The notes under the pieces: generated by a model | Database searches by the model: none | What the model saw: only the letters and a program-made list of their open reading frames with translations | Told to the model about the DNA's origin: nothing | Made by a program: the position numbers and the translations under genes | DNA from: an uncultured Gemmatimonadales bacterium | GTDB taxonomy: Bacteria > Actinomycetota > Acidimicrobiia > Spongiisociales > UBA5794 | Direction of reading: 5' to 3' | Length of the DNA stretch: 64,000 bases | Assembly: GCA_964195945.1 (NCBI GenBank) | Contig: CAXMRC010000150.1 | Location: 16,400-80,399, forward strand | In this document: one piece after another, positions 1 to 64,000 of the stretch | Layout: each line of letters starts with the position of its first letter | Position numbering within the stretch: the stretch's first letter is position 1

Positions 1-115
1 CGGCGTCGCATTCCGCGACGAGACGGTCGCCCCAATCGCCATCGTCGGTGTCGCTCTGGTCCTGTCCGGAGCGTTCCTTGCCAGCCGCGCCATCACATCC
101 TCAAAGCCAGTCTGA
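1..115 (+). CDS. 3' end of a membrane protein gene (EamA/DMT-like C-terminal TM helix), 5'-truncated by the window edge
   Basis: In-frame translation from nt 2 gives ...PIAIVGVALVLSGAFLASRAITSSKPV*, a hydrophobic helix followed by a stop at 113-115. It is too short to classify further. Confidence 0.35.
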   Translation, partial: GVAFRDETVAPIAIVGVALVLSGAFLASRAITSSKPV

Positions 116-242
116 CCACAACTCAAGGGAATATCCAGCCGCTGGATTCGTTGTGTTCGATAGCTAGAGAGGGAGAGCAAATGTCCGACTGGAATACCCA
201 GATCATCGATGAATTCCGCGCCAACGAGGGAAGGTCGGTGGG

Positions 243-584
243 ATGTTCGCCGGTGCACCTCTGCTGATTCTGCACACCACAGGTGCCAAAAGTGGCCAAC
301 CGAGGGTCAGCCCACTGATGTACCAGGCTCTTGATGGCGGCTATGCCATCTTCGCCTCCAAGGCAGGGGCCCCGTCCAACCCCGACTGGTATCACAACGT
401 CATTGCCAACCCGGAGGTTTCACTAGAGGTCGGAACCGAGACGATCACGGCAACCGCTCGAGTCACCGACGCCGCTGAGCGGCAACCGATCTGGGATCGT
501 CAGAAGACCACGTACCCGCAGTTTGCCGAGTATGAGGCAAAGTCCGGTAGGGATATCCCGGTCATCATCGTCGAACCCAACTAG
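243..584 (+). CDS. F420H2-dependent nitroreductase / deazaflavin-dependent oxidoreductase (DUF385, Ddn-like). The SD-supported N-terminus (181-242) lies in a different frame.
   Basis: PLLILHTTGAKSGQPRVSPLMY...NPDWYHNVIANPEV...IPVIIVEP aligns along its full length with Ddn/DUF385 proteins. The N-terminal 20 aa (MSDWNTQIIDEFRANEGRSVG) are encoded from the ATG at 181, after a GAGGGAGAG SD, but in frame +1. Confidence 0.75.
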   Translation: MFAGAPLLILHTTGAKSGQPRVSPLMYQALDGGYAIFASKAGAPSNPDWYHNVIANPEVSLEVGTETITATARVTDAAERQPIWDRQKTTYPQFAEYEAKSGRDIPVIIVEPN

Positions 585-846
585 CCGCCGCGCAACGGGT
601 ATGTCGCGACCGGGCACCAAGGCGCCGAGCGTATACGACGTACGAGGTTCCCGTGTATTTCGAGATATCCAGCGAATCGGTGCCGATACCAAGCGCTCTG
701 CGGAACCCGCGTCATGGGTCGATAGCTGGTGATCCGGACGTGATTCTCTCGGCTCACTAGATAGTCGGGAAGGGCCAGAATCGGCGCTGTAGGAGCCAGC
801 TTGACGTGCCGATGGATATCTGTCGGCGATTCCTGCTGACACAAAC

Positions 847-1764
847 ATGATCAAGACACCAACGAGACGCTTGTTACGCACGCGGCGGTCTTTGGTACCG
901 CTGTTCTCGCTCGCCGGTGTCCTGGTGGTGGCTTCGCTTGGCATCGCGCTTGCGGCAACAACCACGACCTTCTATCTGAAGGGAGCCGGAGTACCCGTTG
1001 CACCTCTTGCCCAGACTGTCCCATCAAGCGGAATTCTTCCCAACTACGACGCTGGCCGAGACGATGCACCAGGCCTGCTAATCCAAAAAGGTGGTGGAGA
1101 GCAGGAAACTGATCCAACGAAGCACCAAACGTGGCTGGCAGCGGAGGGTGAGCTGATCTTGGATGGACCTGCGACTCTCACATTGTGGAGTGCGATGAAG
1201 GACTTCGACACCGATAAGAAGGGGCAGATAAAGGGCTATCTTCTGGATTGCAATCCTTCAGGGTCAGATTGCTCAGTGATCACCAGCGCGGCTCGTGGCG
1301 CCAACCCTTGGAACACAGAAACCGGCTGGGTTGCTCGAACTATCGACTTCGGAACGGTTCTTCACACGGTTGCTGTCGACCGCTCCTTGGCAGTGAAGCT
1401 GGTGGTGACCAACCAGGCTCACGACGACATGTGGTTCGCCTATGACACGGTTTCCTACGCCAGCGCCCTAAGCGTGCGGGTCATGTCGCCACCACCGACA
1501 GCCACCACGACAACAACCACAACCACGACACCGCCGTCCCCTACCACTACGACAACGACCACAGCGCCGTCCACTACCACGACGACAGCTACAACACCGC
1601 CGCCGTCCACTACCACGACGGCACCGGTTGTTGCTGCAGTAGAGGTCCCCCCTTCGACAACAGCGCCAGACGATCCGTTGCCTGCAGAAGACGTTGCGAT
1701 GGACCCACTTCCCGCTCGCGGCAGCGACGAGCGCCAAGGAGGGTTGCCAGGGAGGCCTCCTTGA
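847..1764 (+). CDS. Secreted or membrane-anchored hypothetical protein with a long Thr/Pro-rich linker
   Basis: N-terminal Arg-rich region followed by a hydrophobic helix (LFSLAGVLVVASLGIALA). Thr/Pro tract PPPTATTTTTTTTTPPSPTTTTTTTAPSTTTTTATTPPPSTTTTAP, typical of actinobacterial O-glycosylated linkers. No recognisable catalytic domain. Confidence 0.55.
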   Translation: MIKTPTRRLLRTRRSLVPLFSLAGVLVVASLGIALAATTTTFYLKGAGVPVAPLAQTVPSSGILPNYDAGRDDAPGLLIQKGGGEQETDPTKHQTWLAAEGELILDGPATLTLWSAMKDFDTDKKGQIKGYLLDCNPSGSDCSVITSAARGANPWNTETGWVARTIDFGTVLHTVAVDRSLAVKLVVTNQAHDDMWFAYDTVSYASALSVRVMSPPPTATTTTTTTTTPPSPTTTTTTTAPSTTTTTATTPPPSTTTTAPVVAAVEVPPSTTAPDDPLPAEDVAMDPLPARGSDERQGGLPGRPP

Positions 1765-1971
1765 CTCGCTCGACTTGGCTATCCCGCCTGCGGTCGCGTC
1801 GTCGCTGCTCTCGCCGCTGTTGCTCCTTCAGTCGACCCTTAGGGCGTTCGTCGCAACCGGGCTGGATCTCTTGATCCCGGGGCTACTCCTCTTGGTTGGG
1901 GTGCTGCTAAGCGAAGGGCGGCGGCGACGCCATGGCTCTCCACCACTTGCAGACAGTGTGGAGGCTTCGCC

Positions 1972-3567
1972 ATGAGCCGTCACACACCGGGAAAGGCCGA
2001 ATTCGTGCCCGGCGCTGACGAGGCAAGGGCGTCGTTCGATCGTCCGTCACGGCTTGGTCTCGCCGCGGCCGTGACAGCCACCATCGCGATCGCCTTGATC
2101 GCAACCGCCATGGTCTTCGCCATCGCCACGGGAACCACCGAGACGGCGGACCAGGGAGAGATCGGAATCCTTAGCGAAGCATCGCTCAGCGCCGCGTCGG
2201 TTGTCAGAAACGGGACAGTGCAGGCTCAGGTTCTGGCTGAGGCAAACGAGTTGGGCATCGCCACAACAAGAGAGTTGGATGAAGCGGTACGGCAAGTAGA
2301 GACTGCAGCATCCGAGCTAGCCGCTCGCGTTAGTCGCCTCGCCGCTGCGGCAGACGACCCCGCGTTCGCTGAACCGATTCGGATCCAGACGGAAGGTCTC
2401 GTGCTGCAGGTAGGCACGGCACTCGAGCTCATCCGCGGTGGGGACCTTGTTGGCTCGGCGACGCTCATCGACGGAGGACTGGACAACACGTATCGTCGAC
2501 TCGCCGGCCAACTGGCGACTGAACGTGACGCCGCCATGGCGAGAATCGCGCTCGCCGGACAGGATTCTGGCCGGATAGCCGATGCAGCTCGGTTCCTAGT
2601 TGTGCTGCTCGTACCGTTGGCCGTGCTACTCGCATATCGAAAGCGAGTGCGGCGTGAGCAGGTGCAGCGTGACCTGGAACACCGACTGGAGAAGCAGCAG
2701 GCGGTGAGTCAAGCGCAAGACGAATTCATCGCAAACCTCTCCCATGAGCTGCGTACTCCGCTGACCGCCATCTACGGGTTCTCGCTCGAGCTGATCGAGC
2801 CGACAACCAACAAAGATGCCTCGTTCGAACGAGAGTTGGCGACGTATATCGCCAGCGAGTCGGCAGACCTGAGCCGGATGGTCGAAGACATCCTGACTGC
2901 GGCCTCAGCGGATCACGATGGTCTTGTGATAGCAGTTGAGACAGTTGATGTTGGAGCCGAAGTTGAGTCAGTCCTTGGCCCGATGCGTGCTACCGGTGCG
3001 AGGATCGAGTCAGATATCGTCCCCGCGACAATCAAGACCGATCCGCTGCGGTTCCGTCAGGTGATTCGCAACCTTGTCTCCAATGCGCTTCGTCACGGTG
3101 GACCCAATAACCTCGTGGCCGGCCGGGTCGACGGCTCGTATTACACGCTCCAGGTAAGAGACGACGGAGCTGGCATACCGGCAACGCTCGAGGATCGGCT
3201 GTTCACTCGGTTTTTCCATAAAGGAAGTGAGCCGCTGCTCACCGGGAGCGTCGGCCTGGGGTTGGCCATTGCGCAACTTCTCACCACTCTGACCGGAGGC
3301 ACCATCTCCTATAGGAGAGAGCTCGACGAAACCGTCTTTGCAGTCAGGTTCCCTGTTGTCAGTTCCGAAGTCAGCCCAGCCGAGCGGGTCTCCGCCATCG
3401 CTCGGTCACTCTCGGATCGCAAAGACCTCAATCCCGCGGCATCTACGCGACCGGCGTCGAAGCCTGACCTGAAGACACTCAGACTGCCGCCGCCAACCCG
3501 AATTGATCAGCAGTACCCCATGACGAGCGACGCCACTCACCAGCGCCGAAGGAACCGCCGAAGCTGA
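1972..3567 (+). CDS. Membrane sensor histidine kinase (two TM helices, HisKA plus HATPase_c). No response regulator is adjacent.
   Basis: H-box FIANLSHELRTPLTAIYGF; N, G1 and G2 boxes (VSNALRHGG, VRDDGAGIP, GLGLAIAQ); TM helices at aa 30-55 and 205-225. Confidence 0.85.
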   Translation: MSRHTPGKAEFVPGADEARASFDRPSRLGLAAAVTATIAIALIATAMVFAIATGTTETADQGEIGILSEASLSAASVVRNGTVQAQVLAEANELGIATTRELDEAVRQVETAASELAARVSRLAAAADDPAFAEPIRIQTEGLVLQVGTALELIRGGDLVGSATLIDGGLDNTYRRLAGQLATERDAAMARIALAGQDSGRIADAARFLVVLLVPLAVLLAYRKRVRREQVQRDLEHRLEKQQAVSQAQDEFIANLSHELRTPLTAIYGFSLELIEPTTNKDASFERELATYIASESADLSRMVEDILTAASADHDGLVIAVETVDVGAEVESVLGPMRATGARIESDIVPATIKTDPLRFRQVIRNLVSNALRHGGPNNLVAGRVDGSYYTLQVRDDGAGIPATLEDRLFTRFFHKGSEPLLTGSVGLGLAIAQLLTTLTGGTISYRRELDETVFAVRFPVVSSEVSPAERVSAIARSLSDRKDLNPAASTRPASKPDLKTLRLPPPTRIDQQYPMTSDATHQRRRNRRS

Positions 3568-3874
3568 ATCCAGCAGCCCCGTAGAGTTGACTGGACGGTG
3601 AAACTGACGCCACATCGGGCCGTGCCGGTGTCGACGAACGCAACAAAGCCATCGCTGAAGCCGACGTCGAATGGCTTCGTCTGCTCGACGAGATCACCGG
3701 CCTGATCCGCAACGATCGCCTCGACAACACCGGCGTTGGAAGACAACTCTGAGGACCGGGCAAAGATTGACTCGCCGCTGCTCAACGCACGCCCGCCGAA
3801 CAGCTGCCGGGCGATGGCGGCCATCTCGAGTAGTCACAACGGATAGGAATGGCTCGTTGTATCGCCGCGGATCA

Positions 3875-5332
3875 CTATTCGATCGTCGAATTGATGACTT
3901 GGATGGGTCCGCTGCCCAAATAGAAGATCCCAGGGAACCCACTTGTCTCGAACCCGTCGCTTGGATTGCGGGCCAGCGTGGAATCCTCAATGCGCAGGGT
4001 GCCGCTGCGGTCGTTGCTCACAAAGAAGATAGCGCCCCCACCTTCGTTCGCATGGTTGTCTGCGATGACGGTATCGATGATCGTTAGTGTGAACGTGTTC
4101 CCGTCGTTGTAGATAGCTCCCCCGCTGCCACCACCAGGGGTGCCCCCTTGGGCTGGGTTGGCCCCGTCACCGATCGCCAGATTGTGGGTAAACAGGCTGT
4201 TGATCACGGTGTACGACACGCCGATGCTGCTGAGGCCACCCCCATTTGAACATACATTGCCGTAGCCCTCTCCCCCACCGAAGGTGCTGTTGACGATATA
4301 CACGGGTAGCCCTTCGTATTGGCTGAAGACACGGACGGCGGCACCGCCAACGTCAGGGCCGACATCGTCACAGACATTGTTGAAGAACCGAGAGTTGACG
4401 ATCTTGAATCGTCCCCCGCGAACCCAGATCGCACCGCCGCCGTCTGGCTCGTCACCCTTGGAATTGCCGTCGATGAAGGTCAGGTTCTGTACGGTGAGCC
4501 GAGGATGGTCCTGGTTCTGGCAATGCGACGTTGTCCAGACAAGATCCTGGTCGCACGTATTCATGTAGAGGATCCGGTTCTGGCCTCTGCCGCTGAGTGT
4601 GACCAGGCCACCGCCATCAATCACGATCTCAGGCCCCGTGTCGTTGAATACCTTGGCCTCCTCCACCATCTCGATCGTTACGGGGTCGGGACCGCAATCG
4701 AACACGATGATGCCCCCTTGGCCGACGGCCGCAACCACCGCTTGCGAGGTGCAACTCTCCGACGTGCCGTCCCCGATGACAATGCCTGGGTTGGTTACGT
4801 CCTCGGCCCGTCCTTCGGCCGGCACCGGAGCGGTCCCATCTGGATTTCCGGTTGGTGGCCCCGGCCGCGGCAGCGGGACTATTGGAGTGAGTCCTAGACC
4901 GCGCGTGAGAAACGTTGCCATCTGCTCTCGCAACACCGGATCTGATGGGCAGAACAGGTCGTTGTCCGGCGGGTTGCACCCTTTGGTGATGCCTGCTGCG
5001 GCGAGACGGTTGATGGAGTCCTCAAAGACTCCCTCGGCATCTGCAAACGGGGTGGCTGCGGTGGCGGGCAGGTCGAGCGCCCGAACCAAGAATGCCGCCA
5101 TCTGACCACGGGTCACCGAGTCTGATGGGCAGAACAGGTTATTGTCCGGCGGATTGCAGCCCTTGGTAATCCCCTGGGCGGCGATCGCTTCTATTGCGCC
5201 CTCATGTGCGCTGTTGTCGTCATCGAGAAACGATCCGCCGGGTGCGAGGTCAGCCACTGCTGCACCACCAGCCACGACTGCCGTCACAACCAAAACGAGA
5301 GCTGCCAAACCGGAGCGGAATCTGTTGATCAT
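3875..5332 (-). CDS. Secreted right-handed beta-helix protein (Pmp-type GGAI/FxxN repeats) with two N-terminal Cys-containing SLH-like repeats
   Basis: Start moved to MINRFRSGLAALVLVVTAVVAGGAAVA (signal peptide). Two repeats ...AAxGITKGCNPPDNxLFCPSDxVxRxQMAxFLxRxL. Pro-rich linker. Many GGAI...FxxN / NSxF repeats (GGGAIWVRGG, GGAIYNDGN, GGGAIFFVSN), as in polymorphic-membrane-protein or pectate-lyase-like beta-helices. Confidence 0.8.
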   Translation of the reverse strand: MINRFRSGLAALVLVVTAVVAGGAAVADLAPGGSFLDDDNSAHEGAIEAIAAQGITKGCNPPDNNLFCPSDSVTRGQMAAFLVRALDLPATAATPFADAEGVFEDSINRLAAAGITKGCNPPDNDLFCPSDPVLREQMATFLTRGLGLTPIVPLPRPGPPTGNPDGTAPVPAEGRAEDVTNPGIVIGDGTSESCTSQAVVAAVGQGGIIVFDCGPDPVTIEMVEEAKVFNDTGPEIVIDGGGLVTLSGRGQNRILYMNTCDQDLVWTTSHCQNQDHPRLTVQNLTFIDGNSKGDEPDGGGAIWVRGGRFKIVNSRFFNNVCDDVGPDVGGAAVRVFSQYEGLPVYIVNSTFGGGEGYGNVCSNGGGLSSIGVSYTVINSLFTHNLAIGDGANPAQGGTPGGGSGGAIYNDGNTFTLTIIDTVIADNHANEGGGAIFFVSNDRSGTLRIEDSTLARNPSDGFETSGFPGIFYLGSGPIQVINSTIE

Positions 5333-5370
5333 GAGCGAGAGGCTAATAGCGGACCAGGCGCTATCACCCA

Positions 5371-6540
5371 CTAGTCGCTGAGCCGTTGCTCCGTGGGGGT
5401 GCGGAAGCGTGGGATGAACCGCCGCTCGCCCAGCCACTGTTGCAGCTTCTCGGCCTGCGACTCGACCAGCACCCCTTCATCCCTGCTGACCTCTTCGAGA
5501 TAGGCCAAACGAATCTCGCCGTCAGTCGCTTGAACCCACCCGCCAACTACTCGACCATTCAGCCAGATTGTCGGGCCGGCGTTCCCGTTCCGGTCAAAAA
5601 GATGGCCCCGATGCGGACCTAGATACCAGCCGCGGTCTTTCCAACCCATCACCGTCGAGTCGAGCGACGGCAACAGAGCCGCCCAGGGCTCAACCACGGC
5701 AGGCGCCTCGAGATCGTCTGGCAACACGTAGCCGACTCCGCCGTCCAGCTCGACTTCAATGGCGCCACAGTCCGATAGAGCGGAGCGGGTGACCCTGACT
5801 CCCCACCCCGTCCACCACTTGACGTCGTCCAAGGTGCCCGGTCCGTACGCTCGCAGCCATTTCTTGGCGAGGGTGCTCTGCGCCTCCGCCGAATCGAGAG
5901 CCGCCCAGGGCTCATGCACCCACCTGTCGGTGCGAGCCCATCGGTATTGGGTCGACGTCCAGCTGCCGAGGGGTCTGGCACGGACAATCCGGCTCGCGGT
6001 CGCCAGCAGGAAGAGGACCCGTGTCGACAGCCCAACCTGTCCCGCCCATTTCTTACCCTCACCGAACGAGAGCTTGATACCCAGCTCAGGGACCTGTGTC
6101 TTTAGTTCCCTTGCAGTCGCCTCGCCCAGCTCTGCGATTGCTGCCATGGTCCGTTGTTCGATGCCCGCCAACCATATGTCACCATCTGCGGTGACCTCCT
6201 GAGCCTCCAGATAGCCAATCAGACGTTGTCTCTCGCCGGGAAGGAGGTGGCGGGTACACGCGGCGTCCATCACCGCGCCGAGATCTGTTGGCACCACGAA
6301 CATGGTGCGACGCATCCCGAGCATCCGGAGCAGGGAACGGTCTTCGTACAGCGATTGTTCCAGATCCTCCACCTTGAACCCGACTACACGGCTTTGGCAG
6401 CTCAGATATACCGTGGCTGGATCGCTCGAGTGCAACCCGACCAGGGCATCGGCTGCTCGGTCAACCCTATCGGTCGGTCCGGCAAGGTAGTGGCGCCGGC
6501 CGAGTCGTGCCCTGCGTTCCGCAATGGTGATCTTGTGCAT
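5371..6540 (-). CDS. Winged-helix DNA-binding domain protein of the YcaQ/AlkZ family (putative interstrand-crosslink DNA glycosylase)
   Basis: About 390 aa; LLRMLGMRRTMFVVP, KWWTGWG, GRVVGGW match DUF1006/HTH_42 AlkZ-like proteins. Start chosen at MHKITIAERRARL (6540), because the table ORF start at 6606 would overlap the divergent thioesterase gene. Confidence 0.6.
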   Translation of the reverse strand: MHKITIAERRARLGRRHYLAGPTDRVDRAADALVGLHSSDPATVYLSCQSRVVGFKVEDLEQSLYEDRSLLRMLGMRRTMFVVPTDLGAVMDAACTRHLLPGERQRLIGYLEAQEVTADGDIWLAGIEQRTMAAIAELGEATARELKTQVPELGIKLSFGEGKKWAGQVGLSTRVLFLLATASRIVRARPLGSWTSTQYRWARTDRWVHEPWAALDSAEAQSTLAKKWLRAYGPGTLDDVKWWTGWGVRVTRSALSDCGAIEVELDGGVGYVLPDDLEAPAVVEPWAALLPSLDSTVMGWKDRGWYLGPHRGHLFDRNGNAGPTIWLNGRVVGGWVQATDGEIRLAYLEEVSRDEGVLVESQAEKLQQWLGERRFIPRFRTPTEQRLSD

Positions 6541-6586
6541 CCCGGTCAACAGTACCGATGAAGCGGGTGTCATATACTCGTCCGCT

Positions 6587-7030
6587 ATGGAGCTAACCCC
6601 TGACATTGTGAACGACTTCGTTGCCGAAACCTTCCCCTTAACGGTCCAGAGTGGCTATTCATGCGCTGAACTCGGCGACGGGACCGCAGTCGCAAGGCTT
6701 GAGTTTGATCCAGTCAACGTCCGGCCGGGCGGCATTGTGCCGGGACCCGCAGTATTCGGCGTTGCCGACATATCGCTCTGGTATGCGATCTTCACCAAGA
6801 TCGGCTTCCAACCCATGGCAGTCACCAGCGACCTGACCATCCACTTTCTGCGGCCCGCTATCGGCGCCGCACTCTTGGCCAAATGCACGCTCACCAAAGT
6901 TGGCAAGCGCCTGGCCCACGGCGAGATCCGCATCTGGGAGGAGGGTGGCGATCCGGACCGGCTCATCGCCTTTGCTTCGGGCGCGTATGCCTTGCCCGAC
7001 CGCAGCGAACCGAATCACCTTCTGCACTAG
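6587..7030 (+). CDS. PaaI/hotdog-fold thioesterase
   Basis: About 147 aa; GGIVPGPAVFGVADISLWYAI...GKRLAHGEIRIWEE is the typical PaaI-family 4HBT pattern. Start at MELTPDIV. Confidence 0.8.
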   Translation: MELTPDIVNDFVAETFPLTVQSGYSCAELGDGTAVARLEFDPVNVRPGGIVPGPAVFGVADISLWYAIFTKIGFQPMAVTSDLTIHFLRPAIGAALLAKCTLTKVGKRLAHGEIRIWEEGGDPDRLIAFASGAYALPDRSEPNHLLH

Positions 7031-7040
7031 GTTGCACATC

Positions 7041-8261
7041 ATGCGGACAGATACCCTCTCGCTGCGCCAGCAAAGCCAATTACACGACGATTGGCTCATT
7101 GCCAGGTTGACCACCATCGTTCCGATGCTCATGGAGAGGGCGGGAATCGATTGTTGGGTCCTGATCGCTCGCGAATATAACGAAGACCCCGTGGTCAAGA
7201 CCATGCTGCCCGCAACGTGGCTGAACGCCCGCCGTCGCACCATCTTGGCCTTCACCGCTTATGGCGCTGAACGGGCGGCCATTTCTCGCTACGGCGTTGG
7301 CGCCGCGTTCCCAGCCGGGTGGTCGCCGGAGGAACAGCCAGACCAGTGGGTGCGCCTTGCTGACTATCTCCGCGAGAAGAATCCGCAACGGATCGCGATC
7401 AATCGATCGGCTACGTTCGCACTCGCTGATGGAATGAGCTCTGCAGAGTATGAGGCTATGGCTGCTGCGCTCCCAACGGATCTTCGATCTCGACTCGAAC
7501 CTGGCGACGAACTAGCAATCGGGTGGTTGGAGACGAGGACGCCGGAAGAGATGGACGTCTATCCCGATGTTTGTTCACGGGCTCACGAAATCCTGAGAAC
7601 GGCATTGTCGGCAGAGGTCATTCAGCCGGGAGTCACCACGACTCGCGACGTCGAATGGTGGTTGCGCCAGGAGGTGGAATATAGGGGCTATGGCACCTGG
7701 TTCCATCCATCGGTGTCTCGTCAACACCCGACTCCCAGTGCAGATGAGATCATTCAGCCGGGCGACTTCGTTCACATCGACTTCGGAATCGTCTACCTAG
7801 GTCTGCACACTGATCAGCAGCAGCACGCATACGTTCTGCGCCCTGGTGAAACCGGTCCCCCCGATGGGCTACTGAGGGGCATGGCTGCGGGCAACCGGCT
7901 CCAGGACATTGTGCTGAGCCACTTTCGTAGCGGGGCCACGGGCAATGACATCCTGCGGGATGCGCTCCACGAAGCTCACGCTGCAGGGCTGGAGGCGACC
8001 ATATACAGCCACCCCATTGGGGTACACGGGCACGGTGCCGGTCCCACGATTGGTCTGTGGGATCAGCAAGATGGTGTCCCCGGCGCCGGCGACCATCCGG
8101 TAGCGGCGGACACTGCCTACTCGATCGAGTTGTCGGTTCTGGTTGATGTCGCAGAGTGGGGCGACCAGAAGGTACGCATCATGCTTGAAGAGGACGCCTA
8201 CTTTGATGGCGAGAGCATCCAGTTCCTCGACGGGCGGCAAACGGATCTCTGGCTGATCTAA
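7041..8261 (+). CDS. M24 family metallopeptidase (Xaa-Pro aminopeptidase/creatinase-like)
   Basis: HIDFGIVYLGLHTDQQ, IYSHPIGVHGHGAGP, EEDAYF are the pita-bread fold metal-ligand motifs. The ORF upstream of the M at 7041 overlaps the thioesterase and was trimmed. Confidence 0.8.
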   Translation: MRTDTLSLRQQSQLHDDWLIARLTTIVPMLMERAGIDCWVLIAREYNEDPVVKTMLPATWLNARRRTILAFTAYGAERAAISRYGVGAAFPAGWSPEEQPDQWVRLADYLREKNPQRIAINRSATFALADGMSSAEYEAMAAALPTDLRSRLEPGDELAIGWLETRTPEEMDVYPDVCSRAHEILRTALSAEVIQPGVTTTRDVEWWLRQEVEYRGYGTWFHPSVSRQHPTPSADEIIQPGDFVHIDFGIVYLGLHTDQQQHAYVLRPGETGPPDGLLRGMAAGNRLQDIVLSHFRSGATGNDILRDALHEAHAAGLEATIYSHPIGVHGHGAGPTIGLWDQQDGVPGAGDHPVAADTAYSIELSVLVDVAEWGDQKVRIMLEEDAYFDGESIQFLDGRQTDLWLI

Positions 8262-8359
8262 GACACAGCCGCAAGCTAGCCATGTCGGCTAGGGCTCAAC
8301 GTCACCAAAGGTTCCACCCTTCGCGCCGGGATTCTTCTCGGTTTGTCAGATACGATCTT

Positions 8360-9145
8360 TCAATGTTCAGACCCGCCGACAGTGAGCCAGCCGAGACACT
8401 CCGCGTCGTTCGCGAGGCAATGGGAACTGCCGTGACCATGGCCTTTCGGTCACCGGTGACCGATGATCTAGTCGACGGTGCCTATGCCCGGATCGAGCAG
8501 ATTGAGGCCTCCTTCAGCACATTCCGACCCGATAGCGAGATCAGTCGGATCTCTCGCGGCGATCTTGCCGAGAGCGACGCTAGCGCCGAAGTACAAGGAG
8601 TCCTGCAGAGCTGCGCATCACTGCGTGTCCGTACCAACGGATGGTTCGAATTCGAACCCATGGACAAGGATGGTCGACGACTCGACCCTGCCGGCTACGT
8701 AAAGGGCTGGGCGGTAGAGCAGGCGATGGATTCGCTCACCGCGTCCGGGATAGCCGACGTCTTCATCTCGGCCGGGGGCGACATCGTTGCCCGATCATCC
8801 AGTGCGCCATGGCGTATAGGCATCCAGCATCCACACGACCAAACCGCGACGGCGGCAACTCTCCTCATCAGCAACGAGGCGGTCGCAACATCCGGCCTCT
8901 ACGAACGGGGTGCCCACATATGGGGAAAGACCGGTAGCCCCATTGCCGGTCTCCTCAGCGTCACGGTTGTTGGACCCGAGCTTGGAATTGCCGATGCGGC
9001 AGCTACCGCCCTGTTTGCCGCCGGCGACTCGCTCACTCCCGTGCTATCGAGATTTCCGGGATACGAGGCGTTGGTGATTACCGACAACGATGAGGTGCGG
9101 TGGACGACGGGGCTCTCCTCGAAGCTGGCGTCGTCAGCCGACTGA
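8360..9145 (+). CDS. apbE: FAD:protein FMN transferase (ApbE family)
   Basis: MGTAVTM, DPAGYVKGWAVEQA, SAGGDIV, ATSGLYERG, ADAAATALF are conserved ApbE motifs. Confidence 0.75.
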   Translation, partial: SMFRPADSEPAETLRVVREAMGTAVTMAFRSPVTDDLVDGAYARIEQIEASFSTFRPDSEISRISRGDLAESDASAEVQGVLQSCASLRVRTNGWFEFEPMDKDGRRLDPAGYVKGWAVEQAMDSLTASGIADVFISAGGDIVARSSSAPWRIGIQHPHDQTATAATLLISNEAVATSGLYERGAHIWGKTGSPIAGLLSVTVVGPELGIADAAATALFAAGDSLTPVLSRFPGYEALVITDNDEVRWTTGLSSKLASSAD

Positions 9146-9203
9146 CCACAACCCATCGGCCCACAGTTGGTTACGCTCCAAGCACGCCTGCCAGGAGCAT
9201 GAC

Positions 9204-10487
9204 ATGCCCGGAATACCACTTGGCCCGTTTGCGGATGACTCTGCTTATGCCGAAGCAGTCGCCCGCGACGGCACCGACCCGTTGCGCCAGTTCCGATCAG
9301 AGTTTGCGGCACAAGATCCCAGCCTGATCTACCTGGACGGGAACTCGCTGGGGCGCTTGCCGAACAGGACCGTGGAACTGATCCGGGACACGGTAGAGAA
9401 CCAGTGGGGAACGCGACTGAATCGATCTTGGCGAGAACGCTGGTGGACCCAAGCCGACGCCATCGGCAGCATGATTGCACCCATCGTTGGCGCCGGCGGA
9501 AGCGACGTGATCGTCGCCGACTCAACATCAGTGGCTCTGTTCAAGCTGACTGTTGGTGCGTTGCGAGCGCGTCCCGATCGCGGCCGCATACTGACCGACG
9601 ATCTCAATTTCCCGACTGATCTCTATGTCACGTCGGCAGCCGCGGACCTTGCCGGCGGCCGCGAGGTTGTGATGGTTCCCTCGGCCGATGGCATCGCCGG
9701 GCCAGAAGATGCTCTGCTTGCGGCCCTCGATGACGACACAGCCCTCCTTACTCTCTCCCATGTCGCCTTCAAGAGTGGCTATCTCTACGACATGGAACGT
9801 CTTACGAAGGCTGCCCACGATGTCGGCGCACTGGTGCTGTGGGATTTGAGCCATTCCGTTGGCGCCGTCCCGATCGATCTCACCGCAGCCGGGGTTGACC
9901 TGGCTGTCGGGTGTACGTACAAGTATCTGAACGGCGGCCCAGGGTCCCCGGCGTTCCTATATGTCTCCCGCTCCCTCGATATCGAGAATCCTCTTTCTGG
10001 CTGGTGGGGCCATACCGACCCGTTTGCCTTCGACACAGAATACGAACCGGCCGCTTCCATCAAACGGTTCCAGACCGGAACGATGCCGATCATTTCCATG
10101 GTCGCCATCGAACCCGGCGTGACCTTGACCGCCAGGGCTGGGATGGATGCGATAAGGACCAAGTCCGTTGCGCTGAGCGAGTTCTTTGTTCAGCTCAGTG
10201 ATCGACTTCTAGAACCGCTCGGTTTCACGGTTGCCTCTCCGCGAGACCCGGAGCAAAGAGGTTCCCACGTCTCGATGCGACACGCCGACGGCTGGCGCGT
10301 AAGCCAGGTGATGATTGACCACGCCAACCTGATCCCCGATTTCCGTCCTCCCGACAACATCCGCTTCGGGTTCGCACCGCTGTACACCAGCTTCCTGGAT
10401 GTCCACACAGCAGTCCTCCGCATCACTGAGCTGTTCGCAGCAGGCACTATGGCGCGGTATTCGTCGACGCGCGACACGGTGTCGTAG
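9204..10487 (+). CDS. kynU: Kynureninase
   Basis: CTYKYLNGGPGSPAFLYV and the PLP-enzyme fold. Start at MPGIPLGPF. Confidence 0.85.
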   Translation: MPGIPLGPFADDSAYAEAVARDGTDPLRQFRSEFAAQDPSLIYLDGNSLGRLPNRTVELIRDTVENQWGTRLNRSWRERWWTQADAIGSMIAPIVGAGGSDVIVADSTSVALFKLTVGALRARPDRGRILTDDLNFPTDLYVTSAAADLAGGREVVMVPSADGIAGPEDALLAALDDDTALLTLSHVAFKSGYLYDMERLTKAAHDVGALVLWDLSHSVGAVPIDLTAAGVDLAVGCTYKYLNGGPGSPAFLYVSRSLDIENPLSGWWGHTDPFAFDTEYEPAASIKRFQTGTMPIISMVAIEPGVTLTARAGMDAIRTKSVALSEFFVQLSDRLLEPLGFTVASPRDPEQRGSHVSMRHADGWRVSQVMIDHANLIPDFRPPDNIRFGFAPLYTSFLDVHTAVLRITELFAAGTMARYSSTRDTVS

Positions 10488-10531
10488 GAGAACGTCTGCA
10501 ATGTCCGTCGCGACCGGTAACGTCATCGACC

Positions 10532-11143
10532 ATGCATCCCAACGACGCCGTCACTCTCGCCGATTACCGACGTCAAGTTGCCGCGCTCTACGCAGAGGTA
10601 CGCAATGGCGGATCTGACCGAGAGACTTGGGTCCAGTGGAGAAACGAGCGCGACCGGCTCTTCAAGTATCACCCGCAGAGCGCCGTCCCTGTTGCCGAGC
10701 GGGCAACCTTCGCTGGTCTTGAGTATTTCGACCACGATCCGGCGATGCGCTTTGAGGTGGCTCTCGAACCCGCCAACGCGATGCAGATAGACATCGGCCA
10801 CAGCGGAGCGGGCAACACACCGTTCCTCCCGATCGGGGCTATCGCTCTGGAGGCACTCGGTAGCAAAGAGACGCTGACCGTCTACTGGCTTGACGCCTAT
10901 GGGGGTGGGCTGTTCCTACCCTTTCGCGACGCAACGGCGGGAGACACGACATACGGCGGAGGTCGCTACCTTCTCGACACTGTGAAGGGAGCCGACCTTG
11001 GCGGAGACGGCAGCACCAGCCTCGTCATCGATTTCAACTATGCCTACCACCCGAGTTGCGTTCACAACACCGAGTGGAGCTGTCCGCTGGCTCCGCCACA
11101 GAACCGCGTCGCATTAGCGATACCGGCGGGAGAGCGGCTCTAG
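10532..11143 (+). CDS. DUF1684 domain protein
   Basis: GGGRYLLD...DFNYAYHPSCVHNTEWSCPLAPPQNRVALAIPAGE is the signature C-terminus of DUF1684. Confidence 0.8.
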   Translation: MHPNDAVTLADYRRQVAALYAEVRNGGSDRETWVQWRNERDRLFKYHPQSAVPVAERATFAGLEYFDHDPAMRFEVALEPANAMQIDIGHSGAGNTPFLPIGAIALEALGSKETLTVYWLDAYGGGLFLPFRDATAGDTTYGGGRYLLDTVKGADLGGDGSTSLVIDFNYAYHPSCVHNTEWSCPLAPPQNRVALAIPAGERL

Positions 11144-12006
11144 CCCAGCCCGAACAGCACGACTGCTGCAATCCCGAGCCCGAAGCCTGTCATTTGCAGT
11201 GGTTTGATCTTCTCTTTGGCCAGGAGCCAGGCGAGCAACACCGTGGGCCCAGGAGCTAAACCAATCACCGCCGCAACTACCGCAACTGGTCCCAGCTGAT
11301 ACGCCAGAACACTGAGCAGGACTGCAAGGGCCGCAAGCAAGCCGACGCCAAGATCTGGCCAAATCGCGGCTCGCCTGGGGCGCACGAGCCGGCCCGAGAA
11401 TCCCGCCACGGTGAGCAACAGCAGCGTGGCCGTTATCTGCGAAACGACGCCTGGGGCGATTCCACTATCAGGGTGGGTCTGGCCAAAGAAGATGCCTGCA
11501 GACCCAAGAAACAGCCCGGCCAGTACGGCGATCCCCACCGCTTGTGGGACAGGAAACGCATCCTCCGAGGTATGACTTGAAGCGGCCACCAATGCCGCGG
11601 CGGGGAACGCAATGAGCAATCCGAAAACCTCCAACTGAGACAACCGGTCGCCCAGCAAAGGACCGACGACCGCGGGAACAGCCATCGAGACCAGCCCGAG
11701 AACCGGGGCGACCACGGCCATTGGTCCCTTGCCCATGCCGACCATGATTAGGGGCAGCGCAACACCGATGGCGACACCGGCCGCGACGGCCCACCAGAAG
11801 TCGCTGCGCGTGAAGTGGTCGGGTAGGGCCAGGGGTATCACGGCTACCACCACCAGGACACCCAGGAGCGAACTGATCAGCGTGTAGGTAAGGGCACTGC
11901 TGGTTCTGCCATCCCTACGCAGGGTGACACCAGCTAGATAATCGGCAATGCCCAGCGAAATCGCGGACGCGATTGCGAGACTTAGCACCATCGGCGCGGT
12001 CTCCAT
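11140..12006 (-). CDS. EamA/DMT-family membrane transporter (about 10 TM)
   Basis: Entirely hydrophobic 288 aa with internal duplication typical of DMT permeases. Confidence 0.7.
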   Translation of the reverse strand: METAPMVLSLAIASAISLGIADYLAGVTLRRDGRTSSALTYTLISSLLGVLVVVAVIPLALPDHFTRSDFWWAVAAGVAIGVALPLIMVGMGKGPMAVVAPVLGLVSMAVPAVVGPLLGDRLSQLEVFGLLIAFPAAALVAASSHTSEDAFPVPQAVGIAVLAGLFLGSAGIFFGQTHPDSGIAPGVVSQITATLLLLTVAGFSGRLVRPRRAAIWPDLGVGLLAALAVLLSVLAYQLGPVAVVAAVIGLAPGPTVLLAWLLAKEKIKPLQMTGFGLGIAAVVLFGLG

Positions 12007-12110
12007 TTCCCGTCGACTCCGCGACTGCTGGCTAGAAGCTAGCGTTTTCTGCGACGACCGACGAGTCTCCGCAGCTACACCTGCATGTGCGTCGCTCTAG
12101 TATTCCGTCT

Positions 12111-13019
12111 ATGTCAATTGTTGTTGTTGGAAGTATTGGAATCGATTTCGTCGCAGTTGCCCCTCGTCTGCCCAAGGTAGGCGAGACCGTTCTCGCATCA
12201 CAGCCGTTATACATCGGCCCTGGTGGCAAGGGATTCAATCAAGCTGTCGGCGTCGCCCGCCTCGGTGGAGCCGTGCGGTTCGCCACCAAGACCGGCAAAG
12301 GAGACCTAGGAAGACAGGCTCGGTCGTTTCTGGAAGGCGAAGGCCTGCTGGGTCCCCTCGCTCGCGAGTCTCAAACCGACAATCAGGTGGCATTGATCCT
12401 GGTCGATGACAGCGGCCGAAACATGATCTCTGTCACACCAGGCGCGAGTACCGATGTTCTTCCATCTGATGTCGCCGACCTCGGCCTCAGCAGCGGGGAC
12501 ATTTTGTTGGCGCAGCTGGAGATACCCGTGCCCACCGTCACCGCAGCCGCTAACCATGCCAAAGGAGCTGGGGCAATGGTGGTTCTAAACCCCGCCCCAG
12601 CCACTCCCCTCCCCGATGATTTGTTGAGCCTCGTCGACATCGCAACACCCAATGAGACTGAACTATCGATTCTTACCGGAATGCCAACCGACACCACGAA
12701 CCAGGTCGTTGCGGCAGGTGAACGTTTGCTTGAGATGGGTGTCGGTGCGGTAATAGCGACGATCGGCAGCAAGGGGTCCATCCACATCGACCACGCCGGG
12801 AGCACGAAATACGATTCTATGCTGGTCGACGCGATTGACACCACGGGGGCTGGCGATGCGTTCAACGCTGGATTGGTAGTCGGGATGAGCCAGGATCTAT
12901 CGCTTGCTGAGTCCATTGGCCTCGGTAATCGGGCTGGTGCCTACTGCGTGACCCACCTCGGTGTGCTCGACGGGCTGGCTACTGCCACGCAGCTTGCTGA
13001 GTTCACCAGCCGCCACTGA
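12111..13019 (+). CDS. rbsK: Ribokinase (PfkB family)
   Basis: VVVGSIGIDFV, GGKGFNQAVGVARLG, DTTGAGDAFNAGLVVG. Start at MSIVVVGS. Confidence 0.8.
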   Translation: MSIVVVGSIGIDFVAVAPRLPKVGETVLASQPLYIGPGGKGFNQAVGVARLGGAVRFATKTGKGDLGRQARSFLEGEGLLGPLARESQTDNQVALILVDDSGRNMISVTPGASTDVLPSDVADLGLSSGDILLAQLEIPVPTVTAAANHAKGAGAMVVLNPAPATPLPDDLLSLVDIATPNETELSILTGMPTDTTNQVVAAGERLLEMGVGAVIATIGSKGSIHIDHAGSTKYDSMLVDAIDTTGAGDAFNAGLVVGMSQDLSLAESIGLGNRAGAYCVTHLGVLDGLATATQLAEFTSRH

Positions 13020-13134
13020 ATGGCTAGCTTTCCCGGGTCCGAACGGACCGCAGCGGGGCCGCCATCGGGACGCAATACCGGGGACCTTTGCCCCTTGTCC
13101 GGGACATGGCACCTTTGCGATTCTGTGTTCTCAC

Positions 13135-14451
13135 ATGAAATCCCTCATCGCCACTGCATTTCTGACCGCAAGTCTCTTTGTGATCGCCCCCTTGGCCACG
13201 GCACAAGCCGCAGACTCTGAGCCGGCAAGCACGGAGGACCTGTGGTACCCACCGTCGTCTAACGGGTCAACCAACATTGCGTTCTACTTCGTGTTCTCGG
13301 AGACATGCTCCCATTGCGCTGAAGCAGAGCCGTTTATTGATCACCTCGAGTCCACCTATGACTGGCTCGAGATCAGCAGGGTCAGCACCCAGGAGGCGAC
13401 AGATGAAGAAATCGACACGGCTCTAACGCTTGCAGACGATGTCGGCGAAGATATCGTTGGCGTGCCAACATTTCTGTTTTGCGAACGTATGGAAGTGGGT
13501 TTCGACACAATTGAGACCACGGGTGCCAGCATGGAAGAGGCTCTAGTTGGCTGTCACAACGCGGTCGCGGGCGCAGTCACCGAGGCGGACGCAACCGACG
13601 AGGACGATCTCCACGTTCCCATTCTTGGCGACATCGACGCCAACGCAGTCTCGCTGCCACTCTTTACGGTGGCGATAGCCAGTCTCGACGCGTTCAACCC
13701 ATGTGCGTTCTTTGTGCTCCTATTCCTTCTCAGCCTCCTGGTGCACGCAAGAAGCAGATGGCGGATGGCGCTGGTGGGTGGGGTTTTCGTCGTGATCTCG
13801 GGTGTTATGTACTTTGCGTTCATGGCGGCGTGGCTCAATGTGTTCCTGGTGACTGGACAGCTGCGCTGGGTAACCACGGTCGCCGGCCTCATTGCGGTGA
13901 CCCTTGCAGTGTTCAATATGAAGGATTACTTCTTCCCTGACACCGCGGGATCTCTCTCCATCCCTGAATCCGCCAAACCGGGTTTGTTCGCCCGGATGCG
14001 GAAGCTGACGACCGGCGATGCCATGCCAACAGTTCTGTTGGGAACCATCGCATTGGCAGCCGTCGCCAATAGCTATGAACTCCTCTGCACAGCAGGCTTT
14101 CCTCTCGTCTTTACTCGAGTGCTCACACTGAATGATCTGCCAACGTCGACCTACTACGGCTACCTGGCGCTCTACAACGTTGTATACGTGATCCCTCTGA
14201 TGACAATTGTCGGCGTATTTGTGTGGACGCTGGGATCTCGCAAGCTGTCCGAGAACGAGGGCAAGTTCCTCAAGTTGATGTCGGGGACCATGATGCTGGG
14301 GCTGGGACTGTTGCTCCTCCTCAAGCCAGATCTCCTCGAAAACATGCTGGCCGCAGTCGGCATCATGGGACTCGCCATCGTCGTGGCTATTGCGATCTCA
14401 TACGTTGAGCGCCGCCGACGCCGGGCTGCAGCAGACGTAAAGGCCGGATAG
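13135..14451 (+). CDS. Fusion protein: secreted thioredoxin-fold domain (CSHC) joined to a CcdA/DsbD-like transmembrane thiol-disulfide transfer domain
   Basis: Signal peptide MKSLIATAFLTASLFVIAPLATAQA. CxxC motif (ETCSHCAEAEPF) and VGVPTFLF. Then 6 TM helices with Cys in TM1 (FNPCAFFVLLFLL) and a later TM (LLCTAGFPLV), as in DsbD_2/CcdA. Confidence 0.6.
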   Translation: MKSLIATAFLTASLFVIAPLATAQAADSEPASTEDLWYPPSSNGSTNIAFYFVFSETCSHCAEAEPFIDHLESTYDWLEISRVSTQEATDEEIDTALTLADDVGEDIVGVPTFLFCERMEVGFDTIETTGASMEEALVGCHNAVAGAVTEADATDEDDLHVPILGDIDANAVSLPLFTVAIASLDAFNPCAFFVLLFLLSLLVHARSRWRMALVGGVFVVISGVMYFAFMAAWLNVFLVTGQLRWVTTVAGLIAVTLAVFNMKDYFFPDTAGSLSIPESAKPGLFARMRKLTTGDAMPTVLLGTIALAAVANSYELLCTAGFPLVFTRVLTLNDLPTSTYYGYLALYNVVYVIPLMTIVGVFVWTLGSRKLSENEGKFLKLMSGTMMLGLGLLLLLKPDLLENMLAAVGIMGLAIVVAIAISYVERRRRRAAADVKAG

Positions 14452-14535
14452 GCGCGCCAAACCGTCGAGTCCCTGTGAACATGCGCACAAACCGCAGTGG
14501 TAGCGTGGAGATATCCCTCAGAACCGAGATTGCAG

Positions 14536-15909
14536 CTAGCCGAGAGCGCGGTGCAAAAAGGCTGCCATCTCGGCCCTGGTCACTATTGAGTTGGGACAGA
14601 ACCGATCATTCTCGGGCGGGTTGCACCCCTTGGTAACGCCCGCGGCCGCCAGCGCCTCGATCGCCGATTCGAAGATCGAACCATCGTCGTCTGTGAAGCT
14701 GTCCCCGCCCGGGTCAACGTAGGAGAATGCACGCACCAAGAACGTGGCCATCTCGGCTCGGGTCAGGTTGCGATCAGGGCAGAAATTGGTGTTGGCGGGT
14801 GGATTGCAACCTTTTGTGATGCCAGCCGCGGCCAATGATTCGATCGCTCTCTCAAACAGCGAATCGTTGTCATCGGCAAACTGATCAGTCCCACCCGGGT
14901 CGGGTAACGACAATGCACGAGTGAGGAACGCGGCCATCTCGCCCCTGGTCACACCGTCCGTAGGGCAGAACCGGTCATTGGTGGGCGGGTTGCACCCTTG
15001 TGTGATGTTGGCGCTCGCCAACCAAATGATGTCGGACTCAAAGACGGAACTCTCGTCGTCGCGGAATGGCGGCACAAAGAACTCGGTGTCGTTACAGCCG
15101 ACGCGTTCCGGGCCAAAGGCCAAGGAATCGAAGTGGATTTCGTTGTCGACCAACGATGCCTCTCCGCCGTAGTAGATGTCGAACCAGAAGCTTTTGATGT
15201 CAATGTCAGGTTCAGTCGCTCTTCGGAACGCGATGTCACTCTTCGCAAAGGCTTCGGTGCCATCGACCCAGCCTTGCAACGTTCCGTCGTGTACCCCTGG
15301 CGTGTTGAGATCGATGCGACCCTCGACGCAATACCACCTGCCGTGGTCGAGGGTCGCCACATCGGGATCCCATGTCCAGATATCCCCGCGCGTTGCCGGA
15401 CTGTCGAGGTGATAGACGTAGAAACCGATCAAAGTCTTGTCATCCGGCCCATTCGGATACCCCGGCTGACCAAAGCTGGGATATGTACGAGAGAACAGCA
15501 TCCTGGCCGAGAAACAGGGCTCCTCGGGTGTTGAGGGGCGGCCCCCCAGACAGTTGTAGTTGTAGAGCCCAGCGACACCGGGAAGCTTGCCTCGATTGGG
15601 CGGCTCAACATAGAAACCCTCGGGGAACTGCACCCAGTAACGCCACCACAGCTCCTCAGGATCGCTGAGCCCGTGATCGGAAAAATCCCAATGACCGCTG
15701 CTCCCCCAGTGCTCGCCCGCGGGGATTACCGAGAGCAGTCCCGGTCCATCATGGCCAGCGGCGAGCGGAAGCATCCCCCAGCCGCCTGAGAAGACGTTCG
15801 CCGTACCGTCGCTAAATGACTCGTCAACCACAGTATTCGGGGCGTCGGCGCTGGCAGGTACAAGGCCAAGGAGCATGACGGCCAGTGCCACCGGAATCAT
15901 CCGTCTCAT
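14536..15909 (-). CDS. Secreted jelly-roll (concanavalin/polysaccharide-lyase-like) domain protein with three C-terminal Cys-containing SLH-like repeats
   Basis: Signal peptide MRRMIPVALAVMLLGLVPASA with GGGAGA SD. Unclassified N-terminal domain (GTLQGWVDG, FWFDIYYGG). Three repeats F.DD..S.FE..I..LA.AGITKGCNPPxNxxFCPxxxVTRxEMAxFLxRAL. Confidence 0.8.
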   Translation of the reverse strand: MRRMIPVALAVMLLGLVPASADAPNTVVDESFSDGTANVFSGGWGMLPLAAGHDGPGLLSVIPAGEHWGSSGHWDFSDHGLSDPEELWWRYWVQFPEGFYVEPPNRGKLPGVAGLYNYNCLGGRPSTPEEPCFSARMLFSRTYPSFGQPGYPNGPDDKTLIGFYVYHLDSPATRGDIWTWDPDVATLDHGRWYCVEGRIDLNTPGVHDGTLQGWVDGTEAFAKSDIAFRRATEPDIDIKSFWFDIYYGGEASLVDNEIHFDSLAFGPERVGCNDTEFFVPPFRDDESSVFESDIIWLASANITQGCNPPTNDRFCPTDGVTRGEMAAFLTRALSLPDPGGTDQFADDNDSLFERAIESLAAAGITKGCNPPANTNFCPDRNLTRAEMATFLVRAFSYVDPGGDSFTDDDGSIFESAIEALAAAGVTKGCNPPENDRFCPNSIVTRAEMAAFLHRALG

Positions 15910-16053
15910 CGATCTCCCTAACCACGATTGTGGCTGAGCGTAGACATACCCGGCCGGTAAGCGGAGGACCGAAATGCCAGCCAATAAGACAATGACTACA
16001 ACGGCGACGGTACATATTGATCAGACCGTCGCCCACTCAGAGTCCGACGTCGG

Positions 16054-16554
16054 TCAGAAGCGGCGCTCCATGATGAGAACGGAGTGGAAGCTATCGAGCT
16101 TGTACCCAACCTCGTCGAGGACTCCAACCTCTTGGTAGCCGAGCCGACGATGCAAAGTCACCGAGGGTTGGTTCGGCAGCGCTATCGATGCATAGGCCCG
16201 GTGCGCTCCAGAGGCGGCAACCTGGTCGAGTAATGCTTCGAGTAGCGGCCCCCCGAAACCACGGCCTACTGCCTCTCCCCCAAGAACCACCGTTGTCTCG
16301 ACCGACCTGGCGTATCCGGCTTTCTCATGAAACGGACTGCTTACGGCAAATCCAACGACGCGCCCGGAAAGCCCAAGAACCATCACCCCGTACCGGCCCT
16401 GCGCATCGTTGTAGCGCTCGAACCAGTTCTGTCTCTTTTCAAGCGTCCAGGGTTCTGTGTCAAAGGACGTGTGGCGATCAATGATGTACTCGTTGTAGAT
16501 TTCATTGATGCGTGCCAGGTCAGCGAGCTTTGCATGTCGAATGGTCGATTCCAT
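16054..16554 (-). CDS. GNAT N-acetyltransferase (phosphinothricin-acetyltransferase-like)
   Basis: RGFGGPLLEALL, HRAYASIALPNQPSVTLHRRLGYQEVG. Confidence 0.8.
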   Translation of the reverse strand: MESTIRHAKLADLARINEIYNEYIIDRHTSFDTEPWTLEKRQNWFERYNDAQGRYGVMVLGLSGRVVGFAVSSPFHEKAGYARSVETTVVLGGEAVGRGFGGPLLEALLDQVAASGAHRAYASIALPNQPSVTLHRRLGYQEVGVLDEVGYKLDSFHSVLIMERRF

Positions 16555-16698
16555 CGCCGAAGACAGTACAACCACAGCGGCGCCGCAGACCCGCGCGGAT
16601 CACCGATCAGAGTTACGTCGGTGTAATTGATCCTCCCGGCCCATTCACGGTAACGGCCATATGACCGACACTTCTATAACGCTCTACGAAGGTTTCCG

Positions 16699-17292
16699 GT
16701 GCACCGACTCATACGGTTTCTCGATGCCACAGACCCCGAGCTCGCTGCACACAGTCGACGAGCATCGCGGTTGGCCGGCGACATCGCGGCCCAGATGTCT
16801 CTTGACCCGGGCACCGTAGAAAGACTTAGATTCGCGGCGCGGCTCCACGACATCGGCAAGGTCTTCATCCCGAGGGACATCCTTGACGAACCCGGTCCGC
16901 TTTCCGAGGCGCAGTGGGTGGAGCTCCGGCGTCATCCACTCATGGGGTATGAGCTCGTCCGCGACCGTGTGCCTGCTGAAGTGGCGCGAATTGTCCTGAC
17001 CCATCACGAGCGTTTTGACGGAACCGGGTACCCCAACGCAATCTCGGCCGCGGCAATACCGCTCGAGGCCCGCGTGCTGCAGGTAGCCGATGCGTTTGAT
17101 GCGATTACGAGTGCCCGGCCCTACCAACCGGCGCTGTCGGTTGACTACGCCCTCAGCGAACTGGTTCGCTGCTCCGGGACCCAATTCGACCCAAGCGTGG
17201 TCGAGGCCACCGTTGCTATAGCGTCGCGGGCTACCGCGATGCCGACCCAAGCCGGTGATCCCCGATCTCTAATCGACGAGATTGCCGTCTAG
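16699..17292 (+). CDS. Stand-alone HD-GYP domain phosphodiesterase (GTG start)
   Basis: HDIGKVFIP...HPLMGYEL...LTHHERFDGTGYPN. No receiver domain. Confidence 0.8.
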   Translation: MHRLIRFLDATDPELAAHSRRASRLAGDIAAQMSLDPGTVERLRFAARLHDIGKVFIPRDILDEPGPLSEAQWVELRRHPLMGYELVRDRVPAEVARIVLTHHERFDGTGYPNAISAAAIPLEARVLQVADAFDAITSARPYQPALSVDYALSELVRCSGTQFDPSVVEATVAIASRATAMPTQAGDPRSLIDEIAV

Positions 17293-17335
17293 CCTCAGGT
17301 CATAGGCATCCCTGCTCCCGCAGGCACGCAGCCGT

Positions 17336-19015
17336 TTAGCTTTCAGGACGCTCGGCAGTCGGCACGGCGACTCGCGCGGTGCGTCTCGCGAAATAGAAGA
17401 TGCGCTTGAGATGGGCGATCAAGTCGGTCTCAAGACCATAGGTTTGGATTCGATTCGGCTCATCGGCAACCAGCCGTTCTGCCTGGTGGCGGTCCGCCTT
17501 TTTGGCGATGGAGTTGATCTCGCTCTTCATAGCCGCCACTCGCCGCGCCGCATTCTCGTTCTTCTGCGTTACGGCAAGCATCGCAAGCTCGAAAGCCTCC
17601 TTGACACCGTCATGCAGTTCAAATATATATTCGGCGGTTTCCCGGCTTACCACGATGTCCTGTTCGATACGCGAGACACCGAGCTGAACGAGGTTCGTTT
17701 CGATGATGTCGCCAATCGCCTCGAGGTTATTGGTCGCCTCCATCAACTGGAGCAACTCCTCAGAGTCGCGTGATCCCAGCTCTTCCTTGCTCAACTGCCC
17801 CAGGTAATGAAGAATCGAGCCATACAGCGAGTCGACCTCATCGTCCATCGCTTCGATGGTCACGAGATCGGCGTTGCTCCCTGAGATGACCGCGGGAACG
17901 ACGTCTGTGAGCATCCTGCGAACCCGCTCTGCCAGACGCAACAACTCGAGTCTTGCTCTATCCAACGCCAGACTCGGCGTGCTCATCAGGCCCTTATCCA
18001 GGTACCGGGGGCGCACGATCTCTGGTTCGATTCGATCGGGAACGAGGCGCACAACGAGAGCCGCAAACTGTTTGCTAAAGCCCAAGAACAGCACCGTATT
18101 CGCGACGTTGAAGATGGTGTGGGCATTGGCAATCTGCCGGGCGAGGCCTCCGCCGAGGCCTTCGACGAAACTTGCTAACTGCGGGATAAACAGCAGCCAC
18201 AGCAACACACCAAGGACATTGACGATGGTATGCACCCACGCAGCTCGCAGCGCATCGCGGGGCTTGCCGATGGCGGCGAGTTGGGCGGTTACGCTGGTAC
18301 CCACGTTGGCACCCATGATAAGGGCGATACCCGCTTCGATCCCGATCAGGCCCTGGAACGCAAGGGCCAGGACCACCCCGGTTGTTGCCGACGATGACTG
18401 GATCACCGCGGTGAAGATGGCGCCGGCAACGACACCTGCCAGCGGGTTGGACATCCCGGCCATCCAATTCTGGAAGGGCTCGTAGTCGCTGAGGGGCACC
18501 ATGGCATCACCCATGACGGACATCCCGAAAAAGATCATGCCCAACCCGAGTATCAGCCCCCCTTGGGCGCGACGTTCCTCGTTCTTCGATAGGAACCGGA
18601 TCCCGAACCCGACCGCAAGAAGCGCCAGGGCGTAGCGGGACACCTTGAACGCAATGATTTGCGCGGTGATCGTGGTGCCGATATTGGCACCCATGATTAC
18701 GCCGACCGACTGTTCGAGGGTCAGCAGTCCCGCAGTGATAAAGCCGACGACGAGCACAGTAGTGACCGATGACGATTGAATCACCGCAGTCAGTCCGGCA
18801 CCAGTGGAGGCCGCAGCAATGCGGTTCGATGTCAACTTGTTAAGGATGCCTCGCATGCGGTCGCCGGCCAGCGTCCGCAGCGAACGCGTCATCCGGTCCA
18901 TGCCCATTAGGAAGAGAGCCAACCCTCCAAAGAGACCGCTGAGCACCAAGAACGAATCGATCGAAACAGCCGCGCTGGTCGCATCCGCATATGAGAGAAT
19001 CACTGATCCCACCAC
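17336..19015 (-). CDS. Na+/phosphate cotransporter (NptA family) with C-terminal PhoU-like domain
   Basis: Duplicated MGANIGTT/MGANVGTS motifs. C-terminal helical PhoU-like region. Confidence 0.85.
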   Translation of the reverse strand: MVGSVILSYADATSAAVSIDSFLVLSGLFGGLALFLMGMDRMTRSLRTLAGDRMRGILNKLTSNRIAAASTGAGLTAVIQSSSVTTVLVVGFITAGLLTLEQSVGVIMGANIGTTITAQIIAFKVSRYALALLAVGFGIRFLSKNEERRAQGGLILGLGMIFFGMSVMGDAMVPLSDYEPFQNWMAGMSNPLAGVVAGAIFTAVIQSSSATTGVVLALAFQGLIGIEAGIALIMGANVGTSVTAQLAAIGKPRDALRAAWVHTIVNVLGVLLWLLFIPQLASFVEGLGGGLARQIANAHTIFNVANTVLFLGFSKQFAALVVRLVPDRIEPEIVRPRYLDKGLMSTPSLALDRARLELLRLAERVRRMLTDVVPAVISGSNADLVTIEAMDDEVDSLYGSILHYLGQLSKEELGSRDSEELLQLMEATNNLEAIGDIIETNLVQLGVSRIEQDIVVSRETAEYIFELHDGVKEAFELAMLAVTQKNENAARRVAAMKSEINSIAKKADRHQAERLVADEPNRIQTYGLETDLIAHLKRIFYFARRTARVAVPTAERPES

Positions 19016-19092
19016 TAGCCAGACTCCTCCCCGGACGCGATCTGCCGCTCACGTTAACCGCACGAACTCGATTGCTGCTGACGATCCGATGT

Positions 19093-20235
19093 CTACAAGA
19101 CGGGGAGCCCCAAGCTACGGCTGATCACCAACCGCTGGATTTCGGAGGTTCCTTCGCCAATCTCGAGGATCTTGGCGTCCCGATAGAAACGAGCCACAGG
19201 TGAACTCTCCATGAACCCTGCTCCACCGTAGATCTGGGTCGCGATCCGAGTTGCCGAGACCGCCGCCTCGCTTGCGTAGAGCTTGGCCACCGCGGCAGCT
19301 TCTTTGATTGGTCGGCCTGCATCTTTCAATGCCGCGGCACGGTAAGTCAGCATCCGGGCTCCGTCGACCATGACTTTCAGGTCGGCACATTGGAAAGCAA
19401 CACCCTGATTGGCCCCGATTGGCCGGCCAAACGCGTGGCGCGTCTTGGCATAGTCAACCGAAAGCTCCAGACAAGCCTGGGCGAGCCCGACCGCAAGAGC
19501 AGCAATCGCAATCCTGCCGTCATCCAACGTCGCAAGAAACTGGTGAAAGCCGCGCCCCCTGGTACCAAGCAAGTTGTCGGCCGGCACGCGGCAATCCTCA
19601 AAGACGAGGCCTCGGGTGTCGGAGGCGTGCCAACCCATCTTCTTGTAGGCGGGCTCGACAATGAACCCGTCGCTACCCGCGGGCACGATGATCGACGAGA
19701 TCTCGCTGTCTCCGGTCCGCGCCGTGATGGTCACAACTGAAGTCATCTCGGTGCCGGCGTTCGTGATGAAGGCCTTTGACCCATTGATGATCCATTCCTC
19801 GCCGTCGCTGATCGCCTTGGTTCTCGTGGCTCCAGCGTCGGAGCCAGCCTCTGCCTCTGTTAGCCCAAAACCGGCAAGAGCCTGCCCCGCCAGCAGATCG
19901 GGAAGAAACCGTTCTTTCTGTTCCTTGGTTCCGTAGTTGAAAATCGGGTTGATACCGAGCCCAACACCGGCTTCAAGGGTGATTCCCATCGATTGATCAA
20001 CGCGACCAATCTCCTCTATGGCCACGCACAAGGACGTGAAGTCACCGCCCATGCCGCCAACATCCTCAGGAAATGGCAGAGCGAATAGACCAAGCTCCCC
20101 CATTCTCCGCACGGTGTCCGCAGGAAACGTCCCGGACTCGTCCCACTGTGCGGCATAGGGGGCTATCTCGCCTTCGGCAAAGTCGCGCACGACCTTGCGA
20201 AAGGCCTCGTGTTCCTCGCTCAGCTCAAATCTCAC
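19093..20235 (-). CDS. Acyl-CoA dehydrogenase (short/branched-chain type)
   Basis: QIYGGAGFMESSPVARFYRDAKILEIGEGTSEIQR and the ACAD fold throughout. Confidence 0.85.
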   Translation of the reverse strand: MRFELSEEHEAFRKVVRDFAEGEIAPYAAQWDESGTFPADTVRRMGELGLFALPFPEDVGGMGGDFTSLCVAIEEIGRVDQSMGITLEAGVGLGINPIFNYGTKEQKERFLPDLLAGQALAGFGLTEAEAGSDAGATRTKAISDGEEWIINGSKAFITNAGTEMTSVVTITARTGDSEISSIIVPAGSDGFIVEPAYKKMGWHASDTRGLVFEDCRVPADNLLGTRGRGFHQFLATLDDGRIAIAALAVGLAQACLELSVDYAKTRHAFGRPIGANQGVAFQCADLKVMVDGARMLTYRAAALKDAGRPIKEAAAVAKLYASEAAVSATRIATQIYGGAGFMESSPVARFYRDAKILEIGEGTSEIQRLVISRSLGLPVL

Positions 20236-20246
20236 GCTTTTCCCTC

Positions 20247-20861
20247 TCAGCCACGTGTTGGCACGATCCCGTTCCGAATCAGCAAGTCAACAATGTGTTC
20301 CAGCGGTAGCCCGATCACGGTCGAGCGCAAGCCTTCAACCGACTCAACAAACCCCTTGCCCTCCCCTTGCAGCGCATAGGCGCCCGCTTTGTCCAATGGC
20401 TCCCCTGTGGCCGCATATGCCTCGGCCTCCTCGATGGCCACCGGCCGCATCGTCACCCGAGCTGCGTCGATCCCGCTCTCGGTGGGCTGCCCTGCTCTCG
20501 CAAACGCATATCCGGTGTAGACAGTGTGAGTCTTGCCTGCCAGCGACAAGAGCATCGCGGCGGCGTCTGCCTCGTCAGTTGGTTTGCCGTAGATTCGCTC
20601 GCCGAGGACGACGGTTGTGTCGAAGCCCAAAATGCACACGCCGGGGTCCTGCGTGACGGCGACAGCGGCGGTCTTTTCGACGGCCATGCGTACAACGAAG
20701 TCTTCTGGCGGTTCGCCCGGCAGATGAGCTTCATCGATGTCGGGAGCGACCACCCCAAACTCGAATCCAGCCATGCTGAGTAGGAGCCTCCGCCGCGGCG
20801 ATCCGCTTGCGAGCACCAGCGCAGGTTGGGCGATATCAGTCGTATCGGAGTTGGACACCAT
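20247..20861 (-). CDS. maf: Maf-family nucleoside triphosphate pyrophosphatase
   Basis: LVLASGSPRRRLLL, YGKPTDEADA, the Maf fold. Start chosen at MVSNSD; an upstream ATG at 20903 is possible. Confidence 0.8.
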   Translation of the reverse strand: MVSNSDTTDIAQPALVLASGSPRRRLLLSMAGFEFGVVAPDIDEAHLPGEPPEDFVVRMAVEKTAAVAVTQDPGVCILGFDTTVVLGERIYGKPTDEADAAAMLLSLAGKTHTVYTGYAFARAGQPTESGIDAARVTMRPVAIEEAEAYAATGEPLDKAGAYALQGEGKGFVESVEGLRSTVIGLPLEHIVDLLIRNGIVPTRG

Positions 20862-21132
20862 GGCCGCCACGCTAGCGCGATGTCTCGGTCGCGATCGCAA
20901 CAATCGACCAGAATCCCCTCACAAAAACGGAAGTTCCCCCTTGGCTATCGTGTCCTTGGGGGCCACTAATCGCGAAGCAGATGATGTCCGCGAGATCCAG
21001 CAGTCGCGGCTAGACGACGCCAATGAGTACTCCGTCAACACCGTATTGCCTGGTTCAACGTCGGGTATGAGACCGGCGATCCGGCCGCCTGCGAGACGTT
21101 TAACGGCGACATCCAAATCCGCGAGCCGGCGG

Positions 21133-22320
21133 CTATTCGAATGCAGGAATACCGGTAATCGCCTGGCCCAGGATCAGCGTATGGACCTCGTTGGTGCCCT
21201 CGTAGGTGAAAACAGACTCCAGGTTGTTCATATGCCTGATCACCGGGTACTCGAGAGTGATCCCGTTCGCACCAAGCACCGAGCGAGCCTCCCTGGCGAC
21301 ATCGAGCGCCATCCGCACGTTGTCCATCTTGCCGAAACTGATGTCCTCGACACCGGCGGTTCCAGCGTCCTTCATCCGTCCGATATGGATGGCGACGAGC
21401 ATCGCGCGGTTGACCGCGACCATCATTTCGACAAGCTTGCGTTGCGTGAGTTGGAATGCAGCAATCGGCTTCCCGAACTGTTGGCGCTCCTTGGAATAGT
21501 CGAGCGCAGCTTCGTAGCAAGCGCGTGCCGCGCCAACAGCGCCAAACAGAATCCCGAATCGAGCTTCGTTCAGGCACGCCAGGGGCCCCTTGAGACCGAC
21601 GACATCGGAAAGCATCGCGGCGTCAGGCAACCTCACGTCATCAAGAACTAGCTCCGACGTCACAGATGCTCGCAAGGAAAGCTTCTTGTGGATGTCATTT
21701 GTAGAGAACCCAGGGGTATCCCGAGGCACTATGAAACCACGGACACCATCCTCGGTCTGTGCCCAGACGATGGCCACATCGGAGACGCCGCCGTTGGTGA
21801 TCCACATCTTGGACCCGTTGATAACCCAGTCACCTCCATCGCGCCTGGCATGGGTTTTCATGCTTGCCGGGTCACTACCCGAATCGGCTTCTGTCAAGCC
21901 AAAACAGCCGATCAAATCACCGGCCGCCATACCGGGGAGCCACTGTTGCTTCTGCTCTTCCGATCCAAAAGCCCAGATCGGGAACATCGACAGTGAACCC
22001 TGGACAGAAACAAAGCTGCGGGCCCCGGAGTCGCCTGCCTCCAACTCGGTGCAGGCCAAGCCGTACTGGACGGCACTGGTTCCGGCACAGCCGTAACCGT
22101 CGAGATGCATGCCGAGCAGACCCAGGTCTCCCATTTCTTTCGCAAGCTCCTGTGGGAAATAGCCTTCCTCGAACCAGTCGGCCACATATGGCAAGATTCG
22201 ATCGCCGACCCAGGCGCGAACGGTATCTCTCATGAGCCGATCTTCACCGTCAAGAAGTGCATCAACGTTCAGGAAATCTTGCGGATTCGGCTTCCGCGGT
22301 CCTACTGCGCCTTTGGTCAT
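21133..22320 (-). CDS. Acyl-CoA dehydrogenase, glutaryl-CoA dehydrogenase-like
   Basis: GCFGLTEADSGSDPASMKT, ACAD C-terminal motifs. Start at MTKGAVGP with AGGAG SD. Confidence 0.8.
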   Translation of the reverse strand: MTKGAVGPRKPNPQDFLNVDALLDGEDRLMRDTVRAWVGDRILPYVADWFEEGYFPQELAKEMGDLGLLGMHLDGYGCAGTSAVQYGLACTELEAGDSGARSFVSVQGSLSMFPIWAFGSEEQKQQWLPGMAAGDLIGCFGLTEADSGSDPASMKTHARRDGGDWVINGSKMWITNGGVSDVAIVWAQTEDGVRGFIVPRDTPGFSTNDIHKKLSLRASVTSELVLDDVRLPDAAMLSDVVGLKGPLACLNEARFGILFGAVGAARACYEAALDYSKERQQFGKPIAAFQLTQRKLVEMMVAVNRAMLVAIHIGRMKDAGTAGVEDISFGKMDNVRMALDVAREARSVLGANGITLEYPVIRHMNNLESVFTYEGTNEVHTLILGQAITGIPAFE

Positions 22321-22421
22321 TGCCACTCCTGCTCGTTGAGACGACACTGCAATGCTAGAAGTATCCCCACCCAATTCTGACATCATCAGTCCGACGGTGT
22401 CGATCCGGTTATGGTCACCGA

Positions 22422-23444
22422 ATGACTCTAGAACTCCCTAAGCGCACACCACTGGCGTCGCTCCCGACACCACTGGAGCATGCACACCGATTGTCCGACC
22501 ACTGGGGTGGACCTCAGATCTGGATCAAACGGGACGACCTCACGGGGTTCGGGCTTTCTGGAAACAAGGTACGCAAGCTTGAGTTCCACTTTGCGGCTGC
22601 GGCCGAGGCAGGTGCGGACACGGTCATCACCTGTGGCGCTGTCCAGTCGAATCATTCCAGAGCTACTGCATTGGCCGCAGCTCGACTCGGATACCGGGCC
22701 ATCCTCTACCTGAGGAAACCTGCTGAGGTCACCAACCCGGCTCTCCGCGGCAACTACTTGCTCGATAGGCTCGCAGGGGCTGAGATTCGCTTCATCACAC
22801 CAAGCGAATGGGAATTCCGCAATGAGCTGATGGCAGCTGAGGCGGCGGCGGAGGCAAACGCCGGCCATCGATGCTGGGTGATTCCGGAAGGAGCGTCCGA
22901 CGCACTGGGTATGTGGGGATTCGTCGTCGCCATGCGAGAGCTGGCAGATCAGGTGGTGCGGATCCAAGGACGCCCCGTCACGATATGGCACGCCGCGTCA
23001 TCCGGCGGAACTACTGCAGGTATCGGCTGGGCCGCGGACCGGCTCGGCTTGGACATCGGCATCGCGGCATGCTCGATCGGCGATCCAGCAGCCGACATCA
23101 GGGGCAAGGTTGCAGAGATCTGGGCACAGGCAGCGGCAGACGTCGGAGCGAAGGTCCCGACGATTGGCATTGAATACATCGAGCGGCACATCGGTGGAGG
23201 GTACGGCATAGTGAGCGACGAGGATCTACGTATCCAGGCCGAAGCAACATCATTGACGGGTCTTGTCTTTGATCCCACCTACACCGGCAAAGCGCTCAGT
23301 GGGCTGCGGCGCGACATCTCATCTGGCATATACGGGCCGGACGACACCGTCGTGTTCTGGCACACCGGTGGCGGGTTTGCCGTCTTCTCCCACGACTTCA
23401 GCCGAATAGTCGCTGCTGAGGATCGGGACGTTGACTCCTCCTGA
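22422..23444 (+). CDS. PLP-dependent D-cysteine desulfhydrase / ACC deaminase family enzyme
   Basis: LPTPLE, IKRDDLTG, SGNKVRKLEF, GAVQSNHSRATA. Confidence 0.8.
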   Translation: MTLELPKRTPLASLPTPLEHAHRLSDHWGGPQIWIKRDDLTGFGLSGNKVRKLEFHFAAAAEAGADTVITCGAVQSNHSRATALAAARLGYRAILYLRKPAEVTNPALRGNYLLDRLAGAEIRFITPSEWEFRNELMAAEAAAEANAGHRCWVIPEGASDALGMWGFVVAMRELADQVVRIQGRPVTIWHAASSGGTTAGIGWAADRLGLDIGIAACSIGDPAADIRGKVAEIWAQAAADVGAKVPTIGIEYIERHIGGGYGIVSDEDLRIQAEATSLTGLVFDPTYTGKALSGLRRDISSGIYGPDDTVVFWHTGGGFAVFSHDFSRIVAAEDRDVDSS

Positions 23445-24099
23445 CACCGCTCCACGGCAGACCGTCCATATACGCCCAAGATGTCCGGTGGATGGTCGAC
23501 GGCCCGAGGGCATGCAACGCTGCCTTGTGAACGGGACCCGGATAACCCTTGTTCCCGTCGAAGGCATACGCAGGGAAATCCTCCGCCGCGGCCCTCATGA
23601 GACGATCCCGTGTCACCTTCGCCAGTATCGACGCAGTCGCGATCGACAGTGATCTCGAATCACCGCGGACCAACAGGTCTGTTTCACCGCCGCGTGCGAA
23701 ATCCCAGTTTCCATCTAGAAGCAAGTGGTCGTACTCGATAGCAAGGCCGTCCAGCGCCCGCCGTGCCGCCAAAGTCATTGCAGCCGACATCCCCAATTCA
23801 TCGCATTCGCACGGGGAAGCATGCCCCACTGCCCACGACACGCACCAATGGCTGAGGCGATCAAACATTGACTCTCGCTCCCGCTCGGTAAGCATCTTCG
23901 AGTCGCGGACTTTGTAGACCCTCTTCCCTTGCGGCAGGATCGCAGCCCCGACCGTCAGCGGACCGGCCCAGGCTCCTCGCCCGACCTCATCCATACCCAC
24001 TATGGAGGTCTTGCCCTCTGCCCACAGCCTGCGCTCGTGGCGTAGAGAAGGCGACTTCCCCCGGAGCGCGGAACGTAGCGGCGGAACGGTTGTGGCCAT
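23398..24099 (-). CDS. rnhB: Ribonuclease HII
   Basis: IVGMDEVGRGAWAGPLTVGAAIL, D-E-D-D catalytic pattern. Start trimmed to MATTVPPL (ATG 1 nt after the yqgE stop); the long in-frame ORF upstream overlaps yqgE. Confidence 0.8.
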   Translation of the reverse strand: MATTVPPLRSALRGKSPSLRHERRLWAEGKTSIVGMDEVGRGAWAGPLTVGAAILPQGKRVYKVRDSKMLTERERESMFDRLSHWCVSWAVGHASPCECDELGMSAAMTLAARRALDGLAIEYDHLLLDGNWDFARGGETDLLVRGDSRSLSIATASILAKVTRDRLMRAAAEDFPAYAFDGNKGYPGPVHKAALHALGPSTIHRTSWAYMDGLPWSGVRRSQRPDPQQRLFG

Positions 24100-24100
24100 C

Positions 24101-24646
24101 TCAGTTCGTCGAGAGATCATGCGGATATTGGGCATAGACGCGCAGCCGCCCTGGCTGGCGACGCAACACCCGCACCCACAGATCCGCAGGGTCGCCGAAG
24201 ACATCTGCAACGATTGGGTCGAGAATGAACCAAGAATCGATAGCCAGCTCCACTTCGAGCTGACCCGCATCCCAACCGGAATAGCCTGCATACACACGGA
24301 CTCGCTCGGGAAGAGCCTCGGGGTCGGGGGCATCTGTCAAGTCGATGAAACCGACGCCCGAAAATAGGTTCCCGCCTCCGGAGTCTGTCGCATCTGACCA
24401 TTCGGCCACTCCAACGGCAATCTCATTGTTGACAGGACCGCCGACGTAAACCACCGCCGGCTCAGCGAACAACTCGGCCCAAGCAGGAAGATGTTCGGCT
24501 GCGGATTCTTCAGTTGGCCGGTTCAAGATCGTGCCGAGCGCACCGTCTTCGCCGTGCTCGAAGACAAGCACAACAGTCCTATAGAAATTGGGATCCCGCA
24601 TCTCGGGGTTCGCCACCAAGAGTTTCCCGGTAAATGATGCTGCCAT
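24101..24646 (-). CDS. YqgE/AlgH family protein (UPF0301)
   Basis: LLVANPEMRDPNFYRTVVLVFEHGEDGALGTILNRP. Confidence 0.8.
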   Translation of the reverse strand: MAASFTGKLLVANPEMRDPNFYRTVVLVFEHGEDGALGTILNRPTEESAAEHLPAWAELFAEPAVVYVGGPVNNEIAVGVAEWSDATDSGGGNLFSGVGFIDLTDAPDPEALPERVRVYAGYSGWDAGQLEVELAIDSWFILDPIVADVFGDPADLWVRVLRRQPGRLRVYAQYPHDLSTN

Positions 24647-24732
24647 ATCAGTTCTCCGTCGCCACTCGACCCTACCTCAAGTCCAGAGTGTGTACTTGTG
24701 TCAGAGTATTGTGACCCAAAGGAGGTGGCGAC

Positions 24733-25362
24733 ATGGAATTGACGAGTACAAGCTTTGCCGACGGCGCAAAGGTTCTCGGTGAGTTTGCGTTCTGCGTACC
24801 AGATCCCGACACCCACGCGACTTTTGGAGGCAATCGAAATCCACAACTCGCATGGACTGGCGCTCCGAAGGAAACGCAGTCGTTCGCTCTGATCTGCCAC
24901 GACCCAGATGTCCCGACTAAACCAGACGATGTGAATCAAGAAGGTCGCGAGGTTCCAAGCGATCTGCCGCGAACCGACTTTTTCCACTGGCTGGTGGCGA
25001 ACCTCCCTCGCGACCTATCCGAGATCGGTGCCGGTGCCTTTGCCGATGGTGTCGTACCGAGAGGACAGCAGGTTGCTGCAGGACCACACGGCAGCCACCA
25101 AGGACTCAATGATTACACAAGTTGGTTCGCCGGCGACCCGGACATGGAGGGCGACTACTTCGGATACGACGGCCCATGCCCGCCGTGGAACGACAGCATC
25201 ATCCACCGCTACGTGTTCACCGTCTATGCACTGGATGTTTCGCATCTAGAGCTCCCAGATGCGTACCACGGCGCAGCTTTGCGAGCGGCGATCGAGGGCG
25301 ACGTTCTCAGCGAGGCATCGATAACCGGGACCTACACACTCAACCCCCGCCTGGGCGCTTAG
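24733..25362 (+). CDS. YbhB/YbcL family PEBP (Raf-kinase-inhibitor-like) protein
   Basis: NPQLAWTGAP, ALICHDPDVP, HRYVFTVYALD. Confidence 0.85.
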   Translation: MELTSTSFADGAKVLGEFAFCVPDPDTHATFGGNRNPQLAWTGAPKETQSFALICHDPDVPTKPDDVNQEGREVPSDLPRTDFFHWLVANLPRDLSEIGAGAFADGVVPRGQQVAAGPHGSHQGLNDYTSWFAGDPDMEGDYFGYDGPCPPWNDSIIHRYVFTVYALDVSHLELPDAYHGAALRAAIEGDVLSEASITGTYTLNPRLGA

Positions 25363-25405
25363 TCCCGCAGAATTGCGTTCGCCAAGCGCTAGGGTTCCAC
25401 GCCTT

Positions 25406-26449
25406 ATGCAACAGACAGATCTTTCCTCCCTCCCCAAAGTGGAGCTGCACAACCATCTCGACGGAGGTCTACGCGTCGAGACTGTGATCACGCTCGCAGC
25501 CGCTATCAACTATGACCACTTGCCGAGCACAGATACCACCGAACTCGCGGCTTGGTTCCTCCAGGACGAATCAGGATCCCTCGAGCAATACCTGGCCGGT
25601 TTTGAGCACACCATCGCCGTCATGCAGACCAAGCCAGCGATCGAGCAGGTCGCATTCGAATCAGGGCTCGATCTGTCGGCCGACGGGGTTGTCTATGCAG
25701 AGATTCGGTTCGCACCGAGCCTCAACACTCGTCTTGGCCTAGCGCGGGAAGATGCGATCGAAGCTGCATTGCTGGGTTTTGAGCGCGCCGAAGCAGCAAC
25801 CGGAATCAAGATGCGTCTCCTTGTGGACGCTATGCGCAATGAGCCGGACTCCATTGCGGCCGCCAAAGCTGCGGTGCGCTTTGCCGATCAAGGTGTCGTC
25901 GGCTTCGATCTTGCCGGCCCTGAATTCGGGTTTCCTGCTGACGACCACGCCAACGCATGCCACCTGGCAAGCGACAATGGCCTCGGCCTGACCATCCACG
26001 CCGGCGAAGCCGACGGCCCCGACAGTATCCGTAGGGCCATCGATGGCTGTGGCGCACAGAGGATTGGACACGGGATTCGTATCGTGGACGACATTGACGC
26101 CGAGGATGACGTTATTGCGCGGATCGGCGATGTTGCCGCCATGGTGCGTGACCGCCAGATACCGCTCGAAGTGTGTCCGACATCCAACCTCCACACGCTC
26201 GGCATCCAACCGACCAGTCATCCCCTCGGGTTCTTGGCCCGCAACGGGTTCAATGTCACACTCAATACCGACAATCGTTTGATGAGTGCGGTAACCCTCA
26301 CCGATGAGTTTGCGTTTGCTGCTGAACACCACGGATTCGGTCTTGCGGATTTCCGGCGGGTGACGCTTGCTGCGCTGGACGCGGCATTCATCGACGAGAG
26401 CGTTAGATCACCCCTGCGCTCCATCGTGCTCGCAGGCTACGTCAGCTGA
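25406..26449 (+). CDS. add: Adenosine deaminase
   Basis: VELHNHLDGGLR, HAGE, SLNTDN. Start at MQQTDLSSLPK. Confidence 0.85.
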   Translation: MQQTDLSSLPKVELHNHLDGGLRVETVITLAAAINYDHLPSTDTTELAAWFLQDESGSLEQYLAGFEHTIAVMQTKPAIEQVAFESGLDLSADGVVYAEIRFAPSLNTRLGLAREDAIEAALLGFERAEAATGIKMRLLVDAMRNEPDSIAAAKAAVRFADQGVVGFDLAGPEFGFPADDHANACHLASDNGLGLTIHAGEADGPDSIRRAIDGCGAQRIGHGIRIVDDIDAEDDVIARIGDVAAMVRDRQIPLEVCPTSNLHTLGIQPTSHPLGFLARNGFNVTLNTDNRLMSAVTLTDEFAFAAEHHGFGLADFRRVTLAALDAAFIDESVRSPLRSIVLAGYVS

Positions 26450-27246
26450 GCCCTTAACCAGGTCGCCACGAACCCCATCACATCCTCTTGTTCCGGTTCG
26501 TTGTGGGTTTCGTGGCGCAGGCCTGCAAACAGCTTCCGTTCCACCCCGGGGAGTGCCGCCAAGGGCGCCGACGCACGAGGAGGAACCAGTTCATCGTCGG
26601 CGCCATGAATGACGAGGGTCGGTGTGGTGAGGCGGTTGAGCTTGTCTTTGATGTTGTCCATCTGACTCAAGAACACGGCGCCAAAGCGAGCAGTTGTTTT
26701 CGTTTGAACGAGCGGGTCTGCGAAGTACTTCTTTCCAACCGCAGGGTCACGGGAGAGTTGTTCGCCTTTGATCGAGCTGGGAAAGTACATCCCGGGCCGG
26801 ATCCGGCTCATGACTTTGGCAGCGAGACGAAGCGGAGCAGGTACATCGGCCGACAGTGCCGGGGCTGACAACACAAACAGGTCAGGCTGTGGTCTAACAC
26901 TTACCCCATAGGAGGCAGCCACCAACCCGCCCATCGAGTGACCGTAGATGACCGAGGGGACGTCCTTTGGCATCTCGCCAAGCACCACCTCCACGTCATC
27001 CAGGTACTCATCGAATGACCCGAGGTCCATCCTGTCGCCACCGGATGCCCCATGACCACGCTGGTCGAACGCCAAGACGCAGAAGCCCTGGGCGACGAGA
27101 TAATCACCGACATGTTCGTACCGTCCGGAGTGCTCACCGAGACCGTGCACGATCAGCACCCGTGCGATGGGGTTCTCGCAGGCCCAATGCCTGATGAGAA
27201 GGCCCAAACCGTCGTTCGCCATCAGTTGCGACGTCGTGCTGGTCAT
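26437..27246 (-). CDS. Alpha/beta hydrolase (lysophospholipase/monoglyceride-lipase-like)
   Basis: GHSMGG nucleophile elbow, HG oxyanion motif (LIVHGLGEHSGRY). Confidence 0.8.
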   Translation of the reverse strand: MTSTTSQLMANDGLGLLIRHWACENPIARVLIVHGLGEHSGRYEHVGDYLVAQGFCVLAFDQRGHGASGGDRMDLGSFDEYLDDVEVVLGEMPKDVPSVIYGHSMGGLVAASYGVSVRPQPDLFVLSAPALSADVPAPLRLAAKVMSRIRPGMYFPSSIKGEQLSRDPAVGKKYFADPLVQTKTTARFGAVFLSQMDNIKDKLNRLTTPTLVIHGADDELVPPRASAPLAALPGVERKLFAGLRHETHNEPEQEDVMGFVATWLRAQLT

Positions 27247-27977
27247 ACCGTTCCTCCGGTTGCGAGTGCTGCGCCGATGATGCCCGCACGGTTCCGGAAT
27301 CGCGCAGGAGCGATGGTTGCTCTCGTGTCCAACAAATCCGAGTAGCGATCAAAGTTCTTCGAGATTCCTCCGCCAAGGATGATGTGATCCGGGGGTACCA
27401 CCCGTTCCAAATAGTTCAAGAACTCATTCAGGCGAACCGCCCACTCCCGTTCCGCGAGACCCTCATTTACGAGACGGGCCGCCGCGTAGAGCTCGGCATC
27501 CTCGCCTTTGAATTCCAGATGGCCTAGCTCGGTGTTAGGTACGAGGGCCCCGTCGATGAACAAGGCGCTGCCGATACCCGTCCCCAAGGTCAACAAGAGG
27601 ACAACGCCAAAGCGATCTCGGGCCGCTCCCCACATGTTCTCTGCTAGCCCGGCTGCATCCGCATCATTCAGGACGGTGACGGGCAACCCCAGCCGTCCGG
27701 TCAGGTCCGCCCCGGCGTCGGTGCCTATCCACGAGTCGTCGATATTGGCAGCCGTATAGGCCACCCCTGATCGGACGATTGCGGGCAAAGCGCAACCAAC
27801 CGGCCCCGTCCAGCCGAAATGAGAAACCAACTCGCCGATGACGTCGTAGACGGCCTCTGGAGTCGACGGTTGCGGCGTGGGTATACGCATGCGTTTCACC
27901 ACGCGTTTTCCTGTTGCGAGCTCAACGGGAGCAGCCTTGATCCCGCTACCCCCTACATCGATTCCCAGGGCCTCCAT
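27243..27977 (-). CDS. ppgK: Polyphosphate glucokinase (ROK family)
   Basis: MEALGIDVGGSGIK at the N-terminus, ROK fold. GAGAGGA SD before the ATG at 27977. Confidence 0.8.
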   Translation of the reverse strand: MEALGIDVGGSGIKAAPVELATGKRVVKRMRIPTPQPSTPEAVYDVIGELVSHFGWTGPVGCALPAIVRSGVAYTAANIDDSWIGTDAGADLTGRLGLPVTVLNDADAAGLAENMWGAARDRFGVVLLLTLGTGIGSALFIDGALVPNTELGHLEFKGEDAELYAAARLVNEGLAEREWAVRLNEFLNYLERVVPPDHIILGGGISKNFDRYSDLLDTRATIAPARFRNRAGIIGAALATGGTV

Positions 27978-27987
27978 GATGTCCTCT

Positions 27988-28527
27988 CTACGTGCCCGAT
28001 CGCACAATCGTACAAAACCGGGCATTCTCTTGCTGCGGCCACGCTACCTGGACGCGTAGCCCACCGGGGTATTCGGGGAAATCTCGACCGAGAGGGGTGC
28101 AACCGACGAACCCGTTCGCTGTCAACCGTTGCGCTGCGCTCTCCGCCGAACTGGGAAGGCTGGCAACGAACCACGGCGATTCCGGTTGCCCATGGGGCAG
28201 GCGTAACCCTGGTACCTGGGTGAGGCTGGCGGCCAGATGTCGTGCGTCGCGAACCGTCGACCCAGTAAGACCGTGCGGGAGGTCATGCGAGATTTCGAGC
28301 ACCACAGCCGGGGGCGGCGGGCTGGCCTCAAACCGGCCGAAGTAATTGGGCTCTTCCACGATGAACAGTCGGTTCGTGGGAGCCGCGATCGTCTCCCATA
28401 CGGTGCGACCGCCGACCACAGGGACCTCGACCACCCCCGCCAGCCCGGCAAGGTCGCGGAACCATGATGCTCGCGACAGCGCGACTCCATCCATTCCCTG
28501 TTCTGTGGCGATCGCAAGGAGGTCCAC
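27988..28527 (-). pseudogene. Remnant of the glycine dehydrogenase N-terminal subunit (gcvPA-like), internally and N-terminally truncated
   Basis: 179-aa ORF. ...LFIVEEPNYFGRFEA matches the GcvPA (V)QxPNFFG block, and PWFVASLP...ANGFVGCTPLGRDFP...LRVQVAW matches the GcvPA C-terminal block PFFNEFVV...HGIIGGYDLG...LIAVTE. About 270 aa of the 450-aa protein, including the PLP region, are absent. No gcvPB follows. Confidence 0.45.
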
Positions 28528-28541
28528 TCGGCGTCACGGAA

Positions 28542-29585
28542 TCAGCGGTCGAGGAACGGCGGGTTGACCATTTCCACTGCTTGCCACTTGCCTCTCACCT
28601 CTAACTCGAGAGGCGACCGATCAGCAATGGGGGGTGATATGAAGCCCATGCCGATGCCGACCTCGAGCACCGGGCTGAAGTTGCCGGAGGCGACGACCCC
28701 TGTTGCGGCGCCGGAGCGGAGCGGATACCCATGGCGCGGTGGGCGTCGATCGGCGGTGCGAAAGGCGACCAACTGCTTGTTGAGACCGCCATCGCGTTGC
28801 GCCAACAACGCACCACGTCCGACGAATTCGTGATCCCAATCGACCACCCAGGCGAGACCGGCTTCAAGCGGACTCGTCTCCTCATCAAGGTCCTGGCCCC
28901 AAAGCGGATAGCCCATCTCGAGTCGCAGGGTGTCGCGCGCACCGAGGCCAGATGCCACGGCCCCCGCCTCAAGGAGCGCTCTCAGAAGAGCAGCGCCGTT
29001 CTCGTTGGGTACCGCTACCTCGGCGCCTCTCTCACCGGTATACCCGGTGCCTGCAGTCCACATCGGGCCACCGGCAAACTCGCCGGTCTCAACCCGGAAG
29101 CGGCCGGGAACAAGTCCAATTGCGGCCTCTAGCACTTCGGCGCTGTCCGGTCCCTGAACGGCAAGAAGCACCGTGTCGGATCGCACCGGCACTGCTTGAG
29201 CGTCCGAGGAAGCTGTGAACCGCGCAAGCAAATCGTCGAAATTCACACCGTTCGGCATGACCCAGTAGTCATCTTCGGCGAATCGCCAGATGATGATGTC
29301 GTCGACAACACCACCACTTTCGTTGAGGGCCATTGTGTACTGGGCTCGGCCAGGTTTGATCTTGGTGATGTCGTTGCAGAGCTCGCGTCCTATAGCTGCG
29401 GTGGCGCCGGGGCCGCTTAGGTGGAAGCGGCCGAGGTGGGTTACGTCAAAGACCCCAACAGACTGGCGCACCGCCATGTGCTCTGCGATGACACTCTGGT
29501 ATTGGAGAGGCATCTCCCAACCGCCAAAGTCGGTGAAGCGAGCCCCTAGTGCTTCATGTTCAGAGCGCAACGGCGTACCGGGCAT
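28542..29585 (-). CDS. gcvT: Aminomethyltransferase (glycine cleavage T protein)
   Basis: GARFTDFGGWEMPLQY, GVFDVTHLGRF. Start trimmed to MPGTPLRS with GGAGG SD. Confidence 0.85.
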   Translation of the reverse strand: MPGTPLRSEHEALGARFTDFGGWEMPLQYQSVIAEHMAVRQSVGVFDVTHLGRFHLSGPGATAAIGRELCNDITKIKPGRAQYTMALNESGGVVDDIIIWRFAEDDYWVMPNGVNFDDLLARFTASSDAQAVPVRSDTVLLAVQGPDSAEVLEAAIGLVPGRFRVETGEFAGGPMWTAGTGYTGERGAEVAVPNENGAALLRALLEAGAVASGLGARDTLRLEMGYPLWGQDLDEETSPLEAGLAWVVDWDHEFVGRGALLAQRDGGLNKQLVAFRTADRRPPRHGYPLRSGAATGVVASGNFSPVLEVGIGMGFISPPIADRSPLELEVRGKWQAVEMVNPPFLDR

Positions 29586-29661
29586 TTGGGAGACCTCCAG
29601 AGTCAAAGTACCGATTGAGCCTAACCCGACCCGGGTGTCTGCACGCAGCGGGAGGAGTCCG

Positions 29662-30012
29662 TCAGCCGACGGCCCGCGTGTCATCTTCGCCGAGGTCTTC
29701 GATGCGCGGAGCACCAGGCATTCTGGTTGGGACCGTTGGCAGGCCCTGATCTGGTGGCTCTTCCAGACCGTATTTGACCAGCAGGTTGAGATAGTCACGC
29801 TGGTAGAAGACTTTGCACACGATCTCGGGATGGACTTCGTGAAGGAGACGAGCCTTACGGTTCTTCTTTGTGACAAGCTTCTGGCTCATCGTCGTGATCT
29901 CGATGTAGAGATCATCCCCAGGAAGATAGAAGTCCGGGCGGAAGAACTGGACCGGGTTGTTGTCGGCATCGAATTCAATCGCAAACTCGCGCGGCTCGTA
30001 CTCCCAGTCCAC
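29662..30012 (-). CDS. Conserved hypothetical protein (116 aa), in the position of the small gene between gcvT and the MerR gene in actinobacteria
   Basis: Protein-like composition (FRPDFYLPGDDLYIEI, FYQRDYLNLLVKYGLE). No recognisable domain. Confidence 0.45.
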   Translation of the reverse strand: MDWEYEPREFAIEFDADNNPVQFFRPDFYLPGDDLYIEITTMSQKLVTKKNRKARLLHEVHPEIVCKVFYQRDYLNLLVKYGLEEPPDQGLPTVPTRMPGAPRIEDLGEDDTRAVG

Positions 30013-30107
30013 TTCGTAGAAATCCAGGAGTCGTGCAAACTGCCGTTCGCTCTCGTGAGCGAAGTCGACTGAATCTGCCGGTTGCGGCTCGTCGAGAAGG
30101 TCGTAGC

Positions 30108-30581
30108 TCAGTTGGCCGTCGCCTCCGTGATTGCGGTGACCGGCGCAGCCTCGCCTGGGAACAACTTGTGGATCTCTCCTTGAAGCTCCGCTTGGACAGG
30201 GCCCACGGCGATTCCAAAAACGCCCTGGCCTTTTTGGAAAACGTCAACAACCTCGTCCGGGCTGTGTGCGGCAAAAATGGTGGCGCCATCCGAGAGCAAG
30301 GTCACGTCGTTGAGCGGGTTATTGCTCTCGAGTTGCTCTCGCAGGATTGTCATGGCACTGCGGATCTTCTTGAGGCTCATGCCTGCGTCGAGCAGACGTT
30401 TGACGACCTTCAACTGCACGATGTCGGAAAAGGAGTAGCGGCGCTGTGTCCCTGAGCCTTGGGCCGATTGGACCGAGGGTTGAATCAGCCCGGTGCGCGC
30501 CCAATAGTCGAGCTGGCGATATGTGATCCCAACCAAACTGCACACCTGTGGGGCGCGATATCCGACGTCCTGCTTATTCAC
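30108..30581 (-). CDS. MerR family transcriptional regulator
   Basis: N-terminal HTH VCSLVGITYRQLDYWARTGLI. Confidence 0.8.
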   Translation of the reverse strand: MNKQDVGYRAPQVCSLVGITYRQLDYWARTGLIQPSVQSAQGSGTQRRYSFSDIVQLKVVKRLLDAGMSLKKIRSAMTILREQLESNNPLNDVTLLSDGATIFAAHSPDEVVDVFQKGQGVFGIAVGPVQAELQGEIHKLFPGEAAPVTAITEATAN

Positions 30582-30713
30582 AGCAAGCCTCCTTATGGCT
30601 TGTAGCTTACATCGACGTAATTCCGCCCGTCGAACTACGCCTGTGAAGTTACTGATGACAATCGCGACTTGTCAACAACCCTTGTGGATAACTCAATGAA
30701 TCCGGCATGTCTG

Positions 30714-31214
30714 CTACGACCCTTGGGAGTGCCCAGAATCGAAATCCTCGGGGGTGATGTCTTCGAGGAACTCACGGAAGCGCTCGATCTCTTCCTCTTG
30801 GCCATCCTCTTCGATCTCAACGCCCGCTTCCTCGAGCAAGCCACGGTCCGCAAAAATCGGGGCATCTGCTCTGGCAGCCACAGCTATCGCATCCGATGGC
30901 CGTGCCGAGATCACAGTCTCACCGCCATCTCGATCCAACACGAGGTTGGCAAAGAACGTACCGACGACCAGCTCGGTAACGTCAACACGCACCACCGTGG
31001 CCCCGAGCGACTCGATCACTAGTGCTAGCAAATCGTGTGTCATCGGCCGCTGCGGTTCTACGCCCTGAAGTGCCAAGGCGATGGCGGTAGCTTCGTTGGG
31101 CCCGATCCAAATCGGCAAGTATCGGGAGCCATCGCTCTCGCGAAGCAGCAAGATGGGCACGTTGGTTGGGAGCTCGATGCGTACTCCGACCAGTTGCATT
31201 GCTACGGGATCCAT
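30714..31214 (-). CDS. Bifunctional nuclease family protein (DUF151)
   Basis: PILLLRESDGSRYLPIWIGPNEATAIA, THDLL. Confidence 0.8.
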   Translation of the reverse strand: MDPVAMQLVGVRIELPTNVPILLLRESDGSRYLPIWIGPNEATAIALALQGVEPQRPMTHDLLALVIESLGATVVRVDVTELVVGTFFANLVLDRDGGETVISARPSDAIAVAARADAPIFADRGLLEEAGVEIEEDGQEEEIERFREFLEDITPEDFDSGHSQGS

Positions 31215-31226
31215 TGCGCCAGCCTA

Positions 31227-31823
31227 TCACCGAGGGTGAGATGAACCGTCGCCGCTTTGGCGCTCTACAAATGCCACTTGTGGAAACGTTTCGTGGAGGT
31301 CCTGGAGCCTGTTCATGTCCATCACGGCCCATAGACCAGGCAGATTCCTATAGCGACCTTCCCAATCGAGACCATATCCAAGCAAGAACTCGTCGCCGAT
31401 CTCGAAGCCGCGGTATTCCAAAGGCACGTCGACTATTCGGCGTGGCACTTTGTCCAAGAGGGCCACCGTCTTCAGACTCTCCAGGTTCCGCACCTCGAGG
31501 TTGCGACGCAACGTGCTCAGCGTGAGCCCGGTGTCAACGATGTCTTCAACGAGTAAGACGTGTCTGTTTTCCAGGGAGATCGCCGTATCCATGGCAACGG
31601 CCACTCTGCCCTCGCTTCCGAAGCGCGTCAACAGCAGGAAGTCCACTTCGTGCGGCTCGCTGATACTCCGGATGAGGTCGGCGACAAAGGGGATGGATCC
31701 TTTGAGGACTCCTACGAGGACCGGATTGAGACCGGCATAGTCAGAGGCGATCGCCGCCCCGAGTTCACCGACGCGCTTTTGCAGAGCGGCAGGGCCTACG
31801 ACCTCGAGATATGGAGTGTTCAA
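31227..31823 (-). CDS. hpt: Hypoxanthine-guanine phosphoribosyltransferase
   Basis: PRPP-binding LLVEDIVDTGLTL, VGVLKGS. Confidence 0.85.
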   Translation of the reverse strand: MNTPYLEVVGPAALQKRVGELGAAIASDYAGLNPVLVGVLKGSIPFVADLIRSISEPHEVDFLLLTRFGSEGRVAVAMDTAISLENRHVLLVEDIVDTGLTLSTLRRNLEVRNLESLKTVALLDKVPRRIVDVPLEYRGFEIGDEFLLGYGLDWEGRYRNLPGLWAVMDMNRLQDLHETFPQVAFVERQSGDGSSHPR

Positions 31824-32851
31824 CCCGTCCCACCGAGCGTGATTGGCAGCATCTCGCGGACCATGTCTTCAATCGCCCGAGTACCAGGCGTTTCCCCCCA
31901 TACTGAGGTGGCCTCGAGTCCGGTTGCGAGCGGTTGTCTGGTCTTGATGACCTTCTGGGTCTCCAAATCGAGTGGTGCGATCGCGGCGCCGCCACCTTCT
32001 TGTTCGATCAATGGGGCAAGGAAACGGTCGCGGATTGTTAGACGGCCGGTGACATAGTCAAACATCGCGGCAGTGTCGGCGAAATGATTCTCGCTGCCCA
32101 TAACCACCCCAACAAAGGTTTGTCCGTCCGCCTCCACCGCGGACACCAAGACCCGACCGGCTTCGCCCGTATATCCCGTCTTCATCCCGACAACGCCTGG
32201 ATACTTGTTGAGAAGGAGGTTCGTATTGGCTGCTATCCGGTCTGCTCCGTTTGGCGCGGGTTTGAATCTGATGAAGCCAGTCCGCGTCAACTGTTTCAGC
32301 ACCTCGTCTTTGAGAACGGCCACCGCAATAGCGGTCAGGTCGCGGGCCGATGTGTAGTGACCTTCTGCGTCGAGGCCATGCGGGTTGACGAAGTGGGAGT
32401 GTGCAAGGCCCATCTCCGCTGCGGTCTCGTTCATCAGCGCCGCAAAACCCTCCACGCTCCCGCCAACGTGCTCAGCCAGTGCATACGCTGCATCGTTTCC
32501 CGACCGGATCAACACGGCCCCGAGCAAGTCTCTGATGCTCCAGACCTCCCCGGCGACGAGCCCGACTTCGGCCTCCCCCACGTCTGCGGCTGTTTCTGAA
32601 ATACGGACCCGGTCGTCGAGCTCGGCGTGTTCTCGCACAACCAGCGCCGTCATCAGCTTTGTCACTGACGCCATCGCCAGTTCCTCGTCGGCATTGTTTT
32701 CGAGGAGGCTTATCCCTGTTCCCACATCGACGACGATCCACGCTGCCGCCTCCAGCGCCGGGGGTTGCGGTATCGAAGGGAATTGCACAGGTGAAGAGAG
32801 CATGCTCAACGCAGCCAGCACAGCGATTGGTGAAAGCAGCCGCTGCATCAT
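31820..32851 (-). CDS. D-alanyl-D-alanine carboxypeptidase (peptidase S11)
   Basis: SVTKLMT (SxxK), IRSGNDAA (SxN), KTGYT (KTG), signal peptide. Confidence 0.85.
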   Translation of the reverse strand: MMQRLLSPIAVLAALSMLSSPVQFPSIPQPPALEAAAWIVVDVGTGISLLENNADEELAMASVTKLMTALVVREHAELDDRVRISETAADVGEAEVGLVAGEVWSIRDLLGAVLIRSGNDAAYALAEHVGGSVEGFAALMNETAAEMGLAHSHFVNPHGLDAEGHYTSARDLTAIAVAVLKDEVLKQLTRTGFIRFKPAPNGADRIAANTNLLLNKYPGVVGMKTGYTGEAGRVLVSAVEADGQTFVGVVMGSENHFADTAAMFDYVTGRLTIRDRFLAPLIEQEGGGAAIAPLDLETQKVIKTRQPLATGLEATSVWGETPGTRAIEDMVREMLPITLGGTG

Positions 32852-33573
32852 CCCTCGAGCAGTCGACGGAGCCTCGACCTGACCAGGTTCTCTTGAAGCT
32901 GGGCGCCGGCACTCGCCCCATCGGCGAGCACCTCGGCGGCACGACGTCGATTCTTTGGATTGCGGTGACGCAATAGCGGCGTGACGAGCTGTGCCAGCAG
33001 ATCGACCTCGCGATCAGCGGCGAGCCGCAGGGACCGAATATGGCGTCCCTCAAAGCCACGGCCAAACAATCGATATGCCGAGCGGGCAATCGCTAGGTCC
33101 TCGTCGCGAAACACCTGGCGCCCATCGGGCAATTCGAGCGGGCTTAGTACACCCTGGGTAATCAGTTCCTCTACCTGTTCGCGGCTGAGGCCGCTGGCCC
33201 TGCATAGTTCATCAATAGCCATCGAGACACCGGCGCTGCCAAAGTAGGCTTCTGGCGCCGGACCGCTGTCCCGCGGTGTTGTGGTGTCTTCGCCTCGATC
33301 CCATGATGTCAGCTTCGATTTGATTACCTTGAGCGGCAGGAAGTGGTCGCGTTGCTCACTAAGAACGTAGCGAAGGCGTTCGACATCTTCCTCAGCAAAC
33401 ATCCGATACCCGGAAGGGCTTCTCGTCGGCGCGATCAAGCCCTGAGCCTCGAGGAAGCGCACCTTCGATACCGAGATATCAGGGAAATCCGCACGCAGAC
33501 TGTTGATGACCTCGCCAATGGAACGGGTCTTGCGAGCAGCGAATTGAGCCGGGGCGCTGGCTTCGTCAGCCAT
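32848..33573 (-). CDS. MerR family transcriptional regulator (GarA-neighbour type)
   Basis: HTH SIGEVINSLRADFPDISVSKVRFLEAQGLI. Confidence 0.75.
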   Translation of the reverse strand: MADEASAPAQFAARKTRSIGEVINSLRADFPDISVSKVRFLEAQGLIAPTRSPSGYRMFAEEDVERLRYVLSEQRDHFLPLKVIKSKLTSWDRGEDTTTPRDSGPAPEAYFGSAGVSMAIDELCRASGLSREQVEELITQGVLSPLELPDGRQVFRDEDLAIARSAYRLFGRGFEGRHIRSLRLAADREVDLLAQLVTPLLRHRNPKNRRRAAEVLADGASAGAQLQENLVRSRLRRLLEG

Positions 33574-33979
33574 GTCCGCCGGCCACGACCAGGTGGAACT
33601 TGCCGATGATCACCTCGTCGCCGGGCTGCAACCTGGCACTGTCATGTCGTTCGGCGTTGACATAGGTTCCGTTCGTGGACCGTAGGTCTTCCACATTTAG
33701 CCCATCTTCATCGACAGTGAAACGGGCATGATGGCGGGAAACGGTTACGTCTCCTAAGAAGATCGCGACGTCTTCAGATCGGCCGGCGAGGGTCTTCCCT
33801 TCCCCGAGAACATAAGTCAGACCGGCCCGGGGCCCGCGCTCCACAATCAAGGCGTAGCGAAATGCTCCCTCGATTTTTCCAACCATCTCTCCGACGTCGC
33901 CGGCGCCGCCGTCCGGGTCGTAGTAAACGGTCTTTTCAGCGTCGGGGATGTCGTCGGGCGCGTTGTATTGATCGGCCAT
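33566..33979 (-). CDS. garA: FHA-domain regulator GarA/OdhI
   Basis: N-terminal phospho-acceptor region and C-terminal FHA (GRSEDVAIFLGDVTVSRHHARF...STNGTYVN). Confidence 0.85.
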   Translation of the reverse strand: MADQYNAPDDIPDAEKTVYYDPDGGAGDVGEMVGKIEGAFRYALIVERGPRAGLTYVLGEGKTLAGRSEDVAIFLGDVTVSRHHARFTVDEDGLNVEDLRSTNGTYVNAERHDSARLQPGDEVIIGKFHLVVAGGHG

Positions 33980-34050
33980 AACAATATGGTAGCCGCAAGC
34001 CTCGATAACAGGTTGAGACTTATCGTCGACTGATGAGATAGCTCTCGGCG

Positions 34051-34428
34051 CTACTCGCTAAAGGTCGCGTAGGCGGCAGAATCCATGAGTGCTTCGACAC
34101 CGCTGACGTCACCCTCGATGACAACAAACCACGCCGACTCGTAGGGATCGGAATTGATGGTCTCAGGCGCGTCGACAAGCACCTCGTTAGCAGCCACAAC
34201 CGTTCCAGCGATGGGCGAATAAACGTCTGCCACCGATTTCGTCGACTCGATCTCTGCGAAGGCTTCCCCCGCCGCCAGTTCGGCACCCACCTCGGGAAGG
34301 TCGACGAAGACGACATCTCCGAGAGCATCCTGGGCGAAATCGGTTATTCCGACGCGGACCTTGCCATCGTCTTCAATCGCTACCCATTCATGGTTCTCGG
34401 TGTAACGGAGTCCCTCTGGAATCTGCAC
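34051..34428 (-). CDS. gcvH: Glycine cleavage system H protein
   Basis: YTENHEWV, lipoyl-Lys motif EIESTKSVADVY. Confidence 0.9.
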   Translation of the reverse strand: MQIPEGLRYTENHEWVAIEDDGKVRVGITDFAQDALGDVVFVDLPEVGAELAAGEAFAEIESTKSVADVYSPIAGTVVAANEVLVDAPETINSDPYESAWFVVIEGDVSGVEALMDSAAYATFSE

Positions 34429-34461
34429 GGTGTCTCCTGTGTATTCGATCTTGGCCAGAGC

Positions 34462-35070
34462 TTAACTTGTCGATCGATTTGACGATCGCCTTGTGCGGAT
34501 CGCTTCTGCCGCATCGCCTGCATATTGCACAGCCACGATGTAATAGAGGATCAGACCGGGCACGCCTGCCAGCCAACCGATAGTGATCCCCCAACTCCAC
34601 TCGGAACCGACAAAGAACCATCCGACGGCCGCATACAGCAGCAACGTCGCCAGCTTCCCCATATCTCGAACATCGAGTTTGGTGTGGCCTTTGAATGCAA
34701 CGACGCCGGCGCCAATCGCGACTATTACCTCGCGCACGATTAGCGGCCATGCAAACCACACGGAAAGATCCCCTGAGATGAGACCACCGATCACTGCAGT
34801 CGTTACGGCAAGACGGTCGGCCAGAGGGTCGAGAAACTTGCCGACCTCAGACACTTGATTCAATCGACGTGCAAGGTAACCGTCAATCCAATCGGTCGAC
34901 CCAATCACACCCAACAGCCAGCCGGCCGCAAAAGGGTTGTCCTTCCCAAACAGGAGCCATAGGAAGACAGGAATCAGTCCGAGACGGACCAGTGAAATCA
35001 GATTTGGAATGGTAAGCACGAGGCTTACGGTATCAGCCGACCCGCACGACTCGGAAGCGGATCCGGTCAA
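34462..35070 (-). CDS. pgsA: CDP-alcohol phosphatidyltransferase (PgsA-like)
   Basis: IPNLISLVRL, DGYLARRLNQVSEVGKFLDPLADR. An alternative GTG start at about 35019 would remove the 38-nt overlap with the next gene. Confidence 0.8.
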   Translation of the reverse strand: MTGSASESCGSADTVSLVLTIPNLISLVRLGLIPVFLWLLFGKDNPFAAGWLLGVIGSTDWIDGYLARRLNQVSEVGKFLDPLADRLAVTTAVIGGLISGDLSVWFAWPLIVREVIVAIGAGVVAFKGHTKLDVRDMGKLATLLLYAAVGWFFVGSEWSWGITIGWLAGVPGLILYYIVAVQYAGDAAEAIRTRRSSNRSTS

Positions 35071-35440
35071 GTTCCTGATCCTCGAAGGTCACGACGAACG
35101 CATAGCCCTTGGCGTCGGGGAACTCGATGCCGTGAAATGGGCTCACAATTGGCACGATGCTCGAAGAACCGGGAGGAAGGTTTGGCGGTGCGCCAACACG
35201 CAGCTTGCCCTTGGCCTCGACACCCATGTCGACGCCGTCTTCATCAATCAGACGCAGCGATATCTCGAGATCGCGATGACGCTCATCCGGCTCAATTTCG
35301 GCAACGAGGGCGACGGTCAAGCTGCGGTGGATGACAGGAAGTTTGCGGGCGCTGATGGTATCGAACCCGCCCCCGAGGACGAAAAGCTTCCCGCCCTGAA
35401 CTTGGGCCGAATCGGCCAGCATCGCCGTGGTCAAACGCAC
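35033..35440 (-). CDS. Hypothetical protein (135 aa)
   Basis: Protein-like ORF with no recognisable motif. Lies inside the conserved pgsA-gcvH locus. Confidence 0.5.
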   Translation of the reverse strand: MRLTTAMLADSAQVQGGKLFVLGGGFDTISARKLPVIHRSLTVALVAEIEPDERHRDLEISLRLIDEDGVDMGVEAKGKLRVGAPPNLPPGSSSIVPIVSPFHGIEFPDAKGYAFVVTFEDQELDRIRFRVVRVG

Positions 35441-35606
35441 CGTTGTCTCCTCATCTTGCAGGCATATCCAAGGTTAATACCCGCACCGGTCACTTCTGTT
35501 CCATCTCCTACCCCCCTGTATCGGTCGGTTGTCCCTATGACTCAACCACTGTTTCTGAGCCGTTTCTACTCTTTTTGAGGGACAGAGCGGACCGGGTCTC
35601 GCACGA

Positions 35607-36296
35607 TTGTCGTATTGTCGCCCGATGTCGTTACGGATCCTCACAATCAACCTATTCAATGGCAGGGCAGAATGCGACTCCCTAGCCTCTGCTCTACGGG
35701 AGCACTCCCCCGATGTCGTCGCTGTGCAGGAGTTGTCAGCCAACGCTACGAGCGTCCTGGCCGACTGGGGCACCAATCATCTTCTTGATCCGCGTGATGA
35801 CATAACGGGCATGGGGATTGCCACGAGCCGGAGCGCACAGTTCTCTCGCCCCGACTTTCCCAATCGCAATCCGATCTTGGCGCACATAGAGGGAGCCGAA
35901 TTGGGTTTCCCCGATGGCATCGACGTGATCAATGCTCATCTGGTCAATCCGATTGCCAGGCCCCTGCGAACTTCACGACAGCTCCGCAGGCGTGAGTTGG
36001 CTGCCCTGGAACAGCTGCTAACGGGAGGGGGCACGTTAGGCACAAAAGTCCTGGTTGGAGACTTGAACTCGTCGCCGGCATGGCCTCTCTACCGCCGATT
36101 GTCCGGCCTTGCCACTGACGCCGCCGTCGAGGCAGGAACCGCAAAACGGAGCTGGGGACCAACCACGCGGTCTCCGCGGATGCTCCGGATCGATCATGCC
36201 TTCACCCAGGGGGCCCGGTGCGTCTCCACCCGGCTAGTCCACGTAGAGGGATCGGATCATCGCGGGCTGCTGGTCGATCTAGAGCCGAGCCGGTAG
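35607..36296 (+). CDS. Endonuclease/exonuclease/phosphatase (EEP) family protein
   Basis: LRILTINLFNG, VVAVQE, GDLNS, IDHAF. Confidence 0.75.
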   Translation: MSYCRPMSLRILTINLFNGRAECDSLASALREHSPDVVAVQELSANATSVLADWGTNHLLDPRDDITGMGIATSRSAQFSRPDFPNRNPILAHIEGAELGFPDGIDVINAHLVNPIARPLRTSRQLRRRELAALEQLLTGGGTLGTKVLVGDLNSSPAWPLYRRLSGLATDAAVEAGTAKRSWGPTTRSPRMLRIDHAFTQGARCVSTRLVHVEGSDHRGLLVDLEPSR

Positions 36297-36676
36297 CCGC
36301 GCGCCAGCATCCAACCGAGGGCCACCCGCCACATGACTAGACCGAACCCGTTCACCAAGATGGTGACGATGACGAATGTCGGTGGGACATCCCGCGCCAA
36401 AATGGCGCCTCTCAAGAACGTCGCCAACGGTGCTGCGATGAGCCAGGCCCACCCTATTCGCCAAACGGCTTTTGGGTCATCAATAACGGTGGGGCTGTAG
36501 ACGTCAAGGAAGGGAGCGACGGCGGCCCAGGCAAGGAGGGAGGCCACGAGTGTCGCCGCCATGCGACCGAAGGCATCAAGGGTCAGGTGGGTCGCAAAGC
36601 CGACGATGGTTAGCAAAACAAGAACGGTTACATCGCCGATGATGGCCTTGCGTTGGGTTGGCGTGAAGTACGGCAC
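36257..36676 (-). CDS. Small integral membrane protein (DUF3054-like, 4 TM)
   Basis: Four hydrophobic helices. A 40-nt convergent overlap with the EEP gene makes the true 3' end of one of them uncertain. Confidence 0.55.
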   Translation of the reverse strand: MPYFTPTQRKAIIGDVTVLVLLTIVGFATHLTLDAFGRMAATLVASLLAWAAVAPFLDVYSPTVIDDPKAVWRIGWAWLIAAPLATFLRGAILARDVPPTFVIVTILVNGFGLVMWRVALGWMLARGYRLGSRSTSSPR

Positions 36677-36852
36677 ATGAACTCAGATTCTCGCGAGCCG
36701 AGACCTTAGCCTCAATCCACCGACCCGGATCCGCTGCTGAAACGCCCTAAGGAGCAGGGGCGTCGCCCGATCACGCCATTGTTGGAGAAAGGCGCTTGGC
36801 TTCCACTCGTCACCACTGCAGATCTAGTTCAGGATCGGCTCAAGTCGATCGG

Positions 36853-37524
36853 TCATGACCGGTTCCACGGTGCACGGCCTGTAGGCCCGGTGACGCTGAT
36901 GACTTCTTCTCGCCCCCGCAGCGACATGATGATTCCATCCATCGCTTCTGCGCCAACTCCGACTAGCTCGCAGCTGAGGCGTCTTCTCCCGTCGTCTTCG
37001 ATCATGGAAATCCGGTGCACCTGGGCGCCCATGGCGTTGAGCGTCTCGAACAACGGGGTCAAGGTGCCATGACCGGGTTGGTATTCGATTTCGAGCGGCT
37101 GGACTGTGCCTCTACGGAGGTAGCCCCGTATCGGCGCAAAGCCGACCATCGCGAACAATGCCATCATCAATGCAGCAGGGGCAACGAGGTACAAGCCAAA
37201 ACCCGCAGCCACGCCGAGAGCGGCAGCAAACCACAGCGTTGCTGCGGTGGTGATCCCGGTCATCGTGAAGCCGCTTTTGATCATACCGCCGGCCCCAATA
37301 AAGCCGATCCCGGTCACCACTTGCGCGGCGACTCTGGTCAGGTCGGTTCCGTCTGCTGAGACCGAGGCCCCGGCAACAGAAAACAGCGCGGCGCCGGCAG
37401 CCACCAGAGTGTGGGTGCGAAGGCCAGCGGTCTTGTTTTGGACTTCTCTCTCAATGCCCAGGGCAGCCCCAAGGATCGCAGCTAGCGCGACGCGCGCGAT
37501 CATTTCAAGATCTGTCAACTGCAT
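36853..37524 (-). CDS. mgtC: MgtC/SapB family membrane protein
   Basis: ARVALAAILGAALGIEREVQNKTAGLRTHTLVAAGAALF. Confidence 0.85.
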   Translation of the reverse strand: MQLTDLEMIARVALAAILGAALGIEREVQNKTAGLRTHTLVAAGAALFSVAGASVSADGTDLTRVAAQVVTGIGFIGAGGMIKSGFTMTGITTAATLWFAAALGVAAGFGLYLVAPAALMMALFAMVGFAPIRGYLRRGTVQPLEIEYQPGHGTLTPLFETLNAMGAQVHRISMIEDDGRRRLSCELVGVGAEAMDGIIMSLRGREEVISVTGPTGRAPWNRS

Positions 37525-37563
37525 CGATATCTCACTTGGCTAGCCGAGCCACTGCTGGGGCGG

Positions 37564-37662
37564 CTAGCTGCTCTGCTTGGATTTCTTGGCGGCGCGCTTT
37601 TCTTTCAGGCTCTTTGCCGCGACCTTTTTGGTCGCCCTGCCGCCTTTGTCTTTCGATGCCAT
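37564..37662 (-). CDS. Unannotated 32-aa lysine-rich small ORF (MASKDKGGRATKKVAAKSLKEKRAAKKSKQSS) immediately upstream of mgtC
   Basis: ATG at 37662 preceded by GGAGGT at a 5-nt spacing; TAG at 37564-37566. It is below the 60-aa cutoff of the ORF track, and the table lists a different frame (37532..37744). Confidence 0.4.
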   Translation of the reverse strand: MASKDKGGRATKKVAAKSLKEKRAAKKSKQSS

Positions 37663-37869
37663 GATTACCTCCAGGCCGGCCACTGGAGTTAGTGGCCGTC
37701 ACCATTCTCCCACGGTGAGACCGCAACTGGCCCCATTTTGTCAAACGCGAGCCACACGCCGCCGCGTCGAAGGCGACGTTGGGCGTCTAATTGGATCAAC
37801 AATCCGCACCATGATTGGGTCGCGATTCTGTGCTGCGAGTAACATCGTCTCAAGCGATCGGAGGGGAAG

Positions 37870-38907
37870 ATGAGAAGGATCTCGACACGTTGGCCTAATG
37901 GAATCATCCTATTAGTGGTGGTCGCAACTCTTAGCCTTGCTGCCTGTGGTGGTGATGACGACAGTGCTGCGGGCGACGGAGGCACAATCTCGGTCTTTGG
38001 TGCTTTCGCCACTCAGATCGAAGAGCCATGGGACGGTGTGATCCATCGAGCGCTGCTCGCTGAGGCCGAGGCAGGCAACATCGAGTACGACTTCACAGAT
38101 GACATCGGCTACAGCGGCGACATGGAACGGATCCTCACTGAGGTGGCCGAGCAGGACAAACCGGACATCATCTTTGGTGATGCGTTTGGCAATGAGGATG
38201 CGGTGCGCCGTGTGGCGTCGAACTATCCGGATATCGCTTTTGCGTTTGGTTCAGGCGGCGGACCGGCAGATCCCAATTTCTCGGTATTTGACAACTGGAT
38301 CCACGAGCCGGCCTACCTCGCCGGGATGCTGGCCGGGGGTCTGACCGAGACCAACGTGGTTGGCGTGGTCGGCGGGTATCCCGTCCCAGAGGTAAACCGG
38401 ATCACAAACGCGTTTGTGGCCGGTGCCCAGGAAACCAATCCCAATGTCGAGGTGAAGGTCACCTTCATCAATAGCTGGTTCGACCCCGCCGCAGCCAAGG
38501 AGGCTGCACTTGCTCAGATCGATGCCGGAGCCGACGTGATGTACGCCGAGCGGTTTGGCGTAATCGAAGCATCGCAAGAGCGCGGAGCATTCTCGTTCGG
38601 GAACATGTCCGACCAAGTGGATCTCGCTCCTGACAGCGTCATCTCCAGCGTCGTATGGGACATGGCGCCAACTGTGGCTTATGTCATCGATCAGGTTGGC
38701 GCCGGTGCGTACACCTCACAGGATCTGAAAGATTTCAGCATGCTGGCCAAAGGCGGTGCGTCACTTGCGAGCATCAATACGGATCTAGCCGTTCCCCAGG
38801 ATCTTCTCGATCTGGTTACCCAGAGAGAGGCTGAGATCAGGAGCGGTGCGTTCCGCGTCAATATCAACGAGGCTGAGCCAGCCGGGTCGGTCCTTGTTGG
38901 CGGGTGA
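37870..38907 (+). CDS. BMP-family (PnrA-like) nucleoside-binding lipoprotein, ABC substrate-binding component
   Basis: Lipobox LSLAAC. NWIHEPAYLAGMLAG, VVGVVGGYPVPEV, INSWFDP. Confidence 0.85.
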   Translation: MRRISTRWPNGIILLVVVATLSLAACGGDDDSAAGDGGTISVFGAFATQIEEPWDGVIHRALLAEAEAGNIEYDFTDDIGYSGDMERILTEVAEQDKPDIIFGDAFGNEDAVRRVASNYPDIAFAFGSGGGPADPNFSVFDNWIHEPAYLAGMLAGGLTETNVVGVVGGYPVPEVNRITNAFVAGAQETNPNVEVKVTFINSWFDPAAAKEAALAQIDAGADVMYAERFGVIEASQERGAFSFGNMSDQVDLAPDSVISSVVWDMAPTVAYVIDQVGAGAYTSQDLKDFSMLAKGGASLASINTDLAVPQDLLDLVTQREAEIRSGAFRVNINEAEPAGSVLVGG

Positions 38908-40411
38908 GGCTTCCGCTGTTCCGGTAGTCGAGCTCAAGTCGATCAGTAAGAGCTTTGGCTCGCTCCTAGCGAACGATCGAATCGATCTTTCGCTACGACG
39001 CGGCGAGGTCCATGGGGTGCTCGGTGAGAACGGTGCGGGTAAGACCACCCTGATGCGGGTGCTCTACGGACTGACCCGACCCGAGAGCGGAGAGATCAGA
39101 GTCGACGGTGCGGCGGTAACTATCGCGTCACCGAAGGACGCGATCCGTGTCGGAATCGGGATGGTCACTCAGCACTTTGCTCTGGTAAAACCCATGACCG
39201 TTACCGAGAACGTAATCCTCGGTCGTGCCGGTGGCCCGGTTCTTGATCTCGATCGCGCAAGACGGCTGGTCGGTGAAGCGGCCGAGAAATACGGGCTTCA
39301 CGTCGACCCCGAGCAGCGGCTGGGAGATCTCTCGGTCGGCGAGCAGCAGCGGGTTGAGATCCTGAAAGCACTGTATCGCGAGTGCCGGGTCTTGATTCTT
39401 GACGAGCCGACCGCAGTGCTCACACCTCAGGAAATCCGCGCTCTGTTCGAGACGCTCAACAAACTGCGGGAAACCGGCATGGCGATCGTATTCATCAGCC
39501 ATAAGCTTCCCGAGGTGATGGCGCTGACCGACCGTGTCACGGTCCTTCGTCGGGGAAAGGTTGTCAACACTGTGGTGACCGCAGCCACAGATGCTGCCGG
39601 TCTGGCCTCCTTGATGGTGGGGAGGCCGGCAACAGCGCCCGAGCAGAAAGTTGCGAGCGACCCCGGACCCGTGGTTCTTGAGGTCGTCGGTCTCTCCGCA
39701 TTGGGGAAGTTGGGACGCCCTGCGCTATCGAATGTCAGTTTTGCGGTTGGTTCGGGCGAGATCCTCGGTTTCGCAGGGGTCTCGGGCAACGGCCAAACGG
39801 AATTGGCGGAGGTGCTCTCAGGCATGAGGACCGCAACCTTCGGTTCGGTTCTGTTGGAGGCACATGACATCGCCGGTTCTACCCCACGGCAGATTGTGGC
39901 CGCCGGCATGGGCCGCATCCCCGAGGATCGCCACGAGGCTCTCGTCGGGGAGATGTCCGTTGCCCACAATCTCATCCTCGAGCATCTGGATGAGGTCGGA
40001 AGCCGCTCGGTTCTCGACCGGCAAGGCATTCGCTCAAATGCCGTGGATCTGATCGACCGTTTTGCGATCAAAGCTGGGCCCGACGACCTGGTCAAGACAC
40101 TCTCCGGTGGCAACATTCAGAAAGTTCTTCTTGCTCGAGTGTTGGCTAGAGACCCGAAAGCCCTCGTCATCTCTCAGCCGACGCGCGGACTCGATGTCGG
40201 GGCCACGGAATACGTGCGCTCTGAGCTCTTGGCGCAGCGGGCCCGCGGGGCCGCGATCGTCTTGATCAGCGAGGACCTCGACGAACTCATGGAACTGTCG
40301 GACCGGTTGGTGGTGCTGTACAGCGGACGCATCGTCGGCGAACTATCGGCTGCGGCAGCAGATCGCGATCACATCGGGCTCTTGATGGCAGGCCATACGG
40401 AGGTGGCTTGA
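38846..40411 (+). CDS. ABC transporter ATP-binding protein with duplicated ATPase domains
   Basis: Two Walker A (GENGAGKTT; GVSGNGQTE), signature LSVGEQQR/LSGGNIQK, Walker B ILDEPT. The start is uncertain: the ATG at 38846 overlaps the BMP gene by 62 nt, and in-frame TTG codons lie at 38894 and 38897. Confidence 0.85.
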   Translation: MRSASISTRLSQPGRSLLAGEASAVPVVELKSISKSFGSLLANDRIDLSLRRGEVHGVLGENGAGKTTLMRVLYGLTRPESGEIRVDGAAVTIASPKDAIRVGIGMVTQHFALVKPMTVTENVILGRAGGPVLDLDRARRLVGEAAEKYGLHVDPEQRLGDLSVGEQQRVEILKALYRECRVLILDEPTAVLTPQEIRALFETLNKLRETGMAIVFISHKLPEVMALTDRVTVLRRGKVVNTVVTAATDAAGLASLMVGRPATAPEQKVASDPGPVVLEVVGLSALGKLGRPALSNVSFAVGSGEILGFAGVSGNGQTELAEVLSGMRTATFGSVLLEAHDIAGSTPRQIVAAGMGRIPEDRHEALVGEMSVAHNLILEHLDEVGSRSVLDRQGIRSNAVDLIDRFAIKAGPDDLVKTLSGGNIQKVLLARVLARDPKALVISQPTRGLDVGATEYVRSELLAQRARGAAIVLISEDLDELMELSDRLVVLYSGRIVGELSAAAADRDHIGLLMAGHTEVA

Positions 40412-40412
40412 T

Positions 40413-41498
40413 ATGGGGGCGTTGCGACGCGGCTCGATTACAGCTGGCATCATCCTCGGCGCGACCTTCGTCATAACAACCCCGTTCATACTGATGGCGG
40501 GGGCCAACCCCTTTGCCGCCTACGCCGAGTTCTTGGTTCTGCCGTTGACGTCGCGGTTCTCGTTCCTAGAGGTTTTGGTCGCTTCGATTCCTCTTATTCT
40601 CACTGGTCTTGCGGTCGCCCTGGCGTTCCGTGCGGGCTATTGGAACATCGGAGCCGAGGGACAGCTGCTGATGGGTGCGGTGGCCGCGGCCGGCGTGGGG
40701 ATGGCGGCTGGCGATCAGCCACGGGTTCTGGTGCTTCTGGCGGTCGTTGTTGCCGGTGCTCTGGCCGGTGCACTGTGGGCGCTGGTTCCCGCTTTGTTGC
40801 GGGTAAAGCTTGGCATAGATGAAGTGGTGACAACGCTACTTCTCAACCCGGTTGCCTTGCTGGTGGTCACCGCGCTGCTCAACGGTCCATGGCGGGACTC
40901 GGAGACCGGGTTCCCCGAATCAGACCGTATCGCTGAATCGGCTCAATTCCCGGTGTTGGTCAGCCGTTCCCGAGTCCACCTTGGTTTTCTCATCGGGGTT
41001 GCTATCGCCGGCATCTTGTGGTTTGTCCTGGCTCGCACGGTGGCTGGTCTTCGCATCTCAGCTGTCGGACTCAGTCCCAACGCCGCTCGCTTCGCTGGTA
41101 TCGATGTGGGGAGGACACTGCTCGTTGCCGCTCTCGTCAGCGGCGCCATTGCCGGCATTGCAGGAGCCAGCGAGGTAGGCGGCATCCAGTACCGACTGAC
41201 TGGTGGCCTCTCCCCCGGTTTCGGCTACACCGGGATTGTGGTTGCAACGCTCGGGGGTTTGGCTATGCCAACCGTTGTTCTTGCTGCGATCCTGCTCGGC
41301 GACCTCAACGTGGGTGCAGGCACCGCCGGCCGCGTTCTTGACATTCCGTCGCAGCTTGGCGACGTCGTGCAAGCCACTGTGTTGCTCGTCACTGTCGGAG
41401 TCTTGGTCTACCGCCGGTATCGGCAGCGTCGCCCGACAGTCGCTCTTCCCGAAGTGCCACTCCCCGAAGTGTCAGTTCCCGAGGCGGAGGCACCATGA
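40413..41498 (+). CDS. ABC transporter permease
   Basis: 10-TM BPD-type permease, translationally coupled to the ATPase gene. Confidence 0.85.
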   Translation: MGALRRGSITAGIILGATFVITTPFILMAGANPFAAYAEFLVLPLTSRFSFLEVLVASIPLILTGLAVALAFRAGYWNIGAEGQLLMGAVAAAGVGMAAGDQPRVLVLLAVVVAGALAGALWALVPALLRVKLGIDEVVTTLLLNPVALLVVTALLNGPWRDSETGFPESDRIAESAQFPVLVSRSRVHLGFLIGVAIAGILWFVLARTVAGLRISAVGLSPNAARFAGIDVGRTLLVAALVSGAIAGIAGASEVGGIQYRLTGGLSPGFGYTGIVVATLGGLAMPTVVLAAILLGDLNVGAGTAGRVLDIPSQLGDVVQATVLLVTVGVLVYRRYRQRRPTVALPEVPLPEVSVPEAEAP

Positions 41499-42400
41499 GC
41501 TTTGTCTTTGAGGTGCTTGCAGCGACGTTCCGCATTGCCACTCCCCTGGTTTATGGGACGATCGGCGAAACCTACGCAGAAAAGGCCGGGATTCTGAATC
41601 TCGGGATCGAGGGCACGATGTATGCCGGGGCGTTCTTTGGTTTCGCCGCAGCCTCACAAACTGGCTCACTCGGACTTGGAATCCTTGCCGCTGTCGGTGT
41701 CGGGCTCCTCGCCGGCGCGCTCATGGCATTCCTGAGCGTGACAGTTGGTACCAGCCAGCATGTTGCCGGTATCGGCATCACCCTGGGCCTTATCGGTCTC
41801 TCCGAGTTCATCAACCGGCTCTACTTCGGCAGCTCCGAGGGCATACGTCGCATTGAGCCATACCGGCTGTTGGAACCGTTCGGGTCAAACAACCTCTTCA
41901 GCCAATACGCGATGACGTACGTTGCGTTTCTGATTGTTGCCCCGCTGGCGTGGTGGGTGCTGCGTTCCACCTCGTTCGGTCTTGCGGTACGTGCGGTCGG
42001 GGAGAACCCGGAGGCTGCCGATGCTGCCGGGCTATCGGTTGCCCTATATCGATATGCCGCACTGATGATCGGTGGTGCATTGATGGCGGTCGGCGGAGCC
42101 TTTCTTACTCTGGCGACGCTCGGCACGTTCACGCTCGACATAATCGCGGGCAGGGGCTGGGTTTGTATCGCGCTTGTTATCTTCGGACGATGGCGGATAT
42201 GGCGGGGAGTCTTTGGGGCCCTGGTGTTTGCTGCCGTTTTCTCGCTGCAGTTGCGGCTCCGGATTCTGGCGGGGTGGGACGCAATTCCGTTCGAGTTGCT
42301 CTTGGCGCTCCCCTATCTGGTCGTGATCGCGGCTCTGGCAGCCTCCGGTCGTAACGTTGAATACCCCGGAGCCTATCTGAAGCACTACAGGAGAGAATGA
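41495..42400 (+). CDS. ABC transporter permease
   Basis: Second permease, ATGA overlap with the first. Confidence 0.85.
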   Translation: MSFVFEVLAATFRIATPLVYGTIGETYAEKAGILNLGIEGTMYAGAFFGFAAASQTGSLGLGILAAVGVGLLAGALMAFLSVTVGTSQHVAGIGITLGLIGLSEFINRLYFGSSEGIRRIEPYRLLEPFGSNNLFSQYAMTYVAFLIVAPLAWWVLRSTSFGLAVRAVGENPEAADAAGLSVALYRYAALMIGGALMAVGGAFLTLATLGTFTLDIIAGRGWVCIALVIFGRWRIWRGVFGALVFAAVFSLQLRLRILAGWDAIPFELLLALPYLVVIAALAASGRNVEYPGAYLKHYRRE

Positions 42401-42849
42401 TGAACGATTGGGACGTCCGTTGTCTAGATGAAGCGATTGCCCAGGCGAAAACTGGGTTGGCGGAGGGTGGCATTCCGATCGGGGCTGCGCTCGCCACCGC
42501 GGAGGAAATCCTCGGAGCCGGGCACAACCGGCGAGTTCAGCTTGGCTCGGCGATTCGCCATGGGGAGACCGACGCGCTGGAGGTTGCGGGTCGGCAGCCG
42601 GCATCTGTGTACCGCACCGCAACTATGTACACCACCCTGTCGCCTTGCGATATGTGCACCGGTGCGATTCTTCTCTATGGAATTCCAAGGGTTGTCATCG
42701 GCGAAAACCGAACCTTCATGGGGGCCGAAGACTTGCTGCGCAGCCGCGGGGTCGAGGTCGTCATCGCCGACAACTCCGAGTGCATAGCCATGATGGAGGG
42801 CTTCATCGCAGAGAGCCCCGCGCTGTGGAATGAGGACATCGGAGAGTAA
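42397..42849 (+). CDS. Cytosine deaminase of the yeast Fcy1 type (CDA-fold, zinc)
   Basis: HGETDALE (Zn ligand His and catalytic Glu), TMYTTLSPCDMCTGAILLYGIPRVVIGEN, and C-terminal ALWNEDIGE closely match Fcy1 (TLYTTLSPCDMCTGAI..., WFEDIGE). Confidence 0.85.
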   Translation: MMNDWDVRCLDEAIAQAKTGLAEGGIPIGAALATAEEILGAGHNRRVQLGSAIRHGETDALEVAGRQPASVYRTATMYTTLSPCDMCTGAILLYGIPRVVIGENRTFMGAEDLLRSRGVEVVIADNSECIAMMEGFIAESPALWNEDIGE

Positions 42850-42865
42850 AACCTGGTTGTTCCGG

Positions 42866-43450
42866 TCAGGGTGTTTGCGAAGCGGACCCATCGCGCAGCC
42901 ACGGAGGACCACCGCCACCACCGCTGGGTGTTGTTGCTACCGCCACCTCGGGTGCGTCCGCTTCCCACGATCTGAGCAGGCCTACGACCGCCTGGATCTC
43001 CGACTCGGTCATTCGGTCTCCCCACGGTGGCATCGCGGTATCAGGTACGCCGAGCGTGATGATCTGCTGGATCGCTCCGTCGGGTGTCTCCTCGAGGAAC
43101 CCTTTGACGTTGAGTGCGGGCGCACGTGGGGTCCCTTGCCCGAGCGGTCCATGACACTGTGCGCAATTGGTCGAATAGAGAGCTCCCCCCAGCTCCAAGG
43201 ACTCCGCAGGGGTGTAGTTGATTTGCAAAAACACCCCGGTGGTCACGAGCATCATGACTAGGAGAGCCGCAAGACCTCCAAGGCCCCAGGTGTAGCTAAA
43301 GCGGAGCGTCCTTTTCGGGATGCGCGACGGGTGCAGGTGCAGTACCAACGTGTCGAGCACCATCCGCGTACGACCACGATCGTCCTTCGGCACCGGTGGT
43401 GGTGCCAGCCTCTCCCGGATTCGCTGCAGGCTTGAGTCGTCACGCTCCAT
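42866..43450 (-). CDS. Membrane-anchored mono-haem class I cytochrome c
   Basis: CAQCHG haem-binding site and a distal Met (DTAMPPW). One TM helix preceded by LHLHPSRIPKRTLRFSYTWGLGG, which resembles cytochrome b helix A. Start uncertain (ATG at 43450 or 43363, or upstream at 43603). Confidence 0.7.
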   Translation of the reverse strand: MERDDSSLQRIRERLAPPPVPKDDRGRTRMVLDTLVLHLHPSRIPKRTLRFSYTWGLGGLAALLVMMLVTTGVFLQINYTPAESLELGGALYSTNCAQCHGPLGQGTPRAPALNVKGFLEETPDGAIQQIITLGVPDTAMPPWGDRMTESEIQAVVGLLRSWEADAPEVAVATTPSGGGGGPPWLRDGSASQTP

Positions 43451-43609
43451 GTGGCGGGGATATTGGCTTGCGCGAATACCCGGCGGCTTGCCAGGCTTGC
43501 AACTTTGGCGGCTCGTGCTGGCGTTCCTGCACCCGCGAGCGACTGCCGCGCCCGCGGCCAGCTCCACGTCTACGGACCGGCCAGAGTTCGAGTCGGCGGC
43601 CATGTGGTC

Positions 43610-44695
43610 CTAGCGGGTACCGGAACCGTTTCCCTCCTCGGCGATTAGCCGTTGCAGCAGAGATTCTGTCGACTCGAGATGCTGTTCACCCGACTCGCCC
43701 AGCAGTCCCCTCTGAGTCAATGTGTAGAGAAATCCGAGAGCTGGAACCGCCAGCAGTCCAGCCGCCATGAAGGCAACCATCAGAGCAACCAACACTGCAT
43801 CTGATGCGGCGTATTCATCTACTGTCGCCGACTTCTCGAGTAGATAGGGGTATTGACCCGCCCCCCATCCCCACAACACAGTCGCGGTCGCCACCACCGC
43901 GGCCAGACGGGCCTGGACATACTGTCTTCGCTGCAACAGGACCAGGGCCGCCACTCCACCTGCCGCGGACGCGATCATGAGCGGTATGCCACGTACCGAA
44001 ACGAGTCCGTCGAATAGGTCGGGGGCGTCGATGGCGAGTACCGCGATGCCACCGACGGCGAGGACCCCCATCGCCACTCCGGTCGCCATGGCCCGCTTGC
44101 GAAAGTACTCAGCGATGTCTACCGATCCCTCTGAGATGGCGTCCCTTCCAGCCAGAACAGCCGCAAGGAATGCCGTCGCACCGACGGCGAGCGCACCTCC
44201 CAGCAGCGAGGTTGGGTTGAACCAAGAGGTAAGAGGATCGCCCAGCGCGTTTCCCAACGGGACCCGCCCGGAGGCCACTCCCCCGGCGACGGTGCCCAAG
44301 AAGAATGGCGTGAGTATCGATGATGCGGCAAAAGTCGCACCGAGGGCGCGCCGACGACCCAATGTGGCTGCCCATTTTCGGAACGCAAAAGCCGCACCGC
44401 GCAAGATGATCCCGATGGCCGCGATGGTCAGCGGGATGTACATAGTTGTGGCAATGGCGACGAAAGGCTCGGGAAACGCGGTCCATAGATAGACCAGTAC
44501 AAATATCAGCCAGACGTGGTTCGCCTCCCATACCGGTCCGATAATTCGTTCCAGGAATGACCGCACCCTGGAACCCTTTTCGGCATCTCCGGCGAGGAGA
44601 TCCCAGAACCCCGCGCCGAAGTCTGCCCCGCCAAAGATGCCGTAGGCGGTGATACCGAGCCAGATAACAACGAGTACGACATCTGCAAGCGTCAT
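43610..44695 (-). CDS. cydB: Cytochrome bd ubiquinol oxidase subunit II
   Basis: MTLADVVLVVIWLGITAYGIFGGADFGAGFWDLL at the N-terminus, 8 TM. ATGA overlap with cydA. Confidence 0.85.
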   Translation of the reverse strand: MTLADVVLVVIWLGITAYGIFGGADFGAGFWDLLAGDAEKGSRVRSFLERIIGPVWEANHVWLIFVLVYLWTAFPEPFVAIATTMYIPLTIAAIGIILRGAAFAFRKWAATLGRRRALGATFAASSILTPFFLGTVAGGVASGRVPLGNALGDPLTSWFNPTSLLGGALAVGATAFLAAVLAGRDAISEGSVDIAEYFRKRAMATGVAMGVLAVGGIAVLAIDAPDLFDGLVSVRGIPLMIASAAGGVAALVLLQRRQYVQARLAAVVATATVLWGWGAGQYPYLLEKSATVDEYAASDAVLVALMVAFMAAGLLAVPALGFLYTLTQRGLLGESGEQHLESTESLLQRLIAEEGNGSGTR

Positions 44696-46062
44696 AGTGA
44701 CACCGGAGGGTTGGGACCATACGGCACTGGGGCTTCCTCTCCAGCCGCGAACCGAACGGCGATTCGCCGCAGGACGGCGACTGTAATGATCCCGAGACCG
44801 ACGTAGATCATGCTGATGACTGTTGCCGACACCGCAATGCCGTCGGCTGCTGTGACGGCGTCAGTCGTCCGCACGACGCCGTACACAATCCAGGGCTGAC
44901 GTCCAACCTCTGTTGTTATCCAGCCCATCTCCATGGCGACAATGGCCGCTAGTCCGGCACCAGACGCCAATCGCCAGAACCACATCGATCCGGGCAGGCG
45001 CCGTCGTCGCCACCACACGAATGCAAACCAGGCCGAGAGGCCCACAAGCCCGGTGCCGAGGCCGACCATCACCTGGAACGCCAGGTGTACGACGTTGGCG
45101 GGAGGCCGCTCGTCTTCGGGAACTGAATCGAGTCCCGGTACCTCTCCGTTGAAATCCCTGGTACCCAGCCATGACGCCAGTTTCGGGATCTCTATGGCAC
45201 CAACTACCTCCCCGTCAACGAGGACGCCGCCTAAAGCTAGCGGCGCACCTTCCTGGGTCTCGGGTAGCAGCTCGATAGCTGCAAACTTGGCAGGTTGCGC
45301 CTCGATGAGCCGGCGGGTAGCGACATCGCCTACCAGGACCTGCAGCGGTGCGGCGATCGACGCCAGCACAAACGGAATGACGAACCCCAGCCGGTGAATC
45401 CGGTCGCGTCTCCCTTTGAGCCAACCCACCGCATAGACGCTCGCCACCATAAAACCGGAAACCATGTAGGCCGCGAGCAGCATGTGGGCATACTGAATCC
45501 CGACCGCCGGATTGAACATGGCAGCCAGCGGATTGACATCGACGATCGAGCCATCAGTTGCGATCGTGAATCCGGCCGGCGAGTTCATCCATGCGTTGGC
45601 CGACAGGATGAAGAACGACCCGGCGATTCCTGCGAGAACGATGGGAAACAGGGTCAAGTAGTGCACCCGGGCGGACAGGCGTTTCCAGTCGTATAGGTAG
45701 ATCCCGATGAAGATGGCCTCTAGGAAGAAGGAGACGCCCTCCAGCGCGAACGGCAATCCGATCACGTCCCCATACGGTCCCATCAGGCCCGGCCACAGGA
45801 TCCCCATTTCGAAGCTGAGAATCGTCCCCGAAACGGCGCCTACCGCGAACAGAACCGCCATCACCTTCGACCAGCGCTTTGCCAGAATGAGAGCAGCTGC
45901 ATCTCCACGCCTGAGCCCACGCCGGTGGGCGATGAGTGTGATCAGTGGGAAGCCGATCCCCAGCGCAGCGAAGATGATGTGGAACCCGAGACTGATCGCC
46001 ATTTGATAGCGGGCCGCGGCCAAATTGGTGTCGGCGGCAAGAGCGACTAACCCATCAGTCAT
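44692..46062 (-). CDS. cydA: Cytochrome bd ubiquinol oxidase subunit I
   Basis: ARYQMAISLGFHIIFA, Q-loop, GRQPW. Start at MTDGLVAL with GGAGG SD; the upstream extension in the table was trimmed. Confidence 0.9.
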   Translation of the reverse strand: MTDGLVALAADTNLAAARYQMAISLGFHIIFAALGIGFPLITLIAHRRGLRRGDAAALILAKRWSKVMAVLFAVGAVSGTILSFEMGILWPGLMGPYGDVIGLPFALEGVSFFLEAIFIGIYLYDWKRLSARVHYLTLFPIVLAGIAGSFFILSANAWMNSPAGFTIATDGSIVDVNPLAAMFNPAVGIQYAHMLLAAYMVSGFMVASVYAVGWLKGRRDRIHRLGFVIPFVLASIAAPLQVLVGDVATRRLIEAQPAKFAAIELLPETQEGAPLALGGVLVDGEVVGAIEIPKLASWLGTRDFNGEVPGLDSVPEDERPPANVVHLAFQVMVGLGTGLVGLSAWFAFVWWRRRRLPGSMWFWRLASGAGLAAIVAMEMGWITTEVGRQPWIVYGVVRTTDAVTAADGIAVSATVISMIYVGLGIITVAVLRRIAVRFAAGEEAPVPYGPNPPVSL

Positions 46063-46329
46063 TGCAATAGCCTCCGCGAGACAGGACGACCGTCGGTAAG
46101 CCCGGCAGTCGATCTGATGACCACGGTAGCCTGGCGCCGGTGCTACAAAATCCGCGACATTCCGGTGCAATGGACAAACCATCGCGTTGAGCGGCACGCT
46201 CCGCTACATCGCCCAAAACGTTGCCAGAGCCTTCTGGCGGACCATGCCCGCCAGAAATCGGCACGAGCGTTCGCTGGTCGGCGCTTGGATGTTGACACGC
46301 TCGAAGAAGTCGCAATCGCCGGGATATGT

Positions 46330-46560
46330 CTAGTTCTTCAATTGTGCCGCCGAGCCCGACAGCACGATCGTCGTTTCGATTCCCGAACCATTCCGGGACT
46401 CCACGAGTCGGCGGAGTGCTTGGATGAGGGCGAGGTCCTCCGGACTGAAATCGAGCTCAGAGATGCGGTGCCCGAACATGGCTGGGTCAGCATCGACGAC
46501 GATCTCACCAACAGGCAGCGTCATGGCTGTCAGCCAACGAGTCGCCTCCTCCTGGTTCAT
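46330..46560 (-). CDS. Small hypothetical protein (76 aa from MNQEEATRWL)
   Basis: Protein-like C-terminal 76 aa. The N-terminal 25 codons of the table ORF cover a perfect hairpin and are low-complexity, so the start was moved to 46560. Weak overall. Confidence 0.3.
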   Translation of the reverse strand: MNQEEATRWLTAMTLPVGEIVVDADPAMFGHRISELDFSPEDLALIQALRRLVESRNGSGIETTIVLSGSAAQLKN

Positions 46561-46565
46561 TCCGA

Positions 46566-46592
46566 TATCGAATCGCCTCCCCCGATTCGATA
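46566..46592 (-). promoter_or_regulatory. Perfect 10-bp inverted repeat TATCGAATCG-N7-CGATTCGATA. The loop carries GGGGAGG on the minus-strand transcript.
   Basis: Read directly from the sequence. Lies 6-32 nt upstream of the ATG at 46560 and 108 nt downstream of the stop of the lipoprotein gene. Confidence 0.5.
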
Positions 46593-46699
46593 ATCCGCTG
46601 CAGATCATGGACTCTCGATCTCGCATCGGCCCCAAGCCCGGTGCCTATCTCACTTGCGGCCACAGCACTCCTCACCCAGTCACGACCTGTCACAACGGC

Positions 46700-47605
46700 T
46701 CAATAGCCCACTAGCCCGACACAGCTGAATGTCGCTTCAATGGACGCAGGCGGGTCCGCAACCGAGGCCGAGAAGCTCCCGGTGAACAGCCACTCTTCAT
46801 TCGACACGGACTCTGCCTGATTCAGGACGAACGCGCCATCGATCTCCTGGAGATCCCACACGGATTCGTCAAGAGCAGGGTCTGCGGCGAACACCCAGAC
46901 CTGGCCTTCATAGGCCCCGGGTTCGACACCTGAGTCGTAGCTGGAGACCGAGGACTGAAAGTCGGGGCCTTCCAGGTAGATGTTTATCGAGCCGGTCTCG
47001 AGGTCGCCATACATGTCGCACGACACCTCATACTCTCCGCTCAGGGTCTCTTCGTAGGTGCCGCCCCCGGCTGAGATCGTCTGGGTGGCCGCAGATGACA
47101 CGTCACCACTGCTGTCGGAATCGTCAACGGCAGCTGAAGATTCCGGCTCCTCGTCGAACGAAATCCCGCATTCGCGCACCATATATCCTTCGACGCGGAC
47201 GGTTGCCTCCTCGAATGCCAGAAGTTCGACCTCGTCGAGTGGCTCGGGTCCGGTGGGATCCTTTGCCCACTCGCCGAAACTCGTCATGGCGGAGATCATC
47301 AGGGCAAAATCGGCCTCTAGTTCGGCGGGGGCGGCGCTGCCCAGGCGAAGGTAGATGTCCTTGAGAAATTCGTACAGGTCAAGGGCTTCCAGAGTCGGAT
47401 CATCCTCATCCAGGGCACCCAGTTCCTCCGATAGATTCACGACTGTTTGACAGAAGTCGGATCCCCCTCCGGTCGGAAGAGCTGCGCTCTCGGCTGCCGC
47501 ACTGACACCGGCATCAGAATCAGCAGCAACCGCATCACTCGAACCTCCCCCGCACGCCGCCAGTATTAGGGCGACTACCACGGCCACCAATCGCGTCCGT
47601 GCCAT
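46700..47605 (-). CDS. Hypothetical lipoprotein (acidic, Asp/Ser/Glu-rich)
   Basis: MARTRLVAVVVALILAACGGGSS lipobox. No domain recognised. Start trimmed from the table ORF. Confidence 0.6.
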   Translation of the reverse strand: MARTRLVAVVVALILAACGGGSSDAVAADSDAGVSAAAESAALPTGGGSDFCQTVVNLSEELGALDEDDPTLEALDLYEFLKDIYLRLGSAAPAELEADFALMISAMTSFGEWAKDPTGPEPLDEVELLAFEEATVRVEGYMVRECGISFDEEPESSAAVDDSDSSGDVSSAATQTISAGGGTYEETLSGEYEVSCDMYGDLETGSINIYLEGPDFQSSVSSYDSGVEPGAYEGQVWVFAADPALDESVWDLQEIDGAFVLNQAESVSNEEWLFTGSFSASVADPPASIEATFSCVGLVGY

Positions 47606-47697
47606 CACTCTGTCCCCTGGCGGAGATTGTTCGGGTTGCCTCAGCTTCAATGATTTCATCGCTTGCCTCTCTTTCTGTGCCGAAAGGTCTCGGGACC

Positions 47698-47718
47698 GTG
47701 CACAAACGAGTGTGCAAC
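47698..47718. promoter_or_regulatory. Inverted repeat TGCACA-N6-TGTGCA upstream of the lipoprotein gene 46700..47605
   Basis: Sequence gTGCACAaacgagTGTGCAac, about 95 nt upstream of the ATG at 47605, in the 299-nt intergenic region after the USP gene. Confidence 0.3.
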
Positions 47719-47904
47719 AGAGTCCCAAACGATCACCAAACTCTGCAGGACCTTCCACCTGGCTGCTGGTAACCAGCGCTCCGGCTCCCGATGGCTAGCG
47801 ACGGGCTCGTGGCGCGACCATGCAGAATCCCCGATACCCACTCGGGGACGTTCGATGGTCGGCCCGACGGGTTTAGAGCCCGCTCTCGACTCCTCCAGCC
47901 GCCA

Positions 47905-48747
47905 TCAGGGGATGACCGCAAGAGGCAGCGGCGAGTGGCGGACGAGGTACGAGGCGGTGTCGCCAAGCCCACTGAATTGACCGGCACCTCTGCTGCCGAT
48001 CACGATCAGCCCGGCACCATCGCTTGCGGCAGCCTCGGGGAGCCCGACCCGGGGATCGGTGTTGCAAACTACGACCTTGTACTCAACATCGTTATCGCGG
48101 AATTGCACCAAGGCTTCCTCGGCGTCGGCTCTGACGTCTTCGTCAAAACGTTCGACGTGTCCCGGAGGCTTCTCACACCCAGGGTCGGCGCATCGAACAA
48201 TCGTGGCCGGCAAGCCTAGATCGGCACAGAACGCAGCCGACCATGAAAGGACGCGGCGGGCAACTGCCGAACAGTCCACACCAACGAGAATCCGGGTCAG
48301 GGGCGGAGGGCTCATGGTCCACCGCCTCGGGACGAGAACAAGCGGTCGGTCGGTCGTGAACAGGAGGCGTCGACTGACCGAACCAAGCAGCAGTCCGGAC
48401 AGCGGCCCCAGGCCCCGGGTACCCACCACCAGAATCGATGCGTCCAGCTCATTGACAGCGTCGAGCAGCACCGTGGCAGCCGGTCCCCGCCGGGCAACGA
48501 TGTCAACGTCATCAAGCCCGACGTCACGGAGGGATTGCGCCGCGGCAGATGCCACATGGGTATTCATCTCTGAGACATCGTCATCGACCCCTGGCAAGGC
48601 TTTCGAGGCCACCCGGGTCCACGCCGCCACCGCCCTTACCGGCACACCCAATCGGCGTCCGATCGCCACGGCCCACGCGGCCGCGATATTGGCATTGAGG
48701 GAATCGTCGACGCCGACGAGGACGGCGCTTCGTGTGTAGTCATTCAT
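47905..48747 (-). CDS. Universal stress protein, tandem UspA domains
   Basis: Two Usp ATP-binding G-x2-G-x9-G-S/T motifs (VVGTRGLGPLSGLLLGSVS; IVIGSRGAGQFSGLGDTAS). GGAGG SD. Confidence 0.85.
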   Translation of the reverse strand: MNDYTRSAVLVGVDDSLNANIAAAWAVAIGRRLGVPVRAVAAWTRVASKALPGVDDDVSEMNTHVASAAAQSLRDVGLDDVDIVARRGPAATVLLDAVNELDASILVVGTRGLGPLSGLLLGSVSRRLLFTTDRPLVLVPRRWTMSPPPLTRILVGVDCSAVARRVLSWSAAFCADLGLPATIVRCADPGCEKPPGHVERFDEDVRADAEEALVQFRDNDVEYKVVVCNTDPRVGLPEAAASDGAGLIVIGSRGAGQFSGLGDTASYLVRHSPLPLAVIP

Positions 48748-48866
48748 GTGGGCCTCCAGTCATGTCTCGGCGAGCGAGGCTGCCGGATACGGAGCCTGGC
48801 GAGCGCGATCGCCAGCAGCTCTCTCGGTTTGGGCGCTGATCTGTAGATGTAGTGTCGATTTGCCGG

Positions 48867-51407
48867 TCATGAGCCATCGTTTCTTTGAGCCGCGCGGCGC
48901 GACCAGATCTCGGCACCGGCGATAGTGACGATGAGCGCCGCGGCCACGAAGCCCAAGCCGGCCCCATCGAGAGGGACGAGGCCGAGCATCGTGCGGAGTG
49001 CGGGGACTGTGATTGTGAGTATTTGCAGCCCGACACTGGCGACGATGATGACGTTGAGCGTCCGGTTGCGGATGGGCTTGGCTGCTATCCGGCGAGCCGG
49101 GTACACAAATGCCAACTGGGCGAGCGATTCGTAGAGAAACACTGCGGTCTGGGTCGCGGCACCTGCGTAGGCCAGCGCCGGAAACGTGAAGAACAGCAGC
49201 AGCCCGATCCCGGCCTTGAGGAACCCCGTTGTCAGGATAAATCGGATGCCGGCTCGGGTGAGAAGCGGCGCCGACGGGGGCCGGGGGCGCTGTGTCATCA
49301 TCCCCGCGTTACGGTCCATCCCCAGCGCCAGAGCGGGTGGCCCGTCGGCGATGATATTGATCCACAGCAACTGGACGGCAATAAGAGGGACAAGGAGGTT
49401 GCCGCCCTCGTCGCGCAGATTGAACAGGGCTGCGCCGGTTACGCCGATCGCGATCAGCAGTACCAGCGCCACGTTGGTAGAGAATAGGAAGCGGATGAAT
49501 TTGAGGATGTTGGCGTAGATGCTCCGACCTTCTTCGACCGCGGCGGTGATCGTGGCGAAGTTGTCGTCGAGGAGCACGAGATCAGCGACTTCACGGCTGA
49601 CGTCGCTCCCTCGTTGGCCCATCGCCACTCCGATGTCTGCCCGTTTCAGCGCTGGTGCATCGTTGACACCGTCTCCAGTCATGGCAACGATTTCACCGTT
49701 TGCCTTGAGTGCTTCCACCAGCGCCAGTTTGTGTTCCGGATTGACGCGGGCGAAGACGTCAACGTAGTTCACTTCGCGGGCCAACTCTTCACTGCTCAGT
49801 TGGTCGAGTTGTTCTCCGGTCATCACCGTGTCGGTGGCTATCCCGACGGTGTTGGCGATGGCCAACGCGGTGGCGGGATGGTCTCCCGTAATCATCAGCA
49901 CCCGAATACCCGCCTCCTGAGTAGCGTTGATGGCGCCAACTACCTCGGAGCGTGGCGGATCCCACAGCGAGACGGAACCGAGCCACTCGATGTCAGAGTC
50001 AGTTTCACCCGGTGCCCAGGCCAGCCCAAGGACTCGGTAGCCCTCTGCGGCGCCGGCTTCGATCTTGTCTTCCCAGATCGACCGCTCCTCCGGTGTCAGT
50101 CGGCTTCGCTCCAATAGCGCCTCAGGTGCCCCTTTGAGATAGGACACCGGCCCTTCCTGGTCACCCACGGTGACCCGCATAAACCGCCAGGCTGAATCGA
50201 AGGGTCGTACCGATTGCCGCTGGTAGCGGCTTCGGGTCTCGGCGGGGTCTACACCATGTTGTGCGGCGTAGGTGTACAGACCGATCTCGAGGGGATCCCC
50301 GGAACCACCCCCAGGCTCAGCATCGGCTGCGAGCACCATCGCAAGCAGCGCTCGCTCATCGTCCGATGAGTCCAGATCGCTGACAGTCATCGTGTTTTCG
50401 GTGAGGGTCCCGGTTTTGTCGGTGGCGATCACGGTCACCGAACCGAGCGCTTCCACAGCGGCGAGTCGTCTCACGACGGCCTTGCGCGATGCCATTCGCT
50501 CGGTGCCAAGTGCCAACGTCAGGGTCAAGACGGCGGGCAGACCTTCCGGTACCGCCGCGACCGCTACCGCAACGGCAAAGAGCAGAGCCTCGTCTATTCG
50601 GTCGATCCCTTCGATCCCGACACCGGCCACCACCAGCACTACGGCGAGGGCAGCCACCCAGCGGGCGATGCGATGGCCAAAATGCGCCATCCGACGCTCT
50701 AGGGGTGTCCCTTCGACCTCGACGTCGGCCAACATGCTCGCGATCCGCCCCATGGCAGATGCTGACCCTGTTCTGGTGACCACCAGCCAGGCATGGCCAC
50801 GCACTGCGAGCGTTCCTGAGAAGACCTCCTGTCCGACAGCCTTTTCGACTGGAACCGACTCGCCGGTCAGCATCGACTCGTCAACCATGAGACCCTGGTC
50901 ACCGGTCAGTTCCCCATCGGCGGGAACCCGGTCACCTGCCTCGACTCGAACCAGGTCCCCAGGGACCACCTCGGCCGCCGGGAGGTGCACCAAACGACCA
51001 TCGCGACGGACCGATACCAGCGGCGCGGCCAATTCTTTCAGACGTGCCAGTGCGTCTTCCGCCCGGTACTCCTGCCACACTCCCATGACCGTGTTGAACG
51101 CCAGGATCACCAGGATCGCTATCGACTCAATTGGCCATCCGGTCGCTCCTTCAAAAACCCAAACAACGGCGTCGAACGCCAAAGCGAACAACAAGATGTA
51201 GATGATTGGGCTACGTAGTTGCCGCAGCACTCGCTCCCACCACGGCGTCGGCCGAGCTTCGGGTAGCACGTTGGCGCCAACCTCGACCAGAAGCACAGCT
51301 GCCTGGTCCGAGCTCAACCCCCCGCCGCTCCATGGGGTCGCATAGTCGACCGGGTCGGCCCTCAATGTGGAATCGTCTCGATATTCGAACGGTGGCAACG
51401 AGTCCAT
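48867..51407 (-). CDS. P-type cation-transporting ATPase, type II (SERCA/CtpF-like, probable Ca2+ or Mg2+)
   Basis: [50 protein letters not shown]. 10 TM. Confidence 0.9.
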
Positions 51408-51413
51408 GCGGTT

Positions 51414-52370
51414 TCAGCGCGCATCTCGGCGCGGCTTCACTGGAGTGACGAACCCTTCGGGCTTGACCGCCAACACCGAGCACCGCACCGACTGCAAGAT
51501 GGTCTCGGCCGTGTTGCCCATGATGAGACCGCTCAGCCCGGCCCGAGCCACTGTTCCCATGACAATGAGTCCGATGTCGAGCCGCTCAGCCAGGAGCGGC
51601 AACTCGCGACGTGGTTCGCCCGACACCATATGGATCGTCGCTCTCATCTCGTCCACATGGTGGCGTGCCACCAGTGCGCTGAGCTGTTCGCTATGTGCAG
51701 CCTCGGCTTCGCGAACCATCACATCGACAATGGCTCCCGGCATTTGCACGTATGGCGAGGTACGCAGCGTGGCCTCGCCGTCCAAGCTCCAGGCGTGTCC
51801 CACATGCAGCTCACCATCTTTCCGGCTACACAGCGAAGTCGCCAGGTCCATCGCTAGGTCGTTGAGGCCATCACGAATCGGGTCTTCCGGATCGGGGTCC
51901 ACCAGGGCCAGTACCTGCAGCTTGCGGGCTTGAGACGGTCGCATCACCCAGACCGGTACCGGGCACTTCCGCAGCACATGCATCACGCCGCTGCTCAGTT
52001 GACAAGTGTTCCCTGTCTCGGGACCAGGCTCCCCCAACATCACGAGGTCGTGGCCAAATTCGAGGACCCGCTGAATGACCTCGATAAACGGCTCACCAAC
52101 CGCGGCCATCACCTTCACTTCACTCCCACCCCGAGCGTTCTCGACCATGCGCCGCAGCTGCTGTTCCCGCTCACCAACCAGCGCCGCCTCGACATCGACA
52201 ACCCGACCCTCAACCTCGACTCGCCGATGCCGTCGAGGTATCCGCGCAACTACGTCCATCACCGTCAATTCAGCCTGGTTGACATCGGCGAGCTCGACGG
52301 CGGCCCGAAGGGTCAGCGGCTCCAGATGCCCCGGAGATCCCGCTACCAGAATGCTCTTGAACCTATCCAT
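51414..52370 (-). CDS. Universal stress protein, tandem UspA domains
   Basis: Two Usp domains (SILVAGSPG...; ...MGTVARAGLSGLIMGNTAE). AAAGGA SD. Stop 6 nt before the ATPase ATG. Confidence 0.85.
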   Translation of the reverse strand: MDRFKSILVAGSPGHLEPLTLRAAVELADVNQAELTVMDVVARIPRRHRRVEVEGRVVDVEAALVGEREQQLRRMVENARGGSEVKVMAAVGEPFIEVIQRVLEFGHDLVMLGEPGPETGNTCQLSSGVMHVLRKCPVPVWVMRPSQARKLQVLALVDPDPEDPIRDGLNDLAMDLATSLCSRKDGELHVGHAWSLDGEATLRTSPYVQMPGAIVDVMVREAEAAHSEQLSALVARHHVDEMRATIHMVSGEPRRELPLLAERLDIGLIVMGTVARAGLSGLIMGNTAETILQSVRCSVLAVKPEGFVTPVKPRRDAR

Positions 52371-52409
52371 CGCAACACCATCCTTTCGACGCTCGATCAG
52401 CTATGAGCG

Positions 52410-52724
52410 TTATCCAGCGCAAGCTCGGCACAGAGCTGTTGCGGGCAAGGCTGCGAGTCGTTCGGCCGCAATCGACGTTCCGCACGTCTCGCACGAGCCG
52501 TAGCGACCGGAGTCAATCCGGTCGAGCGCTTCATCTAGCGCAGCGAGCCGGCCCTCGATGGCATCGGCTTGGAGCGCCGCTTCGTCATCGGTGACATCAT
52601 GCGGCTCGTAGTCGAGTCGACTGGTTGAAGCCACCCTCAGATCCCGATGCAACCGCGTCAATCGGTCGCGCTCATCTAGGAGAAGGGATTGCCGCCTCCA
52701 CGCGGATTGGGAGCGCACTCTCAT
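52410..52724 (-). CDS. TraR/DksA-family C4-type zinc-finger protein
   Basis: GSCETCGTSIAAERLAALPATALCRACA, a CxxC-x17-CxxC finger after a coiled-coil region. Confidence 0.75.
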   Translation of the reverse strand: MRVRSQSAWRRQSLLLDERDRLTRLHRDLRVASTSRLDYEPHDVTDDEAALQADAIEGRLAALDEALDRIDSGRYGSCETCGTSIAAERLAALPATALCRACAG

Positions 52725-53194
52725 TGCTCACCGCCCTCGGTCGACAAACCGCATCCGGCGCTCGATCGACTCCGGATCTGCCTCAGCCTCAGATATTCGT
52801 GGTCGAGCCCTTCGTCCACCCCTCGCGATGACCGCCGGCTACATTCAATACAATTTGCGGCGGCCGGCAGCGCCCGCAGCCGAATTAGCGGGATCCCCTC
52901 ACCGCAGGCTGTGCAGTACCCATAGGTGCCGTCCGCAAGGCGATCCAGTGCCTCTTCGATACGCCGGAGCCGGGCCTCGGCCTGTTGCACGAGGATCAAG
53001 ACTGTTGCTGCATCGGAATCAGTCGAGGGGTCTTCCGCATCCAATAGATCGCTGATATCGCGCTGGCTCAGAGCGTCCGTTGCCTCTGTGTGCAGCGATT
53101 CCGCAGATCGGGCGGCCGACTCTCGGTGGCTCGCAAGAACGGCAACGAGCGCTGCCAGGGTCTTCGCTGCAAACCGCGTGGTTGTGGTGGCCAT
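52721..53194 (-). CDS. TraR/DksA-family C4-type zinc-finger protein (tandem paralog)
   Basis: GYCTACGEGIPLIRLRALPAAANCIECS. ATGA overlap with the downstream paralog. Confidence 0.75.
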   Translation of the reverse strand: MATTTTRFAAKTLAALVAVLASHRESAARSAESLHTEATDALSQRDISDLLDAEDPSTDSDAATVLILVQQAEARLRRIEEALDRLADGTYGYCTACGEGIPLIRLRALPAAANCIECSRRSSRGVDEGLDHEYLRLRQIRSRSSAGCGLSTEGGEQ

Positions 53195-53319
53195 GACGTC
53201 CTCCGGAGACCTAGAAACCGCTTCACTCTGTGAAGGTCTCTCCCACCCCGGAGGGGGCGACGCACCGGGTCCGAAGACCGTGTTGACGGCAACGTACGTT
53301 GGGGGGATACTCCCCTTTC

Positions 53320-53344
53320 CCTGTCAAATATATCACGACACAGG
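53320..53344. promoter_or_regulatory. Palindromic element CCTGTC-aaatatatcacga-GACAGG in the divergent promoter region between the TraR/DksA operon and the wHTH regulator gene
   Basis: Inverted 5-6 bp arms around an AT-rich core in otherwise GC-rich DNA. Lies 90-110 nt upstream of both divergent start codons. Coordinates +/-1. Confidence 0.35.
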
Positions 53345-53431
53345 TGGCGTGCATAGGACCATTGAAGACAATAGGCGCCCAAGGTATCATGACATTGGTA
53401 GCGTACGTCGGTGCGAAGCGAAAGGGAGGCG

Positions 53432-53755
53432 ATGACCAACCACGAACGGCGACCTTGGACGTTTCTCACGAACCATGCCCGTGTATTGATTCTGATCGCG
53501 CAGAACCCCAGCATTCGCGGACGTGATGTAGCCGGCATCGTCGGCATCACCGAGCGCTCGACGCAGCGCATCATCGCCGAACTGGAGGAAGCGGGCTACC
53601 TGACCCACAAAAGGATTGGTCGCCGCAACCACTACGACGTGAGTTCGACCGCCCCCCTCCGTCACCCCCATGAAGAAGACATCGAGGTCGGTCTTTTGTT
53701 GGATCTGTTCGGGAAGACCGAGGTTGACCTCCCTACGAGCAAACCTCAGTCGTAG
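53432..53755 (+). CDS. Small winged-HTH transcriptional regulator
   Basis: MTNHERRPWTFLTNHARVLILIAQNPSIRGRDVAGIVGITERSTQRIIAELEEAGYL. AAGGGAGG SD. The table ORF starts at an upstream GTG at 53411. Confidence 0.7.
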   Translation: MTNHERRPWTFLTNHARVLILIAQNPSIRGRDVAGIVGITERSTQRIIAELEEAGYLTHKRIGRRNHYDVSSTAPLRHPHEEDIEVGLLLDLFGKTEVDLPTSKPQS

Positions 53756-53906
53756 GATCGGATTGCGGGGCCATTCTCCCGATCTTTGATCCGGCTCCAA
53801 TCCGAAACGGGCGCTTGGCCGGCTTCACGGAAGCTTCATATGCGCGACATGGTCGCTCGACATTCGCATTGGATAATGCGTATATGTTCGAGAAAGGAAC
53901 AACATC

Positions 53907-54314
53907 ATGAAAAAGGCATTCGGTCTCCTCCTCGTAGTTGGTTTGCTTGTTGCAGCCATGGCAACGGCAGCCTTTGCTGCGGTTCCTGGTGACGGAACCC
54001 GCGACTATGTCGGTGCGGGGTCCCAGGCAGGCAACGGCTACAGCCAGAACTTCGTCGACGTCGATCCGGTAGACGGGATCAACGACAACTTCGTCGATGT
54101 CGATGGTGACAAGATCTGTGACAACTTCGTGGACGAAGATGGCGACGGATTCAGCGACCTGCGCGTCCCCCGCAGTGAGGGTGCCCAGGGTCCCCACGGC
54201 AATGGCACCGGCGTTTGTGACGCCGAGAACTTCGTCGACGCTAACAACGACGGCATCTGCGACACCGCTGGCAGCGGTGGCGGTCAGCAGCGGATGGGTG
54301 GACGCTCCCTGTAG
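53907..54314 (+). CDS. Small secreted protein with thrombospondin-type-3-like calcium-binding repeats (NFVDxDxDGxCD)
   Basis: AAAGGAA SD. Signal peptide MKKAFGLLLVVGLLVAAMATAAFA. Five repeats: NFVDVDPVDGINDNFVDVDGDKICDNFVDEDGDGFSD and ENFVDANNDGICD. The longer ORF on the opposite strand (53733..54326) was rejected. Confidence 0.7.
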   Translation: MKKAFGLLLVVGLLVAAMATAAFAAVPGDGTRDYVGAGSQAGNGYSQNFVDVDPVDGINDNFVDVDGDKICDNFVDEDGDGFSDLRVPRSEGAQGPHGNGTGVCDAENFVDANNDGICDTAGSGGGQQRMGGRSL

Positions 54315-54517
54315 CTCCACCGACATACCACCGGCCTTCGGGACGGTAATGAATGCTCCCCCGCCTCAACTCGGGGGAGCATTCTTGTGAGTGGAACCCC
54401 CAACATCCGGTTGGGGGTTCCCTGATTACGTCACAATCCCGCGGCCCGCCAATCGAGATAGCGGGGACGGCATCCGTTGCCCACGGTGTGGGGCCGCGTC
54501 GGATAACATGACTTTCC

Positions 54518-56470
54518 ATGCGATGGCAGCCATCAGCTGGAGTCGCCGCAGGGTTCATGCTGGTTCTTGCGGCGTGCACCGGCGGAGTAGCTCCAACCAC
54601 GACCTTGGAGACCGGCTCTACTACCACCACCGCGCCTGCTATCGCTTCTTCCACTCCACCGAGCGACTCAACGACGAGTCCTCCTCCGACCCGGGTGCCC
54701 GTCGAGCCTGCCGACGTCGTCCTCTACAACGGCAGCATCGTCACGATGGACGATGCGTTCACAATTGCCGAGTCCGTCGCGATTCGAGACGGGACTGTGG
54801 TCGCCGTCGGCGCCTCTGACGAAGTCCTCGCCTATGTCGGCGGTGCCACCACTTCGGTCGACCTCGAAGGCCGCGTTCTGATGCCGGGGTTCGTGGACCC
54901 CCATACCCACCTACTGCAAGACCCCGCTCCAGATGTCGCCGCGATGCGTATCGCTCAGGAGCTCATGCTCGCCGGCGGGACCACGACGGCGGGGACTCCA
55001 AGCATCGAACCTGACGAGCTGGCGGCCTACCAGGCCATGGATGCAGCCGGAGAGCTGGCGGTGCGCAGCCACCTCTACGTTCTCTACAACACAGTGTGCG
55101 GTGGTCGAGAGTTCGGCGACTTCTATCTGGAGAACGAATTCTCCCGCGACCCCGACCTCAACCTTGCGGTAGCGGGCGTCAAAGTCTTCACTGACGGCGG
55201 TGCGTGTAATGCCCCGGCAATGTCGCTCGAGTACCTAGCGACGGCGCCGGACTACCTCAAGGAGGTCGGCTGGACGGGTCAAGGCACGTTGTATGTCGAC
55301 GCCGCCGAGGTAGCGAGCGTCGTCTCAGCCGTTGACGCTGCCGGCGGAATGACCGTGATCCATGCTATCGGCGACCGGGGAATCTCGACCGCGCTCGCCG
55401 GCCTGGCCGACGCGCTTGACGGCCAACCGTCAGCCAACCGGCACCGCATCGACTACAACAGCATGTCGACACTGCTCACGCCCGCCGAACTCGCCACATA
55501 CGGCGCCATCGACATGATCCCGGTCGTGATGTTGATGCCCTGGGGGTCGGCTTGTGACGAAGGTGTAGCCGAACTGTGGCAGGCGATCCTCCCCGAGCGT
55601 GCCGTCAATTCGATCGAGGACCGTCGAGCCATCCAGTCCGCCAACCCCGGCATCCGCCTTTCCTGGCACGGGGACTTCCCGTCCCTGCCGCACCTGCCGT
55701 TCCAGCAAATGTTCTCTGTGGTGGCGGGCGGCGCCGTCCACGTCGACACTTGGGAGCCGTGCCATCCAACGGCGTGGGATTGGTTCCCCACTGTCCCCCT
55801 CGAAGAGGCACTGAGAATGATGACAATCAACGCCGCCGCCGCCATGGGAATCGAGGAGAAAGTCGGTTCCATTCAAGTCAGCAAGGTCGCCGACCTCCTC
55901 GTCCTGGCAAACGACCTATTCGATCCAGACCCCGAAATCGCCATCGCCACCAACTATCCGCTGGTGACCATGATCGACGGTGTTGTCCAATACTGCACCG
56001 GAGACCTATGCGAGCGTCTGACCGGCGCCGCCGCGTCCCCCGTTCCCACCACCGAGGCGCCACCGCTCCACGCCGGCTGGACGCCGGTGGACCACCCAGT
56101 TGTCGATGCGGTGAGAGCGTCTCGAGAGTTCGAACCGGCGTCCCTGGCAGTAGATCAAGACCGGGATACGGCATGGATCGCCGGTGAGGGCCCACCCCAG
56201 TGGATCGAACTCGACCTGGGATCGTCGGACCGGGTCGAAAGCATCCGCCTGCTAGTCAGCCAGGATCCGGCCGGATTCACGGTCCACCAAATCTACGCCG
56301 GCCCCAGTCCGGATCCAACAAAGCTTGTAGCGGAGATCAAGGGCGAGACCGTTTCCGGGCAGTGGCTCGAGATCGATCTCGGCGTCGAAGCGCAGTTCAT
56401 CCGCATTCTCACGCCCGACACGCCGTCATGGGCCGCCTGGTTCGAGATCGAAATCCTGTTGTCGAGCTAG
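54518..56470 (+). CDS. Amidohydrolase-3 family lipoprotein with C-terminal F5/8 type C (discoidin/CBM32-like) domain
   Basis: Lipobox LVLAAC. Thr/Pro-rich linker. Metal-dependent hydrolase motifs (MPGFVDPHTHLL, HAIGD). C-terminal DRDTAWIAGEGPPQWIELDLG...FIRIL...FEIEIL is a discoidin jelly-roll. Confidence 0.8.
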   Translation: MRWQPSAGVAAGFMLVLAACTGGVAPTTTLETGSTTTTAPAIASSTPPSDSTTSPPPTRVPVEPADVVLYNGSIVTMDDAFTIAESVAIRDGTVVAVGASDEVLAYVGGATTSVDLEGRVLMPGFVDPHTHLLQDPAPDVAAMRIAQELMLAGGTTTAGTPSIEPDELAAYQAMDAAGELAVRSHLYVLYNTVCGGREFGDFYLENEFSRDPDLNLAVAGVKVFTDGGACNAPAMSLEYLATAPDYLKEVGWTGQGTLYVDAAEVASVVSAVDAAGGMTVIHAIGDRGISTALAGLADALDGQPSANRHRIDYNSMSTLLTPAELATYGAIDMIPVVMLMPWGSACDEGVAELWQAILPERAVNSIEDRRAIQSANPGIRLSWHGDFPSLPHLPFQQMFSVVAGGAVHVDTWEPCHPTAWDWFPTVPLEEALRMMTINAAAAMGIEEKVGSIQVSKVADLLVLANDLFDPDPEIAIATNYPLVTMIDGVVQYCTGDLCERLTGAAASPVPTTEAPPLHAGWTPVDHPVVDAVRASREFEPASLAVDQDRDTAWIAGEGPPQWIELDLGSSDRVESIRLLVSQDPAGFTVHQIYAGPSPDPTKLVAEIKGETVSGQWLEIDLGVEAQFIRILTPDTPSWAAWFEIEILLSS

Positions 56471-56624
56471 AGCGACCCCTCTCTCTCCAAATCACGCCTC
56501 CATCCTCCCCGAGCGCTGCCAATGAGACCGCAGCGGTCGTCGATTCCGAGCCCAACCCCTTGATCCACCGTCGGCCCCCAAGTTGCCGCGTTCGGTGCGA
56601 CGCTTCCACCACCGGCCAGACCGG

Positions 56625-57167
56625 TCAGGGGCACAAGCCCTCCGCTCCGGAGGCGCAGAACTCGGCGTGGCCGCCGATGATCGTGGCGAGAACGTCTATT
56701 TCCGGGATCGCATCGACCGCGACTTCGAGCGGGTTCGCTGAAAGCACGACGAAGTCGGCGTATTTCCCAGCCACGATGCTGCCGATGACGTCCTCCTGAT
56801 GCGCGGCGTACGCGCCTCTGATGGTCAGCATCTCAAACGCCTCTTGTACGGTGAGCCGTTGCGAAGCCTGCCATAGCTCGGGGACACGGCCGTCGTATGT
56901 CGTTCGGGTCACGCCTTGGTGCAACGCATCCATCGCGCGCCCGGTATAGCTTTCCCCCTCGCCGCCGGTACGCCACGGGGTACAGCACCACGGTACGTCG
57001 GTGTTGGCGATCAAGTAGATCCCGGAGTCGATCAAGTCCCGCCATCGGTTGGCCAACTGCTGTTGCTCGAGTGGGATCATCCGTGCGAACGACTCGTCCT
57101 GGATAGAGGCTGACGAGTTGAGCAGCTGGATGGAACCAAGGATTCCGAGCTCGGCCGTGTTCTTCAT
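56625..57167 (-). pseudogene. C-terminal fragment (about 180 aa) of an amidohydrolase-3 paralog; N-terminal catalytic half absent
   Basis: GSIVAGKYADFVVLSANPLEVAVDAIPEIDVLATIIGGHAEF parallels the C-terminus of the neighbouring amidohydrolase (GSIQVSKVADLLVLANDLFD...VTMIDGVVQY). Only 66 nt separate it from the upstream gene, so there is no room for the missing 350 aa. Confidence 0.55.
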
Positions 57168-57232
57168 TCTCTCGCGACCTTTTCGCGGACTCTTGCGTTA
57201 GAGCGAGCCTCCAACAAATCCAGTACGCACCA

Positions 57233-58219
57233 CTAAAGGTCCAGGCGTGATTGGAGCTGTCGCTCGATCTCCGCGACGGTCCACAAGCCCTCGAGGCGAT
57301 ACACGACCTTGCCATCGGGGTCGAGGAAGAAGAGCCAGGGCTCAGATTCCAACCCGAAGGCGGTCATGGCCGGTGACGGCTGGAAGCCGGCGAGCGCCGG
57401 ATCGGGCAAGCCGCTGAATGCCTCGGCGTACACGAAGTTCACCCGGTCGGCGTAGCGGGTCTGCACGTCGCCAACCATGTCGTATACCGGGCCGCAGAAC
57501 CTCGTCTCGCAAAACGCCGGCGTGGCGAGGAGAAACAGCGTGGGGTCGTCGTTGGCAAGAGCCTGGGCGAGACTCTGGCGATGCAGCTCAGGATTAGGCG
57601 ACTCCGCCGAGGTCAGCAGAGCTATGTCGCCGTCAACGTCCTCCAGCGTCGGTGTGTCGAGAGCGGGCGCCACCTCGCCCGGACCGAGAGTGTCCGTGTC
57701 CTCAGCTACCCGGAATCCGATGCTCTGGAACGCAGCCCCGCCATCGCTGAATCGGGCCTCCACCTCCAGCCCCCAGTCGCCGGCCCGGTTGAAGTCACGT
57801 TCGTGGGCGAAGATGGTGGTCAGGCCGTCTGGAGCCACGATTCGCTCGGCATCGACTTCGGATTCCAGGATCGCATTCTCAGGGTCGGTGAGGTCCCAGT
57901 AATGGAAGTGAACGGTGGCATCCGTTATCAGTACACCCTCCGCATCGAAGAGCCCCACGGCGAAGCGCGATGGGCCGACGACCAATTCCGACGGTACCAG
58001 TGCGACCGTCAGAGCGGCGGTCACCTCCTCGGGCGCCAGGTGGACATGCCCATCGTCGCTGTCTTCGTGTGCGTCGACGGTGTTCGACAATGGCTCTCCA
58101 AACTCGTTGCCGCCTTCGTCTGCAGATCCACACGCCGCAACGCTGAGCATCAGGGCGACCAGGATGACGTGTAAAGGTCCGGAGATGGACCGCCTCGATT
58201 GGGGAAGATGGGCTCTCAT
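57233..58219 (-). CDS. Two-domain lipoprotein with C-terminal thioredoxin-fold (SCO/TlpA-like) region
   Basis: Lipobox LMLSVAAC. C-terminal FLLATPAFCETRFCGPV...WLFFLDPDGKVV resembles SCO1/TlpA-type thiol or metal-binding folds. The N-terminal domain is unassigned. 4-nt overlap with the upstream gene. Confidence 0.65.
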   Translation of the reverse strand: MRAHLPQSRRSISGPLHVILVALMLSVAACGSADEGGNEFGEPLSNTVDAHEDSDDGHVHLAPEEVTAALTVALVPSELVVGPSRFAVGLFDAEGVLITDATVHFHYWDLTDPENAILESEVDAERIVAPDGLTTIFAHERDFNRAGDWGLEVEARFSDGGAAFQSIGFRVAEDTDTLGPGEVAPALDTPTLEDVDGDIALLTSAESPNPELHRQSLAQALANDDPTLFLLATPAFCETRFCGPVYDMVGDVQTRYADRVNFVYAEAFSGLPDPALAGFQPSPAMTAFGLESEPWLFFLDPDGKVVYRLEGLWTVAEIERQLQSRLDL

Positions 58220-60291
58220 GTCGCCTCGACGAGGGCAGTCGGGAAAGTCTCAACGGTGGCGTCCAACGAGGCGGCCTCAAAGAACAGTCGGTAAAAGCCG
58301 GCACTCGGTACGTTGAGGGCGATCTCGTAGACGCCGCCTCCGACCGGTGTGGCGGTGAAGCGCTCACTCCAGTTACCGCCTGTTGCGCTGGCTACGACCC
58401 GCAGGTCGGAGACGTCGTCAATCGGCTCGCTGGTCGAAGCGTCCGATAGTTTCACCCGCACTGCGAGAGACTGACCCGCCTCCACCTTGAGCGTTTCCGT
58501 CACGACCTCGAGCTCGGGCGGTCCCGCCGCGCCTGCTGCAGTCGTTAGATCGCTGGGGTTGGCGGTAAATTCGAAGCAGTGCACCACCCTGGGGGAGTCC
58601 AGCAGGAACGCCACCTGGAAAGTGCCTGCGGTCGGAATTCGCAGCTTGCCGGTGAACACGCCGGGTGCGGTCTCGTGCAAGCTGCGGTTGACTAGCTGTG
58701 TTGCTCGCGGGATCAAACCGTGACCCTGGAAGCTGCCGGACGGCCCTTGCGCCCCTTCCGGCAGCAAGTAGATCTGATCATCGGCCGGATTAGCAACGAA
58801 TACTCCGCCCGCGGCGGGAGCCGCCAGCATGGCGCCGGCCGTGGACCTGATCGGAGTGCTAGCCGGAGCCTGCTGTCCGACGGGGATAGTCGCCACCTCG
58901 ACGCCCGCTGCCTCGCCGAGGTCTTGCAGCGAGATGGCCGTAACCTCGGCCGCACCCCGGGACCTGACATAGGCGGTGGTGTCACTGAACGAGATCTCGT
59001 CCGGCGCGCCAGGCACCGGAACCTCGTGGGTGATCGTGCCGCTGGCGACATCGAAGATGAAGACCTTCCCGGCGGCGGGGCTGGCGGCGAATCCCCACCT
59101 CCCGCCCGGTGCAAACTCGACGGAGGTGAGGCCCGGGGCGGCGGCGTACCGTCCGATGACCTCGTGCGACAGGCCGTCCACGATGGCTATGTCGCCGGTC
59201 CCGGCGCTCGCGACGTAGGCGTTGCCGTCGGCCGTTGAGACGGCGACGGCAACCGGAGCGTTCCCAACATCGATCTCGGCGACTTCTTCAAACAGAGAGG
59301 TATCGATTACGGAAAGCGTTCCAGCCGCGCTGTTGGTCGCGAAGGCAAAGCGGCCATCGGGCGAGAAGGCCAACTCGTGATGCCCGGCCCCCGTGGGAAC
59401 ACTCCCGACCACCTCGAGAGTGTTGGGATCGATGGCGGTGACCCCACCGTCGCTGCCGGCAGTGTCATTGCCCACCCAAACTGTGCGCCCGTCTGCAGCC
59501 AGCGCCACCCGCACCGGGTTGGGACCCGCATCGAGATGGCTGAGCACTACAAACCCGTCGAGGTCGGCTATCGCCACCTGGCCGTTGCTGGGAATTGAAA
59601 CGACCAACCGCGATTGGTCATCGGTAATCGCCCAGTCCTCGCCACGCCCGGTAAGCATCATGGACGTGAAAAGCTGGGTGTAGCCGCCGACGTCCACGGT
59701 GGGATCGATCACAGAGATCGATGGACTGTCATTGAGCGCCAGCAGGAAGAAGCCATTGAAGTCGACCAGGGGTCGTTCGGTGAGAGCCCCCGACAGGAAC
59801 CCCGCCACCTGAGCTTCACAGCTCCTCCCTTCTCCGGCGGATTTGTAGTCCATCCACGCCAACGGACGGACCTCGGGGATCGGCTGGCCGGCGTCGTCGG
59901 TGATGTTGAAGATCACCGACGAGTTGGCTCCCTCGACGATCTCTGAAGCGAGATCGGCGCCCCGGCCTCCGATGCCGAGGAAGCTCTGCATGGTGAACTC
60001 GACGGACACCCCGTCCTTGGTCACCTTCTCGTAGTACAGGTCGTCATGGATGGGCTGGCCGTGGTGGTCGAATTCCGCGCCCTCGGCGACCGGCTCCCCG
60101 TGGTCGCCGTGTCCGTCATCGACAGCTTGACCGTCGGTGGTGGCTTCATTTTCGTGGTCGTGGTCGTCTGCGGCGGCGGTGAGCGTATCCGTCTCTTCGT
60201 GATCATGAGCCGCGGGGTCGGGCCCGCCGCAAGCGGCGACCACCAGGGCCAGGGCTAGTAACGCTATTACAGGTCTTGTCGGCTTGGGCAT
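58216..60291 (-). CDS. Lipoprotein with a His-rich N-terminal tract, a YVTN-type beta-propeller and a C-terminal Ig-like domain
   Basis: Lipobox LVVAAC. His-rich region (AAHDHEETD, DDHDHENE, GHGDHGE, FDHHGQPIHDD). Repeated propeller blades (GNAPVAVAVS..NAYVAS, SVEFAPGGRWGFAAS, LAFSPDGRFAFATN). Confidence 0.75.
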   Translation of the reverse strand: MPKPTRPVIALLALALVVAACGGPDPAAHDHEETDTLTAAADDHDHENEATTDGQAVDDGHGDHGEPVAEGAEFDHHGQPIHDDLYYEKVTKDGVSVEFTMQSFLGIGGRGADLASEIVEGANSSVIFNITDDAGQPIPEVRPLAWMDYKSAGEGRSCEAQVAGFLSGALTERPLVDFNGFFLLALNDSPSISVIDPTVDVGGYTQLFTSMMLTGRGEDWAITDDQSRLVVSIPSNGQVAIADLDGFVVLSHLDAGPNPVRVALAADGRTVWVGNDTAGSDGGVTAIDPNTLEVVGSVPTGAGHHELAFSPDGRFAFATNSAAGTLSVIDTSLFEEVAEIDVGNAPVAVAVSTADGNAYVASAGTGDIAIVDGLSHEVIGRYAAAPGLTSVEFAPGGRWGFAASPAAGKVFIFDVASGTITHEVPVPGAPDEISFSDTTAYVRSRGAAEVTAISLQDLGEAAGVEVATIPVGQQAPASTPIRSTAGAMLAAPAAGGVFVANPADDQIYLLPEGAQGPSGSFQGHGLIPRATQLVNRSLHETAPGVFTGKLRIPTAGTFQVAFLLDSPRVVHCFEFTANPSDLTTAAGAAGPPELEVVTETLKVEAGQSLAVRVKLSDASTSEPIDDVSDLRVVASATGGNWSERFTATPVGGGVYEIALNVPSAGFYRLFFEAASLDATVETFPTALVEAT

Positions 60292-60361
60292 AGCTCTTAT
60301 AATCCCAGAATCGTGGGGTGGGTACAGCCCCGCGGAGCTGCACCCACCATCGATCCTTGTG

Positions 60362-63300
60362 TCACTTGACGTCCAGGGTCACCGTGGCGATGTTCGACAC
60401 CGCCCCCGGACTGGTCACCTGGTAGGTGAAGGTGTCCTCGCCGAAGAACGCGTTTCGTCCGTCCGTCGGCAGATATGTGAAGGACCCGTCTGCATTGAGG
60501 GTCACCGTACCGTGTGTGGCGTCGGAGACGAGCTCCGCTGTCATCGGGTCACCTTCCGGGTCGGAGTCGTTGGCCAACACCCCAGGTGCCGACACGTTGG
60601 TGCGCTGCGGGTTTCGCCTGGTCCACGCATTTGCATCGAAGCCGTCGTCCACCGCCGTCGGTGGAAGGTTGGGGTTGTCCGCCGGGTCGGCGAAGCGCAC
60701 GATGCCCCACAGCCCCTGGAACCGGCCAAACGAGCCGATGTCGCTGAATAGGTAGTCACCGGGTACCGCAAACGTGCCACCCGTCTTTCTGGGCACGAAG
60801 TCGAAGTGGCTGGAAGCGCCGATACCTTCCTGGGCACCAGTCCACCACGACCGCATGTTGTGGCGGTTGGCGTTGTGGGTGCTCGCCGACAGGTCCAGGT
60901 GATTGTGGGTGCGGAAATCGTCGCCAATGTCCGCACTGCCGTTCACATACGGTTCCCGCTGCCAGGCATGGCCGTTGATGGTCATCACAATGCCGCGGGC
61001 ATGGCCGCCCGGCTGCACCACCCGCATCCGGAATTGCATGGCGTCCGCATTGCCGTCGCCATCGACGTCTGTGAACGGCTCCGTCGAGACGGTGAACACC
61101 GGCGTCTGCGGGTCTCCCACCGACGTCGGCGTCGGTGCGCCCAGCAGGGGCAGGCTGTTGGAGAACACGTCGAACTGGGTCGCTCCGCGCAGGTTCGCGT
61201 GCTCGAACGGCGTGTTGGGGGCGATACCCAGCCGGAACCACAGCGGCTCGGTGCCGTAGTTGATCCCCTTCTGTCCGGAGTCTTGCGGATCCTCGGGCAC
61301 TCCGCCGCCCTCGGCAGCCACGTTGGGTACGGCGCAGTCCATCGCCGTACCAACCCCGGGACAGCCTCCGCCGTAGCGGAGGTTGACGTCGGTCTGGAGG
61401 ACCGTGACAAACTCCCGGAACGCGGTATCGGTGCCGTCGTTCCACTTCTTGAATACCGTGGCCGAAGCCCGACTGTCGGCGTCTTCGATCCAGGTGGCGT
61501 CCTCGGGTTCGATCACCAGCGCACCCACCAGGCCCTTGTTGGAGCCGGTGATGCGGTCGGCCGGCATCAGGTTGACCACCCCGAACTCCACCGGAGTCGC
61601 CACCAGGGTGACCGAGCCGTCGGGATTGTTGGTCACGCCGATGTCGCCGGCATACCAGGTGTACTTCTTCGAAGCACCGGGTGGCACCAGTTGCGCATCG
61701 GATTGGGTCCCGGTCAAGAACCCGTCGCTGTCGCGAACGTTGTACTCGACAAGCTGGGCGTGGAGCCCGACCAGGCTGGAGGGCGTCAAGTCATTGGCGT
61801 TGAAGGTGGTGATTCCTTGGACACCGTTATTGAGGACGTTCTTGTCCTTGGCCACGATCGGCGGTAGGGCGCTGAACCCGGGCAGGTTCGGGACCACCGT
61901 GGGCAGGGCATTGGTTAGCTCCACCTCTACGCAGTCGCCCGCGTTGGCTCGCAATATGAGCGGCTCGACAGGCACGCCCGGTTTGAGGCCGTTGGGATTG
62001 CCGTCGCCGTCGTAGGTCAGGTCTTCGTTACGGACGTACATCAGCGCGGTCGGGTCGATCAGGGGACCGGCACCTTGCTCCAAACCGGTGGTCGGATCGG
62101 TCACTCCGTTGGTCCGGGTGTTGTACACCAGCCCGTCGGGTCCGAGTACATCTGCTGCCCGCACCGCGGTGACCCGGATGAATCGCTCGGGTGCGATGTT
62201 GGGGCACACTCTCGGCTGAGGATTTCCCCTACCCCTCTTCGGTGGCGTGAACTCGCCGATGTTGGTGATCGTCGGCGTCCCGTTAGCCGAGAAGTCGTTG
62301 TTGGGGAGCGGCAGCAGGTCGGCGCGGGCCCTCCCGTAGCTGCGCAGGATGCCCCACACGCCGTTCCACAGATCCTCGGTTTGGGCACCCATCGTCCACA
62401 TGTAGTCGAGTGTGGCCGGATTGCCGGACCCGATGTCGGGCACCACCGGCATCTCGATGTTGAAGTACTCAGAGATGCCCATGAACTGCGAGTTCCTCCA
62501 GCCGGAGTCGGCGCCGTGTTCCTCCTGACGCCACTTCAGGCCGTGGATGGTCATATTGTGTTCTTCCTCATGGGCCCCGGTCTGGACCCGGAAACGCACT
62601 TTGTCACCCATGTACACCCGCGCCAGTGGTGTGGCCGGGTCACCCGGAAGTACGCCACCGGTCAGCGCCGGATAGGGGATCTGGCCCTGAGTGGTGTTGA
62701 GGTCGGCGATGGCCCGGTCGGTCCGTGTCTCGAAGGCGCGGGCCAGGTCGCCGGCTTCGCCGGCCGTCTGGCCGGGTGCGGCCACGGGCAGACCCGTGTC
62801 CGGGTCGATCACCGTCTTGTCTGGATCGAACACGCGCAGTCCGATGGGCTCGTTGCGGTAATTGACCACATAGGTGCCGGGATCATCGGCCGAGATGGCC
62901 TCCGGACACGGCCGCGGCACCACGTTGCCGGGCACGCTGCCCGGGCACTGGTTCGGGAACCAGAACAGATCGGCCAGCCGATTTGCCGGGGGCTCCTGTC
63001 GCACCGACGGGTTAACGGCGTTGAAGAAGTCGGCATACGAGTTGATCAGGACACCGTCCCCGTTGTCGACCTGCGTCAAGGCACCTTGGCCGGCCTCATA
63101 GGCGTGCTGGAAGTCGGCGAACTCCATGAAGAACTCGCGATGGCTGTTGGCCGGATCCGGCGTAAGGATATCGGCGCGCCAGCTCGTCGGCCCGCCGTCT
63201 TGACGGGCGACGGTGTCGCTGGCTGTCACCTGCGAAGTTTCACCAGGCAGGAACTGCGGACCGGTCTCAGGCACATAGAGCGTGTCGTCGCCAGAGCCGT

Positions 63301-64000
63301 CGAACACGCCACCCATCGTTTCGCCGGTCTCCGGATCGCGCCACGTCGACCCCATTGGCTCGACCAGTACGGTCGAATACAGGCCCACCTGTTGGTGGGT
63401 GGAAGGGCCGTAGTGGTCGTGGGTGAACACCGTGCCCAGACCGCGGTCCCAGCTCTGGGACAGCAGCGGATCGGCGTACCAACGTTGCGCAGTGGTACGA
63501 GCACCCCAGGCGAGGTCACCCACGCCGGGCACATTCTTGAAGTACGGGTGCGCCACCGCCAGCGGGCACGCCGCGGTGGCGAAGTCGTTGACATCGAGCC
63601 GGCGATCGCCGTTGACGTCAACGAAGCCTTCGCCGCACCCGCCGTTGGCGGCCGCGTTGTTGGAGATGGCGTGGATACGCTCTTCCACCTCTTGCGGGCT
63701 CAGGGTGCCGTCCTCGTAGTTCCAACCATTGGCGGAGCCGTCGGCGGAAGTGACATCGAACTTCACCAGGTGGATGTGCTGACCGATGATGTCGGTCGGC
63801 GTCTTCACCTGATAGTCGTCGAGCTCGTAGACGTTGGGCACCAGGTTGGTGTGCCAGAACTCGGCACACTCGGTGGGGTTGAGCCGCATCACGAGCGGCT
63901 CCGGCGCCTTGGCCTCGGTCAACATCGGGCCGACGTCCTCCCACAGCGCCTCAAAGCGCTGCTGTTGGAAGTGCCAGCCGACCTTGTTGAGGGTGATGTC
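60362..64000 (-). CDS. Giant multicopper-oxidase-like secreted protein with non-canonical copper motifs and a C-terminal cadherin-like (VCBS/Big-type) domain. The 5' end runs off the window.
   Basis: The reading frame is open to nt 64000. IGQHIHLVKFDV aligns with the MCO L3 motif (HPxHLHGHxFxV), keeping the two T3 His. THDHYGPSTHQQVGLY aligns with the L4 motif (HCHxxxHxxxGM) with Cys to Asp. There is no HCH anywhere. HEEEHNMTIHGLKW is L1-like. C-terminal GVLANDSDPEGDPMTAELVSDATHGTVTLNADGSFTYLPTDG...DTFTYQV is a cadherin-like repeat. Confidence 0.8.
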   Translation of the reverse strand, partial: DITLNKVGWHFQQQRFEALWEDVGPMLTEAKAPEPLVMRLNPTECAEFWHTNLVPNVYELDDYQVKTPTDIIGQHIHLVKFDVTSADGSANGWNYEDGTLSPQEVEERIHAISNNAAANGGCGEGFVDVNGDRRLDVNDFATAACPLAVAHPYFKNVPGVGDLAWGARTTAQRWYADPLLSQSWDRGLGTVFTHDHYGPSTHQQVGLYSTVLVEPMGSTWRDPETGETMGGVFDGSGDDTLYVPETGPQFLPGETSQVTASDTVARQDGGPTSWRADILTPDPANSHREFFMEFADFQHAYEAGQGALTQVDNGDGVLINSYADFFNAVNPSVRQEPPANRLADLFWFPNQCPGSVPGNVVPRPCPEAISADDPGTYVVNYRNEPIGLRVFDPDKTVIDPDTGLPVAAPGQTAGEAGDLARAFETRTDRAIADLNTTQGQIPYPALTGGVLPGDPATPLARVYMGDKVRFRVQTGAHEEEHNMTIHGLKWRQEEHGADSGWRNSQFMGISEYFNIEMPVVPDIGSGNPATLDYMWTMGAQTEDLWNGVWGILRSYGRARADLLPLPNNDFSANGTPTITNIGEFTPPKRGRGNPQPRVCPNIAPERFIRVTAVRAADVLGPDGLVYNTRTNGVTDPTTGLEQGAGPLIDPTALMYVRNEDLTYDGDGNPNGLKPGVPVEPLILRANAGDCVEVELTNALPTVVPNLPGFSALPPIVAKDKNVLNNGVQGITTFNANDLTPSSLVGLHAQLVEYNVRDSDGFLTGTQSDAQLVPPGASKKYTWYAGDIGVTNNPDGSVTLVATPVEFGVVNLMPADRITGSNKGLVGALVIEPEDATWIEDADSRASATVFKKWNDGTDTAFREFVTVLQTDVNLRYGGGCPGVGTAMDCAVPNVAAEGGGVPEDPQDSGQKGINYGTEPLWFRLGIAPNTPFEHANLRGATQFDVFSNSLPLLGAPTPTSVGDPQTPVFTVSTEPFTDVDGDGNADAMQFRMRVVQPGGHARGIVMTINGHAWQREPYVNGSADIGDDFRTHNHLDLSASTHNANRHNMRSWWTGAQEGIGASSHFDFVPRKTGGTFAVPGDYLFSDIGSFGRFQGLWGIVRFADPADNPNLPPTAVDDGFDANAWTRRNPQRTNVSAPGVLANDSDPEGDPMTAELVSDATHGTVTLNADGSFTYLPTDGRNAFFGEDTFTYQVTSPGAVSNIATVTLDVK

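Follow-up and report, generated by a model that had tools for sequence, protein, structure and literature searches.

A cysteine-containing subtype of the S-layer homology domain on secreted proteins of uncultured Acidimicrobiia

Introduction

The closest described relatives of the repeats analysed here are the S-layer homology (SLH) modules of Bacillus anthracis Sap (3PYW, 6BT4) and Paenibacillus alvei SpaA (6CWC, 7SV3 and related), both found in Firmicutes. Residue SLH-Trp13 stacks on the ManNAc ring in SpaA, and SLH-Arg43 contacts the pyruvate. The ligand roles of SLH-Arg43 and of SLH-Gly29, the invariant glycine of the GIIxG motif, have been described, and the loop after SLH-Gly29 is part of the groove lining, which in SpaA flips when the ligand binds (PMC6081394). 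In P. alvei, spaA lies in the cluster csaB-tagA-tagO-slhA-spaA, and pyruvylated wall polymers that are not based on ManNAc are known in Actinobacteria (PMC6801904).

Actinobacteria stabilise their exported proteins by disulfides, and in aerobic members these proteins carry even-numbered, disulfide-forming cysteines; Firmicutes, by contrast, from which the textbook SLH domains come, exclude cysteine (PMC2823432). That work on oxidative folding by MdbA/Dsb-like enzymes combined proteome-wide statistics with Corynebacterium enzymes, and SLH domains and Acidimicrobiia are absent from it (Daniels et al. 2010, PMC2823432). In the literature that we searched (SLH together with Acidimicrobiia, Acidimicrobiales and Actinobacteria disulfides) no cysteine-containing SLH variant was found described, nor was a paper found on surface-protein display in Acidimicrobiia. 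Soil, freshwater and marine samples contain Acidimicrobiia (phylum Actinomycetota) in abundance, and the group is almost entirely uncultured.

Results and Discussion

Repeats and passengers of the two genes

The DNA analysed is a stretch of 64 kb (the window), placed in the Acidimicrobiia on the strength of the nearest homologs alone, in which two genes on the minus strand, termed A and B here, encode secreted proteins with a repeat built around a GC-NPPxNxx[FY]-CP core (Table 1). A six-frame regular-expression scan of the window for GC-x(3-14)-[FYW]CP preceded by G[IV]T.G placed two copies in gene A (5126-5161 and 4946-4981) and three in gene B (14962-14997, 14776-14811 and 14593-14628), with no genuine copy of the motif elsewhere in the window. 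An additional match at 18493-18525 is unrelated and its frame contains a stop. The repeats follow the signal peptide at the N-terminus of gene A and form the C-terminus of gene B.

Table 1. Coordinates of genes A and B and of their parts in the window
Feature	Coordinates	Strand	Basis
Gene A, secreted protein, 485 aa from ATG at 5332	3875..5332	-	ORF list
Gene A signal peptide, aa 1-27, MINRFRSGLAALVLVVTAVVAGGAAVA followed by D	5252..5332	-	read from sequence
Gene A Cys-SLH repeat 1, aa 31-87, core GCNPPDNNLFCP, TRGQ motif	5072..5242	-	Pfam SLH 23.7 bits
Gene A Cys-SLH repeat 2, aa 92-147, core GCNPPDNDLFCP, LREQ motif	4892..5059	-	Pfam SLH 24.3 bits
Gene A linker and predicted beta-helix passenger, aa 148-485, 6 conserved Cys	3878..4891	-	
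Gene B, secreted protein, 457 aa: signal peptide, PL14-like domain, 3 C-terminal Cys-SLH repeats	14536..15909	-	
Gene B signal peptide, aa 1-21, MRRMIPVALAVMLLGLVPASA followed by DA	15847..15909	-	read from sequence
Gene B PL14-like jelly-roll passenger, about aa 24-285	15055..15840	-	PF21294 match
Gene B Cys-SLH repeat 1, aa 278-334, core GCNPPTNDRFCP, TRGE motif	14908..15078	-	Pfam SLH 21.3 bits
Gene B Cys-SLH repeat 2, aa 340-396, core GCNPPANTNFCP, TRAE motif	14722..14892	-	Pfam SLH 25.1 bits
Gene B Cys-SLH repeat 3, aa 401-457, core GCNPPENDRFCP, TRAE motif	14539..14709	-	Pfam SLH 30.1 bits

These copy numbers are those of a sequence-only reading made earlier on the same DNA, whose coordinates for the repeats match the positions found by the scan. 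The consensus proposed there also agrees with that of a profile of 337 repeats from related loci, F.DDdgs.Fe.dI..lAaaGiT.GCNPP.NdrfCPdd.VTRgqMAAFLvRAlg. The span that it gave, 3875-5332, does contain repeats but is the entire gene A, of which the repeats fill only 4892-5242. Its view of the repeats as paralogous modules related to SLH, borne by two secreted enzymes of unrelated type, was supported, and the passengers were as it described them, with a Chlam_PMP match and a predicted beta-helix in A and a PL14 domain in B. The five repeats align at the DNA level with a mean column identity of 74%, concentrated on constrained codons. Recent duplication or gene conversion between the two genes was considered and rejected, since this identity is what amino-acid constraint together with codon bias would be expected to produce and is therefore no evidence of recent duplication.

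A database protein (P0381) is 100% identical to the product of gene A; its NCBI model starts 13 codons upstream of 5332, and the longest open reading frame extends to 5437. In the signal peptide one can read a positive N-region and a hydrophobic core, with AVA as the cleavage motif, and the AF2 model shows a low-confidence helix at residues 2-22. The whole protein scores 34.7 bits against Pfam SLH and 21.9 bits against the Chlam_PMP repeat, and in its AF2 model (pLDDT 85.3) the passenger is a predicted right-handed beta-helix, for which a fold search of the PDB returned generic beta-helix matches only, with E above 1e-3. Repeat 2 corresponds to repeats 2/3 of the three-repeat orthologs, from which (P0382 and P0383) the protein is separated by a single in-register gap of 60 residues. 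Judged from this alignment, gene A is a two-repeat derivative in which one internal repeat has been lost relative to the three-repeat orthologs. Two SLH repeats alone cannot form an intramolecular trimer or spindle. Passenger homologs 72-91% identical to that of gene A bear 3, 2 or 0 SLH repeats, and in orthologs of Persicimonas and Polyangium a lipoprotein-type N-terminus replaces the SLH module.

The exact protein of gene B is recorded in a Logan assembly and at NCBI, and a GGGAG ribosome-binding site lies upstream of its ATG. Its whole-protein score is 56.8 bits for Pfam SLH and 56.5 bits for Polysacc_lyase_14 (PF21294, cut-off 27), the best stretch of the latter being residues 188-251. With the gathering score passed, the passenger is a predicted member of polysaccharide lyase family 14, and a homolog (P0012) has the same PL14 plus SLH architecture.

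Membership in the SLH family

A profile comparison with Pfam SLH (PF00395, gathering cut-off 20.8 bits) placed every one of the five single repeats above the cut-off, at 21.3-30.1 bits with E-values of 4.6e-7 to 2.7e-4. These E-values exclude a chance match; the scores lie just above the threshold (21-30 vs 20.8 bits) and the precomputed annotation calls them 'faint'. With phmmer, the Sap SLH structures 9g93, 3pyw and 6bt4 were matched at E of 9e-9 to 3e-6, and homologous proteins carry the database name 'S-layer homology domain-containing protein'. The AF2 model of the three-repeat module of gene B (pLDDT 95.6, pTM 0.90) is a predicted three-pronged spindle, that is, a three-helix core with three lobes. 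Its best Foldseek match in the PDB is 3pyw, B. anthracis Sap, with TM of 0.81/0.84 and an rmsd of 2.4 A for the predicted model, followed by 14 SpaA and Sap SLH entries and nothing else below E 0.1.

The module shares with Sap and SpaA its tandem triplets of ~55-60-residue units, the predicted spindle (TM 0.71-0.84) and its location at the terminus of secreted enzymes. Exactly three repeats were observed in 107 of the 120 closest homologs and in 126 of 140 cluster representatives. Furthermore, both carry a G-I-x-x-G motif with an invariant second glycine and a T-R-[AG]-[EQ] motif with an invariant arginine. In the 337-repeat profile, the second glycine of G-[IV]-T-x-G (SLH-Gly29) and the arginine of the TRAE-type motif (SLH-Arg43) are each conserved at 100%, and the threonine of the latter at 81%. 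All five repeats of the window have G-[IV]-T-x-G except gene B repeat 1, which reads ANITQG.

Differences from Sap and SpaA are concentrated in a few positions. Unlike in those proteins, an invariant cysteine occupies SLH-30 and a second one stands between the conserved phenylalanine and proline, and the loop between them is 3-4 residues longer with a near-invariant NPPxN. In addition, the DV..HWA segment of canonical SLH domains is replaced by an acidic DDDGS. We looked for SLH-Trp13 with a negative result, as the aligned position was observed to be V (49%) or I (31%) and the next residue F (83%) or H (15%). SLH-Trp13 is not universal among SLH domains and therefore its loss bears on ligand specificity and not on SLH membership. 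Identity to the solved Sap and SpaA structures is only 20-23%, the subtype being known from sequence and prediction, and its host lineage is Acidimicrobiia as against Firmicutes. The repeats are thus genuine SLH domains of an Acidimicrobiia subtype with one longer, Cys-flanked loop, which we call Cys-SLH. What they represent is a known anchor in a form specific to this lineage, not a new kind of anchor, and the accepted view of SLH anchoring is unchanged by it.

The cysteine pair

Both cysteines were found in about 840 homologous repeats and no repeat clearly carries one alone. For example, both are present in all 318 repeats of the 120 closest proteins, and in 80 genomic loci 391 repeats have the C,C pair and one shows the canonical Y,G, while repeats with only one cysteine are absent. 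Among 140 further representatives of 50%-identity clusters the pair was observed in 449 of 451 repeats, the two exceptions being a garbled sequence and a repeat in which the first cysteine is shifted by two residues. Shortening of the loop, from 8 residues to 5 (C-x8-C to C-x5-C), also leaves the pair in place. In gene B the pairs are C306/C315, C368/C377 and C429/C438. The proteins of genes A and B each have a signal peptide, as read from sequence, and an even number of cysteines (10 each), and in this they resemble the Sec-exported proteins of the actinobacterial oxidative folding system. Together these patterns argue strongly that the pair would form a structural disulfide.

The idea that a plain SLH domain merely contains these cysteines as incidental substitutions, with no structural role, would agree with the ordinary SLH scores and the ordinary predicted fold. 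Incidental residues would be expected to drift, and this reading is contradicted by a pair that stays invariant in about 840 repeats while the proteins are only ~50-60% identical overall; we consider it scarcely credible. The sequence-only reading had named this outcome as one that would count against it. The repeat does score as an ordinary SLH domain, and its separation of the core from SLH fails because every copy passes the gathering score and the predicted fold is canonical, but its claim that the two core cysteines are conserved and not incidental stands. It had also regarded a disulfide-bridged SLH domain as an unusual solution. Disulfides are usual in exported actinobacterial proteins (PMC2823432) and one is therefore to be expected here.

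Distribution and the wall polymer

The Cys-SLH subtype is very common: over 5,700 clusters of proteins were matched at E<=1e-30, and uncultured Acidimicrobiia have many such genes per genome in arrays of up to six. The module is N- or C-terminal on PL14, beta-helix, Excalibur, PKD, fn3, cupredoxin and other domains as well as on S8 and M23 peptidases. Far from being an oddity of genes A and B, it serves a large group of uncultured Acidimicrobiia as their standard anchor.

A search of the 64-kb window with tblastn found no pyruvyl transferase gene. The link to such an enzyme and to a wall polymer, suggested from the sequence of the window, was observed in related genomes. In contig L036, a protein encoded at 7164-9788 combines a GT2 domain with a PS_pyruv_trans domain (PF04230, 60.9 bits, cut-off 25.3); its gene lies directly upstream of three Cys-SLH genes, after which come genes for a nucleotide-sugar dehydrogenase, GT1 and GT2. 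The closest models of this dehydrogenase are those of UDP-ManNAc dehydrogenase. Homologs of the L036 pyruvyl transferase are named as Acidimicrobiia, and all five related contigs in which this enzyme or a homolog is encoded (L036, L082-L085) have Cys-SLH genes within about 6 kb, which supports anchoring to a pyruvylated wall polymer. CsaB is the best NCBIfam match of the L036 enzyme among pyruvyl-transferase models. Unlike CsaB, the L036 enzyme is fused to GT2, and it scores 79.5 bits against the CsaB equivalog (TIGR03609), below the cut-off of 213.1, over model positions 124-294 only. The arrangement resembles both the coupling of CsaB (TIGR03609 / PF04230) to SLH proteins and the P. alvei cluster, in that Cys-SLH genes of related contigs lie near a polysaccharide pyruvyl transferase and glycopolymer genes. 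We infer that a pyruvyl transferase is encoded in this particular genome and that the wall ligand is a secondary cell-wall polymer bearing pyruvyl groups.

Proposed anchoring and its alternatives

In the mechanism that we propose, three tandem repeats, as in gene B, would fold into the canonical three-pronged SLH spindle. Through this spindle the passenger enzyme, exported by Sec, would stay bound non-covalently to a secondary polymer of the cell wall that is pyruvylated and linked to peptidoglycan. The ligand groove would be formed, as in Sap and SpaA, by the invariant arginine of T-R-[GA]-[EQ] and the invariant glycine of G-I-T-x-G. The subtype would differ in the groove-lining loop after SLH-Gly29, which is 3-4 residues longer by the NPPxN insert and would be closed by a disulfide between the cysteine replacing SLH-30 and the one between the conserved Phe and Pro. 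Taken as a whole, we regard this explanation as probable.

An alternative keeps the ordinary SLH fold but lets the changed groove bind a wall ligand other than the 4,6-pyruvyl-ManNAc of Firmicutes. Candidates would be a different sugar, anionic or pyruvylated, from a polymer specific to Acidimicrobiia, or else peptidoglycan itself. Three groove changes are relevant here, namely the alignment of V/I with SLH-Trp13, the longer Cys-flanked loop after SLH-Gly29 with its nearly invariant NPPxN, and the acidic DDDGS segment. The first two indicate that the ligand may differ from 4,6-Pyr-ManNAc. The GT2 fusion of the neighbouring pyruvyl transferase, with its score below the CsaB equivalog cut-off, and the pyruvylated non-ManNAc polymers of Actinobacteria (PMC6801904) also fit such a change. 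However, SLH-Arg43 and SLH-Gly29, the contacts of the pyruvate carboxylate, are invariant, PS_pyruv_trans genes adjoin Cys-SLH genes in 5/5 contigs, and the adjacent dehydrogenase is closest to UDP-ManNAc dehydrogenase models, and we therefore consider a different ligand unlikely. A more specific form of the idea, that the stapled NPPxN loop and the loss of Trp13 retune the module to an Acidimicrobiia-specific polymer as a distinct SLH-ligand pair, seems quite unlikely; such a polymer may be made by the adjacent GT2-pyruvyl-transferase fusion and the UDP-ManNAc-dehydrogenase-like enzyme. On this reading the staple would directly follow the glycine that flips on ligand binding, so wall attachment might also be redox-sensitive.

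The cysteines might also serve as free thiols, a metal or redox site, an intermolecular cross-link or a redox release switch, in which last case reducing conditions would free the enzymes from the wall. A thioredoxin-like CxxC membrane protein encoded beside gene B (13135-14451) could be read in this sense, but it is convergent with B and has no homolog near other Cys-SLH loci, for which reason it was also rejected as a dedicated oxidase; no family assignment was found for it. Two thiols make a poor metal site and the 337-repeat profile has no conserved His or extra Cys, while the strict both-or-neither occurrence across loop-length variants is the signature of an intramolecular pair and disulfides are general in exported actinobacterial proteins (PMC2823432). 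A role other than a structural disulfide is therefore highly improbable.

Neighbouring genes and surface proteome

The genes that flank A and B are unrelated housekeeping and transport genes (among them a histidine kinase, an AlkZ-like glycosylase, an M24 peptidase, ApbE, kynureninase, DUF1684, EamA, a PfkB kinase and GNAT), and no operon link was found between A or B and flanking genes of the window. At five other loci a DsbD_TM-like protein of 190 residues is encoded upstream of Cys-SLH genes; it was rejected as a redox partner because it has no cysteines.

The abundance of the module suggests that Acidimicrobiia use the ancient system of SLH domains and pyruvylated polymers on a large scale, and a disulfide-stapled form would fit the oxidative chemistry of actinobacterial export. 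GC-NPPxN-x2-[FY]CP can serve as a simple marker for the surface proteome of Acidimicrobiia, a signature that current profile annotation catches weakly. For surface-display work, the Cys-SLH module may in addition offer an SLH scaffold of greater stability.

Cysteine-containing SLH repeats in the window

A six-frame scan with the pattern GC-x(3-14)-[FYW]CP located five cores, all of them in genes A and B and at exactly the positions proposed in the sequence-only reading. The single extra match in the whole window is unrelated and lies in a stop-containing frame. The genes flanking A and B are unrelated to them, and each of the two encoded proteins contains ten cysteines. When aligned at the DNA level, the five repeats show a mean column identity of 74%, which is the level expected under protein constraint and codon bias. 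There is thus no sign of recent duplication, and we rejected it as the source of the DNA-level likeness.

Positions of the genes, repeats and related features (window positions unless a locus is named; L numbers denote related genomic loci or contigs, mostly from uncultured Acidimicrobiia)
Feature	Position	Strand	Description
Gene A	3875-5332	-	485 aa counted from the ATG at 5332; signal peptide (MINRFRSGLAALVLVVTAVVAGGAAVA followed by D), two repeats, Pro-rich linker, beta-helix
Gene A repeats	4892-5242	-	aa 31-87 and aa 92-147
Gene A passenger	3878-4891	-	338-341 aa
Gene B	14536-15909	-	457 aa; GGGAG ribosome-binding site; signal peptide (ending PASA, followed by DA), polysaccharide-lyase family 14 (PL14)-like domain, three C-terminal repeats
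Gene B repeats		-	aa 278-334, 340-396 and 401-457
Acidic repeat openings (examples)	5198-5230; 14670-14700
CSHC-motif protein	13135-14451	+	438 aa; convergent with gene B
Thr/Pro-rich protein	847-1764	+	305 aa
Lipoprotein-signal genes	54518-60291		amidohydrolase with F5/8 type C domain; beta-propeller with YtkA-like domain; one unknown
Partial gene at window end	60362-64000	-	>1211 aa; cadherin-like/Big_9 domains
GT2 and PS_pyruv_trans fusion	L036:7164-9788	+	875 aa
M23 peptidase and Cys-SLH proteins	L082:10576-11655; L083:2813-3898
Membrane protein	L065:8893-9462		190 aa
Canonical Cys-free SLH repeat	L016:19219-19548		GLMVGYNNGNFGPDDPVTRGQ

SLH membership, fold and ligand residues

The repeats are SLH domains, agreeing with the family in everything testable for membership except Trp13. 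The two window proteins score 34.7 and 56.8 bits on PF00395 (cut-off 20.8 bits), and each of the five repeats scanned singly also exceeds the cut-off (21.3-30.1 bits), so the repeat does not stand outside ordinary SLH. A sequence search related the gene B module to the SLH structures of Bacillus anthracis Sap (E 9e-9 to 3e-6). The AlphaFold2 model of this module (117-sequence alignment) is predicted with a pLDDT of 95.6, a pTM of 0.90 and two helices per repeat. The top Foldseek match of the model in the PDB was the Sap entry 3pyw (TM 0.81/0.84, rmsd 2.4 A), followed by 14 more SLH entries of Sap and Paenibacillus alvei SpaA, and no non-SLH match was found below E 0.1.

Ligand binding in SLH domains depends on SLH-Trp13, on SLH-Gly29 in the GIIxG motif and on SLH-Arg43 in the TRAE motif (Blackler et al., PMC6081394). 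A profile with fixed register was built from 337 distinct repeats of related loci. It shows 100% conservation both for the G-[IV]-T-x-G motif's second Gly and for the Arg in [T]-R-[GA]-[QE]. The Trp13 position is V or I, the next residue being F (83%) or H (15%). Directly after Gly29, SLH-30 is replaced by the first Cys, and the second lies between a conserved Phe and Pro. The loop between them is nearly invariant (N97 P100 P99 x N96). It contains a four-residue insertion relative to Sap repeat 2 in the sequence alignment, and is about 3 residues longer than canonical by a manual position count on the SLH profile numbering.

Cys-SLH repeats open with an acidic F-x-D-D-D-G-S-x-F-E segment where canonical SLH has F-x-D-V-..-H-W-A, and this segment is possibly a cation site.

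The Cys-SLH modules would work like those of Sap and SpaA, but they have features of their own. These are a conserved, probably disulfide-bonded Cys pair that flanks a longer groove loop, the aliphatic residue at Trp13, the acidic DDDGS segment and a different host lineage. The sequence-only interpretation is supported in part: the proposed two-Cys variant is real and its cysteines matter, although in score and predicted fold it is ordinary SLH. The proteins are already labelled SLH in databases, and we found no description of a two-Cys subtype in the searchable literature.

Conservation of the cysteine pair

The possibility that the cysteines are incidental substitutions was weighed against three sets of repeats. 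Both were present in all 318 repeats of the 120 closest database proteins and in 449 of 451 repeats from another 140 proteins representing clusters at 50% identity, where the exceptions were one apparently garbled sequence and one with the first Cys shifted by two residues. A permissive HMM search of all ORFs of 80 genomic loci returned 391 two-Cys repeats, one canonical non-Cys repeat (GLMVGYNNGNFGP) and no single-Cys repeat. The pair is also kept when the intervening loop shrinks from eight to five residues (e.g. GCDADSYCP). The Cys pair is not incidental.

We infer that one structural disulfide per repeat would staple the groove-lining loop, because of the conservation of the pair, its tolerance of loop length, the ten cysteines per protein and actinobacterial export chemistry. 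In aerobic Actinobacteria, exported proteins have even-biased, disulfide-forming cysteines whereas Firmicutes exclude Cys (PMC2823432), and this exclusion would account for the Cys-free textbook SLH domains. Disulfides are expected rather than unusual in exported actinobacterial proteins, and the repeat is a mass-produced lineage feature. Altered ligand specificity or redox-sensitive anchoring is improbable.

The repeat in L016 is the sole canonical one among 392 in the Acidimicrobiia loci, and it indicates that both SLH types can coexist within one genome. Besides a signal peptide and its thioredoxin-like motif, the CSHC-motif protein of the window has a membrane domain of several passes, which contains two Cys (AFNPC, ELLC) and recalls CcdA/DsbD. 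The protein gave no Pfam family match and a weak match to TrbB thiol-disulfide isomerase, and no homologs were found near other Cys-SLH loci.

Distribution and passengers

The subtype is very widespread, and the repeat is far from confined to these two genes. Of 8,000 candidates scored in a word-indexed search, 1,527 proteins passed E<=1e-5, named, where the source gives a name, as 'S-layer homology domain-containing protein' of Acidimicrobiia or Actinomycetota. When 1.84 billion cluster representatives were searched exhaustively with a profile, there were 84,927 matches at E<=1e-3 (canonical SLH will be among them), 33,011 at 1e-10 and 5,715 at 1e-30, with the best 150 all above 355 bits. In species-representative genomes, >599 stretches matched Cys-specific peptide patterns; each of the best 80 loci comes from an uncultured-organism assembly (79 labelled MAG), most are labelled Acidimicrobiia or Acidimicrobiaceae, and several belong to one and the same genome. 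Up to six Cys-SLH genes occur in a single 20-kb locus, and the module is either N-terminal or C-terminal to passengers that include PL14, beta-helix, Excalibur, PKD, fn3, cupredoxin, GSDH and S8 and M23 peptidases.

The gene A passenger is 72-91% identical to >100 database proteins, and all 8000 scored candidates in its search matched at E<=1e-5. Among the 120 homologs listed, three Cys-SLH motifs were counted in 45, two in 23, one in five (some N-terminally incomplete) and none in 47. Three SLH-less homologs that were read have lipoprotein-type N-termini; two are from members of other phyla, Persicimonas caeni (FIV42_09260) and Polyangium sp., and one is from another source. The SLH module is thus an exchangeable anchor. 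Gene A has two repeats through loss of one unit: alignment with P0382 and P0383, the three-repeat orthologs nearest to it, leaves a single in-register gap of 60 residues. The unit was probably removed when repeat 2 recombined with the near-identical repeat 3. The 23 homologs indicate that modules of two repeats persist naturally, and a review (PMC5817068) cites work in which two SLH motifs were enough for wall interaction in B. anthracis. The AlphaFold2 model of the gene A module forms two-thirds of the trimer.

Six Cys are conserved in the passenger itself; Pfam gave no informative family for it, and its PDB matches are generic beta-helices only. For a secreted protein without an assigned function, it is strikingly well conserved between phyla.

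Pyruvyl transferase genes near Cys-SLH loci

The suggested search for csaB, the SLH-coupled pyruvyl transferase gene, found no pyruvyl transferase within the 64-kb window, but in related contigs Cys-type SLH genes lie within ~6 kb of a pyruvyl-transferase homolog in five of five cases (four looked up and L036). In L036 the fusion is directly upstream of three Cys-SLH genes on the same strand. It scores 60.9 bits on PF04230 (cut-off 25.3), and among pyruvyl-transferase models it matches CsaB best, with 79.5 bits, below that model's cut-off of 213. Downstream are a nucleotide-sugar dehydrogenase, closest to UDP-ManNAc dehydrogenase models, then a GT1 and a GT2, making this a candidate Acidimicrobiia wall-polymer cluster. 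In five loci, an array of Cys-SLH genes has the dehydrogenase and GT1 pair behind it. Homologs 53% identical to the fusion occur as N-terminal fragments at the edges of L018, L032 and L035, and database names assign homologs of the pyruvyl-transferase domain to Acidimicrobiia. The neighbourhood resembles the coupling of csaB with SLH genes in Firmicutes and diderm Terrabacteria (PMC6801904; bioRxiv 2021.05.31.446380), and together these would support anchoring of Cys-SLH proteins to a pyruvylated wall polymer.

The M23 peptidase proteins of L082 and L083 recur beside pyruvyl transferase genes, and their middle repeat is short-looped (GC-x5-CP) with both Cys retained.

Other features

The 190-aa membrane protein contains no Cys and matches DsbD_TM weakly (18.6 bits). 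Its gene immediately precedes a Cys-SLH gene, at least in L065, and has homologs in L011, L056, L069 and L074. Four of these loci also encode a protein of 600-1100 aa that has a TAT-type signal and matches no Pfam family; it is found upstream of the membrane protein in L065, L056 and L069, and the block is conserved. In the window, the Thr/Pro-rich protein reads as secreted, with a long C-terminal tail of that composition and no Pfam family. The three genes before the partial end gene were read by eye as having lipoprotein signals. GC content climbs to 0.64 across the last 8 kb of the window, and the third-position GC of the end gene is 0.83 compared with ~0.68 elsewhere.

Follow-up and report, generated by a model that had tools for sequence, protein, structure and literature searches.

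Introduction

The closest described relative of the gene analyzed here is GcvPA, the glycine dehydrogenase subunit 1 (PF02347, NF001696, 1WYT chain A). In the two-subunit glycine decarboxylase (P-protein) the cofactor lysine is carried by the beta subunit; in fold-type-I dimers much of the interface and of the active site is contributed by two parts, the N-terminal arm and the REQHIRREKATSNICT loop. The window (the whole stretch of DNA that was analyzed, 64 kb in length) contains a 179-aa open reading frame (ORF) directly after gcvT, referred to below as mini-GcvPA or the stub. The stub is collinear with GcvPA over all 179 residues and shares with it the PNxFGxxE motif, the C-terminal domain and, as seen in related Acidimicrobiia, the slot after gcvT; GcvPA, like the stub, is without the PLP lysine. 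It differs from GcvPA in that it has 40% of the length, is without the REQHIRREKATSNICT loop, falls below both family thresholds and has no adjacent gcvPB, and it evolves approximately six times faster than gcvT.

Three further comparisons are useful. Unlike fold-type I PLP enzymes such as histidinol-phosphate aminotransferase and SufS/NifS, the stub is without the cofactor lysine, the complete seven-strand sheet and the N-terminal segment. The genes around it resemble the actinobacterial super-locus of Mycobacterium tuberculosis, where Rv1826-Rv1832 form the gcvH-garA-MerR(Rv1828)-...-MerR-gcvP cluster: both have the order gcvH, FHA, Rv1828-type MerR, bifunctional nuclease, second MerR, small protein and P-protein position. 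The P-protein position itself is filled by single-chain gcvB in mycobacteria, by gcvT-gcvPA-gcvPB in Acidimicrobiia and by gcvT-stub-ppgK in the clade of the window. Pseudoenzymes and microProteins are a concept and have no sequence family; the stub is likewise a shortened paralogue with a folded core (predicted), no catalytic elements and evidence of selection, but unlike them its parent subunit was already non-catalytic alone, and the stub is known from sequence only. A literature search on Acidimicrobiia glycine cleavage or gcvPA/PB returned nothing relevant, and one on a mini-GcvPA family returned nothing. From the analyses below we concluded that the stub is probably a selected, non-catalytic derivative of GcvPA that arose in situ.

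The Mini-GcvPA Gene and Its Neighborhood

The stub gene is located on the minus strand at 27988..28527, with a GTG start at 28527 and a TAG stop at 27988-27990. It is preceded by gcvT (28542..29585, minus strand), an intact and strongly constrained gene encoding 347 aa from ATG 29585 to TGA 28542-28544, identified by PF01571 (E 9e-77) and NF001567 (374 bits vs. a cut-off of 300); 14 nt separate the gcvT stop from the stub start. The following gene is ppgK (27243..27977, minus strand), encoding a polyphosphate glucokinase of the ROK family (NF045942, E 1e-93), whose ATG at 27977 lies 10 nt past the stub stop and is served by the Shine-Dalgarno sequence GAGAGGA; no strong Shine-Dalgarno sequence was seen upstream of the stub GTG. 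The constant last operon gene encodes a Hydrolase_4 alpha/beta hydrolase (26437..27246, minus strand) and is found after the stub, ppgK or gcvPB in every locus reaching far enough downstream. A conserved 116-aa protein (29662..30012, minus strand) is the constant upstream neighbor of gcvT or the stub. Two mechanically called ORFs were too long: the gcvT ORF (444 aa from TTG 29876; 28542-29876, minus strand) overlaps the 116-aa gene, the real start being ATG 29585, and the ppgK ORF (260 aa; 27243-28025, minus strand) overlaps the stub, the real start being ATG 27977. Promoter and terminator scans performed no better than on shuffled sequence.

Further upstream, gcvH (34051-34428, minus strand; PF01597, E 1e-40) and a garA-like FHA gene (33566-33979, minus strand; PF00498, E 1e-17) stand at the head of the conserved actinobacterial super-locus, which runs CDP-alcohol transferase, gcvH, FHA (garA-like), Rv1828-type MerR, D-Ala-D-Ala carboxypeptidase, hpt, bifunctional nuclease, second MerR, conserved 116-aa protein and then gcvT-stub. 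The initial annotation had described a 179-aa ORF after gcvT with two GcvPA blocks, no gcvPB downstream, and gcvH-garA surroundings of actinobacterial type, and the locus agrees with it on these points. Both peptide blocks are present in the stub, IVEEPNYFGRFE at aa 56-67 and PWFVASLPSSAESAAQRLTANGFVGCTPLG at aa 118-147; the next gene is ppgK, and tblastn with a related GcvPB found no match in the 64-kb window; the order gcvH-garA-MerR-...-MerR was confirmed with PF01597 and PF00498. No GcvPA was found elsewhere in the window, tblastn with a related GcvPA matching the stub only, and a Pfam scan of the window ORFs of at least 330 aa detected no GDC-P domain.

Relationship of the Stub to GcvPA

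The window protein searched singly is covered by no Pfam model and had no Pfam match even at E ≤ 1, and it reached only 16.1 bits (E 0.004) against NF001696, below the family threshold (cut-off 364). A profile of the family gave one significant match in the PDB, Thermus thermophilus GcvPA (1wyt_A, E 6.8e-6), collinear in two stretches: stub residues 35-76 with 176-216, which include PNFLG, and 103-167 with 346-410. With hhalign the stub matched full-length GcvPAs at a probability of 97.7% (E 2.1e-12), stub residues 92-179 corresponding to GcvPA 359-450 and reaching the C-terminus, and a Foldseek search with the stub model ranked GcvPA chains first. Comparison with GcvPA profiles had been proposed in the initial annotation; it gives a weak result for the lone sequence and a significant one for the family profile, and the profile matches and synteny support the proposed derivation of the ORF from GcvPA. 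By these profile scores, the similarity to GcvPA is beyond chance.

Alignment with the syntenic 444-aa GcvPA pairs stub residues 1-23, 24-70, 71-82 and 83-179 with GcvPA residues 140-162, 171-217, 245-256 and 343-441, respectively. In the N-terminal lobe (aa 1-82; 28282..28527, minus strand) four strands are left of the GcvPA large-domain sheet; the lobe corresponds approximately to GcvPA residues 140-256 minus 27 deleted residues. The C-terminal small domain (aa 83-179; 27991..28281, minus strand) is an end-to-end homologue of the GcvPA C-terminal domain (∼343-441). GcvPA residues 1-139, 218-244 and 257-342 have no stub counterpart, so that 139 N-terminal and ∼113 internal residues are missing; the initial annotation was right that an N-terminal and an internal part are absent, while its sizes (125 and ∼135 residues) need correction. 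The REQHIRREKATSNICT loop is deleted in the stub. The conserved central GcvPA loop, searched as the regular expression TREQHIRREKATSNICTNQ, is absent in 129 of the 137 family matches, the window protein included, and occurs in true GcvPAs only.

What is retained includes recognizable GcvPA positions: P60, N61, G64 and E67 of the stub are the GcvPA invariants P214, N215, G218 and E221. The PNYFG motif (aa 60-64; 28336..28350, minus strand) is invariant in the family and has QxPNFFGxIE as its GcvPA counterpart, and the FPEYPGG motif (aa 150-156; 28060..28080, minus strand) is shared specifically with syntenic Acidimicrobiia GcvPA, where it reads DFPEFPGGLLVAVTE. By its C-terminal small domain and PNFFGxxE motif the stub would be placed with GcvPA. 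By length it would not, being 179 aa rather than ∼440-450 aa with an N-terminal arm and a complete large domain, nor by an adjacent gcvPB, as ppgK comes next and gcvPB is found neither in the window nor in any stub locus. We concluded that, by every criterion other than shared ancestry, the stub falls outside GcvPA.

Origin in Place From the Operon gcvPA

When 1.84 billion representatives were searched exhaustively with the HMM, the closest full-length relative was a GcvPA, P0069 (E 2e-16), compared with E ∼1e-4 for ordinary GcvPAs. The contig carrying P0069 (L010) has the same super-locus, followed by small protein-gcvT-gcvPA-gcvPB-Hydrolase_4 and a convergent adenosine deaminase gene. Two more loci keep full-length genes: L015 has gcvT-gcvPA (intact, 444 aa)-gcvPB-ppgK-hydrolase and L027 has gcvT-gcvPA-gcvPB. 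As three relatives carry the full-length gcvT-gcvPA-gcvPB set at exactly this position, the stub must have arisen in place. The ppgK slot in the window is the place after gcvPB in the ancestral operon, as in the gcvPA-gcvPB-ppgK order of L015; the idea that ppgK was an insertion replacing gcvPB was rejected on the basis of that locus, in which gcvPB is present and ppgK follows it.

The syntenic GcvPAs and the stub have the motifs AGRTxW, PNYLG (PNYxG) and DFPEFPGG in common. In a neighbor-joining tree all stubs were monophyletic (99/100) and had the syntenic Acidimicrobiia GcvPAs as their sister group, to the exclusion of other GcvPAs (100/100); the tree was built on 179 shared columns of fast-evolving sequences, and long-branch effects are possible. 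The monophyly of the stubs and their grouping with the syntenic GcvPAs indicate a single origin of the stub, in place, from the operon gcvPA. An independent origin of the 180-aa and 270-aa forms was rejected on the same monophyly. Alignment of the locus with its relatives, another check proposed in the initial annotation, recovered the same super-locus and the three relatives that retain gcvPA-gcvPB. The claim that the stub stands at the site of a former gcvT-gcvPA-gcvPB order is thus upheld, and judged by gene order the stub occupies that former operon site. The accompanying view of this order as a foreign, "Firmicutes/Thermus-type" trait is not: from the source names of the GcvPB matches and from L010, L015 and L027, the two-subunit P-protein is the normal state in Acidimicrobiia and no import is involved.

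These results bear on the possibility that the stub belongs to an unrelated small family with only the general fold-type-I aminotransferase architecture and no descent from GcvPA. GcvPA is the sole significant PDB sequence match, and the best full-length relative is a syntenic Acidimicrobiia GcvPA (E 2e-16 vs. ∼1e-4 for others) that shares AGRTxW, PNYxG and FPEFPGG with the stub; the genomic position is identical and the tree supports grouping with GcvPA. In our estimate this reading has next to no chance of being correct, and synteny and sequence similarity combined refute it.

The assemblies with full-length genes have their own irregularities. L010, L015 and L027 are full of frameshifts, with split genes that include gcvT, gcvPB, a peptidase and adenosine deaminase; these are probably long-read errors, and the gcvPB splits should not be taken as pseudogenization. 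The C-terminal portion of a related GcvPB, used as a query, returned fragments only, and one short fragment on a long contig, considered as a "mini-GcvPB" (P0217), turned out to result from a gene being split by a frameshift in a long-read assembly (L027). In L015, a TrkA-type potassium channel gene (4847-5845) is inserted into the otherwise conserved super-locus, where it separates the bifunctional nuclease gene from the second MerR gene.

Family Size, Conservation, and Length Variants

The HMM search at E ≤ 1e-3 yielded 137 representative clusters. After removal of true GcvPAs, the short members amounted to ∼129 clusters (50% identity) with a median length of 195 aa, and every source-named member is called "hypothetical protein." The window protein has 25 close homologues (24 clear ones), with 29-65% identity. 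In ∼20 independent loci of the form [gcvT]-stub-[ppgK]-hydrolase, drawn from genome and metagenome collections, the stub occupies the same slot and its frame is open; the named ones are all Acidimicrobiia or Actinomycetota MAGs. Frames were intact in every locus examined, including members with as little as 29% identity to the window protein. L022 and L023, which are low-coverage and apparently chimeric contigs, were left out.

In the alignment of 25 homologues the invariant columns are P36, V37, G40, P60, N61, G64, E152, G155 and G156. Family-wide, S18, P36, V38, G40, T42, P60, N61, G64, E67, Q104, G107, P154, G155 and G156 show little or no variation; the PNYFG and FPEFPGG motifs do not vary, and P60, N61 and G64 are retained in 93-99% of 99 family members. 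One Acidimicrobiia MAG has two stub genes, P0011 (QNL12_01755; 47% identity with the window protein) and P0280 (QNL12_12175; its cluster, P0006, is ∼54% identical), which are either paralogues or the result of a bin mixing two strains.

The length of the retained protein varies. A subfamily of 266-276 aa (P0064, P0071, P0114, and P0125) aligns with GcvPA 155-450 (E 3e-15) and has two more large-domain strands than the short form, with which it is homologous (270-aa vs. 180-aa form, E 1.6e-21). The two members checked (P0064 in L011 and P0071 in L014) are arranged gcvT-stub-hydrolase, without ppgK, and a 236-aa form in L013 lies between gcvT and ppgK. The same operon slot thus hosts full-length, 270-aa, 236-aa and 180-aa forms. 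The longer forms nest among short forms in the neighbor-joining tree, which indicates that the middle region was trimmed to differing extents after a single origin.

Predicted Fold and Lack of Catalytic Hallmarks

An AlphaFold2 model of the stub, computed from the 25-sequence alignment, is compact (pLDDT 91.8, pTM 0.84). The predicted fold has two lobes, one made of four strands from the large domain and the other of the complete C-terminal small domain, oriented to each other as in GcvPA. No conserved Lys, His, Cys or Asp was found among 99 family members (threshold of at least 70% for Lys, Asp and His). The stub falls outside fold type I when membership is defined by the Schiff-base lysine and cofactor-binding residues, and with its predicted architecture it cannot form a canonical fold-type I active site. 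As there is no conserved lysine and the active-site loop is absent, the protein is almost certainly non-catalytic.

Purifying Selection and Survival Without gcvT

The initial annotation read the ORF as decayed and as a sign of ongoing gene loss, that is, as a non-functional gcvPA leftover heading for deletion. Several observations are of the kind expected from a decaying gene: gcvPB is missing completely and GcvPA to a large extent; the stub has the highest dN in the locus and is its fastest-evolving gene, with dN 2-7 times that of the neighbors; the retained length varies by lineage (∼180, 236, and 270 aa) and could be read as stepwise erosion; gcvT is also being lost in some relatives, so that the whole glycine-cleavage operon is eroding.

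Substitution patterns were compared between pairs of loci. In the unsaturated pairs the stub dN/dS was 0.35 for L004-L019 (Fisher P 9e-7), 0.29 for L012-L024 (P 2e-9) and 0.40 for L005-L018 (P 0.02), compared with 0.05-0.06 for gcvT and the 116-aa neighbor in the same pairs. The saturated pairs gave 0.13-0.18, ratios that are only approximate at saturated dS. Across the pairs, dN/dS of gcvT was 0.025-0.06. Third codon positions of the stub are the most variable. Constraint on the stub is approximately six-fold below that on its neighbors and is modest, as its dN exceeds that of the other genes in the locus and its dN/dS reaches 0.4; nucleotide-level signals that serve translational coupling could account for part of this constraint.

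Loss of gcvT provides a further line of evidence. In the clade of L001, L007 and L009 the order is small protein-stub-ppgK and gcvT is wholly absent, while the stub has dN/dS of ∼0.13-0.19 at dS of at least 1.7 (L007-L009: dS ∼1.7, dN/dS ∼0.19). In L005 (440-660), compared with L006 (5119-6163) and L018, a clean ∼1045-bp deletion has taken gcvT and spared its last ∼25 codons; L018, a close relative of L005 (92.8% nucleotide identity), retains gcvT. The loss in L005 is recent and is the second independent one in the stub-bearing clade. The glycine-cleavage operon is eroding overall in this clade, with gcvPB gone in all members and gcvT lost at least twice, and the GcvPA relic is the part of the operon that stays.

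A disrupted frame, dN/dS of ∼1 or presence in a single lineage would mark a pseudogene; the stub has an open frame in ∼20 loci at identities to the window protein down to 29%, dN/dS of 0.13-0.40, with pN significantly below pS (P 9e-7 and 2e-9), and a family of ∼129 clusters with invariant motifs and a confident AlphaFold model, and it outlasts the loss of gcvT in L007-L009. The pseudogene reading is thus largely refuted and we regard it as very improbable. Family size, fixed position, substitution pattern, residue conservation with the predicted fold, and survival without gcvT argue together that the ORF is not decaying, contrary to the initial annotation. Judged by these data the stub is a conserved protein under purifying selection across many Acidimicrobiia, not a dying pseudogene.

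Open frames alone might also be explained if the stub were a spacer, kept open merely to bring ribosomes to ppgK or the hydrolase gene and encoding a functionless peptide. The tight junctions would suit such a role (in the window 14 nt after gcvT and 10 nt before ppgK, and 4-nt overlaps in L011, L013, and L014), as would a GTG start without a strong Shine-Dalgarno sequence. Coupling, however, selects for an open frame only, and a far shorter ORF would couple equally well, yet non-synonymous changes in the stub are three- to seven-fold under-represented, specific motifs are invariant, and co-variation suffices for a model with pLDDT of 92. Selection acting on the amino acids speaks against translational coupling as the sole role of the stub, a reading that we consider about as poorly placed as the pseudogene.

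Proposed History and Role of Mini-GcvPA

The reading that we favor, a selected in-situ derivative of GcvPA, can be set out as follows. The ancestral Acidimicrobiia operon was gcvT-gcvPA-gcvPB-(ppgK)-hydrolase, closing the gcvH-garA-MerR super-locus. In one clade gcvPB was deleted and gcvPA lost its N-terminal arm (∼139 aa) and the central region with the active-site loop (∼113 aa), leaving a four-strand slice of the large domain that is predicted to pack on the intact C-terminal small domain. The relic has since been held by purifying selection, weaker than that on its neighbors, through a deep radiation. Its translation appears to be tightly coupled to gcvT upstream and to ppgK or the hydrolase gene downstream. 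Its present role would be that of a binding or accessory module, similar to a pseudoenzyme, acting through protein-protein contacts and not as an enzyme. The partner could be the P-protein beta subunit or another glycine or one-carbon component encoded elsewhere, or a product of its own operon.

No P-protein was found by tblastn within ∼10 kb of any stub. The T-protein encoded by gcvT has no substrate without P-protein, and the strong constraint on gcvT (dN/dS 0.025-0.06) therefore implies that stub-bearing genomes encode a P-protein somewhere. Such a P-protein might be the single-chain GcvP that the initial annotation conjectured as a replacement encoded elsewhere. Another possibility is that the stub is still a component of glycine decarboxylase and pairs with a GcvPB encoded elsewhere; it would then serve an active enzyme as its minimal alpha subunit, or would titrate the beta subunit as a dominant-negative regulator similar to a microProtein. 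Both gcvT and gcvH remain, the GcvPA-specific PNxFGxxE and C-terminal motifs are kept, and the clade in which the LPHGQPESPWF motif has degenerated is precisely the gcvT-less one, a correlation that would fit a contact related to glycine cleavage. On the other side, the stub has neither the N-terminal arm nor the REQHIRREKATSNICT loop, no gcvPB occurs within ∼10 kb in any stub locus or in the 64-kb window, and the stub persists without a nearby gcvT. Retention as a decarboxylase part is unlikely on this balance. It is equally doubtful that mini-GcvPA acts as a microProtein-like regulator or minimal alpha that binds a beta-type subunit, GcvH or GcvT encoded elsewhere and so completes or blocks the enzyme.

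For the preferred reading, the stub is a miniaturized, conserved derivative of a PLP-enzyme subunit and a case of relic exaptation. It offers a clear natural example of an enzyme subunit that was shortened to ∼40% and has since been maintained, over a long evolutionary time, as a selected protein with a predicted fold. The family marks an Acidimicrobiia clade whose glycine-cleavage operon shed its P-protein genes and, repeatedly, gcvT. In metabolic reconstruction from MAGs, a "GcvPA-like" match at this locus must not be taken for a P-protein. If the stub regulates or complements a relocated P-protein, it would represent a new mode of control of one-carbon metabolism; should the microProtein or minimal-alpha reading be true, a clade of sediment and marine Acidimicrobiia would run or control glycine cleavage with a previously undescribed P-protein architecture.

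Other Observations in the Window

The 116-aa protein upstream of gcvT is 58-86% identical in all related loci with dN/dS of 0.04-0.06. It has no Pfam match, and its best PDB match, T7 endonuclease I, is non-significant (E 0.27); a PDFYLP...YIEIT stretch resembles the PD-(D/E)xK nuclease motif. An Rfam search of the whole 64 kb gave no family at gathering score, that is, no glycine riboswitch before gcvT or gcvH, no tRNA and no other known RNA. Genes for cell-surface proteins are located at 3875-5437, 14536-15984 and 60362-63925, all on the minus strand; the set comprises two SLH-domain proteins, of which one also has a polysaccharide lyase 14 domain, and a 1187-aa protein with cadherin-like and Big_9 domains. 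Such cell-surface proteins are notable in a genome of actinobacterial type.

Follow-up and report, generated by a model that had tools for sequence, protein, structure and literature searches.

The 64 kb stretch of DNA from an uncultured bacterium analysed here (the window) carries the two genes of a cytochrome bd oxidase and, behind them on the same strand, a reading frame that combines a membrane anchor with a single haem c motif. This arrangement raises the question of whether the frame encodes a cytochrome that exchanges electrons with the oxidase. The first-pass annotation had left two readings side by side, a fused remnant of a bc-complex subunit and a genuine partner of the bd enzyme. 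We consider it highly probable that the frame is a relic of an operon encoding cytochrome b, a Rieske protein and a trihaem cytochrome c, and that a lineage-specific rearrangement placed it behind cydAB.

Locus layout and class of the bd oxidase

The cydA gene (44692..46062, minus strand) encodes a protein of 456 amino acids that matches Pfam family PF01654 (3e-128). Its start was set by homology at the ATG at 46062 rather than at the start of the open frame at 46197, because CydA is 455–456 residues long in relatives. The gene for subunit II, cydB (43610..44695, minus strand; 361 aa; PF02322, 7e-56), overlaps the cydA stop by 4 nt. Its product shares 71–82% identity with CydB from uncultured relatives. 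Few of these have a named source; of those, P0149 (71%) is the closest and is labelled Acidimicrobiia, and the further ones are labelled Actinobacteria. Directly 3' of cydB lies the chimeric ORF, which in its longest form runs from 43603 to 42866 on the minus strand and has a single CxxCH haem domain; its stop codon is 16 nt from the end (42849) of a convergent cytidine deaminase gene. The Pfam matches, to PF01654, PF02322 and PF13442 respectively, confirm the earlier description of cydA and cydB followed by a co-oriented monohaem cytochrome c.

How far the ORF lies from cydB depends on the start codon. The cydB TAG ends at 43610 and the longest frame opens at the ATG at 43603, which gives the 6-nt gap (GACCAC) described previously. 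However, tblastn matched the first 51 codons to none of the fetched loci, and they have a codon-usage score (-0.03) equal to that of non-coding DNA 5' of cydA and below those of 94% of in-frame windows of real genes, a comparison that concerns a short stretch. GC content at the second codon position is 0.67 here, against about 0.48 in genes. Homology to cytochrome b sets in at M52 (ATG at 43450). The absence of homologues, the codon score and the point at which homology begins together suggest that the 51-codon extension is probably non-coding and that translation probably starts at M52, in which case the 6-nt gap holds for the longest ORF only and the ORF begins 159 nt past the cydB stop. A consensus scan of this spacer (43451..43609, minus strand), which has no in-frame stop codon after the ATG at 43603, found neither a sigma-70-like promoter nor a terminator-like site, and the spacer contains no unusual RNA fold. 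An Rfam scan likewise detected nothing. Given the shared orientation and the lack of a terminator-like site after cydB, the chimeric ORF is likely to be co-transcribed with cydAB; this counts against regarding the ORF as a relic and nothing else.

It is this layout, with a same-strand cytochrome c gene 6 nt (longest ORF) or 159 nt (M52) behind cydB and no terminator-like site between them, that would favour a dedicated partner of the bd oxidase, co-transcribed with cydAB and giving electrons to the enzyme or taking them from it. The class of the oxidase argues otherwise. CydA scores 493 bits against chain A of PDB entry 9R2G, the AppC subunit of M. smegmatis bd-II, and in the alignment it retains H28, E108, E115, H193, M332, W381 and E385, residues whose roles include those of haem d, b558 and b595 ligands and of the proton-channel glutamate (PMC12994193). 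It also has the qOR-2 signature residue M21 and a Q-loop of the length found in 9R2G, with the motif QPAKFAAIE. The M. smegmatis enzyme uses menaquinol and contains no cytochrome c subunit (PMC12994193). CydA aligns with its counterpart over the full length, the two enzymes have the haem ligands, the short Q-loop, the signature methionine and the two-subunit core in common, and we found no difference between them that is relevant to the cytochrome c question. Judged by these features, CydA is an ordinary qOR-2 menaquinol oxidase, closest to a two-subunit menaquinol oxidase that has been verified biochemically, and CydAB would function as a menaquinol:O2 oxidoreductase with no need for cytochrome c.

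Enzymes of the bd superfamily that use haem c do exist, and to this extent a partnership has a precedent. The known case is the OR-C family, in which subunit I carries CxxCH motifs in a C-terminal extension and lacks a quinol site (Murali, Gennis and Hemp; bioRxiv 10.1101/2021.01.16.426971). The window CydA is the opposite in both respects: it keeps the quinol site and has no CxxCH motif, and CydB has none either. In the literature on partnerships between bd oxidases and cytochrome c, OR-C was the sole case found, and it does not apply here.

In approximately 170 loci that contain relatives of either half of the chimeric ORF, no cydA or cydB was found within 8–10 kb, and in five close cydAB relatives the genes 3' of cydB are other genes and do not include a cytochrome c. 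In one of these related loci (L091) cydB and the DUF3054 gene are separated by only 33 nt, whereas in the window they are 6.9 kb apart; blastn aligns positions 4660–6972 of that locus with window positions 46036–43724, and 7151–7745 with 36675–36072. The intervening block (36677..43609) is thus specific to the window's lineage. In addition to the bc relic it contains, by Pfam assignment, genes for MgtC (36853–37524, minus strand), a Bmp-type ABC transporter (37870–42400, plus strand) and the cytidine deaminase (42397–42849, plus strand). Because the block at whose edge the relic lies is missing between cydB and DUF3054 in close relatives, the relic's position behind cydAB is best explained as an accident of rearrangement rather than as operon design. 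The proposal of a genuine bd partner is therefore not sustained: the neighbourhood of the cytochrome varies and is never cyd-linked in the loci surveyed, the comparative data come close to refuting the idea, and we regard it as very improbable.

Two halves of the chimeric reading frame

Residues 52–132 of the ORF (43208..43450, minus strand) correspond to the cytoplasmic N-terminal region and helix A of cytochrome b and end in …NYTP. The stretch LHLHPSRIPKRTLRFSYTWGLGG (aa 88–110), immediately before the sole hydrophobic helix, had been likened to the N-terminal signature of cytochrome b, and the wider comparison bears this out. The segment is 72% identical to residues 1–71 of cytochrome b from L090 and 68% identical to residues 6–86 of that from L007. 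It matches the N-termini of cytochrome b genes by tblastn (E = 2–4e-31) and the N-terminus of cytochrome b in a phmmer search of 5.8 billion proteins (E = 5e-31). Weak matches were also obtained to positions 10–42 of the Pfam Cytochrome_B family (PF00033; 15.3 bits against a cutoff of 27.2) and to residues 28–67 of solved cytochrome b chains. None of the 14 scored columns, defined as those at least 90% conserved at the cytochrome b N-terminus, deviates in the segment. On the strength of these alignments, the resemblance is one of homology and not of chance. The alignment to cytochrome b stops at residue 86 of approximately 460.

The single transmembrane helix, GLGGLAALLVMMLVTTGVFLQI (aa 107–128; 43220..43285, minus strand), was formerly helix A of cytochrome b. 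Its top 19-residue Kyte-Doolittle mean is 2.26, and there are four lysine or arginine residues in the 20 positions before it and none in the 20 after it. The chimeric protein is predicted to adopt an N-in, C-out topology, with the haem domain on the outer face of the membrane. An AlphaFold2 model contains a long helix spanning aa 97–122, which are residues 46–71 of the 194-aa form.

The second half (aa 133–237; 42893..43207, minus strand) is a cytochrome c domain of class I and corresponds to the last of the three haem domains in the parent cytochrome c. Residues 133–245 share 65–69% identity with residues 260–369 of trihaem proteins (E = 1e-38), and the match is to the third haem domain only. 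The PF13442 match reaches 46.5 bits against a cutoff of 27 (4.8e-12) and covers profile positions 4–65 of 68. The haem motif CAQCH (aa 147–151; 43151–43165, minus strand) is the sole CxxCH in any gene of the window. Met191, in TAMPPWG (43031–43033, minus strand), is presumably the axial haem ligand, as is general for the class I fold, and its column is conserved across the family alignment. All 37 cytochrome c columns that are at least 90% conserved are unchanged, and both CxxCH and the methionine of the MPxWG motif are intact.

In the AlphaFold2 model of the 194-aa form the domain has helices at residues 82–95, 115–121, 124–133 and 149–161 and a pLDDT of about 80–90. The best Foldseek matches of the model are cytochromes c552 and c6, the c domain of cd1 nitrite reductase and ActE of alternative complex III (ACIII), with target TM-scores of 0.6–0.75 against cytochromes c6 and c552; as modelled, the class I fold is complete. 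Cytochrome cy of Rhodobacter and ActE (PDB 6xkx, 6lod_E and 6f0k_E), chains of which are among these matches, likewise have an N-terminal transmembrane helix and an external haem c domain. Their anchors, however, bear no sequence relation to that of the window protein, which derives from helix A of cytochrome b and follows some 55 cytoplasmic residues that likewise come from cytochrome b.

Junction and parent operon

Genes for cytochrome b, Rieske and trihaem cytochrome c occur in this order on one strand in three inspected operons and in more than 50 further loci, so that the trihaem cytochrome c gene is two genes downstream of cytochrome b. Operons of this kind, such as those in L090 (GCA_024763085.1), L007 (GCA_039714175.1) and L008 (GCA_034435415.1), are frequent among Chloroflexota and also occur in certain Actinomycetota. 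Their cytochrome b N-terminus with helix A, and the third haem domain of their cytochrome c as far as the GGGGPPWLR motif, share 65–72% identity with the matching halves of the window ORF. These halves are joined at YTP|AES (43199..43216, minus strand), where cytochrome b residue ~86 passes to cytochrome c residue ~261. The join reads …NYTP|AESLELG… in frame; local alignments with cytochrome b end at P132 and those with the trihaem cytochrome begin at aa 130–133, which maps the junction to within 1–2 residues. This gives substance to the earlier suggestion of a fused bc-complex remnant, in that the 5' part of a cytochrome b gene now runs in frame into the sequence for the last haem domain of a trihaem cytochrome c.

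In three intact operons 2439–2450 nt separate the corresponding positions. We propose that one deletion of about 2.44 kb within the bc operon, which kept the reading frame, took out the part of cytochrome b beyond helix A, all of the Rieske gene and cytochrome c haem domains 1 and 2, fusing …NYTP to …ESLxLG of haem domain 3. That there was one deletion, and when it took place, we infer, since the nearest intact operons are only about 70% identical. In the operons compared, which do not include the true parent, both sites encode Pro-Thr, a possible microhomology at the breakpoint. GTDB genomes and JGI metagenomes, sets that do not contain the window's own genome, gave no sequence with more than about 66% identity to the ORF. 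Within the window, tblastn found neither a Rieske match nor a second match to cytochrome b. Compared with the parent operon, the ORF has lost cytochrome b from helix B onward, including the helical bundle with the four histidines that ligate haems bL and bH (in pairs on helices B and D) and both quinone sites, Qo and Qi, and its product cannot act as a quinol:cytochrome c oxidoreductase. Domain 3 and the sequence GGGGGPPWLR are the only parts of the trihaem cytochrome that are kept, domains 1 and 2 and the N-terminal transmembrane helix being absent. At its other end the parent cytochrome runs 40–60 residues further and terminates in a transmembrane helix (DWR.LLL…). This linker and anchor are missing from the chimeric ORF, which closes with a truncated tail, DGSASQTP and a stop codon (42866..42892, minus strand), and a second event would have removed the 3' end.

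The fusion is carried by a single contig, of 87 kb, of a metagenome-assembled, uncultured organism, and a misassembly might in principle produce such a join. We find this scarcely credible: the two segments have no repeat in common that might have led an assembler astray, the reading frame continues across the join, and analogous deletions occur in independent assemblies, one of them on nine contigs. This last is P0097 (L001–L006), a comparable fusion with a different junction, in which the first cysteine of CxxCH has been lost and a -1 frameshift interrupts the GGGGPPWLR run; it has kept its place behind a divergent DUF2202 gene, the position of the intact operon in L008 and L009. In another protein, P0129, the cytochrome b N-terminus is joined to the C-terminal transmembrane helix of the trihaem cytochrome. 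Since the junctions differ, P0097, P0129 and the window copy represent independent deletions of the same operon. All three fuse a 5' portion of cytochrome b to a 3' portion of the trihaem cytochrome c with loss of the Rieske gene; P0097 remains in the ancestral neighbourhood and P0129 keeps the anchor only, whereas in the window copy, which lies behind cydAB, an entire haem domain survives.

Searches for homologues with the same architecture used the full ORF against 5.8 billion proteins, the N-terminal half with the junction, and HMMER against 1.84 billion representatives. They recovered no intact counterpart, the window protein alone spanning both halves, although they did uncover the broken P0097. 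Two candidates, P0388 and P0392, were rejected as N-anchored dihaem cytochromes that lack the cytochrome b N-terminus. A cytochrome b split into several ORFs (P0127, in L173) was set aside, as the splits may be indel errors in a long-read assembly.

Status of the chimeric gene

The ORF contains no frameshift or internal stop and shows no decay, and its junction falls exactly at a domain boundary, so that a topologically sensible anchored cytochrome c results. Both observations count against a relic that is nothing more, but they fit a recent deletion as well as they fit a product kept by selection. Selection would imply a functional gene, a new N-anchored monohaem cytochrome c in which helix A has been exapted as a signal anchor, similar to cytochrome cy, the small anchored cytochromes c of Firmicutes or ActE of ACIII. 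Such a protein would shuttle electrons between another donor and an enzyme encoded elsewhere in the genome that depends on cytochrome c, and would not specifically deliver them to the bd oxidase. The intact frame, with all highly conserved positions of both halves retained, the complete class I fold with its CxxCH and methionine, and the placement of the junction are consistent with this, as are charges that predict an external haem domain, on the side of the membrane where maturation occurs. The haem-domain module also recombines elsewhere: P0297 is a monohaem derivative that arose by inter-domain deletion, and in P0278 domain 3 and the anchor stand at the end of an unrelated 951-aa protein. 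Nevertheless, the protein is a singleton, without an orthologue of its architecture in two very large protein collections, and the only comparable fusion is clearly broken. The C-terminal anchor of the parent has gone through a second event, the former redox partners, Rieske and cytochrome b, have been deleted, and the 64 kb window contains no other c-type cytochrome, no other oxidase and no cytochrome c maturation gene. A functional gene is thus an unlikely reading, if a less improbable one than partnership with the bd enzyme.

The relic may nonetheless still encode an anchored monohaem cytochrome c, because it is intact at every conserved position. Should it be expressed, through transcription that runs on from cydAB or starts in the former bc promoter region, helix A would serve as an N-in, C-out signal anchor, and a whole c-type haem domain would be exposed on the outer side of the membrane. 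Because cytochrome b and the Rieske protein have been lost, no reductase dedicated to this domain would remain. The boldest combination, in which a gene born by deletion in one step yields a helix A-anchored monohaem cytochrome that is co-transcribed with a qOR-2 bd oxidase and exchanges electrons with it, seems to us exceedingly doubtful. Such exchange, if it occurred, would for the first time show a canonical quinol-type bd oxidase taking electrons from a cytochrome c or passing them to one. By contrast, expression and haem loading of the relic would leave the present knowledge of cytochrome bd unchanged.

An eye-catching cluster of cydAB plus cytochrome c is, according to the relic reading, a deletion scar that a lineage-specific rearrangement has moved beside an oxidase, and this calls for caution, as annotation pipelines will still label the relic a c-type cytochrome. 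More broadly, the operon for cytochrome b, Rieske and trihaem cytochrome c has repeatedly been lost through internal deletions that leave chimeras of 5' cytochrome b and 3' cytochrome c, in at least three independent cases. The window copy would be a natural example of how one deletion can combine portions of two subunits into an anchored cytochrome with a viable topology and, if it is expressed and loaded with haem, it would offer a small case study of gene birth by deletion.

The cyd locus and its oxidase

Three consecutive minus-strand ORFs make up the locus. The first, cydA (46197–44692; Pfam PF01654, 3e-128), is assigned ATG 46062 as its start because the CydA proteins of its relatives are 455–456 aa long, and it overlaps by 4 nt with cydB (44695–43610; PF02322, 7e-56). 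The third, of 245 codons (43603–42866), begins 6 nt past the cydB stop and encodes a single cytochrome c domain above the Pfam threshold (PF13442, aa 137–207), together with a sub-threshold match at aa 102–134 to the extreme start of the Cytochrome_B profile. Its CAQCH is the sole CxxCH motif among all genes of the window. The domains, spacing and motif bear out the first-pass annotation, which had described cydA-cydB followed by a CxxCH-encoding ORF with a cytochrome b-like anchor.

Over its full length the window CydA aligns with AppC of Mycobacterium smegmatis bd-II (PDB 9R2G; 493 bits), a two-subunit qOR-2 enzyme for which oxidation of menaquinol has been demonstrated (PMC12994193). In this alignment the ligands of haem d (H28, E108), b558 (H193, M332) and b595 (E385) are all kept, and the two proteins also share W381, the qOR-2 signature methionine M21 and a short Q-loop. 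In the haem c-dependent OR-C branch of the superfamily, by contrast, subunit I carries CxxCH motifs and the quinol site is lost (bioRxiv 10.1101/2021.01.16.426971), whereas the window enzyme has no CxxCH in subunit I and has not lost the quinol site. As judged from its sequence, the oxidase is an ordinary one.

Few CydB relatives carry a source name; the closest of these (P0149, 71%) is named Acidimicrobiia and more distant ones Actinobacteria. Two further features of the window, a run of gcvH – FHA-domain – MerR-family genes and an F420H2-dependent quinone reductase, are in our view typical of Actinomycetota. The window is otherwise devoid of respiratory genes and of genes for c-type cytochromes or for cytochrome c maturation. 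Upstream of cydAB, on the same minus strand, are genes for two tandem-domain universal stress proteins (47905–48747 and 51414–52370), a P-type cation ATPase (48867–51407) and a DksA/TraR-type zinc-finger protein (52410–52724), and together with the bd-II-like oxidase these look like a hypoxia or stress cluster. Directly upstream of cydA is an acidic 352-aa ORF (46700–47758, minus strand) that has no Pfam match and whose hydrophobic N-terminal stretch is followed by a cysteine, as in a lipoprotein.

Further along, a 180-aa ORF (56625–57167, minus strand), perhaps a truncated amidohydrolase gene, covers no more of the Amidohydro_3 profile than its C-terminal third (positions 324–468 of 472); close by, 54518–56470 encodes a full-length amidohydrolase that carries an F5/8 type C domain. 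The segment 54000–64000 differs in composition, since its G+C rises to 0.63–0.65, especially at 60362–63925, and a 1187-aa cadherin/Big_9-domain ORF has a GC3 of 0.83, against 0.65–0.72 in most other window genes.

Origin of the third ORF in a cytochrome bc operon

Chloroflexota and some Actinomycetota are the source of nearly all homologues of the third ORF. These membrane proteins, 370–430 aa long, have a TM helix at each end, and between the two lie three haem c domains with three CxxCH motifs and then a GGGGPPWLR motif. They align to only the last 45% of the ORF, at 65–70% identity. Their genes sit in a conserved operon encoding cytochrome b (~450–466 aa), a Rieske protein (~165 aa) and the trihaem cytochrome c, an arrangement observed directly in three contigs and recovered by tblastn at more than 50 additional loci. 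When the three proteins of this operon were used as tblastn queries against the window, matches fell inside the third ORF only: cytochrome b residues 1–71 or 6–86 matched 43450–43208 (68–72% identity, E 2–4e-31) and cytochrome c residues 260–369 matched 43213–42869 (65–69% identity, E 1e-38), while the Rieske protein had no match in the window.

Pairwise alignments mapped the join between …NYTP and AESLELG…, which lies just beyond the outer end of helix A on the cytochrome b side and directly ahead of the N-terminal helix of haem domain 3 on the cytochrome c side. The two join points are 2439–2450 nt apart in three intact operons, and therefore one in-frame deletion of ~2.44 kb suffices to yield the third ORF. 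Such an event would have fused the N-terminal part of cytochrome b to haem domain 3 of the cytochrome c, and the earlier suggestion of a fused remnant of a bc-complex subunit is thereby upheld and made precise. That the fusion was instead created during assembly seems the least probable of the explanations considered. The ORF has neither the linker nor the C-terminal anchor of its parent; homology extends to the stop codon, and 16 nt beyond it a convergent cytidine deaminase gene ends. The missing 3' part indicates a putative second breakpoint.

In the pairwise alignment, cytochrome b homology begins at M52. The first 51 codons gave no match, have an unusually high GC at codon position 2, and score in codon usage the same as the non-coding stretch upstream of cydA. 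M52 (ATG 43450) is thus probably both the ancestral and the actual start, in which case the protein would have 194 aa and the spacer behind cydB would be 159 nt long. This spacer showed no promoter-like or terminator-like site, no stable fold and no match to an Rfam family.

Position behind cydAB

The first-pass annotation had also raised the possibility that the cytochrome is an electron-transfer partner of the bd oxidase. No cydA or cydB homologues were found in the 8–10 kb flanks of ~170 loci encoding relatives of either half of the ORF, and in five close cydAB relatives (CydB identity 71–81%) cydB is followed by different genes: DUF3054 in L091; a 135-aa gene on the opposite strand and then DUF3054 in the contig of P0133; an uncharacterised 311-aa gene without a Pfam match, overlapping the end of cydB, in L092 (L092:1797–2732); and an ECF sigma factor with a META-domain gene in L174 and L175. 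A neighbourhood that varies, with relatives that are never cyd-linked in these loci, is the pattern that the first-pass annotation had named as refuting a functional link; a partnership with the oxidase is unsupported and we regard it as very improbable.

Nucleotide similarity between L091 and the window covers cydAB (window 46036–43724) and picks up again at DUF3054 (36675–36072). As cydB and DUF3054 are only 33 nt apart in L091, a 6.9 kb block (36677–43609) is specific to the lineage of the window, through either insertion here or deletion in the relatives; it comprises MgtC, a four-gene Bmp/PnrA-type (nucleoside-like) ABC transporter, the cytidine deaminase and the bc-derived ORF, which forms its cydB-side edge.

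Relic or working gene

In two very large protein collections the two-part architecture is unique to the window protein, and independent truncations of the same operon occur elsewhere. In P0097 (nine contigs, L001–L006; gene L002:8001–8678) cytochrome b residue ~78 is joined to the RCHG of domain 3, so that the first haem-binding cysteine is lost and CxxCH broken, and there is a -1 frameshift in the GGGGPPWLR run; the gene has kept its place behind the divergent DUF2202 gene, which is also the neighbour of the intact operon in L008 and L009. In P0129 the cytochrome b N-terminus is fused directly to the cytochrome c C-terminal anchor. Both represent additional internal deletions of independent origin, in other metagenomes, and the operon seems prone to loss by this route. 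On these grounds we consider it likely that the third ORF is a relic whose position beside cydAB is fortuitous.

Other rearrangements also involve the haem-domain module of the trihaem cytochrome. P0297 (178 aa) resembles a monohaem derivative formed by deleting the stretch between the CxxCH motifs of domains 1 and 3, and P0278 (951 aa) is a large, unrelated extracellular protein that ends in domain 3 and the C-terminal anchor. At L173:5001–7620 a bc operon is broken into many short ORFs, through either real decay or indel errors of long-read assembly.

A functional anchored cytochrome c unrelated to the bd oxidase is an unlikely alternative to a relic, although several features of the product suggest that it may still be viable. 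The window copy has no deviations at the 37 haem-domain and 14 cytochrome b N-terminal columns that are at least 90% conserved. Its charge distribution predicts an N-in/C-out topology, the native orientation of helix A in cytochrome b structures, which would expose the haem domain at the outer face. In an AlphaFold2 model (mean pLDDT 70), a pair of N-terminal helices precedes one long TM helix, after which comes a class I domain of four helices; the structures that match the model best are cytochromes c552 and c6, the c domain of cd1 nitrite reductase and ACIII ActE. Conserved columns, predicted topology and model fit recent deletion and retained function alike. Beside a standard bd oxidase lies a chimeric ORF produced by deletion, a type of feature already known; what merits attention is that the bc operon repeatedly leaves such chimeras and that the copy in the window is unusually well preserved.
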